This document shows positions 1-64,000 of a stretch of DNA of 64,000 nt, piece by piece; the stretch's first letter is position 1; each line of letters starts with the position of its first letter. The notes under the pieces are model-generated. The model saw only the letters and a list, made by a program, of their open reading frames with translations, ran no database searches and was not told the origin of the DNA. The position numbers and the translations under genes were made by a program. This DNA comes from an uncultured candidatus Porisulfidus sp. (lineage in GTDB: Bacteria > Pseudomonadota > Gammaproteobacteria > Poriferisulfidales > Oxydemutatoraceae), in NCBI GenBank assembly GCA_965215125.1, contig OZ244052.1, positions 1,376,001 through 1,440,000 on the forward strand. Reading direction: 5' to 3'.

Positions 1-946
1 GGCATACTACCAAAGTGAATTTTTATCGCTGGGCATACAACCCTGCTTTTATACAGCTGCTACTAGGGGTCGTGGGACACGGATATTGCTTGAGGCAATC
101 GCTGCCGAGTTAGGCGGCACCTTGCCGAGGAAGAGCGACCCTAAGCGCATACATCTTGCCATTATCGGTCGTCCCAATGTCGGGAAATCTACACTTGTCA
201 ATACCTTGATTGAGGAGCAGCGTATATTGACCTCGTCGACACCCGGAACGACTCGCAGTGCAATCAGTGTGCCTTTTTCTTTTAACGGGAAAAGTTTTTC
301 TTTGGTGGATACCGCCGGTATACGGCGGCGAAGCAAGCTCAAAGACGATGTTGAGAAGTTTAGTGTCGCACAATCTTTTGAGCATATCGTGATGGGTGAT
401 GTCGCGTTATTAGTTTGCGATGCTTCGGAAGGTGTCACCGACCAAGACGCACATCTTGCGATGCACGCGATAGAGCAGGGTTGTGCACTCGTAATCGCAT
501 TAAATAAATATGACTTGGTTAATACCGCTAATAACACTTATCTTAAGCGTAGTTTGGATACGAGTTTAGGTTTTTTGGATTATATAGAACACTATCGCAT
601 TTCGGCATTGAAAGGCACCGGCTTGTCGGCATTGATGAAAGCGGTCGTGAGCGCGTATCGCAATGCTTGTATTAAAATTCCCACAGCCGAGTGTAACCGC
701 GTTTTGAAGGCGGCCCTCGCCCGACACTCGCCGCCACTGGTGAAAAACCGACAGATTAAACCTCGTTATATTTGCCAAGTCGGTGAATTACCGCCGCGTT
801 TTGTTATTTCGGGCAGTAGAGTAGATTGTCTACCCCAACATTACAAACGTTATTTAGCCTCTTATATCCGACGTTGTTTTAGGCTTAAAGGCACGCCTAT
901 TTTTTTAGAATTTCGCAGAACTCCGAACCCGTATACTTCCGATTAA
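1..946 (+). CDS. der: Ribosome biogenesis GTPase Der (EngA), 5'-truncated by the window edge
   Basis: Second GTPase domain GRPNVGKS, DTAG, NKYD plus KH-like C-terminus; frame is open back to position 2. Confidence 0.95.
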   Translation, partial: AYYQSEFLSLGIQPCFYTAATRGRGTRILLEAIAAELGGTLPRKSDPKRIHLAIIGRPNVGKSTLVNTLIEEQRILTSSTPGTTRSAISVPFSFNGKSFSLVDTAGIRRRSKLKDDVEKFSVAQSFEHIVMGDVALLVCDASEGVTDQDAHLAMHAIEQGCALVIALNKYDLVNTANNTYLKRSLDTSLGFLDYIEHYRISALKGTGLSALMKAVVSAYRNACIKIPTAECNRVLKAALARHSPPLVKNRQIKPRYICQVGELPPRFVISGSRVDCLPQHYKRYLASYIRRCFRLKGTPIFLEFRRTPNPYTSD

Positions 947-1022
947 CACACGCACTGATGTATTCATTCCTCTCCTTTGTAAGGAGAGGGTTAATATGTT
1001 TACCCACTTCTAAAGACAAATA

Positions 1023-1031
1023 TGATATAAT
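1023..1031 (+). promoter_or_regulatory. Putative extended -10 promoter (TGnTATAAT)
   Basis: TGATATAAT about 20 nt upstream of the ATG at 1052. Confidence 0.4.
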
Positions 1032-1051
1032 TTCCTCAATATATTGATAAT

Positions 1052-4000
1052 ATGCTTAAACCACTAAGGAAAATAAAGGGTATATTTACCTCTCAGCTTA
1101 TCCCTCAAACAATCTTTCTGTTTGCATGGTTTTTATTATCCGGTGTTTGCCATGCGCAAACCCAGCCCCAAATTCAAGTACGGGTATTCATGGAAGGCCT
1201 GCTGAAGCCGATACCGGAAATGGTACGGGTGGAAGCAGGTACGTTTAATATCGGGACCGAAGAATTAGTAGGTCCACAAAATAGCATTTGGAACAACGGC
1301 GCGATCGAAACAGATGATGGTCACAATTTTGAGGGAGAATGTGATATCCAGGATTGTTCAAAACCGCTAATCAACATCTTGCAGTCCTTTGAAGTCGGTA
1401 AGCATGAAATAACCCGAGAGCAATTTAAGTTTTTCCTGAATAGTGCAACACGAGAAAGTATCTCCCCTCATAGTGTGTGGAATGATCCTGAGTATTATGC
1501 CCGAAATACCGACCATCCGGCGACGTATGTGTCGTGGGACGATGCCCAAAAGTATGTGAGGTGGTTATCGGCAGAAACCGGACAAGAATATCGTTTATTG
1601 AGTGAATCAGAATGGGAATATGTAGCACGAGCAGGGACAACCTCGTTGTATTCTTTCGGTGATACGATTAGAAAAGATCAAGCGAACTTTAATAGTGTCG
1701 GCACTGTACCGGTAGGCAGTTATCCTGCCAATGATTTCGGGTTGCACGATGTTCACGGCAACGTATGGGAGTGGGTTGAAGATTGTTGGCATCAGAGTTA
1801 CAACGACTTGCCGACAGACGGTAGTGCTTGGGATACCTCTTGTGAAGGAACCGATACAGAATCGGTGCTTCGTGGTGGAGCATGGGATAGTGCCACGCCA
1901 TTACTACTACGTTCTGCGCAACGCGGCCTAGGTTCAGAAACCCGCCATTTTGACAATGTCGGATTCCGTATTGCCCGAACGCTTAAACCGCGCTTGACTA
2001 TAGCTAGCCCGCAACCGGATACGAATATTATGTTACTGCACGGAGGTGTTTCGGGTTCTACCCAAGTTCAAGTTGTAATCAACATTGCTATGCGAAGTCC
2101 GGGGACACTGATACTGAAGAGCGATGACGAGTCGGTAGTATCTGTATCTATTGACGATGCACAAATTAAATCGCCCGTCGGTAGCACCCAAACAACGGTG
2201 AAGTTTATGTTAACCGCTCAAGGCCCAGGCAATACAAGAGTCACCATATCCGTGGTGGATGACCAAGGGGTTACAAATGAGGTGAAGATTGGTGTGGAGG
2301 TCGGGTCTATCTATCCCGAAATGGTGATGGTGGAGGAAGGGGAATACATGATGGGGTCGACGGAAGGCGACATAGCTAGATTCAATGCCGGTGACGAGGG
2401 TCCGCAACATCTTGTTACCATTCCCGGAAGATTTGAAGTTAGCAGATACGAAGTAACACGAGGACAATTTGCAGCGTTCGCCGATATCGCTGGATATAGT
2501 ACTGAGGATAATGATTGTGACTGGGAAAATCCTCCAGACTTGGCTCAAGACGACAACCACCCGGTGGTGTGTGTTTCGTGGGACGATGCCCAAGCCTATT
2601 TGGAATGGTTATCGGAACAAACCAATCAGGAGTATCGGTTATTGAGCGAGTCGGAATGGGAATATGTAACACGAGCAGGGACGACTTCAACATATTATTT
2701 TGGTGATACGCTTAGCAGAGAGGATGCGAATTACAGCAGCGATGGCACCGTTCCGGTAACCAGCCCCGATTATTCTGCGAATGGTTTTGGACTGTATCAT
2801 GTTCACGGTAATGTAGAGGAGTGGGTTCAGGATTGCTGGCATGCAAACTACGAAGGTGCGCCAACGGATGGTAGTGCTTGGGAAGATAGTTGTTTCGTTA
2901 ATGCCGACCGCCGTGTAGTACGGGGTGGTTCCTGGGACGATGGGGCTACTGATCTGCGTTCCGCATCGCGCGGTTTTGACGACAAAGTAGAGCGTTATGA
3001 AACACTCGGTTTTCGTATTGCCCACTCGCCATTGACGATAGCTAGTCCGAGAGATACAGGTATTAGGCTAACACTCGGAGTTTCGCCGACTACACAAGTT
3101 CAAGTTGTCATTAAAGAGTCCGATACAACAATTCCTGCTAGGATGACATTGCAGCTAGACAGTGGTGGCGAATCGGTGGTGTCTATTTCTACAACCTCAA
3201 TCGTCATAGCACCGACCGTTAGCAAGCAAAGAACCGCAGAATTTATGCTCACTGCACAAAATGTAGGTAATACGGTGTTGACCATTGTAGTGAGGAATGA
3301 ATTGGGGAATCAAGATCAAATAAAAATACCTTTAGAAGCCGAGTCTGTCTTTCCCGAAATGTTGAGTATAAGTGCGGGGACGTTTATGATGGGGGCATCC
3401 GATGGAACTCGGGGCGATGCCGATTGGCCGCAACATCAGGTTGATATCGTCTCTGCTTTTGAAGTCGGACGATATGAAATAACGCGTAGGCAATTTGAGG
3501 TGTTTGTTGATGACACCGACTATACATCGAATGCTCGTTTATGCTCTTGGCGAGATCCGGGGTTTCCTCAAGGCGACAATCACCCGGTGGTATGTGTTAC
3601 CTGGGATGATGCCCAAGCCTATGTGGAATGGTTATCGGATAAAACTAATCAAGAGTATCGTTTATTGAGCGAATCGGAATGGGAATATGTAGCACGGGCA
3701 GGGACGACGACGACATATTCTATCAGGACCAACACCGGTTATGGTAGTAATACGATTACTACGAGCGATGCGAATTACGGCTTTTTTACACATTCAGGAA
3801 CCGTTGCCGTAGGCAGTTATTCTGAGAATGCTTTTGGGCTGTACGATGTTCACGGCAACGTATGGGAGTGGGTAGAGGATTGCTGGCATAACAGCTATGA
3901 TCCTTTTGAACCCGTTAACGGGCAATCAGATGCGCCGGCAAACGGTGAGCCTTGGTTGTCGGGTGGTTGTAGTCTGCGTGTAGTGCGTGGTGGTTCATGG

Positions 4001-4105
4001 ATAAATACCGATGCTTCTGATTTGCGTTCCGCACACCGTGCTCCAGGAACAGTAACTGCTGTCGACAATGGCTTTCGTGTTGCCCGCACACTTTCATCTC
4101 CTTGA
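1052..4105 (+). CDS. Secreted protein with three FGE-sulfatase (SUMF1-like, C-type lectin fold) domains separated by Ig-like linkers
   Basis: Three repeats of RLLSESEWEY..RAG / NxFGLxxVHGNVxEW / RGGxW / GFR; hydrophobic signal ending in CHA. Confidence 0.85.
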   Translation: MLKPLRKIKGIFTSQLIPQTIFLFAWFLLSGVCHAQTQPQIQVRVFMEGLLKPIPEMVRVEAGTFNIGTEELVGPQNSIWNNGAIETDDGHNFEGECDIQDCSKPLINILQSFEVGKHEITREQFKFFLNSATRESISPHSVWNDPEYYARNTDHPATYVSWDDAQKYVRWLSAETGQEYRLLSESEWEYVARAGTTSLYSFGDTIRKDQANFNSVGTVPVGSYPANDFGLHDVHGNVWEWVEDCWHQSYNDLPTDGSAWDTSCEGTDTESVLRGGAWDSATPLLLRSAQRGLGSETRHFDNVGFRIARTLKPRLTIASPQPDTNIMLLHGGVSGSTQVQVVINIAMRSPGTLILKSDDESVVSVSIDDAQIKSPVGSTQTTVKFMLTAQGPGNTRVTISVVDDQGVTNEVKIGVEVGSIYPEMVMVEEGEYMMGSTEGDIARFNAGDEGPQHLVTIPGRFEVSRYEVTRGQFAAFADIAGYSTEDNDCDWENPPDLAQDDNHPVVCVSWDDAQAYLEWLSEQTNQEYRLLSESEWEYVTRAGTTSTYYFGDTLSREDANYSSDGTVPVTSPDYSANGFGLYHVHGNVEEWVQDCWHANYEGAPTDGSAWEDSCFVNADRRVVRGGSWDDGATDLRSASRGFDDKVERYETLGFRIAHSPLTIASPRDTGIRLTLGVSPTTQVQVVIKESDTTIPARMTLQLDSGGESVVSISTTSIVIAPTVSKQRTAEFMLTAQNVGNTVLTIVVRNELGNQDQIKIPLEAESVFPEMLSISAGTFMMGASDGTRGDADWPQHQVDIVSAFEVGRYEITRRQFEVFVDDTDYTSNARLCSWRDPGFPQGDNHPVVCVTWDDAQAYVEWLSDKTNQEYRLLSESEWEYVARAGTTTTYSIRTNTGYGSNTITTSDANYGFFTHSGTVAVGSYSENAFGLYDVHGNVWEWVEDCWHNSYDPFEPVNGQSDAPANGEPWLSGGCSLRVVRGGSWINTDASDLRSAHRAPGTVTAVDNGFRVARTLSSP

Positions 4106-4155
4106 TTTATGGATCTGCTCTAAGGCATTTGCAAACTACCTCGTGGTCGTGTCGT

Positions 4156-4361
4156 GGGACTATTGAAATAGTATCCACGAACCGTAGGGGCGGACTTCAT
4201 GAAATTGCCGATTGACCTACTGGTTCAATCGGCGGTTCTGTTCTGCCCGTAACGCGTTGCGCCGGCACGATTTATACATTCATTCATCCAATTTATGGAA
4301 ACCAAAACCAAATGGCGCAAGCGGTTGCAGTTGTGCAAAAACAATACTTTTTCAACAGTCC
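4156..4361. mobile_element. MITE-like module D containing a GTAG-REP with a B hairpin in its loop
   Basis: Inverted ends GGGACTATTGAAATAG / CTTTTTCAACAGTCC; direct repeat TGTCGT at 4150-4155 and 4362-4367. Confidence 0.75.
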
Positions 4362-4624
4362 TGTCGTATCTGCACTAGTTTATCGGAAAAACCGACTTTA
4401 ACATTGATACTAAATTGGGGGAGAACGTCAGTGCCATGCAGTTTGTGATGCTTTTCCTACGTTGCGGGATACAGCCTATATTTGATTATTCTATGTGTTT
4501 CGTTCATTTATTATTTTAACGCTTGTAGAAAGAGGTATATAATTCCCTTATTTTTTCTATAAAACTCTATAGTTTTATGCTATTTTAGTTCTGCACGGGG
4601 GGCTAATCGGCACTTATATTTTTC

Positions 4625-5134
4625 ATGATACATTTAAGCGACAACCGAACTATTTATCTGACAGCTTGGATTTTGTGCTTGCTGGCATTGATGATTTCGG
4701 TCTTTTTTATGCAGGGATACCTTAACCTTGAACCTTGTCCGTTGTGCATTATTAGTCGCTTTATAGTCGCCGCACTTGCATTGTTATTTTTATTGATCGT
4801 GTTGCACAACCCCGGTGTTTTAGGATACAGACTGTATGCAGGACTATCCATGATACTGATTGGGGCAGGCATCGCCGTCTCTGCCAGACATATTTGGTTG
4901 CAGAGTTTGCCGCCCGAACTTGTTCCCGGTTGCACCCCCGATATTCAATATCTATTCGACCGTTTTCCGTTGTTCGAGGCACTGGAGACAATTTTCAATA
5001 GCACCGGAGAATGTGCCGATATTAGCTGGACCTTTCTGGGGTTGACGATACCACAGCAGACATTATTATTTTTTATTGCTTTGTTATTGCTGGTATTATT
5101 TGCGTTTGTTAAAAGCTACAGACGGGTGCAATGA
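4625..5134 (+). CDS. dsbB: Disulfide bond formation protein DsbB
   Basis: LEPCPLCI motif, four TM segments, second Cys pair, WTFLGL. Confidence 0.93.
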   Translation: MIHLSDNRTIYLTAWILCLLALMISVFFMQGYLNLEPCPLCIISRFIVAALALLFLLIVLHNPGVLGYRLYAGLSMILIGAGIAVSARHIWLQSLPPELVPGCTPDIQYLFDRFPLFEALETIFNSTGECADISWTFLGLTIPQQTLLFFIALLLLVLFAFVKSYRRVQ

Positions 5135-5799
5135 GTCGTATAGTATCCATCAATGTATCTAAACCGGTGCCGTTGGTTTATAAAGGGCGTCGTGTTCAAA
5201 GTAGTATTCGCAAGCAGCCGGTCACCGGTACCGTCTCGTTAGGCATGCAGGGTTTGGACGGTGACCGGCAAGCCGATCTTCGTAATCACGGTGGGCGAGA
5301 AAAAGGCGTTTATATTTATCCGTCCGAGCACTATAAAACTTGGGAAGAGCATTTGAACAAGCGGTTGGTATACGGCACCTTGGGTGAGAACTTAACAGCC
5401 GAAGGCTTGTTTGAAACCGAACTTTGTGTCGGGGATCGTCTGGTCATTGCCGATGCCGTCGTTGAAATAACGCAGCCGCGTATACCTTGTTATAAGCTTG
5501 ATATGAGTGTGGAACAGGACGGTTTTTCTAAAACTTTTGCACAAAGTTGTAAACTAGGTGGTTATGCAAGAATTATCAAAGGCGGCACTTTGGTAGCCGG
5601 TGAAGAAATCGTGTTTGTGCATCGCGCCCCAGAGCGTATTAGCGTGCAACAAATCGCGCGTCTTTATTTTATAGACAAACAGAATTACGATGCTTTGGAG
5701 CAGGTTGTCAAAATCAAGGCATTACCGTATTCCATACGGCATGTATTCGAGAAGCGATTGGCAGCTTCCAAAATGCAAGGCAACTTGATACGAGATTAA
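5131..5799 (+). CDS. MOSC domain protein (YiiM-like, with 3-alpha domain)
   Basis: GDRQAD..HGG, GENL, QPRIPCYKL. Confidence 0.88.
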   Translation: MSRIVSINVSKPVPLVYKGRRVQSSIRKQPVTGTVSLGMQGLDGDRQADLRNHGGREKGVYIYPSEHYKTWEEHLNKRLVYGTLGENLTAEGLFETELCVGDRLVIADAVVEITQPRIPCYKLDMSVEQDGFSKTFAQSCKLGGYARIIKGGTLVAGEEIVFVHRAPERISVQQIARLYFIDKQNYDALEQVVKIKALPYSIRHVFEKRLAASKMQGNLIRD

Positions 5800-5801
5800 A
5801 G

Positions 5802-6641
5802 GTGACCGACGGAACAATAACACCGATTGCATTAATCGGCTACGGCAATATCGCACATAGTTTGCTGAAAGGCTTGCTCGCCGCCGGATACGAAGCCAAT
5901 AATATACGCATATCGGATCCGACTACCTCTAAATTGTCGGAGAGCAACAGGCAAAACGAGGCAATACGCACCTACGCTTCTAATTTGTCGGCGATTGAAG
6001 ATGCGACAATAGCAATTTTATGTGTGAAACCCGATGTGGTGCCTAAGGTGTGTGCAGAGATTAAAGATGCGTTGATAAGGCAGTCTGTGTTGTTGGTTTC
6101 GGTTGCCGCCGGTGTACCGGTGGATTTGTTGCAGCGATGGACTACGAGTACACAGCCTATCATACGCTGCATGCCTAATACGCCATCTTCGGTGGGTTGC
6201 GGGATGACCGCGCTATACGCTAATCGACATATCGGCGATGCTCATAAAAAATTAAGCGAGGATATTTTTGCCACGGTAGGTTCTACCGTTTGGTTGGAAA
6301 ATGAAAAAGATATGCACATCGTCACTGCGCTCTCGGGTAGTGGCCCTGCTTATTTTTTTAGATTTACCGAAGCCTTTGAGAAAGCCGCAAAGGAATTGGA
6401 TTGTCCGTCGGGGATAGCCCGAAAGCTGGCAATACAAACTTTGTACGGTGCTGCGACGCTCGCCTCAAAAAGCCACTGTGAGTTGTCGGTTTTGAGAGAA
6501 CGGATTACCTCCAAAGGTGGGACTACCGAACGAGGCCTGCAAGTTTTAGAGCAGGTGGATATAGATCGAATCGCACACTCGGTACTAACTGCAGCATCTT
6601 TGTGTTCTGCCGAAATATCGGATCAATTGGAGGATTCGTGA
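5802..6641 (+). CDS. proC: Pyrroline-5-carboxylate reductase
   Basis: IGYGNI, RCMPNTP, ALSGSGPAY, TSKGGTT. Confidence 0.95.
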   Translation: MTDGTITPIALIGYGNIAHSLLKGLLAAGYEANNIRISDPTTSKLSESNRQNEAIRTYASNLSAIEDATIAILCVKPDVVPKVCAEIKDALIRQSVLLVSVAAGVPVDLLQRWTTSTQPIIRCMPNTPSSVGCGMTALYANRHIGDAHKKLSEDIFATVGSTVWLENEKDMHIVTALSGSGPAYFFRFTEAFEKAAKELDCPSGIARKLAIQTLYGAATLASKSHCELSVLRERITSKGGTTERGLQVLEQVDIDRIAHSVLTAASLCSAEISDQLEDS

Positions 6642-7195
6642 TGAGTAGTGTGCAGCAGATTGCTTTGTTCTTAGTCGATACGCTGATGACTTTGTATATT
6701 TTCTTTTTGATTGCCCGAGCAATACTGGAGGCGAGCGAGGCAGATTTTTACAATCCGATATCGCAAAGCGTTTATACGATAACCCAACCAATACTTAGAT
6801 TAATCAGGTTCGTGATACCGGTGAAAGGAACCTGGGATATAGGCTGCTGGTTATTGATTTATGTTATGCGAGTGTCCGAACTTTTTTTGATCGCGCTGAT
6901 ACAAGGTATTTCTTGGCCAGTGGAGCTATTGCTCAAGATAGCCGCTTTTCAGGTCGTAGAATGGCTGATTCAATTTTATGCGATTGCGATTTTCGTTTTA
7001 GCGATTGCGAGCTGGTTTGTGAGACCTACGACTATGATACAAAACCCTGTTTTGGCGTTGCTTAATCATATTGTCGCACCACTGATAGCACCGGTTAGGC
7101 GTTTGATGCCCAGCGTAGGTGTGGTGGATTTTAGTCCGATGGTTGTGCTGTTGGCACTGTATATATTGCTCAATATAATTCGGACATTTTATTGA
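6641..7195 (+). CDS. yggT: YggT family membrane protein
   Basis: DFYNPISQ, duplicated YGGT repeats ending DFSP; follows proC; start moved to the ATG overlapping the proC stop. Confidence 0.9.
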   Translation: MSSVQQIALFLVDTLMTLYIFFLIARAILEASEADFYNPISQSVYTITQPILRLIRFVIPVKGTWDIGCWLLIYVMRVSELFLIALIQGISWPVELLLKIAAFQVVEWLIQFYAIAIFVLAIASWFVRPTTMIQNPVLALLNHIVAPLIAPVRRLMPSVGVVDFSPMVVLLALYILLNIIRTFY

Positions 7196-7206
7196 ACCGA
7201 GTATAG

Positions 7207-8223
7207 ATGGGAACCTTGGTTTTGGGTATAGAGACTTCTTGCGACGAGACCGGCATCGGTTTGGTTGACTCGCAGGCGGGTGTGGTGGGAGAAGCCCTTT
7301 TTAGTCAGGTTCTTCTACACCAATCTTATGGCGGGGTCGTTCCCGAACTCGCATCCAGAGATCATGTGCGCAAATTGTTGCCTCTGCTGAAAAAAGCCTT
7401 AGGTGATTATCGTATTGAACAGCTTGATGCGATTGCTTATACCGCTGGTCCCGGTTTGATAGGCGCATTGCTCACCGGTGCGGTATTCGGGCATAGTTTG
7501 GCGTGGGCATTAAAGAAACCGGCACTGGGCATACACCACTTAGAAGCCCATATACTCGCTTGTATGCTAGAGGTGCCGTCGTGGCGACCACCTTATTTGG
7601 CATTGTTGGTGTCGGGTGGACACACGCAGTTGATAGAGGTATTGGGTTTGGGAACATACCGATTATTGGGTGATACTTTGGATGATGCCGTAGGAGAAGC
7701 CTTTGATAAAGTTGCCAAGATGTTGGGCTTGCCCTATCCGGGCGGACCGGCAATTTCCAAACTTGCCGAGCGCGGCGTAGCAGGACGTTTTGAGTTCACC
7801 AGTCCCATGGTGGATAGACCGGGCCTGGATTTTAGTTTTAGCGGATTGAAAACACAAGTGATGAATCATGTCTCAAAATGCACAAATGACGAACAGACAT
7901 ACGCCGATATCGCATTGGCTTTTGAGACCGCTGCGATTAACGCACTAATCGTAAAAAGCAAGCGAGCATTGAAGCAAACAGCGTATAAACAATTTGTGGT
8001 TGCCGGCGGCGTTGCGGCAAACCGTCGCTTGCGCAATAAGCTAAAAGAATTGACGGAAGATGCCGTTCAAGTAGTCTACCCTAAACCTGATTTGTGTGTG
8101 GATAATGGGGTGATGGTTGCTTATGCCGGCATGGTGCGATTTCTGGCAGGGCAACAGGCGGATTTGTCTTTGCAAGTCAAAGCTCGTTGGCAACTATCCG
8201 ATTTGTGTCATGTCAACCCCTAA
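7207..8223 (+). CDS. tsaD: tRNA threonylcarbamoyltransferase TsaD
   Basis: GIETSCDET, GGVVPELASR, HHLEAH, VSGGHT. Confidence 0.97.
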   Translation: MGTLVLGIETSCDETGIGLVDSQAGVVGEALFSQVLLHQSYGGVVPELASRDHVRKLLPLLKKALGDYRIEQLDAIAYTAGPGLIGALLTGAVFGHSLAWALKKPALGIHHLEAHILACMLEVPSWRPPYLALLVSGGHTQLIEVLGLGTYRLLGDTLDDAVGEAFDKVAKMLGLPYPGGPAISKLAERGVAGRFEFTSPMVDRPGLDFSFSGLKTQVMNHVSKCTNDEQTYADIALAFETAAINALIVKSKRALKQTAYKQFVVAGGVAANRRLRNKLKELTEDAVQVVYPKPDLCVDNGVMVAYAGMVRFLAGQQADLSLQVKARWQLSDLCHVNP

Positions 8224-8283
8224 AACCATGGTTTATAGTAAAATAAGTGGTTAATGAAATTGCTATAGGAAGAGGGCTTCATT

Positions 8284-10203
8284 TTGATTCAGGTAATTAT
8301 TCAAACTATTCAGCTGTTAGGACGCCGTGTCATACTAAAGATAAGCTATCTTTCGGGGGCACTCGTATTTTCCGGGTTATTTCAGATAATACCTCTAATG
8401 CTTATCATGCCTCTTATACGGGTAATAGCCCGACCTAATAAACAAAGCGAAGGCTTGCCTAGGAGAATGAAGGCTTTGCTTCCGGAAGACTTTGCAAATT
8501 ACTTGGATAATCTAATAGCAACTACGGAGACGACCACATTGATAATTTCTATTGCGGCATCTGCATTATTGCTATTAGGTACTCAGGCTTTGATGACTAA
8601 ATACATAAGAAAATACACAACTAACTTTGTGAACAAGCAAAGTAATACATTGGCAAATAAACTATTTAATAATTATCTTGAAGCGGATATATTTAGCTAT
8701 GCTAATCCTATGTCTCAGATAGATTCAGGATGCGGTGCTTTGGCACAAATGTTGAATGGCGCGATTATAACCTTTTTTAATATTAGTATGTTTTTCTTAA
8801 TGGCTTTTATTTTGATTTATATATATCCCTTACCCGGGTTTGCCAGTGTAGTAATTATCGTTGGTTCTGTTTCTCTACTAGCCTTTGTTATCCAACCTAA
8901 AATGAATCTTTTAATCAATCAGGCCGACTTGGCTATAAGCAAAGGCTCAAGTGCATTGAAGGATAGCATGGGTGCCATTAAGGAAATCAAATTAATGGGT
9001 AGAGAACGTTTCTTTTTCAATCGCTATCTACAAAGTCAATTAAATAAACAGGACCAACAAGAACTAAAGGAAAGATTTAAGGGCATATCAAATGTTATAC
9101 AGTTAATTATGCGATATTTAGGACTCGCTGTAGGTATTTCATTGGCCATATACTCGTTACCTAAACAGGAATTAGCCGGTTTTGTGATGATTTTTATGCT
9201 ACTTGCAATGAGAGTAACCATGCACGCGCAACAAATACTAACTAACAGTTCGATTGTTTCTCGTTCACTCCTGACGCTTAAGCTACATTACAAAACTCTG
9301 TTAAAGTACGATAAAAAACATTCAAATTTCAAAGATGAGCAGATAGTATGCAAAGAGAACATAGAATTTAAAAACATATATTTCCGACACGATAATACAA
9401 AAGATGATGAAGATCAGGAAAATTATGAAATCGAGGCATTATTACAACAAGAGAAAGAAGAGGAAGAAGAAGAGGAACTCCCATTTATATTGGAAGACGT
9501 AAATTTCAAGGTAAGGCAAGGTCATTTCATAGGATTAGTGGGGAGAAATGGTTCGGGGAAAAGTACTGTTCTTGATCTGTTTGCCGGGCTTCTTATACCT
9601 ACCAAAGGTAGTATATTATTAGATGGGAAGGCATTAGGGGTGTCCGATCGCAGAAACTGGCGTCGGCAAATTAACTATGTAATCCAAAAGCCTCATATCA
9701 TATCGGAGACTATTTTATACAATGTAACCCTAGGTTTGGAAAAAGAAGAAATAGACCAACAACTATTGGAAAACGCACTGAAGTTGTCTATGTTGGATCA
9801 AGTAATTGAGCAGTTGCCCAAAGGCTTGGAAACCCTCGTTGGTATGAGAGGAACAAAAATTTCCGGAGGACAAGCACAGCGTATAGTACTTGCTAGAGCA
9901 ATTTATCAAGATCGCCCGGTGTTATGTCTAGATGAAGCAACTCGCGCTATCGATGCAGCGACGGAAGCTGAGATTATGGAGAAAATTGCTGTTATGCGAG
10001 GTCAAAAAACGCTTATCATAGTGACACATCGAGTGCAATCGCTTAAACAGTGCGATAAGATTTATGTTTTGGACGATAAAAAAATAGCTGCTGAAGGTGA
10101 TTATGAAACGTTATGTGAAACTAGTGAATTGTTTAGGTTATTTGCTTTAGGTGAAAGGCGGAAGAAAACAAAGAAAGAAGAGAGAATTCCCTCGGTTGCC
10201 TGA
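8284..10203 (+). CDS. ABC exporter, fused TMD and NBD
   Basis: Walker A GRNGSGKS, signature ISGGQ, Walker B LDEAT, N-terminal TM helices. Confidence 0.88.
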   Translation: MIQVIIQTIQLLGRRVILKISYLSGALVFSGLFQIIPLMLIMPLIRVIARPNKQSEGLPRRMKALLPEDFANYLDNLIATTETTTLIISIAASALLLLGTQALMTKYIRKYTTNFVNKQSNTLANKLFNNYLEADIFSYANPMSQIDSGCGALAQMLNGAIITFFNISMFFLMAFILIYIYPLPGFASVVIIVGSVSLLAFVIQPKMNLLINQADLAISKGSSALKDSMGAIKEIKLMGRERFFFNRYLQSQLNKQDQQELKERFKGISNVIQLIMRYLGLAVGISLAIYSLPKQELAGFVMIFMLLAMRVTMHAQQILTNSSIVSRSLLTLKLHYKTLLKYDKKHSNFKDEQIVCKENIEFKNIYFRHDNTKDDEDQENYEIEALLQQEKEEEEEEELPFILEDVNFKVRQGHFIGLVGRNGSGKSTVLDLFAGLLIPTKGSILLDGKALGVSDRRNWRRQINYVIQKPHIISETILYNVTLGLEKEEIDQQLLENALKLSMLDQVIEQLPKGLETLVGMRGTKISGGQAQRIVLARAIYQDRPVLCLDEATRAIDAATEAEIMEKIAVMRGQKTLIIVTHRVQSLKQCDKIYVLDDKKIAAEGDYETLCETSELFRLFALGERRKKTKKEERIPSVA

Positions 10204-10212
10204 TAGGATAAC

Positions 10213-10437
10213 CTACTTTTCCCACTCTTTTAGTATCGGCGGTGTGCGCTTTTCCTTGAGTTTGGCTTCGGCTTCTCCTTGGCTATCGGCAAAAATAATT
10301 TTCGCAATAATTGTATCGTTTTTTAAACTCGCCCGTATTTCCCGAACTTTCGTTTTTGCTTCCTTAAAAGAAACAAAGCAATCTAATTGCTCTATACTAT
10401 TTGCTTGCTTATCTATCTTATATATGAAGTACGGCAT
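10213..10437 (-). CDS. Small hypothetical protein downstream of soeC
   Basis: 74-aa ORF co-directional with soeABC, 15 nt after its stop. Confidence 0.65.
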   Translation of the reverse strand: MPYFIYKIDKQANSIEQLDCFVSFKEAKTKVREIRASLKNDTIIAKIIFADSQGEAEAKLKEKRTPPILKEWEK

Positions 10438-10452
10438 GCCGATCAGATAGTC

Positions 10453-11391
10453 TTAAACCTTGGTGGTGCCGTGGTATAGATTTACGACGTGTCGTGCCTC
10501 CGAGAAAAATAACCAGCGTTCTATCAATACACCTAAAAAAGAAGATAAGAACCCTATAAGCATTAAGGGCAGTGCGATAGATACCTGTGCCATCGTACCG
10601 ATCAATAACAATGCCGGCAGTATGAACGCCAACATAAAAACCGAGGTGCGTAGTAATAAACTCTTGTTTTTCGTTATCGTATAGCCGAACTCGTCGGTTA
10701 GAAAGGTGCCGGAAGTATGCCCTACATCGAGCAACCGCACCGGCTCACGCGTGAATCCGGTTGCGGTAGCAATCGTGGAACTCTCGGGAATACCTATCCA
10801 TGCGTAATAAATAAGTTTTGAAACGGCAGCCAGCAAAACAAAAGTCAGCGCAAGGATTAAAACGGTTAAAGAATAGGTGCCGGTCGCTTCCAATATCGCA
10901 AGTATCAAAAGGCTTCCTGTCGTCAGTGCCAAAAAAATGTAATTCATCGGTGTCATTGCAGTATGCCACTGCGGAATGGTTTTCAGACAAGCGTATATCA
11001 TCCCCGTTGAAAAAACGGTAGCCAATGCCAAGCCTAGAGTTGATAAAGAAGCGACTATCCATAAGGTATACGACTGCTCGGCAATACCTAGCCACCATCC
11101 GCCTATCCAAAGTAAGGCAACGGGGAAGAACACGACGGCTATCACGGCCTCTCGTGCCAGCCACGATGTTTTGAAACGGCTGAATGCTCGCCACGCATTT
11201 TTAGGGTTTGCCAAATGCAAGGTAGACGAAAACAAACCCAAGATAATCAATATAAAACCGACCCCGCACAGTGTTGTGAATAGCGTAGCATCGGGCTTAT
11301 TAAATAAGGTATAAGCCGATAGAACCATGAATAAACCGAATCCTGCACCGGAGGCGGTAGTAAAAAATATAATCGATAAAGCGGGTTGCAT
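10453..11391 (-). CDS. soeC: Sulfite dehydrogenase membrane anchor SoeC (DmsC-like)
   Basis: MQPALSIIFFT, HLANPKNAWRAFS..SWLARE, ERWLFF; operon context. Confidence 0.9.
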   Translation of the reverse strand: MQPALSIIFFTTASGAGFGLFMVLSAYTLFNKPDATLFTTLCGVGFILIILGLFSSTLHLANPKNAWRAFSRFKTSWLAREAVIAVVFFPVALLWIGGWWLGIAEQSYTLWIVASLSTLGLALATVFSTGMIYACLKTIPQWHTAMTPMNYIFLALTTGSLLILAILEATGTYSLTVLILALTFVLLAAVSKLIYYAWIGIPESSTIATATGFTREPVRLLDVGHTSGTFLTDEFGYTITKNKSLLLRTSVFMLAFILPALLLIGTMAQVSIALPLMLIGFLSSFLGVLIERWLFFSEARHVVNLYHGTTKV

Positions 11392-11404
11392 CGTAGCTTT
11401 AAGA

Positions 11405-12118
11405 TCAGTAGTCTATCGCTCGGTTGACCCAATCTTTGACTTTGCCGACTAGTCCTTTATTGCCGTTGTTCCGTGAAGTCGCTTTTGGATACTGTGGTGT
11501 CGGTTTGACTTCGCGCGGCGGTAAGTATTTGTTAACCGGGTTATAACCGAGTTCCGGCATCAGTTGCGCCCCACCGCGTTGGCGTGCCATTTTGGATACC
11601 TCCGAGTCGGGGTCGTCGAAATCGCCGAAAAAACGGGCGTGGGTAGGACATGTTAAGACACAAACGGGTTTTCTTTCCTCCTCGGGTAATGCTTGATCGT
11701 AAATGCGGTCTATGCATAGGGTGCATTTTTTCATAACGCCGTCTTCTCGATCCAACTCCCGCGCACCGTAAGGACATGCCCAAGCGCAGTAATTACAGCC
11801 CATACATTTCTCTTGGTCTACCAATACGATACCGTCTTCGGGACGTTTATACGATGCTCCCGTAGGACAGACCGTGACACAATCGGCATCCTCGCAGTGC
11901 ATACACGACATCGGGAAATGAATCGTTTTACTATCCGGATAATCGCCCACCTCGTAATTTCGGATACGATTGAACCATACGCCGGAAGGGTCTTTACCGT
12001 AAGGGTTATAGTCGGTGAGCGGCCCGGTCATACCCGAGGTGTTCCATTGTTTGCAAGCAACCGCACACGCATTGCAACCTACGCAAGTATCTAAGTCTAT
12101 TACTAATCCTAACTTCAT
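11405..12118 (-). CDS. soeB: Sulfite dehydrogenase Fe-S subunit SoeB
   Basis: Four 4Fe-4S Cys clusters, MKLGLVIDLDTCVGC. Confidence 0.92.
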   Translation of the reverse strand: MKLGLVIDLDTCVGCNACAVACKQWNTSGMTGPLTDYNPYGKDPSGVWFNRIRNYEVGDYPDSKTIHFPMSCMHCEDADCVTVCPTGASYKRPEDGIVLVDQEKCMGCNYCAWACPYGARELDREDGVMKKCTLCIDRIYDQALPEEERKPVCVLTCPTHARFFGDFDDPDSEVSKMARQRGGAQLMPELGYNPVNKYLPPREVKPTPQYPKATSRNNGNKGLVGKVKDWVNRAIDY

Positions 12119-15063
12119 TTGAGTCCTCTGGTTATGATGTCTTTGAAAGAACGTTTTAAGTGCACCGCCTTATGCGATTGATAGCGCAATGTGGCATCGG
12201 CATCCTGTTGTACCGCTTTAATCCGTGGCTCGTAGAGGGGCTGTACGCCGTCGTTGCTTCCGTTTGCAGGACTGATTTTGACGCATAAATCGTACCACGC
12301 CGCTTGTCCGGTAACGGGGTCGGCATTAGCAACCGGACGGTCGTACAAATCCTTGGGCAACAATTCATCTATTAAATGGTTCAGCAAAAATCCTTCGTTG
12401 GCTTCGTTGGCATCTTCGGATAAGCCCCATGTGCCGCGCGCCTTACCTATGGCATTCCATGTCCATACGGTGTCTTCTTGAATACCTTCCATCAATTTTA
12501 TCTGCACACGAATTTTAGCGTTGCGAGATTCCACCCACACCCACGACAAATCTTCAATGCCCATCCGTTCGGCACGTTTGCGGTTCATATAGAGAAAGTT
12601 TTTGGCAATGATTTGTCTGAGCCATGGGTTTTGTGAATCCCACGAATGGTACATCATCATCGGTCGTTGCGTAATTGCATAAAAGGGATAATCGCGACTG
12701 TCGTGTACCTGCGGAGTTTGCTCCAGCGGCGTGTAGTGTGAAGGCAGCGGCGAGCAGAAGGTTTTGATACGCTCCCGATCCTTTTGTTGCGGCGGTTGTG
12801 GTCCGTTGTATACGCCCATCGCTGCCAAGCGGAATTTTTGCAAGGTCTCCGAATAAAGCTCTATGACGACAGGCTCGGAGCTTTCGTTAAAGCCGACCCC
12901 TTTTGCAAACTCCAGATAGTCCTTGTTCGCAAAACGGTAAAAGCGCATGTGTTCGGGCAACTCGTAATGCAGAAAACATTTGTTTTCAATATATTTTTCC
13001 CATTGTTTGGGGTTGGGTTCGCCTCGCAGGTGTTTGCTTCCGTCCGCCCCGCGCCAGCCTGCCAGAAAACCGATTCCCGGAGCTTTCTGAAAATTGACTA
13101 TAAAATCTTTGTAGTCCTTATATTTGGCACCGCCGTCTTCGTTGAGGAATGCCGGGAATTTTAATCGGGATGCCAGTTCAATCATGACTTCTTGCCAAGG
13201 CTTTGCGTCGCGATCCGGCTCTAGTACCGGGGCGCGTATAGAGTCGCAAACGGCATCGGGATCCGAGATCGGTCTATCCAACAGCGATATAGTATCGTAG
13301 CGTTCTAAATAGGTCGTGTCGGGCAGAACCAAATCGGCAAATTGAACCATCTCCGAGTTAAAGGCATCTATAACGACCAAAAACGGGATTTTATATTCTC
13401 CGCCGGCATCTTTAGCCTTAAGCATATTTTGTATCTTGGCAACATTCATCGTTGAATTCCAACTCATATTTGCCATAAACAGCATCAGAGTATCTATGGG
13501 ATAGGGATCGCCGTTGGCAGCATTCGTTATCACGGTGTGCATCAGTCCATGGTTAGCCAAAGGTGCCTCCCATGAATAGGCTTTATCTATGCGCAAAGGC
13601 TGCCCTTTGTCGTCAATGACCAAGTCCTCGGGACAAGTAGGAAACCCCAGCGGAGGTGCGGGAAGGGCTTCGCCGGCTTTGCTGTGCTGTGCGGGTTTAA
13701 TTGACGGGGGAATATGCTTAGGATAGGGCGGCTTGGCTCGATATGCTCCGGGACAATCTATAGCACCGAGTAAAATTTGCAACAGATGGATCGCTCTGCA
13801 GGTTTGAAAGCCGTTGGAGTGCGCTGAAATACCGCGCATCGCATGCATAGATACCGGCCGCCCGATGAAGCTATCGTGCTGTCTCCCCGCACTATCCACC
13901 CATTGGCACGGCACCTCTATAGTCTCTTTGAAAGCGATATGCGCCATTTCAAGTGCCAAACGTTCTATCGTGTCGGCGTTGATACCGCAAACGGCGGCTG
14001 CGTGTTCGGGGGCATATTTTTCGTCAAGGTATTGTTCGGTGAGCGTTGTAAATACGGTTTTTAATTTAATGCCTTCTTTGCTCCGGTATTCGCCGAACAA
14101 TGCAGGTTGTGTGCCGCACAGTGCCGCTGCCGCAATGCTCTCTGTTTTTAGGTCCCAGATATACGGTTTGCCTTCGGTATTGCGATAGACCAAGCCATCG
14201 TCGGAGCCGCCCGGATTATCGATTAGCAAATAAGGTGCATTGGTATACCGCACTAAAAATTCCCAATCAAATAATTCGTTTTTTAATAGTACGTGCACCA
14301 TAGATAAAGCTAACATCGCATCGCTGCCGGGAATGACAGGAACCCACTCGTCGGCAATGGCTTGGTAGCCGGTGCGTACCGGATTGACGGCAACAAACTT
14401 ACTCCCGCGTCGCTTAAGTTTTTCCAATCCGATCTTAATCGGGTTGGAAGCGTGGTCTTCGGCAACCCCCCAAAGCATGAAATACTTGGTACGATCCCAG
14501 TCCGGCTCGCCGAATTCCCAAAACGAATATCCCATCGTATACAGGCCGCCGGCTGCCATATTAACCGAGCAGAAGCCACCGTGGGCTGCCCAGTTGACTG
14601 TCCCGAACTGTTGCGCCCATAGCCCGGTCAGAGCCTGCATTTGATCGCGACCGGTGAAATAAGCGAGCTTTTTAGGATCGCTTTTCCTGATTTTATCGAG
14701 CCGCTCAACCAAAATATCGAGTGCTTTCTGCCAACTAATTTCTTCAAATTCTCCGCGACCTCGGTCTGCAGTTGCCTTGCGTAGCATAGGCTTTTTGAGC
14801 TTGGCAGGCGAGGATTGTTTCATAATGCCGGCGTTGCCTTTGGCGCACAACACACCGCGGTTCACCGGATGCTCTCGGGTGCCTTGTATAAAACGAATTT
14901 TGTTATTTTCCAACGTCACCTTGATCCCGCAACGACAAGCACACATATAGCAAGTTGTGTGCTTTATTTGTTGATTAGCGTGATCTTCAAAACAAGGTAA
15001 GTTGCCGTCTTCGGCGGTATCGCCTGCAATGACTTTATCGGGCAATGATTTCTCTCCACTCAA
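12115..15063 (-). CDS. soeA: Sulfite dehydrogenase molybdopterin subunit SoeA
   Basis: TTCYMCACRCGI, AAHGGFCSVNMA, MYHSWDSQN. Confidence 0.92.
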   Translation of the reverse strand: MSGEKSLPDKVIAGDTAEDGNLPCFEDHANQQIKHTTCYMCACRCGIKVTLENNKIRFIQGTREHPVNRGVLCAKGNAGIMKQSSPAKLKKPMLRKATADRGRGEFEEISWQKALDILVERLDKIRKSDPKKLAYFTGRDQMQALTGLWAQQFGTVNWAAHGGFCSVNMAAGGLYTMGYSFWEFGEPDWDRTKYFMLWGVAEDHASNPIKIGLEKLKRRGSKFVAVNPVRTGYQAIADEWVPVIPGSDAMLALSMVHVLLKNELFDWEFLVRYTNAPYLLIDNPGGSDDGLVYRNTEGKPYIWDLKTESIAAAALCGTQPALFGEYRSKEGIKLKTVFTTLTEQYLDEKYAPEHAAAVCGINADTIERLALEMAHIAFKETIEVPCQWVDSAGRQHDSFIGRPVSMHAMRGISAHSNGFQTCRAIHLLQILLGAIDCPGAYRAKPPYPKHIPPSIKPAQHSKAGEALPAPPLGFPTCPEDLVIDDKGQPLRIDKAYSWEAPLANHGLMHTVITNAANGDPYPIDTLMLFMANMSWNSTMNVAKIQNMLKAKDAGGEYKIPFLVVIDAFNSEMVQFADLVLPDTTYLERYDTISLLDRPISDPDAVCDSIRAPVLEPDRDAKPWQEVMIELASRLKFPAFLNEDGGAKYKDYKDFIVNFQKAPGIGFLAGWRGADGSKHLRGEPNPKQWEKYIENKCFLHYELPEHMRFYRFANKDYLEFAKGVGFNESSEPVVIELYSETLQKFRLAAMGVYNGPQPPQQKDRERIKTFCSPLPSHYTPLEQTPQVHDSRDYPFYAITQRPMMMYHSWDSQNPWLRQIIAKNFLYMNRKRAERMGIEDLSWVWVESRNAKIRVQIKLMEGIQEDTVWTWNAIGKARGTWGLSEDANEANEGFLLNHLIDELLPKDLYDRPVANADPVTGQAAWYDLCVKISPANGSNDGVQPLYEPRIKAVQQDADATLRYQSHKAVHLKRSFKDIITRGLK

Positions 15064-15164
15064 ATAATTATCTAAAGCATTGAATTTTACCTATTAGTAG
15101 AGATTAAAGCAAGGCGATACTCCCCTATTGCAATGCACGTGTTATCCAATGATTGCGGTTCCGC

Positions 15165-15391
15165 ACAATGTTACGCCACTTGCCCAGCCGGGCAAGTGGC
15201 AGTCGGAGGTCATGTGAAAAGACTGGAAATTAAACAATCATTTCATCTTATAAGGTATCCGATTTGCACACCCTCACCATTCTGCACTTATAAGGATAAA
15301 CCCTAGTTTATCCGACCTACATACCCATGTTAAGGCTCTGCACAATGTCACGCCGTTTGTGCTACTGAACAAACGGTGGTTCTATTGTGCC
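15165..15391. repeat. Two divergent copies of hairpin module B (15175-15200, 15351-15378)
   Basis: Both follow the module-B flank GCACAATGT(C/T)AC; stems GCCACTTGCCC/GGGCAAGTGGC and CGCCGTTTGT/ACAAACGGTG. Confidence 0.65.
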
Positions 15392-15430
15392 GGTATACCC
15401 TATAATAGACCTTTTTACATACACGGGAAA

Positions 15431-16624
15431 ATGCCGCTACTTAATATAACTTTTTGGTTTTTAGCCGGCCTCATAGTCGGATGGTTCTTGGCTACGGCAC
15501 AAGATGACGGTTTTGACAATACGGTGTCGGTGCTTTCGGATAAGACCGAACAAAATATGGAGATCTCTCAAATGGTAGCTTTGAATGATAATCAAACCGA
15601 GAGTATCTATACCGAAGAAGCTATTGAGAAGAACAGTATCGTAATAGAGAAATTTGAAAAAGCGATAGAGAAGAATAACCGAGAGGCAGTCCTTATTTAT
15701 AAGCAAGAACTGCGTGCCGGTGGCGACCTTACAAAGCAAATGCGTAGCCGTTTGATTGCCCGCATGGTCAGGTTGATACGGCTACATCGGCACCGAGATG
15801 CTCGACAATTAATAAGCGCATACCTTGACTCCAACGCCTACGATGCCGAGGTCTTGGTGATACAAGCCCAGCTAAATCATATCTTGGGACGCCATTTGGA
15901 CGCACTTGGCAATGTTTATGAGGCAAAAATTTACGGAGATCGAAGCATAGAAGAGAAAACTATAGACCAGTTTATCGACAAAATACTCACCGAATACGAA
16001 AAGCTATTGATAGAAAAAAAAGAGTGGAATTCATTGGTTTCTCTCTACAGTTTGGTAGTGGAAAAAGATTATAGCGAGCGTCAATCTTCTTATTATTACA
16101 AGTTGTCGCAGGCACAATTCAAACTCGGCGATTATTACAATGCACTTGCTAGTCTAAGCCAAATTCTCGGCAACCCTTTGTGGAATAGAAAGGCGCAATA
16201 TTTCCAGTTAACGATAGAGAAATTCATTGAAGGCAACGGTATTGTTGCCATTCCCGTCAAATATATAGACCCGCATAAATTCTTGGCGATAGTAACCATC
16301 AACGATACGATTGAAGCGGAACTCTTAATAGATACCGGTGCTTCTCTTTCGGTGCTTAGACAAAAGTTTATAGACGAGGTTGAACTGCCGGTGAAAGACG
16401 AAGAACCTCTTACGCTGACCACTGTCAGCGATGTCGTCGAGGCACGCACTATCAAATTGGATAGTTTCGGTATCAACGATATTAAATTCGCCGATATGCC
16501 TATAGGGGTGACCGAAATGCCCGATGATTTTGTTCCCGATGGCTTACTCGGCATGGATTTTTTAAGTAAATTCGAGTTTAATCTAGATCAAGAAGATTTA
16601 ACCCTTTATCTATATAGTCTATAG
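15431..16624 (+). CDS. TPR-like plus retropepsin-like aspartyl protease
   Basis: LLIDTGAS and DGLLGMDFL motifs, N-terminal TM; ATG at 15431 preferred because the upstream ORF extension lies in a repeat. Confidence 0.8.
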   Translation: MPLLNITFWFLAGLIVGWFLATAQDDGFDNTVSVLSDKTEQNMEISQMVALNDNQTESIYTEEAIEKNSIVIEKFEKAIEKNNREAVLIYKQELRAGGDLTKQMRSRLIARMVRLIRLHRHRDARQLISAYLDSNAYDAEVLVIQAQLNHILGRHLDALGNVYEAKIYGDRSIEEKTIDQFIDKILTEYEKLLIEKKEWNSLVSLYSLVVEKDYSERQSSYYYKLSQAQFKLGDYYNALASLSQILGNPLWNRKAQYFQLTIEKFIEGNGIVAIPVKYIDPHKFLAIVTINDTIEAELLIDTGASLSVLRQKFIDEVELPVKDEEPLTLTTVSDVVEARTIKLDSFGINDIKFADMPIGVTEMPDDFVPDGLLGMDFLSKFEFNLDQEDLTLYLYSL

Positions 16625-16660
16625 TTCAGTTGCTGAAGTGATGCGAATACAATATTGTTA

Positions 16661-16945
16661 TTCCCCTCCTGTGGAGGGGTGGCAGGCGCAATAGAACCAC
16701 CACTTGTTGCAGTAGCACAAGTGGTGTCACTTTGTGCAGACCCTAACGCATATTGCAAAATGTAAAGCCTTTCTCTGGGGTGCTTGCGTCGTATCTGTAC
16801 GAGTATAGTGCCGGTACATTCCCCTCCTGTGGAGGGGTGGCAGGCGCAATAGAGCCGCCGATTGAGCCAGTAGGTCAATCGGCGTAACGGTATGCAAAAT
16901 CTTAGTACATATTACAAAATGTAAAACCTTTTCATGGGGTGGTCA
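16661..16945. repeat. Tandem pair (158-bp period) of A+B modular repeat units
   Basis: TTCCCCTCCTGTGGAGGGGTGGCAGGCGCAATAGA at 16661 and 16819, each followed by a 10-bp stem hairpin. Confidence 0.85.
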
Positions 16946-16970
16946 TCACAATGATGTGGCACAGCAGTCA

Positions 16971-17933
16971 TTAGGTCATAGAAACCCTTTTTACCTGATA
17001 GCCGTATCCTTCCAGCAGGCTCAGCACGCCTTCTTTGCCGTACAAATGTAAGGCACCGACGGCGATAAAAGTATTTTTTCTACGCAAAGGTGCCAACATA
17101 TAGTGTGCCATTACGATATTGCGAATATACAACACATGCTTGAGGTAGGTTTTTTTATAACCTTTATCCGTAGACTCTTGGGATATAAAACGCGTGGCAA
17201 GCGACAGCATCTGTGCCAAATCTTCTTTTAGATAAAATTCAATCATCGTTTCCGCAACGGACGATAGTTCATTGAGATGCTCCACACGATCCTTCAGCAA
17301 AGCTATCTGTGCATCAACCGGGAAAGCGTAGTACGCCGCCATCAACTCCTCGAGCGTCTCTAATTGATACACCGTTGCCGAATTATCCAGTGCCATTTGA
17401 AAAAGCAGATAATCCAACATAACCGAATTATTAGTGTTGCTTTTATCCGGGGCATCTTCGGTCCTATAAATTCCGGATAGTGCGTGCATCGCAGCCCACG
17501 GTTTCAATCTCTCTATGCGTTCATCCTTAAAGCCGTTCATTAGCAGTCGCTCGCGTATGGATTGATATGTTTTAGCATCGACCAAATCACTCAACCGCTG
17601 TCCCTCGTCGAGCATCATATCTTTGACTATGCTCCTGAAGCCGGAATTCGGGCTGAAATAACGTACTCCCGGGAAGGTTTCTATGCAAAAATTATCCGCT
17701 TCCAACAAAGCCGATTTGACCGACTGTTTTAATTCGGAGATACGCATGTCGTTTGAGTGTAAGGTTCCGAATAGATAGCCTATGTGTTCGCCCGCCTTTG
17801 ATATAGACCAAAACAATCCCTTATCGAAGCGCGATGCGGCTTGGGTTGTCTCGGCGGATTTTAATTCTGCCTGCAACGCAGCAGATGATACCAGCAGTGA
17901 TAAAGCCGATAGTGTTAATAAAAGTCTTTTCAT
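16971..17933 (-). CDS. TraB/GumN family protein
   Basis: Signal peptide, YLFGTLH, LKPWAA, LET, RN..M, FIAVGALHL.G..GVL. Confidence 0.88.
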   Translation of the reverse strand: MKRLLLTLSALSLLVSSAALQAELKSAETTQAASRFDKGLFWSISKAGEHIGYLFGTLHSNDMRISELKQSVKSALLEADNFCIETFPGVRYFSPNSGFRSIVKDMMLDEGQRLSDLVDAKTYQSIRERLLMNGFKDERIERLKPWAAMHALSGIYRTEDAPDKSNTNNSVMLDYLLFQMALDNSATVYQLETLEELMAAYYAFPVDAQIALLKDRVEHLNELSSVAETMIEFYLKEDLAQMLSLATRFISQESTDKGYKKTYLKHVLYIRNIVMAHYMLAPLRRKNTFIAVGALHLYGKEGVLSLLEGYGYQVKRVSMT

Positions 17934-18042
17934 ATTTCACTCCCTATGTGTTTAAGGCGGTTAGTTGCCAATGGTTTTATTTTAGCAGTAAATTAAATGA
18001 TGAGCGATATTAGGTGCTAATACGATGGGTCCCAAGAGAAAT

Positions 18043-18825
18043 TTATCGTTTGCAATAATGCTCTATAATTGCCGGCAATATATCTTCGTCAATCGGGCTA
18101 CGGGCAACGATGGGTGGACGCTTGAAACCTAGCTTGCTATACAATTCTTTGATACCGAGACTTCCCAAAACCAGTTGTCTATCGAGCAACATAGCAACAG
18201 AATCCGCCTCGGTCATTGCGTGGAGGTTTGCCAAAGTTTCACCACTTGCCACGGTAATATAATCGGGCACCGGGTGCTGTTCGTCCAATCTCAAGCATTT
18301 TGACGGTCTTTGTCTACGATAGACTTCAACATAATCTACCTCCAGTCCTCGGCGAGTGAGTTCTCTCGCTAAATACGGGTTTCCTCCTTGACCGCGAAAA
18401 ATCAATACTGCCCCGCGTGTTATATTTTTTATGGACTGCATTGCTGCCAATGCCTCGCTACTCGCCGCTTCGTGCGGGTGTATTGCGTCGGCAATGCCTG
18501 CCTTTGCCAATGCTTCTGCGGTTTTAATGCCGACTGCGGCAACCGGTTTATTGATTTGGTAGATGCCCGTCTTGTGCAATAGCCGAGTGCCGTAATGCAC
18601 CGCATTGCGACTGATAAAAACCAACAGACTGTATTTATCAAGCTGTTTGATCCTGCTCAGATTGGCTTCACTGTGTGCGGTATCTACGATTTCCATACAC
18701 GGGAAACGAATGACCGTAGCACCTTGTTCGGCACAAAGCTCCGATAGTCTATCCGCAAGTTGAACAGGTCGCGTGACCATAACGCAACAACCTTGCAGGG
18801 GGAGATTTTTACGAGGTTTATTCAT
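18043..18825 (-). CDS. hemD: Uroporphyrinogen-III synthase
   Basis: VTRP, FISRNAV, AVGIKTA, VYRR; overlaps the hemC stop. Confidence 0.9.
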   Translation of the reverse strand: MNKPRKNLPLQGCCVMVTRPVQLADRLSELCAEQGATVIRFPCMEIVDTAHSEANLSRIKQLDKYSLLVFISRNAVHYGTRLLHKTGIYQINKPVAAVGIKTAEALAKAGIADAIHPHEAASSEALAAMQSIKNITRGAVLIFRGQGGNPYLARELTRRGLEVDYVEVYRRQRPSKCLRLDEQHPVPDYITVASGETLANLHAMTEADSVAMLLDRQLVLGSLGIKELYSKLGFKRPPIVARSPIDEDILPAIIEHYCKR

Positions 18826-19741
18826 TATCTCGGAAGGGTGCAATCAGCGCAGCTGCACCTTGGGCGAGCAAGGCGTTTGCAGCTGCAATACCAAGTTGTT
18901 CGCTTTGCTCCGGGGTGCCGTGCCGTTCGTCTCTTAGTATTTTCTTTCCATCTATATCACCGACTAAAGCACTCAGATAAAGGTTGCCATTATTGTATTG
19001 CGCATAGGCTGCGATCGGCATCTTACAATCACCTCCCAACGCCAAACTCAACGCTCGCTCTGCTTGCAAACAAGCATAACTCGTAGTATCGTTTAGTGCG
19101 GCGATATAAGACAGCATCGGGTGATCATGCAAACATTCTATACCGATAATCCCTTGTCCTATCGCCGGTAGACTGATAGGATGCGGTAGCAAATAACGAA
19201 TACGCCGGGATAAACCCAATCGTTCGAGCCCGGCGGCAGCTAATATCAAAGCGTCGCATTCGCCTCTATCGAGCTTGTCGAGACGGGTGCCGACATTGCC
19301 TCGTAAAGGCAACACCTTTATATTCGGATAACGATGTTTCAACTGACACTGCCGCCTTAGACTTGCCGTTCCTACAATCGCATGCTTCGGTAATTGCTCA
19401 AGATTGTCGTAATTTTTAGACACGAAGGCATCCGACGGGTCTGCGCGTGTTAATGCTGCGGCGACGATAAAACCCTTGGGCAATTCGCACGGCACATCTT
19501 TCATCGAATGAACCGCAATGTCGGCTCGGTCTTCTAACAGGGCTTTTTCTAATGATTTAACGAATAAGCCTTTGCCGCCTATCTCGCTTAGGGAACTTTC
19601 AATCCGTTCGTCTCCCTCGCTTACTACGGGGACGATTTCTATCTTGATTTCAGGATACAGTGTCGCTAGATGTTCGGCGACTATATTCGTTTGTTTTAAG
19701 GCGAGTGGGCTCTTGCGTGTGACGATACGAATCGTATTCAC
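18818..19741 (-). CDS. hemC: Hydroxymethylbilane synthase
   Basis: TRKSPLA, GGKGLFVK, AVHSMKDVP, LRGNVGTRL. Confidence 0.97.
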   Translation of the reverse strand: MNTIRIVTRKSPLALKQTNIVAEHLATLYPEIKIEIVPVVSEGDERIESSLSEIGGKGLFVKSLEKALLEDRADIAVHSMKDVPCELPKGFIVAAALTRADPSDAFVSKNYDNLEQLPKHAIVGTASLRRQCQLKHRYPNIKVLPLRGNVGTRLDKLDRGECDALILAAAGLERLGLSRRIRYLLPHPISLPAIGQGIIGIECLHDHPMLSYIAALNDTTSYACLQAERALSLALGGDCKMPIAAYAQYNNGNLYLSALVGDIDGKKILRDERHGTPEQSEQLGIAAANALLAQGAAALIAPFRDNE

Positions 19742-19805
19742 TATGTACTACGCGACAACGAGCAATCGCTATCGTGTGATCCGGAAAATAGGTGTCGGCC
19801 GATTT

Positions 19806-20618
19806 TTATACATCGCTTGAAACAAAAGGTTGCCATTCGGGTGAAGCGGGCGAATGTACTACGAACGGAGGATTGATTAAAGAATCCCGCGTGTTGTATC
19901 GTAGTGGTTGCCCTGCATAATCATTCAGCTGTCCGCCCGCTTCTTCTACGATGCACTGGCCTGCCGCGGTGTCCCATTCGCAGGTAGGTCCTACGCGCAC
20001 ATAGAGATCGGCACTGCCGTCTGCAATCAAACAGCATTTTAGAGAACTGTCGGCGCGCACCAACTCGTGGTTGCCGATTTTATCGAGCAGATTTTTCGTC
20101 GGCACATTAATATGTGCACGGCTAACGGCAACGATAGGCTTCGCTCGCGGATCTTTGCGTACCGATATTTTGACCGGTTTTTTGTCCGGGTCTCGGCGGA
20201 AAGCACCGTGTTTTTCGGCAGCATAAAAAAGTTGATCCGTAGCGGGTGCATAGATTACTCCGAGAATGGAGGTATTATTATCTATCAGTGCGATATTCAC
20301 GGTGAAATAATCGTTTTTATTGATAAATCCCTTGGTGCCGTCGAGTGGGTCTACCAACCAATACCGCTGCCACTGCTTGCGTTCTTGATAAGGATGTTCG
20401 GACGAGGTCTCTTCCGACAACACCGGAATATCGGGGCTCAAAATGTTTAGCTGTTCGGTAATCAAGGTATCCGATTTTAAGTCGGCAACGGTGACCGGAG
20501 ACTTATCTTCCTTGTATTCCACATTGATTTCGTGGTTTTTGTAGATTTCCATAATTTCCAGCCCGGCTTGCTTTGCAATCGTGCAGACTTGCTCTAAATA
20601 TTCATAGGGTGTTTTCAT
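19806..20618 (-). CDS. cysQ: 3'(2'),5'-bisphosphate nucleotidase CysQ
   Basis: KEDKSPVTVAD, WLVDPLDGT, EWDTAAG. Confidence 0.93.
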   Translation of the reverse strand: MKTPYEYLEQVCTIAKQAGLEIMEIYKNHEINVEYKEDKSPVTVADLKSDTLITEQLNILSPDIPVLSEETSSEHPYQERKQWQRYWLVDPLDGTKGFINKNDYFTVNIALIDNNTSILGVIYAPATDQLFYAAEKHGAFRRDPDKKPVKISVRKDPRAKPIVAVSRAHINVPTKNLLDKIGNHELVRADSSLKCCLIADGSADLYVRVGPTCEWDTAAGQCIVEEAGGQLNDYAGQPLRYNTRDSLINPPFVVHSPASPEWQPFVSSDV

Positions 20619-21037
20619 CCTCGGCCCCAACGTTTGTACCTTTTTTTGCAATACGCTAATAAGGATTTGTAATCGGGAAAATAAAGTTCAAAACCATCCT
20701 CCGCGGGCGCATCGAACTCGCAATAATCGTTTGAATGATCCCTACAGATTTGGGGTCTATTTTCATAAATACCACAGCCTCCGTCGGGAAGCAAGTGACT
20801 GCACTTTGTGTCGAACAATAAACACCATCCGTCTTCGTCTTTATAGACGCTTACGTTGTGATGCGAGACTTGCCACAGCAGGTGTTCAAAATCCACCTTG
20901 CTACGCGGTGTGTCTATCGCTTGTGTTATATAAGTACAACATGTGCTGTTTTTACAAAAACTACATTTGTTTTCCGGGGTTATTTTATTTTTAACATTTG
21001 TTTTAACCTTGATAGGTATGGAAAGTGTCTGTGGCAT
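20615..21037 (-). CDS. YkgJ family (CxxCxxCC) cysteine-cluster protein
   Basis: CSFCKNSTCC, CGIYENRPQICR. Confidence 0.85.
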   Translation of the reverse strand: MPQTLSIPIKVKTNVKNKITPENKCSFCKNSTCCTYITQAIDTPRSKVDFEHLLWQVSHHNVSVYKDEDGWCLLFDTKCSHLLPDGGCGIYENRPQICRDHSNDYCEFDAPAEDGFELYFPDYKSLLAYCKKRYKRWGRG

Positions 21038-21051
21038 TTTATCAGAGCCTT

Positions 21052-21345
21052 TTAAGTGTCGGTTCGGGATTTGGATTTTTTGATTTTTGTCAAAGGGATC
21101 ACTTGACTGGTGCGCGGTTCGTCGGCAAATCGGGGACGCATTTTAGCTTTTGACTTTCCCGATGCTTGTTGCAGGGTTTGCTCGCGTGCGGAAATCAACG
21201 CAAAACAATCGCGAATATCTTTTATTGTGCTATCCTTTAGTGGATGACGCATGCCTGCCGGCGGTGTCGTGTCTTTGACAACATTCGCCAGCGTTTTGCG
21301 CATCATGATTAGTATGCGTTGTTCTACGGATAAGTCTTCGGTCAT
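21052..21345 (-). CDS. Conserved hypothetical protein
   Basis: 97-aa ORF in an apparent operon with ykgJ and cysQ. Confidence 0.7.
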   Translation of the reverse strand: MTEDLSVEQRILIMMRKTLANVVKDTTPPAGMRHPLKDSTIKDIRDCFALISAREQTLQQASGKSKAKMRPRFADEPRTSQVIPLTKIKKSKSRTDT

Positions 21346-21426
21346 AGCTTTATTCGGTGAATGGTTGCATTATAACCCGTTTGCGTACAGACTGATACGA
21401 TTGGGCAAATATCTAAGTTAGAAGAG

Positions 21427-21741
21427 GTGATTATGAAACAAGCGGAATTTTCAATAGGCGAAGTCGTAAAGCATAAGCTATTCAATTACTACGGTGTGAT
21501 CTACGATGTAGATGCCGTCTTTATGGGCAACGATCTATGGTACAAGCAGATTGCAAAAACCCGTCCCCCTAAAGACCAGCCATGGTATCGCGTGCTGGTT
21601 GACGGTCACGAACACGAGACCTATGTTGCACAACGCAACCTTGAGCATTGTGAGTATAGAGAGATCGATCATCCGATGCTTGACTTTTATTTTGACGGCA
21701 ACGACAAAACGCGATATACATCCAATGCGCTCAAAACTTAA
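21427..21741 (+). CDS. hspQ: Heat shock protein HspQ (YccV-like)
   Basis: FSIGEVVKHKLF.Y.GVI.DVD, QPWY.VL, YVAQRNL. Confidence 0.9.
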   Translation: MIMKQAEFSIGEVVKHKLFNYYGVIYDVDAVFMGNDLWYKQIAKTRPPKDQPWYRVLVDGHEHETYVAQRNLEHCEYREIDHPMLDFYFDGNDKTRYTSNALKT

Positions 21742-21746
21742 ACACG

Positions 21747-22184
21747 ATGCTCGGACACCTAAAAAAACTTTTTGAAAATAAGTCCGAGCAAAAGGCCGAT
21801 GAGTTCGGTGCCGAATTAAGAGCAGCTGCTATTCTATTGATAGAAGTTTGTTATGCCGACTTTGATATACAACAGGATGAACTCAAAGTGGCGGCTTCGT
21901 CACTGGTCTCCTTGTACGGATTGTCGGAGCCTAAGGCGCAAACTCTGCTTGAGCAAACTTTAATCGAACACCAAAAAGTGATTTCGCTTTTTGATTATAC
22001 GAAACTATTGAACGAGCACTTTTCGGTGAAGCAAAAAGAAACTTTGCTGCTCGCTTTGTGGAAAGTTGCACACGCCGATGATCGCGTCGTTGCAAACGAA
22101 GAGCACCGCATTAGAAAACTAGCCGAACAGCTTCATCTGCCGCATAAATCGTTCATCCAAACCAAATTGACCGCCGAGGCCTAG
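21747..22184 (+). CDS. TerB family tellurite-resistance-like protein
   Basis: LLIEV..AD, LWKVAHAD..EEHRIRKLA. Confidence 0.85.
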   Translation: MLGHLKKLFENKSEQKADEFGAELRAAAILLIEVCYADFDIQQDELKVAASSLVSLYGLSEPKAQTLLEQTLIEHQKVISLFDYTKLLNEHFSVKQKETLLLALWKVAHADDRVVANEEHRIRKLAEQLHLPHKSFIQTKLTAEA

Positions 22185-22189
22185 CGGGT

Positions 22190-22264
22190 GGTTATTCCCC
22201 TCCACAGGAGGGGAATAACCACCCCGTCAGGCTGCGCCTGCCACCCCTCCGAAGGAGGGGAATA
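22190..22264. repeat. Module A repeat pair between convergent genes
   Basis: TTCCCCTCCACAGGAGGGGAA plus ACCCCGTCAGGCTGCGCCTGCCACCCCTCCGAAGGAGGGGAA. Confidence 0.8.
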
Positions 22265-22284
22265 GACATCGTAGTTGCAAGATC

Positions 22285-22884
22285 TTAGCCGTCGTGCGTC
22301 AGCAAATAGAGTGCAACTTCGCTCATTAGATTGGGTAACAAACGGGTGCTTAAGGAAATTTCGTACGAGTGATTGACCCCGGCGCGCGCTTTGCAATGAA
22401 TTTTTTTCTTGTCGCATAGTGCCTCAAAATCCGAGAGCGTGCAGAGATGGACATTTTCGGTTTCGTACCATTGTGCGGGTAACACGGTTGTGACCGGCAT
22501 ATGCCCATGAAATAGTTGCATACGGTTTTTCCAATACCCCATATTATAAAAGGTGATAATCGTCTCCTTAGCAATGCGTAGCATTTCATCCAACACCCGA
22601 TCGGGGTGGCGTACTGCTTGCAATGTTTGGGTCATCAGCACATAATCAAAACTTTGTGCCGAGAAATAATCGTGCCATTGCCCTTCAAGATCGGCTTGTA
22701 TTACATCAACGCCGTTCTCTATGCAATGTGCGATATTGTCGTCGTCTATTTCCAATCCCAGCCCCGATACATTCCTTACTTCGCGCAGATACTTCAACAA
22801 TTCGCCCTGCCCGCAACCTAAATCCAATACTCGCGTATCGGGTTTAATCCAGTTGGCAATTAATTCCCAATCGGCACGCATCAT
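22285..22884 (-). CDS. metW: Methionine biosynthesis protein MetW
   Basis: [20 protein letters not shown]; follows metX. Confidence 0.93.
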
Positions 22885-24020
22885 AGCCCCGCTGCTATTT
22901 GCTCCATATAGGCCCGCAAAGCCTTATGGTATTGAGGCACCGGCATCAGAAACGAATCGTGTCCGTGGTGTGCTTTGATTCCGCAGTAACTTACACGGCG
23001 ATTTGAATGTACCAGGGCTTTAACTATTTCGTGGGATCGTGTGCTTGAAAAACGCCAATCGGCAGAAAAAGAAACTACCAAGAAACCGCAGCTGGCTTGT
23101 CTAAATGCTTCGCTTAAATCGCCGTCGTATTCCGCTGCCGGGTCGAAATAGTCCAGTGCCTTAGTCATCAATAAATAAGTGTTTGCATCAAAACGGTTGA
23201 CAAAAGACTCACCCTGATAGCGTAGATAACTCTCCACCTGAAACTCAACATCAAATCCGTAATTAAGTTTGGTCGACTTGAGCTCTCGCCCGAACTTCTC
23301 GCGCATCGCATCGTCCGATAGATAGGTGATATGTCCCAACATCCGCGCCAACATCAACCCTTTTTGAGGAATGCCGTCATCGTAATAATTACCACCGTGG
23401 AACGAGGGATCCGACACAATCGCTTGTCTTGCGACTTCGTTGAACGCAATGTTCTGAGCCGACAATTTGGGCGCGGTTGCTATCAGCAAAGCATGTGCCA
23501 CCTTGTCCGGATAATCTATTGCCCACTGCATAGCCTGCATGCCGCCCAAACTACCTCCTACCACCGCTGCCCAGCGAGGTATCTCAAAAGCGGTTCTTAG
23601 CATATCTTGACTATGCACCCAGTCTTTAACGGTAACTATCGGAAAATCGAGCGCATAGTGTTTTCCGGTTTTAGGGTTAATCGTATTAGGTCCGCTGCTA
23701 CCGCTACAGCCGCCTAGATTATTCGGGCAAATAAAGAAAAAACGATTCGTATCAAACGGCTTACCGGGACCTATGCAATTATCCCACCATCCGGGTTTTT
23801 TATCCGCTGTGTTGTGATAGCCGGCAGCGTGCTGGTCGCCCGACAATGCGTGACAAATCAAAACGGCATTAGACCGTGCCGTATTCAACTTGCCATAGGT
23901 CTCATACGCCAAAGTGAACCCGGAAAGCGTATGACCGCAATCTAAAGTTAGGCTTTCGTTAAAATCCATCTGTTGAGATTTTACCAAGCCTACGGAGTTG
24001 GAGTATTTTTTTTCGGACAT
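22881..24020 (-). CDS. metX: Homoserine O-acyltransferase MetX
   Basis: [28 protein letters not shown]. Confidence 0.95.
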
Positions 24021-24090
24021 TATGCTAAGTAAAGCGACTCGAGACTAAAATTATTATTATATTGTAATAATCCCTAACCTAGAGTATGGA

Positions 24091-25231
24091 TGTACAATGC
24101 CAGATACATATTGGACTCTTTAGAACCTAATCTTTCCACTAGGAAAAGTACTTTTCCTAGTGGAAAAATACCTCTTAAATCAAAGTAGCCGACATGCAAA
24201 ACCAGCACATCGGCTACCGCATTACAGGTTTTTATAAAATAGCCTCTTTTTCCAACAAAACGGAGGCTATGATGGCAACAGATGCCAAACAAAAACTTAA
24301 TGCATTAGAATTTTGGAACAAACACGGCTTAAACGCAACCCAAGACTTTGTCGGGGTGAGCCGTTCCACCCTATACCGCTGGAAAAAGTGCTTTGACGAG
24401 GGCGGTGTATCCGCTTTGCGAGACGCAAGTAAAGCACCTCGGCAGCATCGTCGCCGTAATTGGTCTACTCACATCAGCGATGAGATTAGGCGACTGCGAC
24501 ACAGCTATCCGAATATGGGTGCGCCGAAGATTTATTACTTCTTAAAGCCGTGGTGTGATGCACGCGAACTGCAGTGTCCGAAGCCGCGCACCATTGCACG
24601 GTTGATTGCCGATGCATCCGACAACATGCGCTGTTCGCCCCCTAAACTCTCTAAAAGAAAACACAAATGCAAGACTTCTCAACCACGCAACCGTCTCAGC
24701 AAAGATGCCAAAGCGCAATTTCCCGGACACTGCGTGGCTATGGATACTATCCATTATTTCGTTAATCGAACACGCTATTATCTGTTCACTGCGATTGACC
24801 ACTACAGCCGTTTTGCCGTTGCCATTACCTGCCGACGCGCCCACAGTAAAAATGCTGCGACATTCGCAAGATTGGTGGACACGGTATTCCCCGGCAACCT
24901 CTCTCAAGTACTGACCGACAACGGGAGCGAGTTTGCCGGCGACTTCGAGGCTTATCTACAACGACACAACATTAAACACTGTTATACTTATCCTCGTTGC
25001 CCGAAAATGAATGCCATAGACGAGAGATTTAACCGTACCATTCAGGAGGAGTTTGTAGCACATCATGAGGATATTTTAGTGACCGATTTAGCACAATTTA
25101 ACGACGTATTATTTGAGTATCTCGGGCGGTATAACTTCAGGAGACCGCACCAAAGTCTAGCCTATAAAACACCGGCACAACAGCTTGCTTCCTTTTGTCC
25201 CCATTTGTCCAATATGTCATGGCATCGTACA
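24091..25231 (+). mobile_element. IS481-family element, copy 1 (1141 bp)
   Basis: TIRs TGTACAATGCCAGATACATATTGGAC / GTCCAATATGTCATGGCATCGTACA; 5-bp TSD ATGGA. Confidence 0.92.
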
Positions 25232-25264
25232 ATGGATTTCATCATTTTGAGATATTGTATATAA
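24194..25264 (+). CDS. IS481-family DDE transposase
   Basis: HTH, AMDT, LTDNGSEF, ERFNRT, RPHQSL; stop codon lies outside the IS. Confidence 0.9.
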   Translation: MQNQHIGYRITGFYKIASFSNKTEAMMATDAKQKLNALEFWNKHGLNATQDFVGVSRSTLYRWKKCFDEGGVSALRDASKAPRQHRRRNWSTHISDEIRRLRHSYPNMGAPKIYYFLKPWCDARELQCPKPRTIARLIADASDNMRCSPPKLSKRKHKCKTSQPRNRLSKDAKAQFPGHCVAMDTIHYFVNRTRYYLFTAIDHYSRFAVAITCRRAHSKNAATFARLVDTVFPGNLSQVLTDNGSEFAGDFEAYLQRHNIKHCYTYPRCPKMNAIDERFNRTIQEEFVAHHEDILVTDLAQFNDVLFEYLGRYNFRRPHQSLAYKTPAQQLASFCPHLSNMSWHRTMDFIILRYCI

Positions 25265-25331
25265 TATCTGCTTTATCGGAATAAATGTAGCAAAAGCTAC
25301 GGTAAGTTAAAATTTTAGACAGGAGAACAAA

Positions 25332-25694
25332 ATGGCTGAAGCAGATCCGTCAAAAACTATAATTCATAAGCAAAGGGAAATACACAGAGATAAAAACGGC
25401 TACCTTCTCAACCCCTTAGATTGGAGTCAGGAAGTAGCGGACATCATTGCTAAAGAAGAAGGTTTGACCATCACCGAAAAGCACATGGATATCATCGTGC
25501 ATTTGCGCGACAGGTTTTTCAACTTTAACGAGGATCAACCTAATACGCGCAATATTCTTAAAGCGATGCAAGCGCAGTGGGGAGACGATAAACTTTCGTC
25601 TAAAGATCTCTACGACCTTTTCCCTCAAGACCCGAGCAAGCAAGGCGGACGTTTTGCAGGATTGCCCGAAAGTCGTCGCAAAGGCGGTTATTGA
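25332..25694 (+). CDS. TusE/DsrC/DsvC family sulfur relay-like protein
   Basis: DKNGYL..PLDWS..VA..IA, LYDLFP.DP.KQ..RFAGLP; no C-terminal Cys. Confidence 0.8.
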   Translation: MAEADPSKTIIHKQREIHRDKNGYLLNPLDWSQEVADIIAKEEGLTITEKHMDIIVHLRDRFFNFNEDQPNTRNILKAMQAQWGDDKLSSKDLYDLFPQDPSKQGGRFAGLPESRRKGGY

Positions 25695-25725
25695 TTGCCG
25701 GATAGTAGGCGTAGATTAGATTGAA

Positions 25726-25802
25726 TGGTAGGCGCGATTGGATTTGAACCAACGACCCCCACTATGTGAAAGTGGTGCTCTAACCAACTGAGCTACGCGC
25801 CT
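25726..25802 (-). tRNA. tRNA-Val(CAC)
   Basis: Cloverleaf AGGCGCGTAGCTCAGTTGGTTAGAGCA-CCACT-TTCACAT-AGTGG...TTCAAATCC...CCA. Confidence 0.93.
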
Positions 25803-25841
25803 ACGGTGCGATCGGGTGATTAGGGGAACCCGGCCGAATTC

Positions 25842-26174
25842 TTAGATGTTTTGATCTATGAAAGCAACCAGTTGCGAGTGTGTCAACATACCAACTTTGG
25901 TATCTTTGATTTCGCCATCCTTAAATAAAATTAAAGTCGGGATGCCTCTGATGCCGTATTTAGGCGGTGTCTGTTTATTTTCATCCACGTTTAGCTTCAT
26001 AATTTTAATCCGCCCTTGATATGTGTGTGCAATTTCTTCTATCAAAGGAGCGATTGCCTTGCAAGGACCGCACCACTCTGCCCAAAAATCCACTAAAACG
26101 GGTAAATCTGCATCTAATACTTCTTTCTGAAAATTACTGTCATCAGCTTGACCTATATCATTACTCATAATCAC
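25842..26174 (-). CDS. trxA: Thioredoxin
   Basis: DFWAEWCGPC, GIRGIPTL. Confidence 0.96.
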   Translation of the reverse strand: MIMSNDIGQADDSNFQKEVLDADLPVLVDFWAEWCGPCKAIAPLIEEIAHTYQGRIKIMKLNVDENKQTPPKYGIRGIPTLILFKDGEIKDTKVGMLTHSQLVAFIDQNI

Positions 26175-26375
26175 CTACTGTTTTAATATTTATAACCTAT
26201 AACGCTATGTTGCGGTTATAGGCTTTATTTTATAGATTGCTCTGCTTGTGGAGAGCAATCTGTGAACATAATGGCACATGATACTTGCATAAACGCGTTA
26301 TGTCTAGGATTTTTTTTATATGAGTCCATCCCTACATATCGTATCGCACATCGTGGTTATGCAGAACAGCACACA

Positions 26376-26493
26376 TTAAACTGCGAGAAAATCGTATTGT
26401 GCTTGATAGGCTTTTAGGTCGCTCAAAAACTTCGCGTAGCGGTCGTTTTGCTTAACGACTGCGACTAAATCTTTAAGCGTAGCACCCGATAAT
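26376..26493 (-). pseudogene. Displaced duplicate of the pyrE 3' end
   Basis: About 90% identical (11 differences in 118 nt) to 28152-28269; frame and stop preserved. Confidence 0.85.
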
Positions 26494-26598
26494 GCCTTGT
26501 CCGTCCTGCAGCATGTCTCCTCCACTTCCTAGGCACTGCATCTACCTAAGCGTTTATCTTATATCAAATAAGCCGAAGTTTAATATATCTGTCCGCCC
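26490..26598 (-). mobile_element. Fragment of the second IS110's upstream end
   Basis: Near-identical to 53612-53721. Confidence 0.8.
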
Positions 26599-26812
26599 GA
26601 TAGGTCAATCGGCGGAACAGTTGTACGAAATCTGAATACTATGTCCATTAAAAAATATATCAAGGTTCAATCGGCGGCTTTATTCTGCCCGAAACGCATC
26701 ATGTTTGCACGATGAACGCATTCACCTATTCGTTTTGTGGATATAATATACATGCTGGTTGGCACATGGTAGAAGTGCGCAAGAAATTCATAAACAACTT
26801 ACTGCATAGGAG

Positions 26813-27562
26813 ATGATGATGAACGATCTACAAATCAACGAGGCGAAATCGGGTTACGAGATATACAATGCGAAAGCAAAAAGAAACACAAAGGTAAATA
26901 CGCTTAAGCGATTTTACCCACCACTGCCCGATATGAAATTCTCAATTTTGTATGCCGATCCGCCATGGCATTACAACGGGAAATTACAATTCGATAAAAC
27001 CGCTACCATTGAAAACAATAAAGGCTGGAACAAAGATGTTTTTGTTAGTGCAGCCAACTTTAAGTATCCGACCATCAAAACATCCGACCTTAAGAAACTG
27101 GATATAAAATCAATAGCAGAGAACGACAGTTTATTGTTTATGTGGACAACCAACCCCCATTTGCAACAGGCTATTGAACTCGGAGCAGCATGGGGGTTTG
27201 AATACAAAACAGTTGCCTTTGTGTGGAATAAGATGGTACACAATCCGGGTCAATATACTATGTCTTATTGTGAACTCTGTTTATTGTTCAAGCGGGGGCG
27301 TATTCCTCACCCTAGAGGTGCTAGGAACATTAAACAATTGATTAATTGCCCTAGGAAACAGCATAGTAAAAAACCTATTGAAGTTGCAGAGAATATAGAA
27401 AAGATGTTTCCGGTTCAAAACAAGGTAGAACTTTTTGCTAGAATGAAAAGAGATGGTTGGTACTCTTGGGGTTTAGAAACCACTAGGAGGAATGCAGTTG
27501 CTAGTACAGAAGGTGTTTCAGGTTCTGCTCAAAGTGATTTGTTAGCAGGGCTGGGTCTTTAA
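26813..27562 (+). CDS. MT-A70 family adenine methyltransferase (orphan)
   Basis: ILYADPPW, LFMW, WGFEYKT..FVWNK, HSKKP, ELFAR. Confidence 0.9.
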   Translation: MMMNDLQINEAKSGYEIYNAKAKRNTKVNTLKRFYPPLPDMKFSILYADPPWHYNGKLQFDKTATIENNKGWNKDVFVSAANFKYPTIKTSDLKKLDIKSIAENDSLLFMWTTNPHLQQAIELGAAWGFEYKTVAFVWNKMVHNPGQYTMSYCELCLLFKRGRIPHPRGARNIKQLINCPRKQHSKKPIEVAENIEKMFPVQNKVELFARMKRDGWYSWGLETTRRNAVASTEGVSGSAQSDLLAGLGL

Positions 27563-27699
27563 TATCACGCCAAAAGAAATAATGGTGAGAGAATTTGTCA
27601 AACCAACAAGTAATTTCTCTAACCCTGCACGGATCTCTAGTTATATCTCCTTGGAACCCCCCCCAAAAAGGTGTACGGTGCCGAAGTTTTGAGACTATT

Positions 27700-27918
27700 T
27701 TAGAGATATTTAATCACTCCGATAATCGCTATACCAATACCCACTAGCTTCCAAGTCATACGCGTTTCTAGCTTTGCTATCTCCGCCTTTAGTTCTGATA
27801 TATCCATTTTAGTTGCTACGTCCTTTGAACTAGCAATATCGGCAACAGCTTCCTTTGCTTCGGCATCGGATACTCCGTTTATTTTTCTTAATGTGTCGTA
27901 AAGTGCTATTTCTGACAT
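27700..27918 (-). CDS. Small coiled-coil plus C-terminal TM protein (DUF1640/CCDC90-like)
   Basis: VATKMDI.ELKAEI..LE, hydrophobic C-terminus, SD AGGAG. Confidence 0.7.
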   Translation of the reverse strand: MSEIALYDTLRKINGVSDAEAKEAVADIASSKDVATKMDISELKAEIAKLETRMTWKLVGIGIAIIGVIKYL

Positions 27919-28151
27919 CTCTATTTTCTCCTATATAGATATGTGTGAAGTATAACACATATTAAAATTTGGTGACCACGCAGGTGCTCAAGCCACCGGC
28001 GGCCGTCGCCGGGGCGACCTCAAGCCACTCGAAGTCGCCCCGGCACGGCTATTTGCGTTAGAAGCAAAGTTTTTCTGGAGGGTCCGCTCCAATAGATTCG
28101 CCGGTCGAACCGGTAGGTCAATCGGCGCGACATTGTGCAGAACCGCGCACA

Positions 28152-28799
28152 TTAAACATCGGGAAAACCGTATTGTGCTTGATACGCTGTTAGGTCGCTC
28201 AGAAACTTCGTGTAGCGGTCGTTTTTCTTAACGACTGCGACTAAATCTTTAAGCGTGGCAACCGATAATACCTCAATTCCGAATTGTGCTTTCAACTCGG
28301 CAATCGATGATGTATTGCCGCTACCTTTTTCTTGTCTATCAAATGACACGATGAAAGCGACTGCTTTTGCGCCGTGGGATTTGATCAATTTTAACGAGTG
28401 ACGTGCGGCGGTGCCGGCACTCACGACATCGTCGACGATCAGGACGCGTCCCGTTAGCGGTGCGCCTATCAAGTGTCCGCCTTCGCCGTGTGTTTTTTCC
28501 TCCTTGCGATTGAAAGCAAACGGTTTATGTATGCCCTGTTGCTGTAGGCAAATAGCCGTTGCACAGACTAGAGGTATTCCCTTATACGCCGGTCCGAACA
28601 GTATATCAAAATCGATACCCGATTGAACAATCGTGTGAGCGTAGAAGTTTCCGAGTTCCCATAGAGTCTGTCCGTCGTTGAATACGCCGGCGTTAAAAAA
28701 ATAAGGGCTTGTTCTGCCCGATTTCAGTTTGAATTGCCCCAGCTTGATTGCCTCGTGTTCAAGGGCATATTCTATAAAGCGATGCGAGTTATATTTCAT
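28152..28799 (-). CDS. pyrE: Orotate phosphoribosyltransferase
   Basis: LKSGRTSPYFFN, GPAYKGIP, RKE.K.HGEGG, IVDDV. Confidence 0.97.
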   Translation of the reverse strand: MKYNSHRFIEYALEHEAIKLGQFKLKSGRTSPYFFNAGVFNDGQTLWELGNFYAHTIVQSGIDFDILFGPAYKGIPLVCATAICLQQQGIHKPFAFNRKEEKTHGEGGHLIGAPLTGRVLIVDDVVSAGTAARHSLKLIKSHGAKAVAFIVSFDRQEKGSGNTSSIAELKAQFGIEVLSVATLKDLVAVVKKNDRYTKFLSDLTAYQAQYGFPDV

Positions 28800-29695
28800 T
28801 GTCCTATATGCGGTTTGACTTTCATACTCATGTCTATTGCGTGTAGATGTTTGCTGAGTGCGCCTATGGAAATATAATCTACCCCATAACTTGCAATGGT
28901 CTTGATGTCTTGAAGTTTTATGTTACCCGATACTTCTACTTTGGCTTTGCCCGAGATTGTCGCGACGGCTTTCGGGATGTCACTCAATGCAAAGTTATCC
29001 AGCATGATGACATCAACCTCCGCAGCAAGTGCTTGCTCTATTTGTAGCAGTGTCCGAACTTCTACTTCTATCATTTTATCGGGTGTGTGCTTGCGTATCG
29101 CAGCGACGGCTCGAGCGACAGACCCGTGCATTGCGATATGGTTGTCTTTTAATAGCACACCGTCGGATAAATCAAGGCGATGATTGATGCCGCCGCCGCA
29201 GACCACGGCGTATTTTTGTGCCAATCTGAGGCCGGGGATGGTTTTGCGGGTATCCGATATGAGCGTGTGGCTCGCTTTGCCTAATTGTGCCACATAGTGC
29301 GCCACGGTGGTCGCAGTCCCCGAGAGTGTCTGCAAGAAATTCAATGCGCATCGTTCTGTGTGCAGTATCGCCGGCAACCGTCCGCTGATGGTGCAGAGCT
29401 GTTGTCCGGCACTGACCGCGTCTCCGTCTTTTGTGTGCCACTCCACCGAGAGATCGGCTTGTATTTGATTAAACACTTCGTCCACCCAAAATTGACCTGC
29501 AATTATTGCAGCTTCGTTGGATACGATTACCGCCTCTCCGGTCGTTTGAGGTTGTGCCACACGCGTGCTGAGGTCTTCTTCCGGCATATCTTCGGCAAGT
29601 GCGGTGCGGACATTATCCTGCACTACTTTATATAGCCATTCGGGGCAGTTTCCGGTGCTGAGATACCGTTCGGATTGTGAGATGATATGTTTCAC
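28796..29695 (-). CDS. nadC: Nicotinate-nucleotide diphosphorylase (carboxylating)
   Basis: DTRKTIPGLR, NHR..L.D.VLLKDNH, EVEV, MLDN. Confidence 0.96.
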   Translation of the reverse strand: MKHIISQSERYLSTGNCPEWLYKVVQDNVRTALAEDMPEEDLSTRVAQPQTTGEAVIVSNEAAIIAGQFWVDEVFNQIQADLSVEWHTKDGDAVSAGQQLCTISGRLPAILHTERCALNFLQTLSGTATTVAHYVAQLGKASHTLISDTRKTIPGLRLAQKYAVVCGGGINHRLDLSDGVLLKDNHIAMHGSVARAVAAIRKHTPDKMIEVEVRTLLQIEQALAAEVDVIMLDNFALSDIPKAVATISGKAKVEVSGNIKLQDIKTIASYGVDYISIGALSKHLHAIDMSMKVKPHIGQ

Positions 29696-29704
29696 TATGG
29701 TTGC

Positions 29705-30373
29705 TTATGTCGGTGTAGTGGTGTCGGTAAGTAGCGAATTTAATCGTTCCATTGTACCGATATCCACCCATTTTCCTGGATAATATTCGCCGCTAATCAA
29801 ACCGCGCGCGATTGCCGGTTGCAGAACCTGAAGCAACGGCAAGCGTTGCGGCTTCAACCCCTCGAATAAAGCGACGGTGTAATAGCCCATGCCGCTGAAA
29901 GTGAGTCGGGTTGGCGCATCGTCAACTAAGCGGTCATCGGCTATGCCGAAGTCTCCGTCAGGGTTATGCGAGGGATTGTTCACCATAATCAAATGCGCCT
30001 GCATGGGTGCTCGGAGTGTGATCGGATGAATCTGGTAATCCGTATAGACATCGGCATTGATGACGAAGAAAAGGTCGTCGCCTAGCAACGGCAGAGCATT
30101 GACGATGCCGCCGGCGGTTTCCAAAGTGTGCGTCCCTTCGTCCGAATAAACGATGCGCACACCGTAGGCACTACCGTCTTTTAGCGTGTCTTTTATCATT
30201 GCGCCCAAGTGTCCTAAATTGATGACGACATCGGTGATACCGGCGTCTCGTATACGCATCAGATGGTGTTCTATCAAGCACGCACCGTTCACTTCAATCA
30301 GTGCTTTGGGAATACGCTCGGTCAACGGACGCATGCGCATGCCTTGACCTGCCGCCAAGATCATCGCCTTCAT
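29705..30373 (-). CDS. murU: N-acetylmuramate-1-phosphate uridylyltransferase
   Basis: MKAMILAAG.G.RMRPLT, LETAGGI; paired with amgK. Confidence 0.9.
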   Translation of the reverse strand: MKAMILAAGQGMRMRPLTERIPKALIEVNGACLIEHHLMRIRDAGITDVVINLGHLGAMIKDTLKDGSAYGVRIVYSDEGTHTLETAGGIVNALPLLGDDLFFVINADVYTDYQIHPITLRAPMQAHLIMVNNPSHNPDGDFGIADDRLVDDAPTRLTFSGMGYYTVALFEGLKPQRLPLLQVLQPAIARGLISGEYYPGKWVDIGTMERLNSLLTDTTTPT

Positions 30374-31323
30374 TGTGCAAGCCCTTTGATGAATTCATGC
30401 AACCCCGCAAGTTCGGGATAATTGGTAATCGCTTGTTTTATGTAGCGTAGGTTTCTCGGGATAGAGGCCAAATAAGCGGGTTTGTGGTCGCGGTGATTGA
30501 GGCGAGCAAAAATGCCGGTTGTTTTTAGATGCCGTTGTATGCACATCAAGTCAAACCAGCGTATAAAACGTTCTTCGTCTAATCGCTGCGGTGTATGCTC
30601 CAAAAAATAGTGTAGCCATTTTAATTGTTGTGCGGGTTGCCATTCTATATAACAATCTTTTAGCAAGGAGACTAAATCGTAGGTAATAGGTCCCAAGACG
30701 GCATCTTGATAATCCAGCACACCTATCGAGTGGTCGGCGCAACGCATCAGGTTGCGGGAATGATAGTCGCGATGTACGAAAACTTGTGGTTGTTCCAGCG
30801 CATTATCTATCAAATAATTGAAACTTTGTGTGATGAGTCTCTCGTCGTCTGCGTTGAATTTCTTGCCTAAATGAACCTTGCAATACCAATCGGTAAACAG
30901 TTGCATCTCTTCGAGCAATAAGGTGCTGTCGTAAGGCGGCAATGCATCCGTTTCAATCCTTTGTATTTTTAATAACTCGTCTATCGCAAGCCGATATAAC
31001 GGGTCGGCGGTGTCTGCCGAGAGAGCCTTGAGGTAGGTCGTGTTGCCGAAATCTTCCAGCAGGAATAGTCCGGCGGCAACATCGCAGGCGTGTATCAACG
31101 GCACCCGCACATTATTATCTGCGAGTAGGGTTGTGATGTCCTTAAATGCAACCGGGTTCTCCTTATCGGGAGGCATATCGCTTGCGATGAATGTATCCCC
31201 GTTTGTGAAAACCCTGTAATACTTCCTGAAACTTGCGTCGTTATTGAGTGCTTGTATGGTGAAATCGTCTTGACCGAACTTCTGTTCAAGCCAACCGTAC
31301 AATTGCTCGTATCTGTTATCCAT
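30370..31323 (-). CDS. amgK: Anomeric MurNAc/GlcNAc kinase (APH family)
   Basis: DASFRKYYR, HRDYHSRNL, DYQDA..GP..YDL.SLL. Confidence 0.88.
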   Translation of the reverse strand: MDNRYEQLYGWLEQKFGQDDFTIQALNNDASFRKYYRVFTNGDTFIASDMPPDKENPVAFKDITTLLADNNVRVPLIHACDVAAGLFLLEDFGNTTYLKALSADTADPLYRLAIDELLKIQRIETDALPPYDSTLLLEEMQLFTDWYCKVHLGKKFNADDERLITQSFNYLIDNALEQPQVFVHRDYHSRNLMRCADHSIGVLDYQDAVLGPITYDLVSLLKDCYIEWQPAQQLKWLHYFLEHTPQRLDEERFIRWFDLMCIQRHLKTTGIFARLNHRDHKPAYLASIPRNLRYIKQAITNYPELAGLHEFIKGLAQ

Positions 31324-31356
31324 CCTACATCAAAGCAACTAATTTACGACAACCAT

Positions 31357-31411
31357 AATTCCCCTCCTGTGGAGGGGGGGCAGGCTGTGCCTGACGGGGT
31401 GGTGGTAGCGT
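31357..31411. repeat. Module A unit hosting a D insertion
   Basis: AATTCCCCTCCTGTGGAGGGG..CAGGCTGTGCCTGACGGGGTGG. Confidence 0.75.
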
Positions 31412-31700
31412 CGGGCTGTTGAAAAAGTGCAGACATCGCACAAATCCAACCGCTGTGCGCCACATAATTGTCCAAACCACCTGTAGGGGCAGGATAAAGC
31501 CGCCGATTGAGCCGGTAGGTCAATCGGCAATTTTGATGTCTGCCCTTAAATACCGTCCAGAACAACCGTAACCGCTTACGCCATTTGGTTTTGGTTTCCA
31601 TAAATTGAATGAATGAATGTATAAATCGTGCCGGCCAACGCGTTACGGGCGGACATGCAAGTCCGCCCCTACGGTTCATGGATACTTTTTCAACAGCCCC
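31412..31700. mobile_element. MITE-like module D with an inverted GTAG-REP doublet and a B hairpin
   Basis: 16-bp TIR GGGCTGTTGAAAAAGT / ACTTTTTCAACAGCCC; TSD AGCGT at 31407-31411 and 31701-31705. Confidence 0.82.
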
Positions 31701-31864
31701 AGCGTGTCTGCACGATTTATACATTTATCCACCAAGTTTATGGCCCACCCCTACGGTTATGTAGCTTACATTGTTTTTTACAAACATTACATTCTGCCTT
31801 TGCTTATATCCAATACTTTTTGAAATGAGTTTATACTATTAGCCTCATTACAAGCAAACTTAAT

Positions 31865-33601
31865 ATGGAACCTCAAAGTCTCTACGGATTGTTTTTAGAA
31901 CGGCTTCGCGTGTCGGGCGACCGATGCGCTTATTTGCAATGGCACAAAGAACGAGATGCTTGGCACGAATACACATGGCAGGATATCGCAAAACGCATAG
32001 GTCGGATGCAACACAGTTTCAGGTCGGAGAACTTACAAGCGAGAGATCGCGTTGCGATTATGCTCGCAAACGGCGTGGACTGGGTTGTGTTTGACCAAGC
32101 GGCACTGGGTTGCGGATTGATCACCGTGCCGCTTTATAATCACGACAACGCCGGCAATGTTGCCCATATCTTAAAAGATTCGGGTGCTAAGTTGTTATTT
32201 AGCGATGCGACGCGAATTGAGAGTTTGGTTTTAGATGATTTGCCGGAATTACAACGCGTGGTTTCTATAGACAAAAAAGTGGATAACGAACCCCGATGTG
32301 TGCGTGTGTCGGACTGGGAAGCCGAGGAGGACGTGCTACTTCCCGACGAGATAGACGGTGAGGCACTTGCGTCTATTATTTATACTTCGGGGACGACCGG
32401 ACCGCCTAAAGGCGTGATGCTCACTCACGCCAATATCCTAAAAAACGCGCAAGCGGCAGCAACCGTTGCGAATATAGGCAACGACGACTTGTTCTTGTCC
32501 TTTTTGCCGTTGTCTCATTCTTTCGAGCGTACCGCCGGCTACTATATGACGATGTGGGTCGGTGCCAAAGTCGCTTTTTCTCGGTCTTTGCAGCAGATTA
32601 AATCGGACTTGCAAGACATCAAGCCGACGGTACTTATTTCGGTGCCGCGCCTCTACGAACAGATGTACGATCGTCTGACGACATCGCTATCGCAACGCCC
32701 CTTGCCGATACAAAAATTATTTCAATTTACGGTGGCACTCGGCTGGTACCGCAGGTCTTCGCTATTTGCAAGACTGATTAGCTCGCCGATATGGCCGATT
32801 ATGGATCTGTTGTTTGCAAGCAAACTCAGACAAGTCTTCGGTGGGCGTATGCGCTATACGATTAGCGGCGGCGCACCGTTGGATCCGGCATTATCCAAAT
32901 TGTTTGCGGCACTGGGTGCGACGATCTATCAAGGCTACGGTTTGACCGAATCTTCTCCTATCGTTTCGGTTAACTTTCCCGACCTTGCCATAGGCAGTGT
33001 CGGCAAGGCATTGCCGGGGGTGGAAGTTAAAATCTCCGAAAACGACGAGTTATTAGTGCGTGGCTCTAATGTAATGCAAGGTTATTGGCGGCTTCCCGAT
33101 AAAACCGCCGAGGCTATAGACGACGAAGGTTGGTTGCACACCGGCGACCAAGCGCGACTAGATCAAGCGGGTCGTTTGTATATTACCGGCAGAATTAAGG
33201 AAATTATTGTATTGAGCAATGGCGAGAAAATTGCTCCCGCCGATATAGAACATGTGCTGGTACACGATCCACTATTTCAGCAAGCGATGGTTCACGGCGA
33301 GGGGCGTGCATTCTTGATTGCCCTTTTGGTGCTTGATCAAGAGGCGATAGCCCGTTATCTAAAGACACACCCGACCTTGGCTGCCGATACCGAACTGTCG
33401 TCTACTCGTCTACGGACGGCATTGAATAAACATGTCAATCGGTTGATGGATGCCTTTCCCGCTTATGCCAAAATACGCCGCATCGTTTGTTTGACCGAAC
33501 CGTGGACGATTGAAAACGGTTTGCTCACGCCGACACTAAAACTAAAACGCGCCCGAGTCGTTGAACGCTATCAAGAGCAAATAAATCAAGCGTATGAGTA
33601 G
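31865..33601 (+). CDS. Long-chain fatty acid-CoA ligase
   Basis: YTSGTTGPPKG, GYGLTE, WLHTGD, LTPTLKLKR. Confidence 0.93.
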   Translation: MEPQSLYGLFLERLRVSGDRCAYLQWHKERDAWHEYTWQDIAKRIGRMQHSFRSENLQARDRVAIMLANGVDWVVFDQAALGCGLITVPLYNHDNAGNVAHILKDSGAKLLFSDATRIESLVLDDLPELQRVVSIDKKVDNEPRCVRVSDWEAEEDVLLPDEIDGEALASIIYTSGTTGPPKGVMLTHANILKNAQAAATVANIGNDDLFLSFLPLSHSFERTAGYYMTMWVGAKVAFSRSLQQIKSDLQDIKPTVLISVPRLYEQMYDRLTTSLSQRPLPIQKLFQFTVALGWYRRSSLFARLISSPIWPIMDLLFASKLRQVFGGRMRYTISGGAPLDPALSKLFAALGATIYQGYGLTESSPIVSVNFPDLAIGSVGKALPGVEVKISENDELLVRGSNVMQGYWRLPDKTAEAIDDEGWLHTGDQARLDQAGRLYITGRIKEIIVLSNGEKIAPADIEHVLVHDPLFQQAMVHGEGRAFLIALLVLDQEAIARYLKTHPTLAADTELSSTRLRTALNKHVNRLMDAFPAYAKIRRIVCLTEPWTIENGLLTPTLKLKRARVVERYQEQINQAYE

Positions 33602-34964
33602 ATTGTTCGTTAGTGCCACGCATAAATCGTCGGGCAAAACGATATTTACCACCGCCTTAATCGCATTGCTCAAAGCCCGAGCGGCGAACCCCACACCCTA
33701 TAAAAAGGGACCCGACTATATAGACCCACAATGGCTATCCGCAGCGGCGGGTGGCACATGTTATAACCTTGATTTCAATGTCCAATCAAACGACGAGATC
33801 GTTGCGATGGTGGCGGACAAGTCGCCGCCGGGAACAACCGCAGTGATAGAAGCGAACAAAGGTCTCTACGACGGTATTTCTTTAGACGGCAGCGACAGTA
33901 ATGCGGCACTTGCCGAAATACTCGGTTGTCCGATCTTGCTGGTCGTCGATTGCGAGGGCATGACACGAGGCATTGCCCCGTTGTTGTTGGGCTATGAAAA
34001 TTTTGTCCGCGAATTGTCCATAGGCGGTGTGATATTGAACCGAGTAGGCGGCTCCCGCCACCAAGCAAAACTCATCGCTGCGGTGGAACGATACACCGAT
34101 ATACCGGTCATGGGTGCCGTTATGAAAGATAAAGCCTTATTACTGCCCGAGCGGCATTTGGGTCTTATTCCCGCCAACGAAGCAACCGGCACATCATCGT
34201 TTATTGAAACCCTATCGGAGTGTATCGCACCGCAAATAGATCTGGAAAAGATTATGCAACTTGCGGCGCAGGCGACACCGCTTGCGCCTACTCGCAATAA
34301 ACACCAAAAGCCCGATGCGGACATACGTATCGGTGTGTTCAAAGACTCGGCATTTAACTTTTATTATCCGGATGATCTGGAGACACTTGAACATTGCGGT
34401 GCGGAATTAGTCTTTATCAATAGTCTGACAGATAACCGACTGCCGCCGATTGACGGGTTGCTCATCGGTGGCGGTTTCCCCGAAACCCAAGCGGGTGCGC
34501 TCGAAGCAAATCGGGCATTACGTCATGCAGTCGGCGAGGCGATAGAAGACCGCATGCCCGTCTATGCCGAATGTGGTGGTCTGATGTATTTGACCGATAG
34601 TATTCATTGGCAGGGTCGGCGTTTTGAAATGTGCGGTGTGATAGATGCCGATACGCAAATGTACGAAACACCGCAAGGCAGAGGATATGTTGAGTTGAAC
34701 GAAAGCGGCGAGACGATATGGGGTGGGGGAGGTGAGGACAACACGAGTCATGTGATCCACGCGCACGAGTTTCATTATTCTCGTCTTGTTGACATGAAGC
34801 AAAGTTATCCTACTGCATATAAAGTCTCCAGAGGCGTGGGTTTGGGAAACGGGCGCGACGGCATCGTCTATAAGAATCTATTGGCGGCGTATACCCATCA
34901 GCGCAACGCGTGCGGACGTTGGGCAGAACGGTTTAGCGATTTCGTGCGAACTTGTACGAGTTAA
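33594..34964 (+). CDS. Cobyrinate a,c-diamide synthase family, probably siroheme amidase DsrN
   Basis: ATHKSSGKT, KKGPDYID, ERHLGL, AECGG, HEFHYS; DsrN inferred from the sulfur-oxidiser context. Confidence 0.8.
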   Translation: MSRLFVSATHKSSGKTIFTTALIALLKARAANPTPYKKGPDYIDPQWLSAAAGGTCYNLDFNVQSNDEIVAMVADKSPPGTTAVIEANKGLYDGISLDGSDSNAALAEILGCPILLVVDCEGMTRGIAPLLLGYENFVRELSIGGVILNRVGGSRHQAKLIAAVERYTDIPVMGAVMKDKALLLPERHLGLIPANEATGTSSFIETLSECIAPQIDLEKIMQLAAQATPLAPTRNKHQKPDADIRIGVFKDSAFNFYYPDDLETLEHCGAELVFINSLTDNRLPPIDGLLIGGGFPETQAGALEANRALRHAVGEAIEDRMPVYAECGGLMYLTDSIHWQGRRFEMCGVIDADTQMYETPQGRGYVELNESGETIWGGGGEDNTSHVIHAHEFHYSRLVDMKQSYPTAYKVSRGVGLGNGRDGIVYKNLLAAYTHQRNACGRWAERFSDFVRTCTS

Positions 34965-35128
34965 TTCCCCTCCTGTGGAGGGGTGGCAGGCGCAATAGAA
35001 TCGCCGATTGAGCCAGTAGGTCAATCGGCGTAACATTGTGCAGAACCTTGATACATAGTACAAAATGTAAAGCCTTTCTATGGGGTGGTCGCCGCGTATT
35101 CTGCACAAGCATAGTATCGGTACATTCC
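34963..35128. repeat. A+B modular repeat unit
   Basis: Same unit as 16819-16945; B hairpin at 35002-35030. Confidence 0.82.
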
Positions 35129-35291
35129 AAACGCACCATCTTTCTACGACCTCACACCGTCTATCTAATATTTACTACCGTTCGTCGGATTGCCGAATCC
35201 TGCCTAATAGGCATCGGAATATATTTTTCCCCTACAGCACATCTTGCTTTAGAAAGATGTTTATTTATAATTTAACAATAGGAGAAAAGAG

Positions 35292-35522
35292 ATGAATATA
35301 ACTAACGAAAAACTATACGAAATGATAGTTGAAATAAGAGCCGACATGTTAACCTTCAAGGCCGAGGTAACATCCGAGATAGCGGAAATAAAAGCTGCCC
35401 AATCGGAACTTCGTGCAGACATTAGTAAATGGGGCGTTGCATTATTCATCGGGAGCATCGTCGCAATGACCTCGATTATCGGCGTGTTCTTGGCAAGCGT
35501 CATGTTGACGGTGGCGAAGTAA
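35292..35522 (+). CDS. Small coiled-coil plus C-terminal TM protein (DUF1640-like)
   Basis: Heptads EIAEIKAAQSELRADI then W-led TM; SD AGGAG. Confidence 0.7.
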   Translation: MNITNEKLYEMIVEIRADMLTFKAEVTSEIAEIKAAQSELRADISKWGVALFIGSIVAMTSIIGVFLASVMLTVAK

Positions 35523-35676
35523 GGACTAGGCTTACATTTGAGAACCGTCCGAAACGCAACATGACTCGCAAAATTCTAACTGCCACGCACGCCCTGATTA
35601 CGGTTCCCTAAACTAGGGTAAACGCAGTAATTTTGCCGGCGTAATACATGCAGAAGGAGGGGGAATAAACTACCCC

Positions 35677-36817
35677 TGTACAATGCCAGATACATATTGG
35701 ACTCTTTAGAACCTAATCTTTCCACTAGGAAAAGTACTTTTCCTAGTGGAAAAATACCTCTTAAATCAAAGTAGCCGACATGCAAAACCAGCACATCGGC
35801 TACCGCATTACAGGTTTTTATAAAATAGCCTCTTTTTCCAACAAAACGGAGGCTATGATGGCAACAGATGCCAAACAAAAACTTAATGCATTAGAATTTT
35901 GGAACAAACACGGCTTAAACGCAACCCAAGACTTTGTCGGGGTGAGCCGTTCCACCCTATACCGCTGGAAAAAGTGCTTTGACGAGGGCGGTGTATCCGC
36001 TTTGCGAGACGCAAGTAAAGCACCTCGGCAGCATCGTCGCCGTAATTGGTCTACTCACATCAGCGATGAGATTAGGCGACTGCGACACAGCTATCCGAAT
36101 ATGGGTGCGCCGAAGATTTATTACTTCTTAAAGCCGTGGTGTGATGCACGCGAACTGCAGTGTCCGAAGCCGCGCACCATTGCACGGTTGATTGCCGATG
36201 CATCCGACAACATGCGCTGTTCGCCCCCTAAACTCTCTAAAAGAAAACACAAATGCAAGACTTCTCAACCACGCAACCGTCTCAGCAAAGATGCCAAAGC
36301 GCAATTTCCCGGACACTGCGTGGCTATGGATACTATCCATTATTTCGTTAATCGAACACGCTATTATCTGTTCACTGCGATTGACCACTACAGCCGTTTT
36401 GCCGTTGCCATTACCTGCCGACGCGCCCACAGTAAAAATGCTGCGACATTCGCAAGATTGGTGGACACGGTATTCCCCGGCAACCTCTCTCAAGTACTGA
36501 CCGACAACGGGAGCGAGTTTGCCGGCGACTTCGAGGCTTATCTACAACGACACAACATTAAACACTGTTATACTTATCCTCGTTGCCCGAAAATGAATGC
36601 CATAGACGAGAGATTTAACCGTACCATTCAGGAGGAGTTTGTAGCACATCATGAGGATATTTTAGTGACCGATTTAGCACAATTTAACGACGTATTATTT
36701 GAGTATCTCGGGCGGTATAACTTCAGGAGACCGCACCAAAGTCTAGCCTATAAAACACCGGCACAACAGCTTGCTTCCTTTTGTCCCCATTTGTCCAATA
36801 TGTCATGGCATCGTACA
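35677..36817 (+). mobile_element. IS481-family element, copy 2 (1141 bp)
   Basis: Same TIRs and, by eye, same sequence as copy 1; TSD ACCCC. Confidence 0.92.
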
Positions 36818-38074
36818 ACCCCTACAAATGATAAACAATATGGTTTATACTATGCGGTTATGTTTGATGTATTAACAGGCTACGGATTGTGGCAGTTGGA
36901 TTGGTGGGGATATATAGTCGTTGCATTAGTCCTGACCCATTTGACGATTATTTGTGTCACGCTTTACTTGCATCGTTCGCAAGCGCATCGGGCGGTTGAT
37001 TTTCATCCCGCGGTGTGCCACGCCATGCGTTTTTGGTTGTGGCTGACCACCGGGATGAAAACAAAAGAATGGGTATCGGTACACCGAAAGCACCATGCCA
37101 AGTGCGAATCCGAAGACGACCCGCATAGCCCGGCTGTAAAAGGGATACGCTTGGTATTATGGCAGGGTGCCGAACTTTATTCCGAAGAAGCAACCCATGC
37201 CGATACGCTGAAGGTCTATGGGTGCGGCACACCGGACGATGCTATAGAAAAGAATCTTTATAGCGGTTGTAGCGATTTCGGTGTTCTGGCATTATTGGCA
37301 ACGCACTTTGTACTATTCGGTTTTTACGGGGTCGCAATATGGGCGACTCAAATGTTGTGGATACCTTTCTTTGCCGCCGGTGTCGTTAACGGCATAGGAC
37401 ATTTCAGAGGTTATAGAAATTATCCTACGGACGATTACTCGACTAACTTTTCCAATCTAGGTATTTTGATAGGCGGAGAGGAATTACACAATAATCATCA
37501 TGCTTATCCTAGTTCGGCGAAACTGTCGGCAAAGTGGTGGGAGTTTGATATAGGCTGGTTTTACATTTGCATACTACATCGGTTAAAACTTGCTACCATA
37601 TTGCGTTTGGCACCAATCCCTTCTCGCAAACATAAGACAGATAAAAATCTGGATTTAGACACTGCCAAAGCACTTTTTGAAAGCCGCTTACATGTGACCT
37701 ACGAATTTGTCAACAAGGTGCTGAAGCCGGTATTACAAGCCGAGCTTACGAAGGCGGACGACGCTTGTCATCAGATGCTAATGCGTGTCAAACATATTCT
37801 GCCTAAACATCGTAATCATGTTAGTGTCAACGAACACGCAATACTCAACGAAGCTCTACTGAAAAACGAAACCTTAAAATTGGTTTGCGACTTTAGGCAC
37901 CAACTGCACGAACTGCTGTATGTGATAAAACATAAGGATTATCACAACCTCAAAGAAGCCCTATGTGAATGGTGCCGGCAGGCGGAACAAAGTGGTATTG
38001 AGACGCTTATAGAGTTTGCGCAGATGATGCAAGGCTATACCCTCAAACCGTCGGTCGCGCAAATAAAATACTGA
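35780..38074 (+). CDS. IS481 transposase reading through in frame into a fatty acid desaturase
   Basis: 764-aa ORF with no stop between the transposase and desaturase. Confidence 0.75.
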   Translation: MQNQHIGYRITGFYKIASFSNKTEAMMATDAKQKLNALEFWNKHGLNATQDFVGVSRSTLYRWKKCFDEGGVSALRDASKAPRQHRRRNWSTHISDEIRRLRHSYPNMGAPKIYYFLKPWCDARELQCPKPRTIARLIADASDNMRCSPPKLSKRKHKCKTSQPRNRLSKDAKAQFPGHCVAMDTIHYFVNRTRYYLFTAIDHYSRFAVAITCRRAHSKNAATFARLVDTVFPGNLSQVLTDNGSEFAGDFEAYLQRHNIKHCYTYPRCPKMNAIDERFNRTIQEEFVAHHEDILVTDLAQFNDVLFEYLGRYNFRRPHQSLAYKTPAQQLASFCPHLSNMSWHRTTPTNDKQYGLYYAVMFDVLTGYGLWQLDWWGYIVVALVLTHLTIICVTLYLHRSQAHRAVDFHPAVCHAMRFWLWLTTGMKTKEWVSVHRKHHAKCESEDDPHSPAVKGIRLVLWQGAELYSEEATHADTLKVYGCGTPDDAIEKNLYSGCSDFGVLALLATHFVLFGFYGVAIWATQMLWIPFFAAGVVNGIGHFRGYRNYPTDDYSTNFSNLGILIGGEELHNNHHAYPSSAKLSAKWWEFDIGWFYICILHRLKLATILRLAPIPSRKHKTDKNLDLDTAKALFESRLHVTYEFVNKVLKPVLQAELTKADDACHQMLMRVKHILPKHRNHVSVNEHAILNEALLKNETLKLVCDFRHQLHELLYVIKHKDYHNLKEALCEWCRQAEQSGIETLIEFAQMMQGYTLKPSVAQIKY
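36860..38074 (+). CDS. desA: Delta-9 acyl-lipid/acyl-CoA desaturase (DesA-like), native start
   Basis: His boxes HRSQAH, HRKHH, LHNNHH; WWEFDIGW. Confidence 0.88.
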   Translation: MFDVLTGYGLWQLDWWGYIVVALVLTHLTIICVTLYLHRSQAHRAVDFHPAVCHAMRFWLWLTTGMKTKEWVSVHRKHHAKCESEDDPHSPAVKGIRLVLWQGAELYSEEATHADTLKVYGCGTPDDAIEKNLYSGCSDFGVLALLATHFVLFGFYGVAIWATQMLWIPFFAAGVVNGIGHFRGYRNYPTDDYSTNFSNLGILIGGEELHNNHHAYPSSAKLSAKWWEFDIGWFYICILHRLKLATILRLAPIPSRKHKTDKNLDLDTAKALFESRLHVTYEFVNKVLKPVLQAELTKADDACHQMLMRVKHILPKHRNHVSVNEHAILNEALLKNETLKLVCDFRHQLHELLYVIKHKDYHNLKEALCEWCRQAEQSGIETLIEFAQMMQGYTLKPSVAQIKY

Positions 38075-38089
38075 GCTGTAAAGGCAAAC

Positions 38090-38195
38090 CATCCCTCTCC
38101 ACAGGAGGGGAATGTACCAACACTGTACCTTGTGCGAAACCCCGGCAACCACCCCGTCAGGCTGCGCCTGCCACCCCTCCACAGGAGGGGAATAA
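38090..38195. repeat. Module A repeats between convergent genes
   Basis: CCCTCTCCACAGGAGGGG and ACCCCGTCAGGCTGCGCCTGCCACCCCTCCACAGGAGGGGAATA. Confidence 0.8.
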
Positions 38196-38216
38196 TGGTT
38201 TCAACAGGCGATGTTA

Positions 38217-38375
38217 TCACTTGATTTTGGCTTCTTTATAGATTACATGTTTGCGGACGGTCGGGTCGAATTTTTTCAGTTCCAGTTTTTTAGTGCCTGC
38301 CGTCTTTTTGTTTTTGGTTGCGGTGTAAAAATGGCCGCTACCGGCACTGGATACAAGTTTTATTTTCTCTCGCAT
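38217..38375 (-). CDS. rpmG: 50S ribosomal protein L33 (not in the ORF track)
   Basis: Translates to [24 protein letters not shown]...[19 protein letters not shown]. Confidence 0.96.
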
Positions 38376-38390
38376 TATAATCTCCCTGGC

Positions 38391-38615
38391 TTATCGTTTT
38401 TTGATATCGGCGAGGACTGCGTCTATTCCTTTTTTATCAATCAAGCGCAATCCTTTAGACGACACTCGCAAGCTAATCCATCGTTTTTCACTCTCCACCC
38501 AGAAGCGATGGGTTTGCAGGTTGGGTAAAAAACGCCGTCGCGTTTTATTATGCGCGTGGGACACATTGTTACCGCTCAAGGGCTTTTTCCCTGTTATTTG
38601 ACAAATTCTAGACAT
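38391..38615 (-). CDS. rpmB: 50S ribosomal protein L28
   Basis: [29 protein letters not shown]. Confidence 0.97.
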
Positions 38616-38746
38616 TAATATTTTCCCACAAAGGGCGTATCATAGCATAAATAAAGGGATTTCGGAGTTTTTTAGTTTGAAGTTTAATTGCTAAATTGCT
38701 CTAAAAAAGTATAATTTAATAAATTTTAACAAAAAGGAGATTTCTA

Positions 38747-39346
38747 ATGGTTAATGATTGGAGACTAGAAGGTCAATATTTTGAATCATGCAACTGTGAT
38801 TTAGTTTGTCCCTGTATATTTTTAAGACCCCCCACCCAAGGATTCTGTAAAGCGATGGTGGGTTGGCAGATTGAAAAAGGCTATATGGATGATGTGGATT
38901 TATCGGGGCTTAATGTAGGTCTTTGGTTGTATGCTCCGGGTCTTATGACCGAAGGCGGTTGGCAGGTCACGCTCTATATAGACGAGCGAGCCGATGCTCA
39001 GCAAGCAGAGGCATTACAGAAGATTTGGGGTGGCACAGTCGGAGGGCATCCTGCGGTTATTGCCGGATTGGTCGGAGAGATTAAAGGCGTACATTCGGCA
39101 AAAGTGGATATCACATATACCGACAAGCAAAAAACCATGAAGATCGGCGATTACGGCGAAGTCAAGGTAAATGCGCTAGAAGGAGCCGAAGGCAAACATG
39201 TGTCGGTAGAGAACCATCCGCTTGCTATTGCCCCCGGTTTCGCAGCAACCGTTCATCAATCCGAATATATCAATTATAGCCATAACGAGGAGTTCCAATG
39301 TGCCGAGACCGTCGGTCTAGCTTCTGCTTTCGTATATCAATCTTAA
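38747..39346 (+). CDS. DUF1326 domain protein
   Basis: W.L.G.YFESCNC...CPC, YIDERA..Q..AL..I..G..GG.P. Confidence 0.85.
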   Translation: MVNDWRLEGQYFESCNCDLVCPCIFLRPPTQGFCKAMVGWQIEKGYMDDVDLSGLNVGLWLYAPGLMTEGGWQVTLYIDERADAQQAEALQKIWGGTVGGHPAVIAGLVGEIKGVHSAKVDITYTDKQKTMKIGDYGEVKVNALEGAEGKHVSVENHPLAIAPGFAATVHQSEYINYSHNEEFQCAETVGLASAFVYQS

Positions 39347-39399
39347 TAAGTGATCATAAGAGTATGCATGTTGCAAAGATTGTCTAATAAAAAAAACAG

Positions 39400-39959
39400 G
39401 TGGCACTCGCCTTTCCCTCCTCTGCTATGGAAACGGCATTTCCTGAATTCAAAGTTAAGAGCAGAAGCAGATTTCTGCGAACCCTCTTTATGCTGGTGTT
39501 GACCTTAGCCGTTGCTATAGGTTCACAATCTGCTCTGGCACAAACGGCACCCTGCACTTTGACCGACATAGACCGAGACGACGACGGTCTGATAGAGATA
39601 TGCGATTTGGAAGGATTAAACGCAATCCGCTATCAGATGGACGGCACCGGCTATAAAGCAAGCGGAGGGGCAACAAAGATTACCGCAGGTTGCCCTGCGG
39701 ATGGATGCAGAGGCTATGAGCTAACTAGAGACTTAGACTTTAATGACGATGCAAGTTATCGTAATGCATCGGCGAACAAACGCAGATGGACTACGAGAGC
39801 AGAGTGGCAGCCGATTGGCAATTCCTCCTCTAACGCTTTTAGGGCAACTTTTGACGGCAACGGCTATACAATCTCCAATCTGCTGATTAACAGAGGTGGC
39901 ACCAATTATGTAGGCTTGTTCGGTTCTACGAGAAGCGGGGCTAAAATTATTAATCTTGG
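39400..39959 (+). pseudogene. 5' remnant of a large secreted surface protein, truncated by IS3
   Basis: Signal peptide, DIDRDDDGLIEI, YELTRDLDF, W.PIG, FDGNGYTISNL..GLFG; interrupted at the IS3 left end. Confidence 0.72.
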
Positions 39960-41172
39960 TGACGTTCTCCCTAAATTTATTACCAATGTTAAAGTCGGTT
40001 TTTCCGATAAACTAGAGAAGTTAAAAACATTACAGGAGAACTTAACATGAAGAGAAAACGTTTTAGTGAAGAACAAATCATTAAGGCATTAAAGTCAAAT
40101 CAAGCCGGCATGAAAGTAGTCGATATCTGTCGTGATCTAGGCATCGCCGAACAGACATTTTATCGCTGGCGCAGCAAGTATAATGGCATGGAAGTGGCAG
40201 AAGCTAAACGCCTGCGAGAGCTTGAAGCCGATAATAGCAAGCTCAAGAAGCTATTGGCTGAATCGGTGATGCAGTGTGAAACACTCAAGGAGGTATTATC
40301 AAAAAAGTGGTAAAGCCGGCGCAACGCAAGCAGATTGTCAAAGATCTAGTGAGCGCGGGTCGGCATAGTGAACGCACTGCGTGTGCCCTTGCCAGTATTA
40401 GTCGCACTGCATATCGCTATCAGGGCAACCAAGCCGATAAAGATCGTCAACTGGAAGTTGCGTTATTGGAGAAGGCAAAGTAGTATCCACATTATGGCTA
40501 TAAGATGTTGCATGCGCTTTTGAAGAGCGAAGGCCGGGTCGTCAATGTGAAGCGTACCTATAGGCTTTATAAGAAGCTCAGGCTTGAATTGAGAACCAAG
40601 AAGTGCAAGAAGCTGTGTCATCCGCGTAGCGTGCCGAAAACACCGGCTAGGGTGAATGAGTGCTGGTCAATGGACTTTGTGCATGACCAGTTCAACGACG
40701 GCAGATGCTTTCGGGTACTGAACATAGTAGATAACTTCAGCCGTGAATGTGTCGGACAGATTGTTGATGTTTCGATTACCGGTCAACGCATAGCAAATTA
40801 TCTATCCGAATTGATAGAACGGCTCGGCGTAAAGCCGGCACGCATCGTCTGCGACAATGGCACCGAGTTTAGATGCAAGGCGATGTTCCACTGGAGCCGA
40901 GACCGGCAGGTGGAATTGGACTTTATCCAACCCGGCAAACCGACCCAGAATGCCTTTGTAGAAAGTTTCAACGGCAAGTTCCGAGACGGTTGTCTGAACC
41001 AGTTCTGGTTTCGTTCAATAAAAGAGGCGAGAGAGATTATAGAAGCCTGGCGAATAGATTATAATGAAGTGCGTCCGCACAGCGCATTGGGTTATCAACC
41101 TCCGAGTGTATTTGCGGAGGCTATAGCATGAAAACTAACTTTGTAGATGGTAATAAAAATGGGGTAACGTCA
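39960..41172 (+). mobile_element. IS3-family element (inactive)
   Basis: TG...CA TIRs TGACGTTCTCCCTAAATTTATTACCA / TGGTAATAAAAATGGGGTAACGTCA; no TSD. Confidence 0.9.
40047..41131 (+). pseudogene. IS3 OrfAB transposase with A6G frameshift site and premature stop
   Basis: OrfA 40047-40313; AAAAAAG at 40301; in-frame TAG at 40481-40483; WSMDF, DNGTEF, ESFNGK. Confidence 0.85.
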
Positions 41173-42132
41173 CACGAAATCCGTGTAAGAAACGATTGGA
41201 AACGGCAGGAAATAACGGCTTTGATGGCAATGCCGTTCAACGATCTTTTATTCAAGGCGCAAAGTATTCACAGGCAATTTCACGACCCGCAAAAAATACA
41301 GATCAGCACTTTGTTATCGATTAAAACAGGAGGATGTCCGGAAGATTGCGCATATTGTCCGCAAAGTATCCGCCACGATACCGGCTTGAGTCCCGAGCGT
41401 TTGTTGGATACCGCAGAAGTGCTCGAGGCGGCGAAGCGCGCTAAAGAAAGCGGTGCAGATAGATTCTGCATGGGGGCTGCATGGCGATCTCCAACCGATA
41501 GAAATCTAGAGCGTGTCGCAGAAATGGTGGAAGCGGTCAAAGCTATGAATTTGGAGACTTGTGCGACATTGGGCATGTTGAGCGAATCACAAACTCGTAG
41601 ATTAGCAAGCGCGGGTCTTGATTATTACAATCATAATTTGGACACCTCGCCGGAATTTTACGGCAACATTATTACGACACGCACCTATGAGGAACGGCTT
41701 AAGACGCTAGATCGTGTAAAAGCGGCAGGTATAAAAGTGTGTTGCGGCGGCATACTCGGTATGGGTGAATCTCGCGCCGAACGCGTCGGGTTGCTTTGTC
41801 AACTGGCAAACCTTGAAACGCATCCCGAATCGGTACCGATTAATCTATTGGTGCAGGTGAAAGGCACACCGCTCTATGGTACGGAAGCCTTGGATAGTTT
41901 AGAGTTTGTGCGCACTATCGCAACTGCGCGTATCGTAATGCCTAAGTCGTGGTTGCGGCTCTCTGCGGGTCGTGAATTCATGTCCGAAGAAATGCAGGCT
42001 TTGTGTTTCTTTGCCGGAGCAAACTCTGTTTTTTACGGAGAAAAATTATTGACTACCGCCAATCCCAAGGCGGAAAGTGATATGGATTTATTCAAACGGC
42101 TTGATTTGCAGACAATTTCCGCACACGGATAA
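41128..42132 (+). CDS. bioB: Biotin synthase (first 15 codons lie inside IS3)
   Basis: [30 protein letters not shown]. Confidence 0.95.
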
Positions 42133-42156
42133 GTCATTCTACAACCGCGATACTCG

Positions 42157-43344
42157 TTGAAAAATCTACATTCTATTATTGCCCATCAACATAATCACAA
42201 TCTTTACCGCAAAAGGCATGTCGGTTTGGGGTGTAAGGGGGCTTTACGCGTATGGAACGGGCAAGAGGTCTTATCTTTCTCGAGCAATGACTATTTGGGG
42301 CTTGCAAGTGATCCCTATGTTGTGAATGCTTGTATGGAGGGTGCGCGTCTATACGGAACCGGTGCCGGTGCCTCTTGTTTGGTTGACGGCTATACAAAGG
42401 CACATCAAATACTTGAAGAGTCTTTGGCAAAATTTGTCTCTAGAGAGCGGGCGTTGGTATTTTCCGGCGGTTATATGGCTAATTTGGGCATATTGACAAC
42501 ATTGGCGGATAGGCATACCGCAATTTACGAAGATAAATTAAATCATGCATCGCTTGTCGATGCTGCTTTACTGTCGCGCGCAAACTTATGCCGTTATGAA
42601 CACGGCAATGTCGAATCTCTGCGCCGAAGCCTAAAACAGGAGAAAAAAGACGCGATTGTCGTTAGCGATGCCGTGTTTAGCATGGGTGGGGATATTGCGC
42701 CATTGACCGAGTTATCCGATATGTGTGCCGAACACTCCGCAACTTTGGTTGTGGATGACGCGCACGGCTTCGGTGTGTTGGGTGCTTCGGGAAGCGGTAG
42801 CCTTGAACACTTCGGGTTGAACCAACAACAAGTGCCGGTGGTGATGGCAACTTTGGGCAAAGCCTTGGGGGCTTTCGGAGCCTTCGTTGCCGGTAGTGAT
42901 GATTTAATAGAGGCTTTGATACAAAAGGCACGTACCTATATCTACACAACCGCATTGCCACCCCCGGTTGTTTGTGCTGCACAAGCGAGCTTGGAAATTA
43001 TCCAAACCGACGATACCTGTCGCAACACATTGCATCGGAATATCAATTTATTTAGAAATATGGCGGCCGAATATGAAATTCCTTGCTTGGATTCAACTAC
43101 TGCGATTCAAGGCATCGTCGTCGGAGACGCTAAATCGGCAATGGATTTAAGCGATGCTCTACTCAAGGAGGGTTTGTTGGTTGTTGCGATACGCCCGCCC
43201 ACCGTGCCGGATGGGACAGCTCGTCTTAGAATTATGCTATCTGCGGCGCATCGACAAGCCGATATTGAGCACCTCGTTAAAAGCATAGCCGGACTATTTC
43301 ATAAACCGACATCGCATCATCGCGATAATGCCTCTTGTCTATAG
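42157..43344 (+). CDS. bioF: 8-amino-7-oxononanoate synthase
   Basis: SSNDYLGL, NHASL, DDAHG, TLGKA, IRPPTVP. Confidence 0.94.
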   Translation: MKNLHSIIAHQHNHNLYRKRHVGLGCKGALRVWNGQEVLSFSSNDYLGLASDPYVVNACMEGARLYGTGAGASCLVDGYTKAHQILEESLAKFVSRERALVFSGGYMANLGILTTLADRHTAIYEDKLNHASLVDAALLSRANLCRYEHGNVESLRRSLKQEKKDAIVVSDAVFSMGGDIAPLTELSDMCAEHSATLVVDDAHGFGVLGASGSGSLEHFGLNQQQVPVVMATLGKALGAFGAFVAGSDDLIEALIQKARTYIYTTALPPPVVCAAQASLEIIQTDDTCRNTLHRNINLFRNMAAEYEIPCLDSTTAIQGIVVGDAKSAMDLSDALLKEGLLVVAIRPPTVPDGTARLRIMLSAAHRQADIEHLVKSIAGLFHKPTSHHRDNASCL

Positions 43345-43387
43345 CTTCGGATTCGGCTATGATACGCATTTAATTCTAAATCTTATG

Positions 43388-43591
43388 ATGAAAGCAGATA
43401 TACACCCCGAATATAAATATGTCGATGTGACTTGTAGTTGCGGCTGTAAGTATAAGGTTCGTTCGACTTATCCGGAAAAACAGATGACGGTTGAGGTTTG
43501 TGCAGCCTGCCATCCCTTTTATACAGGCAAGCAGAAAATTTTAGAAAGTGCCGGTCAAGTTGACAAATTCCGCAAGCGTTATAATCGTTAA
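43388..43591 (+). CDS. rpmE: 50S ribosomal protein L31 (Zn-binding type)
   Basis: MKADIHPEY, CSCG, CAACHPFYTGKQ. Confidence 0.95.
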   Translation: MKADIHPEYKYVDVTCSCGCKYKVRSTYPEKQMTVEVCAACHPFYTGKQKILESAGQVDKFRKRYNR

Positions 43592-44378
43592 TGTATCGCG
43601 TCGCTTAAGCTACGCTTTATTTTTCTCCCTCTTTATTTTAAGTTTTTCCGTCGCATCCGGTGCCGAAAAGGATTCGTGTACATTGCAAACACCGAATCAT
43701 CGGGTATCGGTGCGCTTTGTCAACGACGGCGACACCTTGACCTTAAACGATGATAAACGCATACGAATTATCGGCATTAACGCACCGGAGATCGGCTATA
43801 AAGATAAACCCGATCAACCTTTAGCCGTTCGCGCTAGAGAACGGCTGCGCGCATACCTACATAACGATCACGCATTCATCGTTTACGATGAAGATCGTTA
43901 TGATAAATACGGCCGGGTGTTGGCTCATGTCTTTGACGAGCAAGGCAATAATGTGGCCGCAGAGCTCATCCGAGCGGGCCTGGGTTTTGCAATCAGTATT
44001 CCTCCTAATTTACGCTATCGCGATTGCTATCGCAATGCCGAACAGCGTGCTCGGCGCACCGAGCAGGGTGTTTGGGCAGAACCTTATTTCACCCCGATCG
44101 CAGCCGACAAATTAAAATATAGCGGCTTTAACCGAGTATCGGGTTGTATACAAAGGGTCAGGAAATACCGCGATAAAAAATATCTTTATTTGTCAGACCG
44201 TTTTCGTTTTTTGATACCGCAACAAAATGAAATTTATTTTGAGACCGAGGCAACGCCGATAATTTTTGAAAAAGGTCTTTGTTTGATAGTAACAGGCTGG
44301 GTTTATAACCAACATTCGTATAGAACGATGAAGCTGTTGCATCCCGATTCGGCATACATTTATACGCCGAACATTTGA
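43548..44378 (+). CDS. Thermonuclease (SNase) family protein; start uncertain
   Basis: DGDT, RIIGINAPE, DKYGRVLA, signal peptide. Confidence 0.85.
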   Translation: MPVKLTNSASVIIVNVSRRLSYALFFSLFILSFSVASGAEKDSCTLQTPNHRVSVRFVNDGDTLTLNDDKRIRIIGINAPEIGYKDKPDQPLAVRARERLRAYLHNDHAFIVYDEDRYDKYGRVLAHVFDEQGNNVAAELIRAGLGFAISIPPNLRYRDCYRNAEQRARRTEQGVWAEPYFTPIAADKLKYSGFNRVSGCIQRVRKYRDKKYLYLSDRFRFLIPQQNEIYFETEATPIIFEKGLCLIVTGWVYNQHSYRTMKLLHPDSAYIYTPNI

Positions 44379-44383
44379 AGCCG

Positions 44384-45289
44384 ATGAATAGCGATACACA
44401 ACTCTATCTGATTGATGCAAGTATTTATGTATTTCGGTCTTGGTTTGCACTGTCCGACACCGTTTGCAACACCGAAGGGCAACCCGCCAATGCAGTGTAC
44501 GGTTTTTGCGACTTTGTGCTAAAACTGCTGAATCAAGTAAAACCTACACATATAGTCTTTGCTTTTGACGAGAGCTTGGATACCTCGTATAGAAACGATA
44601 TTTATCCGCCTTATAAAGCGAACCGAGCCCCCGCTCCCGAAGAATTAAAAAGTCAGTTTGCACAGTGTAGAGAATTTCTAGCTGCTACCGGACTTAGCGA
44701 AATTGCATCAAACTACTATGAAGCCGATGATTTAATCGGCACTTTGGCTCATCGAGCGCATCAACGAGGACAGTCGGTAGTCATTGTCAGCAGAGATAAA
44801 GATTTAACACAGCTGTTGGAGGGTGATGATATATGGTGGGATTACAGTCAGGATCTTAAATTAGGTTGTCAAGGGGTATTTGATAAGTTCGGGGTGTTGC
44901 CGGAACAAATCCCCGACATGCTGGCGATTGCCGGGGATCCCGTAGACAATATACCGGGTGTACCGGGGATAGGACCTAAAACAGCGACAGAATTAATCCG
45001 CCATTTTAATTCTATTGATCGGTTATTGTCCGAGGTAGGGCGTATCTCCGATGTTGGCATTCGCGGGGGGCAGCGTATTGAAGGTTTGGTAAGAGAGTAT
45101 AGAGAGACTATAAAATTATCACACCGCTTGGCTACAATTTGTAGGGATGTTTCATTGCCCGAAGCCTTTAATACGCAGCCTAGCGAAGCCGACACCGATC
45201 GACTGGAGGCACTATTCACATTATTGGGTTTCGGTGTATATCGCAAGCGACAATGGACTGATTGTTTAGCAACATTGTTGGCTGTCTAA
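44384..45289 (+). CDS. 5'-3' exonuclease / flap endonuclease (Xni-like)
   Basis: YKANR, EADDLIG, DKD, GD..DNIPGV.GIG.KTA. Confidence 0.9.
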   Translation: MNSDTQLYLIDASIYVFRSWFALSDTVCNTEGQPANAVYGFCDFVLKLLNQVKPTHIVFAFDESLDTSYRNDIYPPYKANRAPAPEELKSQFAQCREFLAATGLSEIASNYYEADDLIGTLAHRAHQRGQSVVIVSRDKDLTQLLEGDDIWWDYSQDLKLGCQGVFDKFGVLPEQIPDMLAIAGDPVDNIPGVPGIGPKTATELIRHFNSIDRLLSEVGRISDVGIRGGQRIEGLVREYRETIKLSHRLATICRDVSLPEAFNTQPSEADTDRLEALFTLLGFGVYRKRQWTDCLATLLAV

Positions 45290-45303
45290 GCGTAATAAAT
45301 AAA

Positions 45304-45377
45304 TGGGCCCGGCAGGATTCGAACCTGCGACCTAAGGATTATGAGTCCCCCGCTCTGACCGACTGAGCTACAGGCCC
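45304..45377 (-). tRNA. tRNA-Ile2(CAT), CCA not encoded
   Basis: GGGCCTGTAGCTCAGTCGG...CTCATAA...TTCGAATCC; Ile2 rather than Met inferred from the position after rpoD, as for ileX. Confidence 0.85.
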
Positions 45378-45444
45378 TTGGATATAGGCTAAATGATAAA
45401 ACTGTCTTTGCGTTATCGCAATAGCAAATTGTTTAATATGGTTC

Positions 45445-47232
45445 TCAATCGGAGTCCAGAAAACTACGAAGCAACGCCGCTTTAGAAGGTTGGCGCAATT
45501 TTTTCAGTGCTTTCGCTTCTATTTGGCGTATTCTTTCGCGTGTAACGTCAAACTGTTTCCCTACTTCCTCTAAGGTGTGGTCGGTGTTCATGTTGATACC
45601 GAACCGCATTCTCAAAACTTGCGCTTCTCTGGGGGTGAGCCCGGTCAACAAGCCTTCCATAGCGTTTTTTAAGGCATCACTGTATGCGTTTTCGTCCGGC
45701 AATTTTATATTTTCATCGTTGATAAATTGTTCAAGCTGAGAGTCATTATCATCACCCACAGGTGTTTCTAAAGAAATCGGTTCTTTGGTTACCTTAATTA
45801 CCTTGCGCACTTTATCCTCGGGCATACTCAATGCTTCTGCCAGTTCGTGAGGTTTGGGTTCTCGTCCGAGTTCTTGAATAAGTTTGCGGGTTGTACGATT
45901 AAATTTGTTAATCGTTTCTATCATATGTACCGGAATACGTATAGTACGTGCTTGATCGGCTATCGAACGCGTAATCGCTTGACGTATCCACCAAGTGGCG
46001 TATGTCGAGAATTTATAGCCGCGACGATATTCGAATTTATCAACAGCCTTCATTAAGCCGATATTACCCTCTTGTATGAGATCCAGAAAATGTAATCCGC
46101 GATTCGTATATTTTTTGGCGATAGAAATGACCAATCGTAGGTTAGCCTCTATCATTTCTTTTTTAGCACGCCGTGCTTTTGTTTCTGCGGAACCGACAGC
46201 GAGATTGATTTTCTTGATTTCGGCGATAGAAAGGCCGGTGTCTTCTTCGATTTGAATCATTTTGTTCTGCCCTCTCAATATTTCGTCTTTATAAGGGCGC
46301 AAAGATTTACCGTATTTTGATCGTAATAGATTCAGACCTAGGGTATAACCGATTTTATCTTCTTTAGTACGTTCTATGAAGTATTTTTTGGGTATCTTTG
46401 CCTTTTTGACGCAAATATCGAATAGCACGCGCTCTGTCGTATTGATACGCTTATTATAAGATTTTAATTCTTGGTTTAGAGCTTCGTTGACAAAGGGAGT
46501 AAGATTGAGTTCCAACAACAACCCTGACATTCTCTGACATAATCTAGAGTACGCTTGGGGGGAACTGCGTACCGATTTCAGTCTAGATCGTCTATAAAGT
46601 CTTTTTAAGAATGCCAGATGTTGTTCTAAATCTTCGGTGTCAATTTCCTCTTCTTGGAAGTCGGGATCCATCATTTCCATACTATCCATTTTTTTGGTCT
46701 CTTCTACCGAAATCTCGCATTCTTCCCAAAAACCGTTCGCTATTTGCTCTCTAATATCACCATTTTTATATTTTTCATAGATATCCAATAATACAGCGAT
46801 TGCCGGTGGGAAAGTTCCCAGTACCGAGCGTACCTTGTCCATGCCTTCTTCGATACGCTTGGCGATTTCCACTTCTCCTTCACGGTTCAGCAAATTGACT
46901 GCCCCCATTTCACGCATATACATACGAGTAGGATCGGTTGTTCCTCTTAATTCGTGATTGGTATGCGTCAATGCTCTGGTGACTTCTTCGGCAGGCATTT
47001 CAACTATTTCATCGTTGTTGAGCAATAATTCGTCTTCGGAGGGTAACTTTTCGACTATCCTGACACCGGCTTCGTTGAGTACCGATATGATATCTTCAAT
47101 TTGCTCCGCTTCAACGATATCGTTGGGTAGATGATCGCTGAGTTCGGCACAACTTAAGAAACCGCGTTCCTTGCCTTTAGTAATAATCTCTTTATTTAAC
47201 TTAAATTGTTTGGTTTTGGATGATTTTGTCAT
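45445..47232 (-). CDS. rpoD: RNA polymerase sigma factor RpoD
   Basis: [46 protein letters not shown]. Confidence 0.97.
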
Positions 47233-47324
47233 AATTCCCTCGCATTAAATTGAGAGACGGATTATACCACGAAACTATAATCAAATGACGCACCGTTTAA
47301 GATTAGCATAAGTATCACACTGGT

Positions 47325-47645
47325 ACATTCCCCTCCTGTGGAGGGGTGGCAGGCTTTGCCTGACGGGGTGGTTACCGGGGGCTGTTGAAAAAGTATTTCA
47401 TACAATGTAGGGGCGGACTTGCATCCGCCCGTAACGCGTTACATCTGCACGATTTATACATTCATTCACTCGATTTATGGAAACCAAAACCATACGGCGC
47501 AAGCGGTTGGTGTCGTGCAGAACGGTACTTAAGGGCAGACACACAGGTCTGCCCCTACGGCTTGGTGGTTATTATAAATTCACGGCGCAAAGCGATTGGG
47601 TTCTTGCAAAACAGGACTTTTTCAACAGCCCCGCCGTGTCTGCAC
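47325..47645. mobile_element. Module A unit plus MITE-like module D (47379-47631) holding an inverted GTAG-REP doublet
   Basis: Perfect 16-bp TIR; REPs at 47407-47430 and 47533-47558; TSD only imperfect. Confidence 0.78.
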
Positions 47646-47680
47646 AAGTACAGTCTCGGTATGCGTCACCCAATTATGTA

Positions 47681-48472
47681 TCAGTTCAGTAATAAATAAC
47701 CCCCCCAACAGACTAATAGAATACCGGCAATATTTCGAAGCAATGTGCTTTGTGGAAAAATTTTCTCACACAATACAAATATAGATAGTATAGCCATCCA
47801 TAAGATATTCATTGCGCCTACCGAAAACATAATTGCCATCAATGCCCAGCAACAACCGACGCAGAACAAACCATAATGCCACCCCATATAAATAGCCCCC
47901 CGGTGTCCTTCGCGCCATCGTTCTATGAAAAAGCCGAGTGGCGATCTGCACTGCCTAAGGCAGGCTTCTTTAAGTGGAGTCCATTGATAAATACCGGCGA
48001 GTACCAAAATACCACCACTCAATAGTGGATTGTTCGTTTTCATCGCACTATCCAGCACCCCTGCCATTGATAAACCCGATTGAGTTAACGCAAACAATAG
48101 GCTACATGTAATCCATGCGGTTAGATAAGCCATAACAAAGATATAAGTTTTCACATAAGGTTGTGCATGCGCCTTTTTGCGTTGATTAAATGCAGCGAAT
48201 ATCGTTGTCGCCGGCAATATGCCGGGTAGCATCATTGCAGTCATCATCACCGACCACATTAGGAATAAAATCAAAAAATCATATAGAGTCAATCTATACC
48301 CGAAGTCGCTTTGCGGCATGCTCATCATGGACATGTCCATTCGGCTATGTTGCTCTGCCATGTTTAGCAAATAAAGCCACGATACGAGCATCACAGCGAT
48401 GACTCCTATATAAACTATACTTTTATCTTTGTGGCTGAGCGATGTCAAAGTGTTATGTGTTTGAAGGTGCAT
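47681..48472 (-). CDS. DUF2182 membrane protein
   Basis: MWSVMMTAMMLP, YQWTPLK..CL..CR.P, GLFCVGCCWALM. Confidence 0.88.
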   Translation of the reverse strand: MHLQTHNTLTSLSHKDKSIVYIGVIAVMLVSWLYLLNMAEQHSRMDMSMMSMPQSDFGYRLTLYDFLILFLMWSVMMTAMMLPGILPATTIFAAFNQRKKAHAQPYVKTYIFVMAYLTAWITCSLLFALTQSGLSMAGVLDSAMKTNNPLLSGGILVLAGIYQWTPLKEACLRQCRSPLGFFIERWREGHRGAIYMGWHYGLFCVGCCWALMAIMFSVGAMNILWMAILSIFVLCEKIFPQSTLLRNIAGILLVCWGGYLLLN

Positions 48473-48574
48473 TGTCTTTTAATCCGTTTATGGTCATGGG
48501 ATGGCATCGGTACCTTAAATTATAGATTACAATAATCTCTCAGCAAATAATGATTATACAAAATTGACGGTTCA

Positions 48575-49897
48575 ATGAAACATTCCGAAGCATTATATCG
48601 GCGCGCATGTTTGTCTATCCCCGGAGGAGTCAATTCTCCGGTTCGGGCATTCAAAGCGGTTGGCGGCACGCCACCCTTTATCAAAAAAGCCGAGGGTGCG
48701 AACCTCTACGACGAGGACGGTAATCGTTATATAGATTATGTGGGTTCATGGGGGGCTATGATTATGGGGCATGCCCATCCCGAGGTGCTTGCGACAGTGA
48801 CACAGGCAGCATCAAACGGATTAGGGTTCGGTGCCTCAACCGAAATTGAAACTCGATTGGCGGAAAAAATCAAAATACATCTTCCCTCTATAGACTTGCT
48901 ACGCTTAGTTAATTCAGGCAGCGAAGCTGTTATGAGTGCTATACGCTTGGCGCGTGGTTATACCGGGCGTGATCGGGTCGTCAAGTTTGACGGTTGTTAT
49001 CACGGGCATAGCGATGCGATGTTAGTCGGTGCCGGTTCGGGCTCTTTGACTTTAGGTGTTCCGAACTCGTCCGGGGTGCCTGTAGGATTCGCATCGTTGA
49101 CTACGACGATACACTACAACGATGTGGAGCAGGTTCAATCGGTGTTTGAGCAAATAGGAGAACAAATTGCTGCTGTTATCGTTGAGCCTGTTGCCGGCAA
49201 TATGAATTTCGTACCGGGGAATGCCGAGTTTCTAAAAACCCTGCGTCGATGCTGTGATCAATACGGTGCATTACTTATTTTTGACGAGGTCATGAGTGGC
49301 TTTAGGGTTTCAATCGGAGGGGCGCAAGCCGTTTATCAAATTAAGCCCGATTTAACCGTGTTAGGAAAAATTATAGGTGGTGGAATGCCGGTAGGGGCTT
49401 TCGGAGGTGCCGGAGAGATTATGGAACATATTGCTCCACTCGGTTCGGTTTATCAGGCCGGCACCTTATCGGGTAATCCGGTGGCTGTTGCCGCCGGCTT
49501 AAAGACTCTAGAGTTGCTTTGTAGCGATGGTCTCTTTGAGCGTATAGAACAAACCACGCAAGCGTTGAGACGAGGTTTATCGGATTGTGCCGCCGAAGTA
49601 GGGTTGGACTGTTATAGCGACTCTATGGGGGCTATGTTCGGTTTTTTTTTAGGGGTGGCGCAGAAAGTAGAAAATTTAAGCCAAGTGCGTTATTGCGCAA
49701 CGGGTGATAACGGAGAATCGTTTAAGCGTTTTTTCCATGCTATGCTTGATGCCGGAGTTTATTTGCCGCCGTCACCATACGAGGCATGCTTTGTTTCGGT
49801 AGCACACGATGCGGAGGTTTTAGAACAGACTCTAAAAGCCGCCAAGCAAGCATTCCTCTCCGAAAAGGGGAAGACCACCCCGTCGGGCGAAGCCTGA
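48575..49897 (+). CDS. hemL: Glutamate-1-semialdehyde aminotransferase
   Basis: IPGGVNSPVRAF, FDGCYHGH, GKIIGGG.P, QAGTLSGNP. Confidence 0.97.
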   Translation: MKHSEALYRRACLSIPGGVNSPVRAFKAVGGTPPFIKKAEGANLYDEDGNRYIDYVGSWGAMIMGHAHPEVLATVTQAASNGLGFGASTEIETRLAEKIKIHLPSIDLLRLVNSGSEAVMSAIRLARGYTGRDRVVKFDGCYHGHSDAMLVGAGSGSLTLGVPNSSGVPVGFASLTTTIHYNDVEQVQSVFEQIGEQIAAVIVEPVAGNMNFVPGNAEFLKTLRRCCDQYGALLIFDEVMSGFRVSIGGAQAVYQIKPDLTVLGKIIGGGMPVGAFGGAGEIMEHIAPLGSVYQAGTLSGNPVAVAAGLKTLELLCSDGLFERIEQTTQALRRGLSDCAAEVGLDCYSDSMGAMFGFFLGVAQKVENLSQVRYCATGDNGESFKRFFHAMLDAGVYLPPSPYEACFVSVAHDAEVLEQTLKAAKQAFLSEKGKTTPSGEA

Positions 49898-49936
49898 CGA
49901 GGTGGTTACAACGCGCCAGACTTCGGCGATAGATGC

Positions 49937-50137
49937 CTAAGGTTTTGATCCAACTTCCTGATGTGCATCCGCCACTATCTCCATCGCGATTTTCATATAA
50001 TTTTCGCTATAACCATGAAGCTCGGATTGCTCATCGGGGGAAAAATACTCCTGCATTGAGACACCTGTATTCTGCTCTTTTTCAATGAACTTTTTTTGCA
50101 TTTCTATCAACTGCTTGATTTTTTCTTGCTTGGTCAT
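49937..50137 (-). CDS. Small hypothetical protein
   Basis: 66-aa ORF with SD (AGGT) and protein-like composition. Confidence 0.65.
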   Translation of the reverse strand: MTKQEKIKQLIEMQKKFIEKEQNTGVSMQEYFSPDEQSELHGYSENYMKIAMEIVADAHQEVGSKP

Positions 50138-50328
50138 GTCTTTTACCTATATTCTGAATTAAAATATTGAGGTGTTAATAATAACAGAAATCAGCGATAT
50201 TTTCAGAGGAATGTGCCGCAACGACATAGGCTCACGATACTTGCATCTATTGTGGCTTGTGTATAATAATCAGAACAAAATTCCTAGTTTTGGGGAAATC
50301 ATATATTGAAAAATTAAAAGAGGGCTTT

Positions 50329-51279
50329 ATGAGTAATCTAAAACTTTTCAAATTGAACAACAACAAAGCTGAAGAATTAACAGCAGTCTCTTTTGCTTTG
50401 GAGAAACCTTTGCAGACTTTGATAGAGCATAACTTGGAAGAGATATTCGGTATTAAATTTTTAGCTAAGGAATATTCTACGGGTAAAGAACATAGAGGAC
50501 GTATCGACACACTCGGCATAGACGAGGATAATTGTCCCGTGATTATTGAATACAAACGCTCGGAATCCGAGAATGTGATCAATCAAGGGCTCTTTTATCT
50601 TGACTGGCTGATGGATCATAAGGCTGCATTTGAACTTTTGGTTCTGAAAAAGCTCGGTAAAGATCATATCGAAGAAATAGAATGGTCGGCTCCGAGGCTT
50701 TTGTGTATTGCCAATAATTTTAAGAAATATGACGAGCATGCGGTAAAACAAATAAACCGCAATATAGAACTGATTAGATACAGAAAATTCGATGAGGATA
50801 TGCTTTTATTTGAGTTGGTTAATTCACAAACCGCAACCGGGCGCATAGAAACAGATAATAGAAAAAAGAATACGACTCAAAGGATTTTCGAGGAAGCAGA
50901 TAACAAAAGAAGTAATAGGGGACAGAAGACTTTTAGTGAGTGTTTAGAGCAGGCGGATTCAGAGTTAACGGATTTGTATCATTCTATTGACGATTTGATC
51001 TTGGATCTTGGCGATGATGTGCAGGTAAAAGAACTGAAACATTATAAGGCATACAATAGAATTAAAACCTTCGTTCGCTTGAAAATAAAACCTCAAGCTA
51101 GGCACATTCTGCTTTATTTGAGACTAGACCCTGCAAAAGAAAATTTAGAAGATGAATTGTTAAAAGATGTCGGGAGTATCGGCCACTATGGTGCCTGCGG
51201 CTTAGAATTAAAAATATCAACTACCGATGATTTTGAACAGAGAAAAGCCTTAATCATCAAGAGCTATGAAATGGTCTAG
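50329..51279 (+). CDS. NucS-like PD-(D/E)XK nuclease fused to DUF5655
   Basis: GRIDTLGID..PVIIEYK, QGLFYLDWL; C-terminal DVG..GHYG. Confidence 0.8.
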   Translation: MSNLKLFKLNNNKAEELTAVSFALEKPLQTLIEHNLEEIFGIKFLAKEYSTGKEHRGRIDTLGIDEDNCPVIIEYKRSESENVINQGLFYLDWLMDHKAAFELLVLKKLGKDHIEEIEWSAPRLLCIANNFKKYDEHAVKQINRNIELIRYRKFDEDMLLFELVNSQTATGRIETDNRKKNTTQRIFEEADNKRSNRGQKTFSECLEQADSELTDLYHSIDDLILDLGDDVQVKELKHYKAYNRIKTFVRLKIKPQARHILLYLRLDPAKENLEDELLKDVGSIGHYGACGLELKISTTDDFEQRKALIIKSYEMV

Positions 51280-51443
51280 ACATACAGAAGTGTCCGCACG
51301 AACCTAACCGCTGTGCGCCACTAATTACCTAAACCACCGGTAGATAGTATGGATGACCAGCTTTGCTGAAAGTTGGTTAAACTTTCATTTTAGTTCCCCT
51401 CTTAAGAGGGGTTTAATTAACCACTAAACAAAGGAGGTCATCC

Positions 51444-52592
51444 ATGACTAGTATACTGTATGTTGGCATTGAAGTTGATGATAATCGTTTCACTGCCACA
51501 GCCATTTCTAAACACAATAATTATCATTCCATTAAAACTCGCCCGGACTTTGCATCATTGCATAAGGCAATCACCAAAATCGCTTTGCCGTATGAACAGA
51601 TTAGGGTCTGTTATGAAGCAAGCTATTTAGGCTTTTCGTTAAAGCGACAATTTGATGCGGTGGGCATTCACTGCGATGTGATTGCGCCGTCGCTGATCCC
51701 GGTGCGCCCCTCGGATCGCATCAAGACTGATCGGCTAGATAGCGTTAAGCTGGCTGAATACTACCGACAAGGTATGTTGAAAATCGTCCACGATATTGAT
51801 ACTGAGAGCGAAGGTCACCGACAACTCATTCGTGGACGCCAACAAGTGGTCAACACCTGCAAGATCTATAAACTGCAGATTTTGTCGTCGTGCCGTTATC
51901 GCGGGATTAGTTATCGCACCAGTATGCGGGCTAAGAGCTATTGGACGAAGCAACACATGGCATTCTTAAAGCGGTTGCTAGTCGACGACAGTTTAGATAA
52001 GTATTTCCGCCTCGATTTAGAGAACAAGCTGTATCTATTGGAGACGCAACAAGGGGTTATCAGACGCTATGAGAACGATATACATCAGTTAGCGATATCC
52101 GAGCCGTATCGTCGGGCGGTCGGCTATTTATGTTGTATCAGAGGCATTGCCGAGTTGATTGCCATGACGCTGATTGTTGAGATTGGCGACATCGGTCGGT
52201 TTGTCAAGGCGCGTCATCTGGCCGGTTATGCCGGTTTCAGTATCAGTGAGTATAGTTCCGGTGGCAAGAGTCGCAAAGGGGGTATTACCGGGATGGGCAA
52301 CAAATACATCCGCACGGTGTGCGTGGAAGCCTGCCAGTTGGCGGGTAGACGCTATAGCGTGAATAAGGCATTGCGTGCCCGACGCACCGACCAAGACCTA
52401 GTGGCTATAGAGATAGGCGACCGTTGCATGAAGCGTTTGTATAAGAAGTATCAGACGATGTATCATGCCAACAAACCATTCAACAAGATTAAGGTGGCGT
52501 GTGCCAGAGAACTACTCGGTTTTGTGTGGGAAGCCTTGCGTGCTGCCCAGGCCGCTGAAAACGCATTGCACGCCGCACCGGTGGTTGAGTAA
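51444..52592 (+). CDS. IS110-family recombinase/transposase
   Basis: CYEAS, IKTDRLDS, EYSSG, GITGMGN, KVACARELL; first motif reads GIEV. Confidence 0.9.
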   Translation: MTSILYVGIEVDDNRFTATAISKHNNYHSIKTRPDFASLHKAITKIALPYEQIRVCYEASYLGFSLKRQFDAVGIHCDVIAPSLIPVRPSDRIKTDRLDSVKLAEYYRQGMLKIVHDIDTESEGHRQLIRGRQQVVNTCKIYKLQILSSCRYRGISYRTSMRAKSYWTKQHMAFLKRLLVDDSLDKYFRLDLENKLYLLETQQGVIRRYENDIHQLAISEPYRRAVGYLCCIRGIAELIAMTLIVEIGDIGRFVKARHLAGYAGFSISEYSSGGKSRKGGITGMGNKYIRTVCVEACQLAGRRYSVNKALRARRTDQDLVAIEIGDRCMKRLYKKYQTMYHANKPFNKIKVACARELLGFVWEALRAAQAAENALHAAPVVE

Positions 52593-52749
52593 GCTCGTTA
52601 AGCAAGAGGCTGCCAGATAGAGTTCTGAGGGACCGAGGGAGTTGAAGCTAAAGTCAATGACAAGTTCCGAACTTAGATGATGCCTTATTAAAAGTCAAGT
52701 TATTTTATTCGTTTTTTATCTCCGTTTTATATTTTTTCTGAGTATCAAT

Positions 52750-53625
52750 TTAGGACGCAGATACGCAACAATAATTCAGGTCAAACGGTTTCTTGTGCTT
52801 GAGTATTCCGTAAATGATACGCGTCAGTTTATGGGCGCAAGCAACAATAACCTGCTTTTTGGTTAAATCCGGACGCGCCGGCTTAACTGGTCGGCAAACG
52901 CACGGATGATTGGGTTATGAACCCGTGCCGAGAGTGCCGCCATAAATAGGGCGGTGCGCAGGTGTGCATCGCCAATTTTAGAGATGTGCGCCTTCGCCTC
53001 GTAGTTGCCGGACTGCTTGAGCATCGGGGTGATGCCGATATAGGCGGCAAGTTGCTTTGGGTGCTGAAACGTATTATCATCAAAAGCTGCACATAGGGTG
53101 GCTGCGGTTTGAGTTCCGATTCCAGTAATGGAGCAGAGCAACTGGTGATGCTGTGTGAGTTGTTCGTCTTCAGCGATGATTTCGTAAAGTAAGGCGTCAC
53201 ACTCATGGATTTGCTGCTGGAGGTGTTCCAGTTCCGCAGCTGCCTTCTTTTTGAGTTGCATACTGCGCAGCGTTTTTGCACAGTTGCTTAACTGCGTATG
53301 GGACTTGGTTAATTGGCGACGCCATTTCAGTGTATCTCTCAAGGCGAATACCGCTTCGGTCGGCTTTTCCCAGTCTTGAATATCACCGACTGCAAATGCG
53401 AAGCGTGCGATGAGTTGCGCATCAACGCCATCGGTTTTATTGCGCATACCCAGCGTTTTGCGGTAGCTTGCGACCTGTACAGGTGGCGCAATCGTGATGG
53501 GATGTTGGTCATAGCTTTCCATGCATAGGTCTAGCTCAAAACCGCCGGTTGCCTCAACGCAGAGGCGACACTGTTGCGCACCATGCTCGGTAGCCCAAGA
53601 TAACAGCTGTTTAATGCCTTGTCCG
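52750..53625 (-). pseudogene. Second IS110-family transposase, N-terminally deleted and frameshifted
   Basis: VEATG, NKTDGVDA, QSG, ISKIG; C-terminus KKQVIVACAHKL..IYGILK in another frame near 52880. Confidence 0.85.
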
Positions 53626-53905
53626 TCCTGCAGCGTGTCTCCTCCGACTTCCTAGGCACTGCATCTACCTAAGCGTTTATCTTATATCAAATAAGCCGGG
53701 GTTTAATATATCTGTCTGCCCTTAAGTATCGTCCTGCACAGTCGTAACCGCTTGCGCCGTATGGTTTTGGTTTCCATAAATTAACTGATGTACGATTTTA
53801 TTTGTGCAAACGCAGCGCGTTTGAGTTCTGCATAATGTCACGCCGATTGACCTACTGGTTCAATCGGCGGCTCCATCTTGCCCCTACAGGCATCAATCAG
53901 CAATA

Positions 53906-54856
53906 CTACTCGGTGGTTCCGTTCTTTAGCTGTTTAATCTCGTCAGCAGATAAACCCGTGACTTCGGAAATCAACGAAACCTTCAGGCCTTTTTGCAACA
54001 TATTCAAAGCAATTTCGTGATCTCTTTTTACTTTACCTTCAGCCAACCCTTCAGCCTTGACTTCTTCCATGATCTCTTGCTTTCTCACATGGCGTTCCCA
54101 CTCTTGTCTTTCTAACAATATAGCGTTCCAATACTCCCTATTCTCTTTTGATACTTTCTCTAAATGTTTTAATGCCATCTTCGTCTCTCCATCTTGCGAT
54201 AAATGCTTTACTTGCTCAGCCGTCAATTCCGCCGAGTGCTTGATAATATAGCACCACCTATCCGTCATATCAACCAACTCAAAGTGGCTTTTATTGAACT
54301 TGTTCAATTCCACTATCACCAACCCAAAATCCTTAGTCAATTCCTTATGCCGATGCTTACGCAGAGTGATTGTGGTCTCGTTTATATAGTCCTCTTCATC
54401 AAACACCGTGAACCGGGTAAACACCAGTAAGTAGCTCGGATCAATCTGATCAAACTTTTGCCCACGCTTCATACCATAAGAGTGCAACTGCACCCAATAA
54501 GCCAACATTCTACTAAAGAGGTCCTTTTGAGAATAGCCTTGCATCTCTATGTCGATATTCTCACCGCTATTTAATTTGACATGGAGGTCTAGCACTACTT
54601 GTTTGCCACCCGGTGTGTTCGGTGGGATAGAGCTATCCTGCAGATGTAGCTTATCGCCCGATTGGCTTTGTTGATTTGCGGTTTTGGATACAAGGTTGAA
54701 TATGCCGGGATTGAATGTCATCATATCCGGCGCATTATCGGGGGTCGGCAGGAAGCTCTTAATCAACGAGGACAATACTTGCTTATTGCTTGAGAAGTAT
54801 CGCTTAAAGGAAATATCTTTTGTCAAGTCTAAGTATCCGAGATGTTTTTCATCCAT
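53906..54856 (-). CDS. Rpn family (PD-(D/E)XK nuclease/putative transposase), copy 1
   Basis: DISFKRYF, LDL, IDIEMQ, ELNKF, IALNML..I..VTGLS..EI. Confidence 0.88.
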   Translation of the reverse strand: MDEKHLGYLDLTKDISFKRYFSSNKQVLSSLIKSFLPTPDNAPDMMTFNPGIFNLVSKTANQQSQSGDKLHLQDSSIPPNTPGGKQVVLDLHVKLNSGENIDIEMQGYSQKDLFSRMLAYWVQLHSYGMKRGQKFDQIDPSYLLVFTRFTVFDEEDYINETTITLRKHRHKELTKDFGLVIVELNKFNKSHFELVDMTDRWCYIIKHSAELTAEQVKHLSQDGETKMALKHLEKVSKENREYWNAILLERQEWERHVRKQEIMEEVKAEGLAEGKVKRDHEIALNMLQKGLKVSLISEVTGLSADEIKQLKNGTTE

Positions 54857-55262
54857 AGTAAATCTTCTATAAATTGGGTGTAAAACATCTACCCTAAACT
54901 CGGTATTGAGTAGGGTGGGAAAAAAATGGATGAATGGTAGTAAATACAGGTTGAACGGTATATTAGAGGGTGATATTTCCTTGCGAAGGAGAGGAATATC
55001 CACCCTAAAGGTGCCTTAAGAATACTTTTTCAACAGCCCACGAAGTGTCTGCACTGATCAATTCCCCTCCTGTGGAGAGGTGGTCGCAAAAGTGTTTGCA
55101 CGATTATAGTGTTGGTCCATTCCTCTCCTTCGGAGGGGTGGCCTATGCATTTTGCAATGTATGCGTTTAGCAATCATGTTCAGGTTCTGCATAATGTCAC
55201 GCCGATTGACCTACTGGATCAATCGGCGGTTCTGTTCAGCCTGACGGGGTGGTCGCCGAAGT

Positions 55263-56494
55263 GGGACTGTTGAAAATAGAAAGGTCGATTGACTTACTGG
55301 TTCAATCGGCGGCTCCATCCTGCCCCTACAGGCATCAATCAGCAATACTACTCGGTGGTTCCGTTCTTTAGCTGTTTAATCTCGTCAGCAGATAAACCCG
55401 TGACTTCGGAAATCAACGAAACCTTCAGGCCTTTTTGTAACATGTTCAAAGCAATTTCGTGATCTCTTTTTACTTTACCTTCAGCCAACCCTTCAGCCAA
55501 CCCTTCTGCCTTGACTTCTTCCATGATCTCTTGCTTTCTCACATGGCGTTCCCACTCTCGTCTCTCTATGGATATAGCGTTCCAGGCATCTATATCCTCT
55601 TTTGATATTTCCTCTAAATGTTTTAATGCCATCTTCGTCTCTCCGTCTTGTGATAAATGCTTTACTTGCTCAGCCGTCAATTCCGCCGAGTGCTTGATAA
55701 TATAGCACCACCTATCCGTCATATCAACTAACTCAAGGTGGCTCTTGTTGAACTTGTTCAATTCCACTATCACCAACCCAAAATCCTTAGTCAATTCCTT
55801 ATGCCGATGCTTACGCAGAGTGATTGTGGTCTCGTTTATATAGTCCTCTTCATCAAACACCATGAACCGAGTAAACACCAGTAAGTAGCTCGGATTAATC
55901 TGACTAAACTTTTGTCCACGCTTCATACCATAAGAGTGCAACTGCACCCAATAAGCCAACATTCTACTAAAGAAGTCTTTTTGTGAATAGCCTTGCATCT
56001 CTATGTCGATATTCTCACCACTATGTAACTTGACATGGAGGTCTAGCACAACCTGTTTGCCACCCGGTGTGTTCGGTGGGATAGAACTATCCTGCAGATG
56101 TAGCATATCGCCCGATTGGTTTTGTTGATTTGCGGTTTCGGATGCAGGGTTGAGTATGCCGGGGTTGAGTATCATCATATCCGGCGCATTATCGGGGGTC
56201 GGCAGAAAGCTCTTAATCAATGAGAACAGTACCTGCTTATTGATCGAGAAGTATCGCTTAAAGGAAATATTTTTTGTCAAGTCTAAGTATCCGAGATGTT
56301 TTTCATTCATAGTAAATCTCCTATAAATTGGGTGTAAAACATCTACCCTAAACCCGGTATTGAGTAGGAGGAGAGACAAATGGATGAACGGTAGTAAATA
56401 CAGGTTGAACGGTATATTAGAAGGTGATATTCCCTCGCGAAGGGGGGGAATATCCACCCTAAAGGTGTCTTGAGAATACTTTTTCAACAGCCCA
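55263..56494. mobile_element. Module-D element carrying Rpn copy 2
   Basis: Ends GGGACTGTTGAAAA / TTTTCAACAGCCCA; direct repeat CGAAGT at 55257-55262 and 56495-56500. Confidence 0.72.
55348..56310 (-). CDS. Rpn family protein, copy 2
   Basis: Close paralog of copy 1; SD AGGAG before MNEKHL. Confidence 0.88.
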   Translation of the reverse strand: MNEKHLGYLDLTKNISFKRYFSINKQVLFSLIKSFLPTPDNAPDMMILNPGILNPASETANQQNQSGDMLHLQDSSIPPNTPGGKQVVLDLHVKLHSGENIDIEMQGYSQKDFFSRMLAYWVQLHSYGMKRGQKFSQINPSYLLVFTRFMVFDEEDYINETTITLRKHRHKELTKDFGLVIVELNKFNKSHLELVDMTDRWCYIIKHSAELTAEQVKHLSQDGETKMALKHLEEISKEDIDAWNAISIERREWERHVRKQEIMEEVKAEGLAEGLAEGKVKRDHEIALNMLQKGLKVSLISEVTGLSADEIKQLKNGTTE

Positions 56495-56660
56495 CGAAGT
56501 GTCTGCACTGATCAATTCCCCTCCTTCGGAGGGGTGGCCTATGCATTTTGCAATGCATGCGTTTAGCAGTCATGTTGAGATTCTGAACAAAGTCACGCCG
56601 ATTGACCTACTGGTTCAATCGGCGGCTCCATCCTGCCCCTACAGGCATCAATCAGCAATA

Positions 56661-57635
56661 CTACTCGGTGATTCCGTTCTTTAGCTCTTTAATCTCGTCA
56701 GCAGATAAACCTGTCAATTTTGAAATCTCAGAAACCTCATAATTCTCTTGCAACATATTCAAAGCAATTTCGTGATCTCTTTTTACTTTACCTTCAGCCA
56801 ACCCTTCAGCCAACCCTTCAGCCAACCCTTCTGCCTTGACTTCTTCCATGATCTCTTGCTTTCTCACATGGCGTTCCCACTCTCGTCTCTCTATGGATAT
56901 AGCGTTCCAGCAATCTATATCCTCTTTTGATATCTCCTCTAAATGTTTTAATGCCATCTTCGTCTCTCCGTCTTGTGATAAATGCTTTACTTGCTCAGCC
57001 GTCAATTCCGCCGAGTGCTTGATAATATAGCACCACCTATCCGTCATATCAACCAACTCAAGGTGGCTCTTGTTGAACTTGTTCAATTCTACTATCACCA
57101 ATCCAAAATCCTTAGTCAATTCTTTATGCCGATGCTTACGCAGAGTGATTGTGGTCTCGTTTATATAGTCCTCTTCATCAAACACCATGAACCGAGTAAA
57201 CACCAGTAAGTAGCTCGGATTAATCTGACTAAACTTTTGCCCACGCTTCATACCATAAGAGTGCAACTGCACCCAATAAGCCAACATTCTACTAAAGAAG
57301 TCCTTTTGAGAATAGCCTTGCATCTCTATGTCGATATTCTCACCGCTATTTAATTTGACATGGAGGTCTAGCACAACCTGTTTGCCACCCGGTGTGTTCG
57401 GTGGGATAGAACTATCCTGCAGATGTAGCATATCGCCCGATTGGTTTTGTTGATTTGCGGTTTCGGATGCAGGGTTGAATATGCCGGGGTTGAGTATCAT
57501 CATATCCGGCGCATTATCGGGGGTCGGCAGAAAGCTCTTAATCAATGAGAACAGTACCTGCTTATTGATCGAGAAGTATCGCTTAAAGGAAATATCTTTT
57601 GTCAAGTCTAAGTATCCGAGATGTTTTTCATTCAT
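56661..57635 (-). CDS. Rpn family protein, copy 3
   Basis: Close paralog with a distinct C-terminal tail. Confidence 0.88.
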   Translation of the reverse strand: MNEKHLGYLDLTKDISFKRYFSINKQVLFSLIKSFLPTPDNAPDMMILNPGIFNPASETANQQNQSGDMLHLQDSSIPPNTPGGKQVVLDLHVKLNSGENIDIEMQGYSQKDFFSRMLAYWVQLHSYGMKRGQKFSQINPSYLLVFTRFMVFDEEDYINETTITLRKHRHKELTKDFGLVIVELNKFNKSHLELVDMTDRWCYIIKHSAELTAEQVKHLSQDGETKMALKHLEEISKEDIDCWNAISIERREWERHVRKQEIMEEVKAEGLAEGLAEGLAEGKVKRDHEIALNMLQENYEVSEISKLTGLSADEIKELKNGITE

Positions 57636-58049
57636 AGTCAATCTCCTATAAATTGGGTGTAAAACATCTACCCTAAACCCGGTATTGAGTAGGGGGAGAG
57701 ACAAATGGATGAACGGTAGTAAATACATGTTGAACGGTATATTAGAAGGTGATATTCCCTCGCGAAGGAGGGGAATATCCACCCTAAAGGTGTCTTGAGA
57801 ATACTTTTTCAACAGCCCCCGAAGTGTCTGCACTGATCAATTCCCCTCCTTCGGAGGGGTGGCCTATGCATTTTGCAATGCATGCGTTTAGCAGTCATGT
57901 TGAGGTTCTGAACAAAGTCACGCCGATTGACTTACTGGCTCAATCGGCGGCTCTATTCAGCCTGACGGAGTGGTTGTTGCGTGGGACTGTTGAAAAAACA
58001 TCCACGAATCGTAGGGACAGGTACATTCCCCTCCTGTGGAGGGGTGGCA

Positions 58050-59858
58050 CCCTAATTCCGCAATAGACCACCTGCAAAAGTCCGTAATCTCTTATGTTGC
58101 AACACTCTCATGCATATTCCCAATTCACCCATTAGGTGAAACATAATTATTACTAATTTTTTACATAAAACTCTGTACAACGCCTTATTTTTTTGTTACT
58201 ATTTACCAATTAATAACTTCGGAGGTATTATGTCAAAACAAAAAAATCAGCACAATCAATCATCGTATACGCTAGCTACCACCCACCAGAAATTGACCTC
58301 TCGTTGTGGTTTGTTGGCATTGATTAAAGTGCTCAAAGCACTACAACTTAAGCCACAAGCAGACACTGTGTTTGCGGCACCGGGTAGCAATCGTGGCTAC
58401 CGCAATGGCGACATTCTAACGAGCTTCATCTTGATGCTCAACGAGGGTGCGAGATGCCTTGAGGATGTCTGCCATTTACACACCGAAAGGGTGTTGCTTA
58501 AGCTGGGAGGTATTAACAAGATACCGGGAGCAGACACTTTGGCGAGGTGGTTGAAACGCCATGGTCAAGCCGGTGCCGGTTTAGTTCACCAGCTCAATCG
58601 CACGGTGATTGCCAAGACCCTGAAGTTGTGGAAAGTAAAGCATGTGACTTTGGATATTGATGCGACTACTATTTTGACCGAGAAAGTCGGTGCTAAATGG
58701 ACGCGTTTTAAGGAGCGTGGTTTCATGCTAATGGTCGGCACGCTAGCTGAAGTGGGTCAAGTCATCGCCGTTGAGTTGCGCCACGGCAATGTCTCCCCGA
58801 ACTTTGATAATATCGGTTTCATCAAGACCTGCCAAGCACAGTTGCCGAGTGGCGTAATACTCAAGCGGGTGCGTATCGACTCGGCAGGGTATCAACAAGC
58901 AATCATTGAATATCTAGTAGCTCAAGGAATAGAGTTTGTTATTCGTGCGCCGATGTACCCGTCAATAGCGCAAGCGATTGCTGGTCTGTCGGAAGCAGAC
59001 TGGCGACCATTGCGATTAAGCGACGGCAGTTTATCACCCCACGACTATGTGGCTCGCTGCACTTATCAGATGTATCGCAGCAACCTCGTATTTACGCTAG
59101 TCATTCAACGCCGCCTCAAGAGCGAAGCCGCCCGACAGTCTAACCAACCGGAGTTGTCGGGACTGTCTGAACAGCTGCGCTATCAACCCGACAAGTATGA
59201 CTATCGTGTGATTGCGACTAACATCAACGGGCTAGACGATGCACAGATTGTACATGAGTATAATCAACGCGGTGAGCATTCCGAAAACCGCATTAAAGAA
59301 CTCAAATCGGATTTTGTTGCCGGTCGTTTGCCGTGTAGTGATTTTGCTGCCAATGCTCTGTATGTTTGTGTGTGTGCTTTAGCCTACAATGTGTTCGCAC
59401 TGATGCGTGCCGGCTTAGCTAAACAGTTTCGTTCCTCTAGAGCCCCGACGCTCAGGGTCCGCCTGTTTGGTTTAGCGGCGAAGATTGTACGACAGGGTCG
59501 GCAATGGAAGCTCAAACTACACGAAGTGCATCGTAGTTTATTGAGTGGAGTTTTCTCAGACCTTGATGAGACTATCGGCAAGCTATTGCCGGATATGCGA
59601 TACCCCTTGCTACATTAACTAGCCACCTTATCTCTTCATTACTCATAAGGCATCAATCAAAGTAGATGCCATGCCCCAGCATACCCTAATACTAGAGATT
59701 AGAGTACTTTGATGCTTCATTTAGCTCTCAATAGGAGTTTATCTCCCGTCACCGAGCAATGATGTGGCATTCAGTTTCGGGTTCAGGCGATTGCCCTGAT
59801 AATTTAGCAGTAAATTATCCATCACATGCAATTTTCATGCTCTATTGAGAAATTAGGG
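58050..59858 (+). mobile_element. IS1380-family element inserted in a module A repeat
   Basis: TIRs CCCTAATTCCGCAATAGA / TCTATTGAGAAATTAGGG; TSD TGGCA. Confidence 0.9.
58230..59618 (+). CDS. IS1380-family transposase
   Basis: TLDIDAT, RIDSAG, YNQRG..ENRIKELK, F.AN. Confidence 0.9.
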   Translation: MSKQKNQHNQSSYTLATTHQKLTSRCGLLALIKVLKALQLKPQADTVFAAPGSNRGYRNGDILTSFILMLNEGARCLEDVCHLHTERVLLKLGGINKIPGADTLARWLKRHGQAGAGLVHQLNRTVIAKTLKLWKVKHVTLDIDATTILTEKVGAKWTRFKERGFMLMVGTLAEVGQVIAVELRHGNVSPNFDNIGFIKTCQAQLPSGVILKRVRIDSAGYQQAIIEYLVAQGIEFVIRAPMYPSIAQAIAGLSEADWRPLRLSDGSLSPHDYVARCTYQMYRSNLVFTLVIQRRLKSEAARQSNQPELSGLSEQLRYQPDKYDYRVIATNINGLDDAQIVHEYNQRGEHSENRIKELKSDFVAGRLPCSDFAANALYVCVCALAYNVFALMRAGLAKQFRSSRAPTLRVRLFGLAAKIVRQGRQWKLKLHEVHRSLLSGVFSDLDETIGKLLPDMRYPLLH

Positions 59859-59930
59859 TGGCAGGCGCAGCCTGACGGGGTGGTTGTGTTGTATCTGTAC
59901 TATTTATTCATTTATCCAATTTAGTCGCCG

Positions 59931-60713
59931 CTACCCATTAATCTTTTCGTCAAAGAAATCCTTAATCCTTTCTTTATTCGCTGCCAAACTAGAAAACTGC
60001 CGGCCGCAAACATCCGTTAAACGAGCCAAAACTTTGCGGTTGATGGTTTCTTGATCCTCAAAAATTGCCATGCTAGAACAATCAAGGTTCCATTTTTCGT
60101 GTTGCAGAATAGTAATCGTTGTATCACGGCATTTGTCGTCGTTGCCTATGGCATATATGTGCAGAGGGTGAGACATGCCGTTGACCCTGCAATCTACTTT
60201 ATATTTTCCTTGAGGATCCTTTGCTTCCTCCTTATAATCAAATTGGGCTCTTTCTTTGGCAACCGATTCACTAATAAAAGATTTGAAATCCTCCATAAAT
60301 GTAGACCTCACTATCTCTCGGCTGAGATAAGAAACATCGATAATACTCATCAGACACTGAATGAAATTGTAGAGGGTGTTCCCTGCATTGGAAATTTCAT
60401 CAATCGTAGCAATAAGTTCCCCTTCTATTTCTTTAACACCATATTTTTCCAAAGAGTTTTCTATAATTTCATTACGGTTTCCGCTATCTAGAGAAGACAA
60501 GTCCATATAGTAGCTCATGTGCATATAGGTATGTCCCTCGTCCGTTATAATCCAGCTACCTGATTCATTTGTCTTTAATATAACAACAAAGTGATCTCCG
60601 TCGTCAAAATGAAAAGGGGTAGCTATTTGATAGTTGTTATCCCCATGTGGAAAAAGTTCAACCGACTCGGCGACGGATTCCTTGAAAGATTTCTGTATTG
60701 ATTCCGTATTCAT
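59931..60713 (-). CDS. DUF1828/DUF1829-like protein
   Basis: IATPF.F.DGD, ITDEGHT; nuclease-like C-terminal half. Confidence 0.7.
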   Translation of the reverse strand: MNTESIQKSFKESVAESVELFPHGDNNYQIATPFHFDDGDHFVVILKTNESGSWIITDEGHTYMHMSYYMDLSSLDSGNRNEIIENSLEKYGVKEIEGELIATIDEISNAGNTLYNFIQCLMSIIDVSYLSREIVRSTFMEDFKSFISESVAKERAQFDYKEEAKDPQGKYKVDCRVNGMSHPLHIYAIGNDDKCRDTTITILQHEKWNLDCSSMAIFEDQETINRKVLARLTDVCGRQFSSLAANKERIKDFFDEKING

Positions 60714-60802
60714 TAGAACATCTCCTGTTGTTCTTCAATTTCCCCCTCTATTTTACAATCTTCAAAAAGGCATTCAAAGCCCCCCTTAAGGGTGTTTCGC
60801 CA

Positions 60803-61786
60803 TTATGGTTCATCCGATGTTTTGCCTTTGTACGCCGATTTTCTATCGGCGAGCATTTGACATATTAGTTCTTTAGACACTGCTGCTTTATCTTCTAAAA
60901 TAGTTTCCTTCACGGCATCGTAGCAGGCTTGCACAATTTCGGCATGGCTTAGGTCTTTGGTTTGAGAAACAAGCTCTTCTACCTTCAAGCCACCTAAAAA
61001 TGAGGCGAGTCTATTTTTGATTAACTTCTCCGTCTCTTGTTCGGAGGGAAGGTCGTAATACAGGATGTCGTCAAACCTACGGAATAGTGCTTGGTCCAAC
61101 AAACCCATATTGTTTGTAGCGGCAATAATGATGCTTTCGGAGTCGTCGTTTTCTATGAATTGCAAAAACGCATTCAGCACCCGCCGCATTTCGCCTACAT
61201 CATTATCCCGTCCCCTCTCGGCACCAATGGCATCAAATTCATCAAAGAGAAAAACCCCTATGGATTCACCGATGACATCAAAGACCTGCCTTAACTTGGC
61301 ACTGGTCTCCCCCATATATTTGGTCACGACCTTATCCATTTGGATACTATGGAGCGGTAAATCAAGCTCCCCGGCAATCACGGAAGCGGTCATCGTTTTT
61401 CCTGTCCCGGGAGGGCCTGCCAATAAAATCTTCCTTCTGTTAGTCATGCCGTGTCTTAGTAATTTATGCTTCTGATAATATTCTCTAAGCACTTTATCTA
61501 TTCTTTTCCTAAGATCAGGTTTTAAGACAATGTCCGCCAACCGATTACTAGGTTGCGACGATATAACAAAATCTCCCAAGTCTTTGTGCAGACTAATGAC
61601 CTTGAGGTTCGGGCTTCTTTGTTTGTCTATAATGTTGCGAATATCTCGGGCAAGGTTGGTGTGTCCCTTGTGCGCCTCGGAAGCCGCAACCTGCAAAGCG
61701 ATAGTCAAGAACTGCTCGTCCTCATTCAGTAGGTGGGACTTTATTAAAGATTTAATTTGATTTGCCGTTGCCATTTTATATACCAA
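60803..61786 (-). CDS. AAA+ ATPase of the type usually paired with an S8 peptidase (IetA-like)
   Basis: MATANQIKSLIKSH, GPPGTGKT, FDEFDAIG, ATN..LD.ALFRRFD. Confidence 0.82.
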   Translation of the reverse strand: MVYKMATANQIKSLIKSHLLNEDEQFLTIALQVAASEAHKGHTNLARDIRNIIDKQRSPNLKVISLHKDLGDFVISSQPSNRLADIVLKPDLRKRIDKVLREYYQKHKLLRHGMTNRRKILLAGPPGTGKTMTASVIAGELDLPLHSIQMDKVVTKYMGETSAKLRQVFDVIGESIGVFLFDEFDAIGAERGRDNDVGEMRRVLNAFLQFIENDDSESIIIAATNNMGLLDQALFRRFDDILYYDLPSEQETEKLIKNRLASFLGGLKVEELVSQTKDLSHAEIVQACYDAVKETILEDKAAVSKELICQMLADRKSAYKGKTSDEP

Positions 61787-61854
61787 TAGGGGTTTCTTTT
61801 GAGGGGTATTGTATCAAATCCATAGTGGCAATAAAACCAACCCGTCGTGTATGG

Positions 61855-63384
61855 TTATGATTTTCCGTACTTAATTTTTGATCGTTTTATGTCAATACTT
61901 CTGTCCTGTTTCTTCGCCTCAGCCTTGAGCCACTGTTCCCACTCCTGATAACGCTCTGTCCTTGGTCCGAGTATTACCTCGTTAAACCTAAAATTCTCTG
62001 GAGCTTCCACATAGAAACGCGGCGGGATACTTTCCGCGTCAACCTCAACTTTAGATTCTGAAGTCTCATCCTTTTCACCATAACGCAACTGGATAACACG
62101 GACCTCCTTTTCCTCACTATAATGATTCTCTTTGAATAGAAAGCGAATACTATCCAGTAACTCGCAGACAAGTCGCCGCAATGCACCTTCTGTTTTATTT
62201 TCTTCTTTTTGTAATATATTATTCATAGACTTATTTATGGTTCTGATTATATCCGTTATTTTTTCAAGATCATCTTTTGCTTTATTCTTTTCTTGTACTT
62301 TACTATTTGTAAATTTTTCTTCTTTGAATTGATTTTCTGGTTCTTTAAATTTTTTCTCTAGATCATTTTTGTCTAGAAATTGCCGTACTGTATTCCTTAT
62401 TCTTTCTGCTTTTACATTTTCTATAAATTGCTTTATACTTTCAAGTTGACCTGCTAGTGCTTCTAATTTTTCTTTTAGTGTATCACCTAACTCTTCTCGG
62501 TAGCGTATTTCATATAAAACCAAGTTCTTGTCCATAAAGCCAAGCTCTAATGGGACATACTCCGAAAAGCATTCCTTATTACTAAAAATTAAACAGGCAC
62601 CAGCTGCTTCTTCGTTATTATGCTTTCCATAAGTTCGCCATAAAAACAACTTGTCTTTTTGTTTGTTTCCTTCTTCAAGCTGAACAAAACTACCGATATA
62701 GGCAGGTGAGCGATAAGACTCTTTATCCTTGTAAAACCACTCCGCTATGTCTCCCTCTGTGTCTACCCAATATTCGCTCATTATTTTAAAGAATATTTGC
62801 CCTTCCTCAGGGTCATTCATATAGTCCGTGTTGTAAAGCCGAAAGTGATTTCTTGCATTGGAAAGAGTTTTAAGTACATGAAGAGAGGTGTAATGAGCAA
62901 TTTCAGATTTCTCTTCACAAAAAAGTTCTTGCCGTATTACCCAAACCGTGATGCACGACATGCTATAGATTTCAAAGGCTGTGATTTTTTGATCTGTTTT
63001 CAGATTATCCATCACTGAAATCTGTGATGCGATATAAACAACTGGATCGTAAAATTTATCAGGAGAACCATGTTTTATTGCTGCCTCAAAATTATTAAAC
63101 GCAAGCCTATATTGTTTCCGCCGAAAATAGATCTTACCGAGAAAGCAATACGCATCTGCATATTCAGGATTTAGTTCTACTGCTTTATCAAAATTATCAA
63201 GCGCAAGAGTAAGTTCGTCTTTTATTGTGTAGGCAAAACCTAAATAATAGTGCGCCACCGCTTGATCGTGGGGTTTTTCTTCAAGACCAATGAGTTTAGT
63301 GGCTACTGGAATTAATTCAACCCACTTTTTCTCCTTCCGAAGTTGATTGGCTTTTCCCCTTAGGTTTTTTATTTTTTCATCCAT
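61855..63384 (-). CDS. TPR repeat plus DUF2971-like domain protein
   Basis: N-terminal TPRs; HYTS, MNDPEEG, LWRTYG, K..Y.EE.EVR, ILGP. Confidence 0.78.
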   Translation of the reverse strand: MDEKIKNLRGKANQLRKEKKWVELIPVATKLIGLEEKPHDQAVAHYYLGFAYTIKDELTLALDNFDKAVELNPEYADAYCFLGKIYFRRKQYRLAFNNFEAAIKHGSPDKFYDPVVYIASQISVMDNLKTDQKITAFEIYSMSCITVWVIRQELFCEEKSEIAHYTSLHVLKTLSNARNHFRLYNTDYMNDPEEGQIFFKIMSEYWVDTEGDIAEWFYKDKESYRSPAYIGSFVQLEEGNKQKDKLFLWRTYGKHNNEEAAGACLIFSNKECFSEYVPLELGFMDKNLVLYEIRYREELGDTLKEKLEALAGQLESIKQFIENVKAERIRNTVRQFLDKNDLEKKFKEPENQFKEEKFTNSKVQEKNKAKDDLEKITDIIRTINKSMNNILQKEENKTEGALRRLVCELLDSIRFLFKENHYSEEKEVRVIQLRYGEKDETSESKVEVDAESIPPRFYVEAPENFRFNEVILGPRTERYQEWEQWLKAEAKKQDRSIDIKRSKIKYGKS

Positions 63385-63638
63385 AATAGAAAATTTGATA
63401 CATTCATTTTCAGGTTATGACAGCTTATACGGTAATTCACAAAATACGATTCCCGTCTCTGTTTATTTCTTTGTGGTTTACAAACTACTTGTATCGCAAG
63501 CAAAAATGGTAAGTTTTTTATTCGTTTCGGAAGCTGCAAGTGACATTAACGACAGGGATTTTGGTAATAAAGAATGATGAGGCAACAAATACAGCAAACC
63601 ATCAACGCCTAAGAATTTTTATATTTAGCATAGTAGGG

Positions 63639-64000
63639 TTATTTCTTAGTTGGAGGTTTCGCAATTAATCTCTCTAGTTCATCTTTAACATTTTTTTCTA
63701 TCATTTCAAATCTAGCTGACAAAAATTTATTTAAATTATAGGATCCGTCTCTATTTATAAATTTTCTCTCTGTTGGCACAGGGATCATATTTTTTTCACA
63801 ATTTAGTTGACTCTTATCCGTATAATCGCTTACTCTCTGTATTTTCGAGTTCGCGTTTTGGCTGATGATGACTTTATTCAGCACACTGTTTACAGGATGC
63901 TCTTTATTGCTCCTAAGTTTTTTTGATTCAGTACCCTCCTGATCTGCTATTTCATTAAGTGGGATAATATGATGTAGACTTTTGTCGAGATCGATATTCT
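63639..64000 (-). CDS. C-terminus of an HNH-type nuclease (GmrSD/DUF1524-like), truncated by the window edge
   Basis: Frame open to the edge: HHIIP...NSVLNKVIISQNANSKI. Confidence 0.6.
   Translation of the reverse strand, partial: NIDLDKSLHHIIPLNEIADQEGTESKKLRSNKEHPVNSVLNKVIISQNANSKIQRVSDYTDKSQLNCEKNMIPVPTERKFINRDGSYNLNKFLSARFEMIEKNVKDELERLIAKPPTKK

What the first reader, a model, noticed from the sequence alone, without database searches (positions are those of the whole stretch)
16698..16884. Dispersed bulged hairpin (module B) with multiple compensatory base-pair changes
Seen: adjacent repeat units with near-identical flanks carry CACCACTTGT-tGCagtaGC-ACAAGTGGTG (16698-16726) and CGCCGATTGA-gCCagtaGG-TCAATCGGCG (16856-16884). 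Four of ten stem pairs and one inner pair covary, keeping a 10-bp stem, 1-nt bulge, 2 bp and an AGTA/TACT loop. Other covarying variants are at 15351-15378 and 15175-15200. Consensus-like copies are at 4207, 28099, 31501, 35002, 53841, 55200, 55284, 56596 and 57921. Inference: structure rather than sequence is conserved. A bulged hairpin about 8 nt from the module end resembles the ssDNA hairpins read by HUH/Y1 transposases (IS200/IS605, TnpA-REP); an unknown structured RNA is the alternative.
Basis: partly seen in the sequence, partly recalled or inferred. Interest (0 to 1): 0.78.

Follow-up and report, generated by a model that had tools for sequence, protein, structure and literature searches.

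The report
REP-like bulged hairpin repeat family
The bulged hairpin is real and is the core of a small palindromic DNA repeat present about 190 times in this genome, an ordinary kind of bacterial "REP-like" repeat, though with an unexplained tie to one nuclease gene family.

Summary
The 29-nt hairpin (10-bp stem, 1-nt bulge, 2 bp, 4-nt loop) is at every coordinate given. It occurs about 188 times in this 2.22-Mb genome and at least 150 times in each of three congeners. It was not found in 36 other genomes of the same family and order.

At least eight stem variants keep pairing through matched changes at 7 of 10 stem positions. The loop motif GTAG and a 5' flank AATAGAAC stay fixed.

The features match a repetitive extragenic palindrome (REP):
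- It lies outside genes, mostly just after them.
- It often supplies the stop codon.
- It forms subfamilies with complementary stem changes.
- It nests in the loops of other palindromes.
- Its set of copies differs between species at the same sites.

Old shared copies decay, so the hairpin seems needed for spread rather than for a job at each site.

No Y1/RAYT gene exists in this genome. Two congeners have one, but a different palindrome flanks it. Rfam gives no match, and no RNA data were available.

Unexpectedly, 7 of 12 Rpn-like PD-(D/E)XK nuclease genes end inside a hairpin unit, against 72 of 1603 other ORFs.

Verdict: a new member of a known kind, moderate interest, mobilising enzyme unresolved. 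Two earlier notes of this scan report Rpn-linked palindromes on other DNA.

The parts
16690..16744 (+). Hairpin B unit, stem class CACCACTTGT/ACAAGTGGTG (hairpin 16698-16726). It has the 5' flank AATAGAAC and the 3' flank TCACTTTGTGCAGACC. It lies inside a composite 'type 1' repeat of about 16660-16790.
   Evidence: (71.6 bits)
16848..16902 (+). Hairpin B unit, major stem class CGCCGATTGA/TCAATCGGCG (hairpin 16856-16884). It lies inside the second type-1 repeat of about 16818-16945.
   Evidence: (77.1 bits)
15351..15378 (-). Hairpin B, class CACCGTTTGT/ACAAACGGCG, one base short in the inner pair
   Evidence: 67.1 bits
15175..15202 (-). Divergent hairpin B relative (GCCACTTGCCC-AGCC-GGGCAAGTGGC). 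It is orthologous to a single copy in congener G003.
   Evidence: 23.3 bits
4206..4234 (-). Hairpin B nested in the loop of a GTAGGGGCGGAC-type palindrome ('type 3' context)
28099..28127 (+). Old hairpin B copy with 2 stem mismatches. The orthologous copy in G003 is also imperfect.
31501..31529 (+). Hairpin B (loop GGTA) in type-3 context
35002..35030 (+). Hairpin B in a type-1 repeat that starts at the stop codon of ORF 33594-34964. G003 has the surrounding palindromes at this site without the 77-nt B-bearing piece.
53841..53869 (-). Hairpin B 37 nt downstream of the stop of Rpn-like gene 53906-55003
55200..55228 (-). Hairpin B between tandem Rpn-like genes (type-2 context)
55283..55311 (-). 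Hairpin B (worn 3' arm) 37 nt downstream of the stop of Rpn-like gene 55348-56508
56596..56624 (-). Hairpin B 37 nt downstream of the stop of Rpn-like gene 56661-57833
57921..57949 (-). Hairpin B 88 nt upstream of Rpn-like gene 56661-57833
53906..57833 (-). Three tandem paralogues of a PD-(D/E)XK 'transposase' (Pfam PDDEXK_2, Rpn-like): 53906-55003, 55348-56508 and 56661-57833. Their last codons (..AACGGAAC CACCGAG TAG) run into a truncated B-type 5' arm.

Best explanation
Hairpin B is the core of a REP-type repeat: a short, non-coding, palindromic DNA element that is not autonomous.

The conserved unit is about 55 nt: AATAGAAC, then the 29-nt bulged hairpin with loop motif GTAG, then T(G/A/C)AC-TTGTGCAGAACC. 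It occurs alone and as a module of larger mosaic repeats.

Shown:
- High copy number restricted to one genus.
- Position outside genes, mainly at 3' ends.
- Pairing kept through matched changes between subfamilies.
- Nesting in the loops of other palindromes.
- Different sets of copies at the same sites in sister species.
- Decay of old shared copies.

Inferred: the hairpin is needed when the element is copied. It would be read as a folded single strand or a cruciform by a structure-specific DNA enzyme, as in REP/RAYT and IS200/IS605 systems. New copies would go preferentially into exposed ...(G/C)A sites such as hairpin loops and gene ends. Selection on the structure therefore acts on the few source copies, not at each site.

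The enzyme is not identified. This genome has no Y1/RAYT gene, so its copies are either relics of a lost RAYT or are moved by something else. My split is RAYT-type enzyme, now lost, about 35%; the Rpn-like PD-(D/E)XK nucleases about 20%; other or recombination only about 45%.
For: Copy number and range:
- 188 copies by nhmmer in this genome.
- The pattern with 2 or fewer mismatches gives 120, 214, 182 and 176 hits in the own genome and three congeners. It gives 0 in the fourth congener and in 36 other genomes of the family and order, 41 genomes searched in all.

Location:
- 99 of 110 copies lie outside crude ORFs, which cover 90% of the genome. 35 of those 99 lie between convergent genes.
- Within 40 nt of stop codons, 38 copies are in sense orientation and 9 in antisense. 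About 22 ordinary genes take their stop from the unit.
- Genes bracketed by copies are housekeeping genes.

Structure:
- At least eight stem types differ at stem positions 2, 3, 4, 5, 6, 9 and 10, each with the matching change on the 3' arm.
- The bulge and the asymmetric loop are retained. Loop GTAG is 93-99% conserved. Conservation runs from -8 to about +18.

Mobility:
- The left flank is a type-1 palindrome loop in 48 copies, a type-2 loop in 22, the loop of the GTAG palindrome in 30, another hairpin B in 16, and other, mostly unique, sequence in 72, out of 188.
- The nesting is reciprocal: the GTAG palindrome also sits inside B loops.
- The same intergenic sites hold different modules in the four species.
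- The orthologous copies at window 28099 and 15175 and in G003 carry uncompensated mismatches.

Literature. Di Nocera et al. 2013 (PMC3733652; abstract, sections 5, 15 and 16 read in part) describe for GTAG REPs:
- subfamilies with alternative complementary stem residues;
- 1-bp bulges;
- location downstream of genes;
- REP termini providing TAG stop codons;
- loss of the RAYT locus in some strains.
Against: - No cognate transposase flanked by hairpin B was found in any of the five genomes of the genus.
- The terminal tag is ATAG, 3 nt away from the stem, not GTAG at the foot.
- Close pairs are mostly direct (24) rather than inverted (5), unlike REPINs and BIMEs.
- No clean target-site duplication was found. 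Only one possible empty site was seen.
- The sense-orientation bias at gene ends could instead mean a role in the transcript.
- Many composite units may have spread as wholes, so the number of independent insertions of B itself is unknown.
Confidence: 0.7

Rival explanations
1. Hairpin B is the cis element of the Rpn-like PD-(D/E)XK nuclease genes (Pfam PDDEXK_2). The gene's 3' end with its hairpin would be the source copy, and the nuclease would cut or recombine at the hairpin. That would spread gene-less copies: a REP system driven by an Rpn-type nuclease instead of a RAYT.
For: - PF12784 is found only in the genus that has B: 12, 16, 13, 6 and 2 hits in its five genomes, and 0 in 36 other relatives.
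- In this genome 7 of 12 such genes have a sense-oriented B at -40 to +130 nt of the stop. The figures are 72 of 1603 for other crude ORFs (Fisher p 3e-7), 0 of 13 for IS110 genes and 0 of 5 for TnpB genes.
- In 9 of 12 the last codons or the stop lie in the B flank or 5' arm.
- The same holds in congeners. All 13 G001 genes end ..AAGATT CGC TGA TTGA.., as do 5 of 10 in G003 and 1 of 5 in G004. This includes gene groups only about 58% identical in protein.
- Two earlier notes of this scan report Rpn-linked palindromes in other taxa. They are unchecked leads.
Against: - Only 13 of 188 copies lie within 300 nt of such a gene.
- B sits equally on the stops of housekeeping genes.
- The congener without B still has 2 PDDEXK_2 genes, and one subgroup in G003 lacks B.
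- There is no constant inverted bracket around the genes.
- 27 ORF ends of distant homologues in 9 other gammaproteobacterial genomes show no B-like or shared hairpin apart from tandem duplicates.
- The tandem genes and the four species are not independent samples.
- Zhong et al. 2023 (PMC10400941, section 5 read) report no flanking repeats and argue that Rpn proteins are not transposases.
Confidence: 0.15
2. Hairpin B works in RNA. It would be a 3'-UTR stem-loop that protects upstream mRNA from exonucleases or modulates termination of translation or transcription. Selection would then act on the RNA fold.
For: - Sense orientation dominates right after stop codons, 38 against 9 within 40 nt, and between co-directional genes, 33 against 14.
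- Copies are enriched between convergent genes.
- REPs are proposed to act as RNA elements in Di Nocera et al. 2013 (abstract).
Against: - No Rfam match.
- No excess of G.T over A.C mismatches, 10 against 10.
- No T-run after the stem.
- Loops are found flipped relative to the flanks.
- Old orthologous copies decay instead of being kept paired.
- Many copies nest inside other repeats.
Confidence: 0.1
3. The symmetry is a by-product of DNA repair. Intra-palindrome template switching would copy one arm onto the other, so matched changes would need no selection for structure.
For: - Stems are perfect in 63 of the 137 sites of the loose scan.
- Loop inversions relative to the flanks occur, which shows DNA-level events within the palindrome.
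Against: - Such repair would erase the 1-nt bulge and the asymmetric loop. Both are kept in nearly all copies.
- Orthologous old copies carry uncorrected mismatches.
- The variants form discrete subfamilies with many identical members.
Confidence: 0.05

Closest known systems
GTAG-tagged REP elements (repetitive extragenic palindromes) and their RAYT/TnpA-REP partners (Nunvar et al. 2010, search listing only; Di Nocera et al. 2013, PMC3733652, read in part)
   Same: - A 29-nt palindrome with more than 100 copies per genome.
- Position outside genes and mainly downstream of them.
- Subfamilies with complementary stem changes.
- An occasional 1-bp bulge.
- A short unpaired tag ending in TAG on one side, which often provides the stop codon of the upstream gene.
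- Mosaic clusters with other repeats.
- A RAYT may be missing from some genomes.
   Different: - The tag is ATAG, 3 nt away from the stem. The invariant GTAG sits in the loop.
- Copies are mostly single or in direct tandem, not inverted doublets.
- No RAYT flanked by this palindrome was found. The RAYTs of two congeners are flanked by another palindrome with a proper GTAG foot.
Subterminal hairpins of IS200/IS605 elements and their gene-less derivatives (recalled from general knowledge; no paper read here for this)
   Same: - A bulged, imperfect hairpin a few nucleotides inside an element end.
- Apparent insertion next to a short motif in single-stranded or loop DNA.
- Head-to-tail arrays.
   Different: - No Y1 transposase in the genome.
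- The other end of the composite units carries a different small hairpin.
- No replication-strand bias, 61 against 49.
- The TnpB elements of this genome have their own terminal inverted repeats, unrelated to B.
Mosaic intergenic repeats: BIMEs of enterobacteria and NIMEs of Neisseria (recalled from general knowledge)
   Same: Short palindromic modules are combined in many orders in intergenic regions. IS110-family elements insert into such palindromes; here that was seen for the neighbouring modules.
   Different: The module sequences are unrelated. Here the modules nest inside each other's loops, and hairpin B itself was not seen as an IS110 target.

Membership tests
REP (GTAG super-family) | Short (20-40 bp) palindrome able to form a stem-loop | tested here: met
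   A 29-nt hairpin, -12 to -13.8 kcal/mol as ssDNA, z -3.2 to -6.0
REP (GTAG super-family) | High copy number (more than 100 per genome) | tested here: met
   188 copies by nhmmer.
REP (GTAG super-family) | Outside genes, mostly downstream of genes and between convergent or co-directional genes | tested here: met
   99 of 110 lie outside crude ORFs, and 35 of those 99 lie between convergent genes.
REP (GTAG super-family) | Unpaired GTAG tag at one end of the palindrome | tested here: inconclusive
   Positions -7 to -4 read A(.80) T(.75) A(.87) G(.75) and are followed by AAC before the stem. GTAG is instead 93-99% conserved in the loop.
REP (GTAG super-family) | Subfamilies with alternative complementary stem residues | tested here: met
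   At least eight stem types. 8 of 12 pairs change on both sides.
REP (GTAG super-family) | A RAYT (Y1 HUH) gene flanked by the same palindrome | tested here: not met
   No PF01797 match in the own genome. Six RAYT-like loci in two congeners are flanked by a different palindrome.
REPIN / BIME organisation | Copies mostly in inverted pairs at fixed spacing | tested here: not met
   Of 29 neighbouring pairs 260 nt or less apart, 24 are direct and 5 inverted.
IS200/IS605 ends or derived mini-elements | Y1 transposase present, like hairpins at both ends, and insertion biased to one replication strand | tested here: not met
   No Y1 gene. The right ends of composite units carry other small hairpins. 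Orientation relative to replication is 61 against 49.
Described structured RNA (Rfam 15) | Match to a curated covariance model | tested here: not met
   Only two tRNAs in the window at gathering score. Nothing at E<=1 on 16600-17000.
Integron attC site | RYYYAAC ... GTTRRRY core sites around a bulged hairpin of 57-141 nt, with an integron integrase | tested here: not met
   Read from the sequence: the flank ATAGAAC and its complement GTTCTAT do not fit the consensus, which is recalled. The hairpin is only 29 nt. The integrase was not searched.

The most novel reading that the evidence does not exclude
The hairpin family is the DNA partner of the Rpn-like PD-(D/E)XK nuclease genes of this genus. 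The genes end inside a hairpin unit, and the nuclease, not a Y1 transposase, cuts or recombines at the folded hairpin and seeds gene-less copies. That would be a REP-type system driven by an enzyme family whose natural DNA substrate is unknown.
Probability: 0.15. Interest if true: 0.8.

Novelty: new member of a known kind. Interest (0 to 1): 0.4.

Why it matters
As a REP-type family it is ordinary biology, but it documents how heavily an uncultured marine gammaproteobacterial genus is colonised by nested palindromic repeats. Exact copies occur in MAG records titled 'Ca. Porisulfidus' and 'Ca. Oxydemutatoraceae'.

It also gives a clean case in which structure is kept between subfamilies while single old copies decay.

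The part that could matter more is the enrichment at Rpn-like nuclease genes. Rpn proteins are widespread, were long annotated as 'putative transposases', and have no known DNA site. A hairpin that their genes carry at the stop codon is a concrete substrate to test.

Tried and rejected
- TnpB (IS605-type) elements as carriers. The five copies have their own terminal inverted repeats (GGGAATTATATAG...) and no hairpin B at their ends.
- IS110-family elements as carriers or users. Two groups were delimited. Their junctions lie in the neighbouring palindromes, not in B, and 0 of 13 have B at the stop.
- RNA evidence. No RNA holder was listed for window 15400-17400, so expression is untested.
- DNA contigs of four runs laid on window 3001-23000. 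The short-read contigs break at the repeats and showed no usable gain or loss of units.
- Scan of metagenome contigs with an alignment of the Rpn-like proteins. 77 pattern matches, none confirmed.
- Search for empty sites under a model of an AGAAC target duplication. There were 0 hits for two predicted junctions. Of 58 type-1 tails, 3 lack B, and one of those looks like an empty site. This is too thin to define a target duplication.
- An outer helix formed by the flanks (GCGCAAT/ATTGTGC) appears in the fold of the 131-nt type-1 unit. The pairing register differs in type-2 units and is absent in unique contexts, so I did not count it as part of the hairpin.
- attC-like reading. Rejected on the core-site consensus and on size.
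- Search of this scan's earlier notes by sequence. Nothing found.

Full report
**Observation**

The window is part of a single-contig genome of 2,220,706 bases, 46% G+C and 99% complete.

The two hairpins are at 16698-16726 and 16856-16884 as written. They lie in two adjacent repeat units 158 nt apart whose 79-nt cores are 80% identical, with the differences concentrated in the hairpin. Stem positions 2, 5, 6 and 10 and one inner pair differ between the two, each with the complementary change on the other arm.

**Is it more than chance?**

- A strict scan (10-bp stem with at most 1 mismatch, a bulge, 2 bp, loop AGTA or TACT) finds 99 hairpins in the genome.
- A looser scan finds 137, against 32 in the reversed genome; 63 are perfect.
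- To avoid choosing copies by their pairing, I picked sites by a 5-nt flank motif plus the loop only. Of 230 sites, 85 have 2 or fewer stem mismatches. None of 187 control sites has 3 or fewer.
- A sequence-only profile (nhmmer) gives 188 copies.
- Loops are AGTA (about 110 copies), GGTA, AGCA or AGTT.

**Covariation**

Stem types seen are CGCCGATTGA (the major one), CGCCGATTAA, CGCCGGTTGA, CGCCGTTTGT, CGCCACTTGT, CACCACTTGT, CGTTCCTTGT and CGCCACTTGC. Each occurs with the matching 3' arm.

I built a covariance model from 12 window copies. It found 110 hits (81 distinct rows) in the window and in relatives' loci. On those hits:

- 95.1% of cells pair.
- 8 of 12 pairs change on both sides (50 cells).
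- The covariation score is 0.230 against a shuffled mean of 0.101; 0 of 500 shuffles reach it.
- Slid controls pair in 15-45% of cells.

That alignment leans towards the structure, and the changes define a handful of subfamilies, so the number of independent events is small.

The bulge base varies (G .52, then T and A). Loop G15-T16-A17-G18 is 93-99% conserved. Conservation runs from -8 (AATAGAAC) to about +18 (TGACATTGTGCAGAACCT).

**Distribution across genomes**

| Feature | Own genome | Three congeners | Fourth congener | 36 other genomes of the family and order |
|---|---|---|---|---|
| 29-nt pattern, 2 or fewer mismatches | 120 | 214, 182, 176 | 0 | 0 |

Exact copies also occur in three MAG records titled 'Ca. 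Porisulfidus' (two records) and 'Ca. Oxydemutatoraceae' (one record).

**Genomic setting**

- 99 of 110 copies lie outside crude ORFs, which cover 90% of the genome. 35 of those 99 lie between convergent genes.
- Between co-directional genes the AGTA orientation is on the sense strand in 33 cases against 14.
- Within 40 nt of stop codons the count is 38 sense against 9 antisense.
- About 22 ordinary genes take their stop codon from the unit. It is the TGA in the 5' arm, the TAG of the flank ATAG, or the TAG of the loop.
- Genes bracketed by two copies are housekeeping genes: glutamyl-tRNA synthetase, an MFS transporter, a TPR protein, a cyclopropane synthase and an ion channel.
- Orientation relative to replication is 61 against 49.
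- Stem mismatches show no excess of G.T over A.C, 10 against 10.

**Mosaic and nesting**

The left flank of the 188 copies falls into five contexts:

| Left context | Copies |
|---|---|
| Loop of a GGCAGGC...GCCTGAC palindrome, one orientation (type 1) | 48 |
| Same palindrome, other orientation (type 2) | 22 |
| Loop of a GTAGGGGCGGAC...GTCCGCCCCTAC palindrome (type 3) | 30 |
| Another hairpin B (type 4) | 16 |
| Other, mostly unique, sequence | 72 |

- The first palindrome occurs uninterrupted 107 times.
- The GTAG palindrome also occurs inside B loops, so the nesting is reciprocal.
- Junctions read GGCGCA^ATAGAAC, GGCTGA^ATAGAAC, GGGGCAGA^ATAGAGC, and GTGCAGA^AATAGAAT in the right flank of another B unit. 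This fits insertion after (G/C)A in exposed loops, but I could not define a target duplication.
- Close neighbours are direct in 24 cases and inverted in 5.

**Turnover between species**

Flanking genes are 86-95% identical between the four species, yet the same intergenic sites hold different module sets.

- At the stop of ORF 33594-34964 the window has a type-1 unit.
- G003 has the surrounding palindromes there without the 77-nt B-bearing piece.
- G004 has a B directly on the stop codon of the same gene.
- The fourth congener has no repeat there.

The orthologous copies at window 28099 and 15175 and in G003 carry uncompensated mismatches. Old copies therefore decay. The perfection of most copies reflects recent copying from a few source types, which is what a mobile element predicts and what a per-site function does not.

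**Candidate enzymes**

- Y1_Tnp (PF01797) has no match in this genome.
- Among 41 relatives it is found only in two congeners, with 1 and 5 loci. Those 198-aa RAYT-like genes are flanked by arrays of the GTAG palindrome, not by B. B lies within about 250 nt in 2 of 6 loci.
- TnpB and IS110 elements are unrelated to B.

**Unexpected link to Rpn-like genes**

The three tandem genes in the window flanked by B copies are PD-(D/E)XK 'transposases' (Pfam PDDEXK_2, Rpn-like).

- The family is found only in this genus among 41 genomes: 12, 16, 13, 6 and 2 hits, and 0 in the 36 others.
- In this genome 7 of 12 such genes have a sense-oriented B at the stop. The figures are 72 of 1603 for other crude ORFs (p 3e-7), 0 of 13 for IS110 genes and 0 of 5 for TnpB genes.
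- The last codons run into the B flank or 5' arm.
- The same is seen in congeners.

Against a causal link:

- Only 13 of 188 copies are next to such genes.
- B sits on the stops of unrelated genes too.
- There is no constant inverted bracket around the genes.
- The B-free congener keeps 2 such genes.
- Distant homologues in 9 other gammaproteobacterial genomes (10 of 299 other genomes searched had any match) show no shared hairpin at 27 ORF ends.
- Zhong et al. 2023 report no flanking repeats for rpn genes (PMC10400941, section 5 read). Kingston et al. 2017 does not mention hairpins or inverted repeats in its main text (PMC5350276, term search only).
- Two earlier notes of this scan describe Rpn-linked palindromes in other taxa. 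I did not test them, and they are leads only.

**Comparison with what is known**

Di Nocera et al. 2013 (PMC3733652; abstract, sections 5, 15 and 16 read in part) describe for GTAG-tagged REPs:

- subfamilies with alternative complementary stem residues;
- 1-bp bulges;
- location downstream of genes;
- REP termini that provide TAG stop codons;
- loss of the RAYT locus in some strains.

Hairpin B shares all of these. It differs in four ways. The tag is ATAG set 3 nt from the stem. GTAG sits in the loop. Neighbours are direct rather than inverted. No RAYT is flanked by it. Rfam has no match.

**Verdict**

The inference that structure is conserved is right. The element is best filed as a new family of REP-type palindromic DNA repeats, with the mobilising enzyme unresolved. 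The Y1 reading is unproven for this genome, and the RNA reading is unsupported but untested. The enrichment at Rpn-like nuclease genes is the one feature that goes beyond the ordinary.

Noticed in passing
window 53906-57833 (-): Three tandem Rpn-like PD-(D/E)XK genes (365, 386 and 390 aa). The DNA upstream of one shows three 12-nt repeats coding EGLA, the kind of four-residue repeat that Zhong et al. 2023 describe for Rpn C-terminal domains.
   Followed up: partly
window 51444-52592 (+) and 52863-53522 (-): Two IS110-family transposase genes of different groups. Across the genome, the roughly 1.35-kb group has ends AGGGCGGACAGATAT...GTCCGCCCCTACA and sits inside the CCCCTCC/GGAGGGG and GTAG-type palindromes. 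These look like REP-targeting IS110 elements.
   Followed up: partly
L112-L117 (congeners G004 and G001): RAYT-like Y1 genes (198 aa in L113) are present in 1 and 5 copies. They are flanked on both sides by tandem arrays of the palindrome CCGTAGGGGCGGAC-loop-GTCCGCCCCTACGG, a REPtron-like layout. The same palindrome is abundant in this genome, which has no RAYT.
   Followed up: partly
genome C1:1337629-1337810 (outside the window): Five head-to-tail hairpin B copies with a 38-nt period. All carry the same worn 3' arm (TCAATCAGCC).
   Followed up: no
window 24087-25225: A 1140-nt piece is absent from the orthologous site of G003. A piece of the same size also interrupts two IS110 copies elsewhere in the genome. 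It is probably another small insertion sequence.
   Followed up: no
window 35677-36100: This stretch is 99-100% identical to eight other places in the genome. It is the start of a multi-copy element that includes ORF 35780-38074.
   Followed up: no
window 949-4550: A 3.6-kb segment with a 1017-aa ORF (1052-4105) and a type-3 B copy replaces about 50 nt in G003. It is a strain-specific insertion bounded by repeats.
   Followed up: no
window 15434-16625 (+): A 396-aa protein with a C-terminal retropepsin-like aspartyl protease domain (gag-asp_proteas, Asp_protease_2). It is bracketed by B copies and conserved in all three B-bearing congeners.
   Followed up: no
genome C1: five TnpB genes (for example 1154165, 1726055): TnpB-only elements of about 1.26 kb with about 25-bp terminal inverted repeats (GGGAATTATATAG...TGTCAAGTTA..ATAATTCCC) and no Y1 partner in the genome.
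   Followed up: partly

Follow-up and report, generated by a model that had tools for sequence, protein, structure and literature searches.

The window, a 64,000-nucleotide stretch of the genome of an uncultured candidatus Porisulfidus sp., contains three tandem rpn genes on the minus strand at 53906-54856, 55348-56310, and 56661-57635 (copies 1, 2, and 3), with array units spaced 1454 and 1325 bp apart. The gene enclosed by the unit at 55263-56494, which is treated here, is the middle one. Its open reading frame occupies 55348-56508 on the minus strand, and the likely start is the ATG at 56310, which gives a protein of 320 aa. By homology this protein is a PD-(D/E)XK nuclease of the Rpn family: it scores 109.5 bits against TIGR01784 (cut-off 52.1) and 92.3 bits against PF12784 (cut-off 27.4), and a sequence search of the PDB returned weak matches to the C-terminal domain only (best E 0.0022). 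The four-residue repeat AEGL is present once, twice, and three times in the C-terminal domains of copies 1, 2, and 3, respectively, followed each time by AEGK. An in-frame ATG (MEEVKAEGL...) before the AEGL repeats is a candidate internal start of a putative RpnS. The rpn paralogs are mosaics, as the C-termini of copies 1 and 2 are unlike those of copy 3 and of paralog P1215.

The unit at 55263-56494 has inverted ends that match, on inspection of the sequence, at 13 of 14 nt: the left end is GGGACTGTTGAAAA (55263-55276) and the right end, read on the plus strand, is TTTTCAACAGCCCA (56481-56494), with the 13-mer GGRCTGTTGAAAA on both arms. Directly outside both ends lies a perfect direct repeat, CGAAGT (55257-55262 and 56495-56500), in the position of a target-site duplication. 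The conserved repeat end CCTGACGGGGTGGTCGC stands before the left CGAAGT. The left terminal inverted repeat (G+GGACTGTTGAAAA, plus strand) carries the motif that also terminates an IS1182-family element and the MITEs, and the left subterminal part (55277-55347, plus strand) consists of 9 nt, a hairpin (55285-55309), an CGGCTCCATCCTGCCCCTACAGG module that is also present inside MITEs, and 18 nt specific to the 3' flank of rpn. On the other side of the gene, the rpn upstream region (56311-56480, minus strand) has been seen only beside rpn paralogs and holds the motif ATACCGTTCAACCTGTATTTACTACCGTTCATCC; the other rpn paralogs have related forms of it in their upstream sequence. The right terminal inverted repeat is in minus orientation, and the right CGAAGT is followed by the conserved start of the GTCTGCAC repeat. 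Since the right end has only about 20 nt in common with MITEs, the unit is not merely a MITE that has received an insert. The only open reading frame of more than 64 aa inside the unit is rpn, and no transposase gene is present within it. A reading made from the sequence only had described terminal inverted repeats and a CGAAGT repeat around a single Rpn gene, and the sequence, the list of open reading frames, and the family models confirm that description.

The two neighboring copies have a right end without a left one (right ends at 55026-55039 for copy 1 and 57806-57818 for copy 3). The right end, CGAAGT, and GTCTGCAC follow every copy of the array (55026-55054, 56481-56508, and 57806-57833), and the left CGAAGT with the left end is unique to copy 2 among the three. 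A solo left-type end on the plus strand lies after the array (57984-57996), with the junction TGCGT on its outer side. The unit of copy 3 is 129 bp shorter and is joined at a hairpin. Two copies of the hairpin CCGATTGACCTACTGGTTCAATCGG, one in the repeat that flanks the unit and the other immediately within the left end, are separated by a stretch equal to this 129-bp difference, and copies 2 and 3 meet in a hybrid junction at the hairpin. Unequal crossing-over at this hairpin is the simplest explanation, as it would duplicate rpn and leave the new copy without a left end.

Distribution of the ends and their target site

The 13-mer GGRCTGTTGAAAA occurs in 131 copies in the 2.22-Mb genome and, with at most one mismatch, 10 times in the window (shuffle mean 0.26, maximum 2; 100 shuffles). 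Three short MITEs had been said to share these ends, and this is borne out. The first, 206 bp long (4156-4361), has the target-site duplication TGTCGT and a left end with 2 mismatches; the second, 289 bp long (31412-31700), has the duplication AGCGT and contains the hairpin/CCTACAGG module in the same form as the left end of the rpn unit; the third, 253 bp long (47379-47631), has no clean duplication. End pairs in the genome were defined as consecutive plus and minus ends no more than 2500 bp apart, and the right flanks were shuffled among pairs as a control (2000 trials). In 10 of 27 pairs a direct repeat no shorter than 5 nt adjoins the ends, whereas the shuffles gave 1.0 such pairs on average and never more than 5, and the target duplications of this end family are real. 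Four more pairs in unique-looking flanks have repeats of 4-5 nt (at 888497, 1568542, 1702686, and 2030176), and in about half of the short pairs a target duplication is missing. The duplication is 4-6 bp long and starts one base beyond the 13-mer on both sides, so that the end can be written N-GGRCTGTTGAAAAAGT.

Many insertions lie in a single type of site, the spacer that runs from the end of one repeat module (…CCTGACGGGGTGGT) to the start of the next (RTCTGCAC…). Uninterrupted junctions of the form GGGTGGT-N6-11-[AGT]T[CT]TGCA[CT] number 53 in the genome and 0 in the reversed genome; 30 of the 131 ends adjoin the GGTGGT side and 39 adjoin the TGCAGA side. Copies 1 and 2 are separated by mosaic repeat modules (55040-55256, plus strand) that include one uninterrupted junction, GGTGGTCGCAAAAGTGTTTGCAC (55079-55101), of the site type into which MITEs insert. 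Taking out 55263-56500 would restore exactly such a junction (...GGTGGTCGC-CGAAGT-GTCTGCAC...). Beyond CGAAGT, both flanks belong to conserved repeats (GGGGTGGT... to the left, ...GTCTGCAC to the right), which makes the site of the rpn unit a recurrent target. The mirror reading, in which the CGAAGT-flanked insert would be the repeat module that separates copies 1 and 2, was rejected on the strength of the 53 uninterrupted GGTGGT...TCTGCAC junctions; in addition, abutted outward-facing end pairs were not seen in the genome, and duplication-bearing MITEs lie in unique flanks.

The hairpin of the left subterminal part is counted 153 times in the genome. One further unit with inverted ends, 2017 bp long (genome 1056851-1058867), has the target-site duplication CATCGT and an IS110-family gene as its cargo, so that cargo between such ends is not unique to rpn.

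The IS1182-family element and the rpn paralogs

An element of 1459 bp at genome 1176448-1177906 has GGGGCTGTTGAAAAAG at both ends and sits in the same type of junction. Its two overlapping open reading frames (279 and 193 aa) match DUF772 (83.5 bits) and DDE_Tnp_1_6 (69.2 bits). An intact cognate transposase was not found in this genome, where the sole 1459-bp copy is split into these two reading frames and a second copy survives as a 441-bp fragment (1586962-1587402). Among 19 genomes of the family, an IS1182-like protein turned up here and in the congeners G001 and G004, the latter two having 18 and 22 matched segments, respectively, and open frames of 519-645 aa. One of these, a 521-aa frame (L016), scores 388.4 bits on NF033551, the NCBIfam equivalog model of IS1182 family transposases (cut-off 270). 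The 13-mer is present at both IS ends in 9 of 11 loci examined from the two congeners, and in the other two (L015 and L017) it was found only at the end beside the transposase start. In these congeners the IS with these ends lands in a hairpin loop (CATG). The end sequence is identical over 13-16 nt in the rpn unit, the 1459-bp element, and the IS copies of the congeners.

The genome holds 12 near-full rpn paralogs, plus fragments. Paired ends are present at 1 of the 12, so most copies are not bounded by ends of their own; an upstream end alone is present at 3 (copies 1 and 3 of the array and the paralog at genome 1215791-1216738), at a distance of 171-172 bp from the gene; and the remaining 8 have no gene-facing end at that position. 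Across four genomes of the genus, the nearest ends face inward on both sides in 3 of 41 rpn matches: copy 2, its relative in the genome of a sister species (G003), and a distant G003 paralog (L045) that has no duplication. At least one inward-facing end lies within 500 bp of 26 of the 41 matches, rpn being located in end-rich repeat clusters, and at this density about one double-bracketed case is expected by chance. Another G003 locus (L043) was considered as a fourth double-ended rpn at no more than one mismatch and was rejected, as an adjacent MITE accounts for it at up to two mismatches. The sequence GGGTTGTTAA at genome 1215604 was likewise considered as the degenerate left end of a second cassette and rejected; GGTGGTTAACAA(A)CCC recurs at another module end, which makes GGGTTGTTAA a module variant. 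At that locus a 1335-bp rpn insertion, missing from the orthologous site in G001, is flanked by an IS-type end on just one of its sides.

These observations bear on the two interpretations offered by the sequence-only reading. Its first proposal, an autonomous transposon of PD-(D/E)XK type encoded by Rpn, does not hold up, since the same ends belong to IS1182-family DDE elements and only one of the 12 rpn paralogs has paired ends. A DDE transposase elsewhere with the same inverted repeats, which that reading had named as the finding that would count against the proposal, exists both as the 1459-bp element and as intact IS1182 elements in the congeners. Its alternative, a MITE-like derivative of an IS5- or IS1182-type DDE element carrying Rpn as cargo, is favored, with ends of the IS1182 family.

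Proposed origin and movement of the rpn unit

The unit is probably an IS1182-derived, non-autonomous cassette that has moved at least once with rpn as its passenger. Described in the terms used for insertion sequences, 55263-56494 is best read as a mobile insertion cassette (MIC), which has IS ends and a passenger gene and lacks a transposase. The rpn gene is most likely a passenger rather than a new kind of transposase. We infer that the unit was mobilized in trans and that it moved whole, and the order of the steps given below is inferred as well. The cassette would probably have originated when recombination at hairpin modules common to both joined MITE ends to rpn flanks. An IS1182-family DDE transposase supplied in trans would bind and cut the 17-nt ends (N-GGRCTGTTGAAAAAGT), and the unit would insert into the junction spacer of another mosaic repeat family (GGGGTGGT-YGY-NNNNNN | RTCTGCAC), duplicating CGAAGT. 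Unequal crossing-over after insertion, between the hairpin of the flanking repeat and the hairpin inside the left end, would then have produced the tandem array, which would account for a copy 3 that has no left end and a unit that is 129 bp shorter. The passenger is predicted by homology to be a toxic PD-(D/E)XK endonuclease with an intragenic antitoxin that acts in phage defense, and Rpn would play no role in the movement of the unit.

A second copy of the unit is present in G003 at another locus, and the corresponding site is empty in this genome. The G003 unit (L010, 1527-2753) is 1227 bp long, is about 92% identical, and has both ends, including the same odd left end, which consists of the terminal inverted repeat, the nine bases TAGGAAAGT, and the hairpin. 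Its locus is not orthologous, and its flanks are adjacent to each other in this genome around 955644-955659. The G003 unit lies inside a larger composite of 2.27 kb, has no target duplication, and has an in-frame TAG in its rpn gene. At the G003 ortholog of the array there is one rpn gene, which has only the right end and CGAAG and a 3' end remodeled at the hairpin. Matches to DUF772 or to an IS1182-like protein were not found in G003, so any movement there would be old or the work of another enzyme.

Sequencing runs and sequence collections were also compared with the locus. Logan contigs of four runs from two studies (X4-X7) were compared with 53500-58300. Contigs of 137 nt identical to 55188-55324 span the left junction in three of the runs (X4, X5, and X7). 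A joint from about 55262 to about 56495, which would mark an empty allele, was not among the 15 listed of 19 joints in the four runs, whose contigs are very short in this repeat region; the listed joints appear to stem from further copies of these repeats. In a collection of metagenome contigs neither the left-end junction nor the right end of the unit had a match, and in a collection of genome contigs the right end was found in two places only, both in one record.

A possible but distinctly less probable account is that the unit never moved as a whole and that rpn copy 2 was bracketed in place by two separate MITE remnants. Under this account a solo right end has long stood upstream of this rpn subfamily, a class-h MITE end was joined to the 3' hairpin of rpn by recombination or gene conversion within the array, and the match of the two CGAAGT copies is a coincidence or a by-product of tandem duplication. 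The right end with CGAAGT and GTCTGCAC is indeed found at all three copies of the array and at the G003 ortholog, which has no left end. The left end also departs from the others of its class, in which the hairpin is reversed and the continuation differs from the order of terminal repeat, 9 nt, and hairpin seen here; this orientation and continuation suggest that the left end is a recombinant joint at the hairpin stem. The 153 hairpins in the genome, the mosaic structure of the rpn paralogs, and the roughly half of short end pairs that have no target duplication are all in keeping with assembly in place, and some double bracketing is expected by chance when 26 of 41 rpn genes lie within 500 bp of an inward-facing end. 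The mosaic C-termini (copies 1 and 2 versus copy 3 and P1215) indicate that gene conversion could have built the arrangement where it stands. Against this account, a perfect repeat of 6 nt would seldom fall exactly on the canonical insertion position by chance, as repeats of at least 5 nt appear in only about 1 of 27 shuffled pairs; no further CGAAGT junction is present among the flanks listed; and G003 has a complete unit, with a left end that shares the same idiosyncrasies, at a non-orthologous site.

Several observations run counter to the reading as a moved cassette. Copy 2 is the sole rpn unit with a target duplication, which the G003 unit lacks. The right CGAAGT with GTCTGCAC is common to the three array copies and the G003 ortholog, so that the left copy alone is diagnostic. 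The chance rate of the left match, taken from the shuffles, is roughly 1 in 27.

It is very unlikely that Rpn, alone or with a partner, mobilizes the unit and the MITEs as a transposon encoding a PD-(D/E)XK enzyme. The end 16-mer and TIGR01784 do occur in the same 5 of 19 family genomes, all of one genus; rpn is the only sizeable open reading frame of the unit; and G003 combines 281 end 16-mers and 17 rpn matches with a genome in which an IS1182-family gene was not found. MITEs commonly outlive their parent IS, however, and the co-occurrence of ends and rpn therefore lends little to this interpretation. The ends belong to IS1182-family elements with a DDE transposase of their own, paired ends are missing at 11 of 12 paralogs, G002 has 3 rpn matches against only 2 end 16-mers, and the rpn gene of the G003 unit is interrupted by the in-frame TAG. 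We know of no autonomous transposase of the PD-(D/E)XK fold, and the available parts of a dedicated study contain no sign of rpn transposition (PMC10400941). A variant in which Rpn nucleases act on the ends or hairpin modules and so promote the copying of their own cassette and of the MITEs, the IS1182-type ends being borrowed, is equally improbable.

Under the preferred reading as an IS1182-derived cassette, the locus represents one concrete route by which an rpn defense gene may spread, with IS1182-family ends, a target duplication, and a second copy in a sister species. It also cautions that the sole open reading frame between inverted ends need not be a transposase. The other parts (a MITE family, its parent IS, and a tandem duplication) are ordinary, and the finding is a modest one.

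Comparison with known systems

Mobile insertion cassettes, of which MIC231 of Bacillus is one, resemble the rpn unit most closely in layout. As far as the accessible text of the source goes, IS ends around a gene that is not a transposase form a known class under this name (PMC3129680). The qnrS2 and qnrD MICs are further examples. The rpn unit resembles MICs and MITEs in its IS-type ends and duplication, in the lack of a transposase inside, and in the presence of a cognate IS and of short MITEs with the same ends. It differs in that its passenger appears to be a defense gene of toxin/antitoxin type and that each end matches the IS over about 20 nt only. In addition, the resident IS is split and is absent in one sister species, and insertion prefers a junction in another repeat family.

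Target-site duplications in the IS1182 family vary in length, and the direct repeats here are 4-6 bp. The ends N-GGRCTGTTGAAAAAGT are identical in the cassette, the MITEs, and the IS (NF033551), although the rpn cassette has no DDE protein. IS1397 and certain IS110-family elements insert into repeats of the REP/BIME type. The repeat family at this locus is similar to these in its dense, nested palindromic modules and in insertion at a fixed position of the repeat, but the target is the spacer between module ends (GGGGTGGT ... RTCTGCAC) rather than a hairpin loop.

Rpn proteins themselves are described, in E. coli and elsewhere, as YhgA-like recombination-promoting nucleases with an intragenic antitoxin, RpnS, and the family models, the tandem array, and the AEGL variation seen here match the parts of those descriptions that were available (PMC5350276, PMC10400941). 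In the available parts of the second source, the number of four-residue repeats varies in the C-terminal domain of RpnL/RpnS, rpn arrays are attributed to tandem duplication with no evidence of autonomous transposition, and rpn genes are reported without inverted ends or target duplications (PMC10400941). The sequence-only reading had stated that Rpn genes are not normally reported with such features. Copy 2 differs from the rpn genes described there (PMC10400941) in having both ends and a duplication, the ends being of the IS1182 type. The array and the non-autonomous character of rpn agree with that account, as far as the available text extends, and copy 2 is an exception with respect to its ends, one that is explained by a borrowed IS (PMC10400941).

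Insertion sites and transposase genes at the IS1182-type ends

The MITEs, which share their terminal inverted repeats (ends) with an IS1182-family element and with the rpn cassette of copy 2, insert by preference into the spacer of the junction between two mosaic repeat modules. Uninterrupted junctions of the form GGGTGGT-N6-11-RTCTGCAY (e.g., window 55079-55101) occur 53 times genome-wide vs 0 in the reversed control, and the spacer is variable, with TGTGTCGT, CGCAGAAGT, and CGCTAAGGG among its forms. Two IS110-family (DEDD) transposase genes adjoin the tandem rpn array of the window, at 51444-52589 (plus strand) and 52866-53522 (minus strand). Because IS110-family genes are also positioned within pairs of IS1182-type ends elsewhere in the genome (1056851-1058867, 1998159-1999783, and 297904-300654), the MITEs are suggested to be targets of IS110 elements; a 6-bp duplication surrounds one such pair. 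A DDE_Tnp_1_4 transposase gene lies at window 58230-59615 (plus strand, 149 bits) and a second copy at genome 913863-915338, and in both of these a class-a MITE end (GGGCTGTTGAAAAAGTATCCA...) is found immediately outside the gene.

Ends and rpn arrays across the genus

Across the whole genome of a sister species, G003, the 16-nt end occurs 281 times and rpn gives 17 matches; neither an IS1182-type transposase nor a DUF772 domain was found in a search of that genome, and its MITE family is therefore without a resident parent IS. Tandem rpn arrays with embedded MITEs are recurrent in the genus. A three-copy array is present in G004 (C2:388100-395400; L052, L006, and L011), where at least two of the copies have a MITE inserted right up against the conserved motif upstream of rpn, leaving rpn itself outside the MITE, and an array of eight copies extends over C1:1416532-1428803 in G001. 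The G001 region C1:39151-41202, in which the end 16-mer occurs ten times in one shared orientation at spacings of exactly 215 bp (eight) and 316 bp (one), is a tandem array whose units each contain one end. The segment at genome 1215604-1216938 (L026 3105-4439; 1335 bp) illustrates gain or loss of rpn, one of its boundaries being undefined: it bears rpn, has an IS-type end at just one of its two sides, and is absent from the orthologous G001 site, where the flanks are adjacent.

Upstream motif and mosaic structure of the rpn paralogs

Two related motifs, ATACCGTTCAACCTGTATTTACTACCGTTCATCC and ACCGTTTATCGGATATTTACTACYGTTCATCC, are located upstream of all 12 rpn paralogs, about 60-110 nt from the start (e.g., window 56385-56420, minus strand), even in paralogs with just 42-55% identity; they are possibly a promoter or operator common to the paralogs. 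Four paralogs were compared for mosaicism (window 53909-54856, 55351-56310, and 56664-57635, and L003 492-1439). In the last 30 C-terminal residues copy 1 pairs with copy 2, and copy 3 with the paralog at genome 1215791, while the N-terminal part groups the four differently; these conflicting groupings indicate gene conversion between the paralogs. The three tandem copies carry one, two, and three AEGL tetrapeptide repeats, encoded on the minus strand at window 54030-54060, 55480-55515, and 56790-56835 by a 12-nt unit (GCCAACCCTTCA on the plus strand). This variation matches the hypervariable repeat reported for RpnL/RpnS (PMC10400941).
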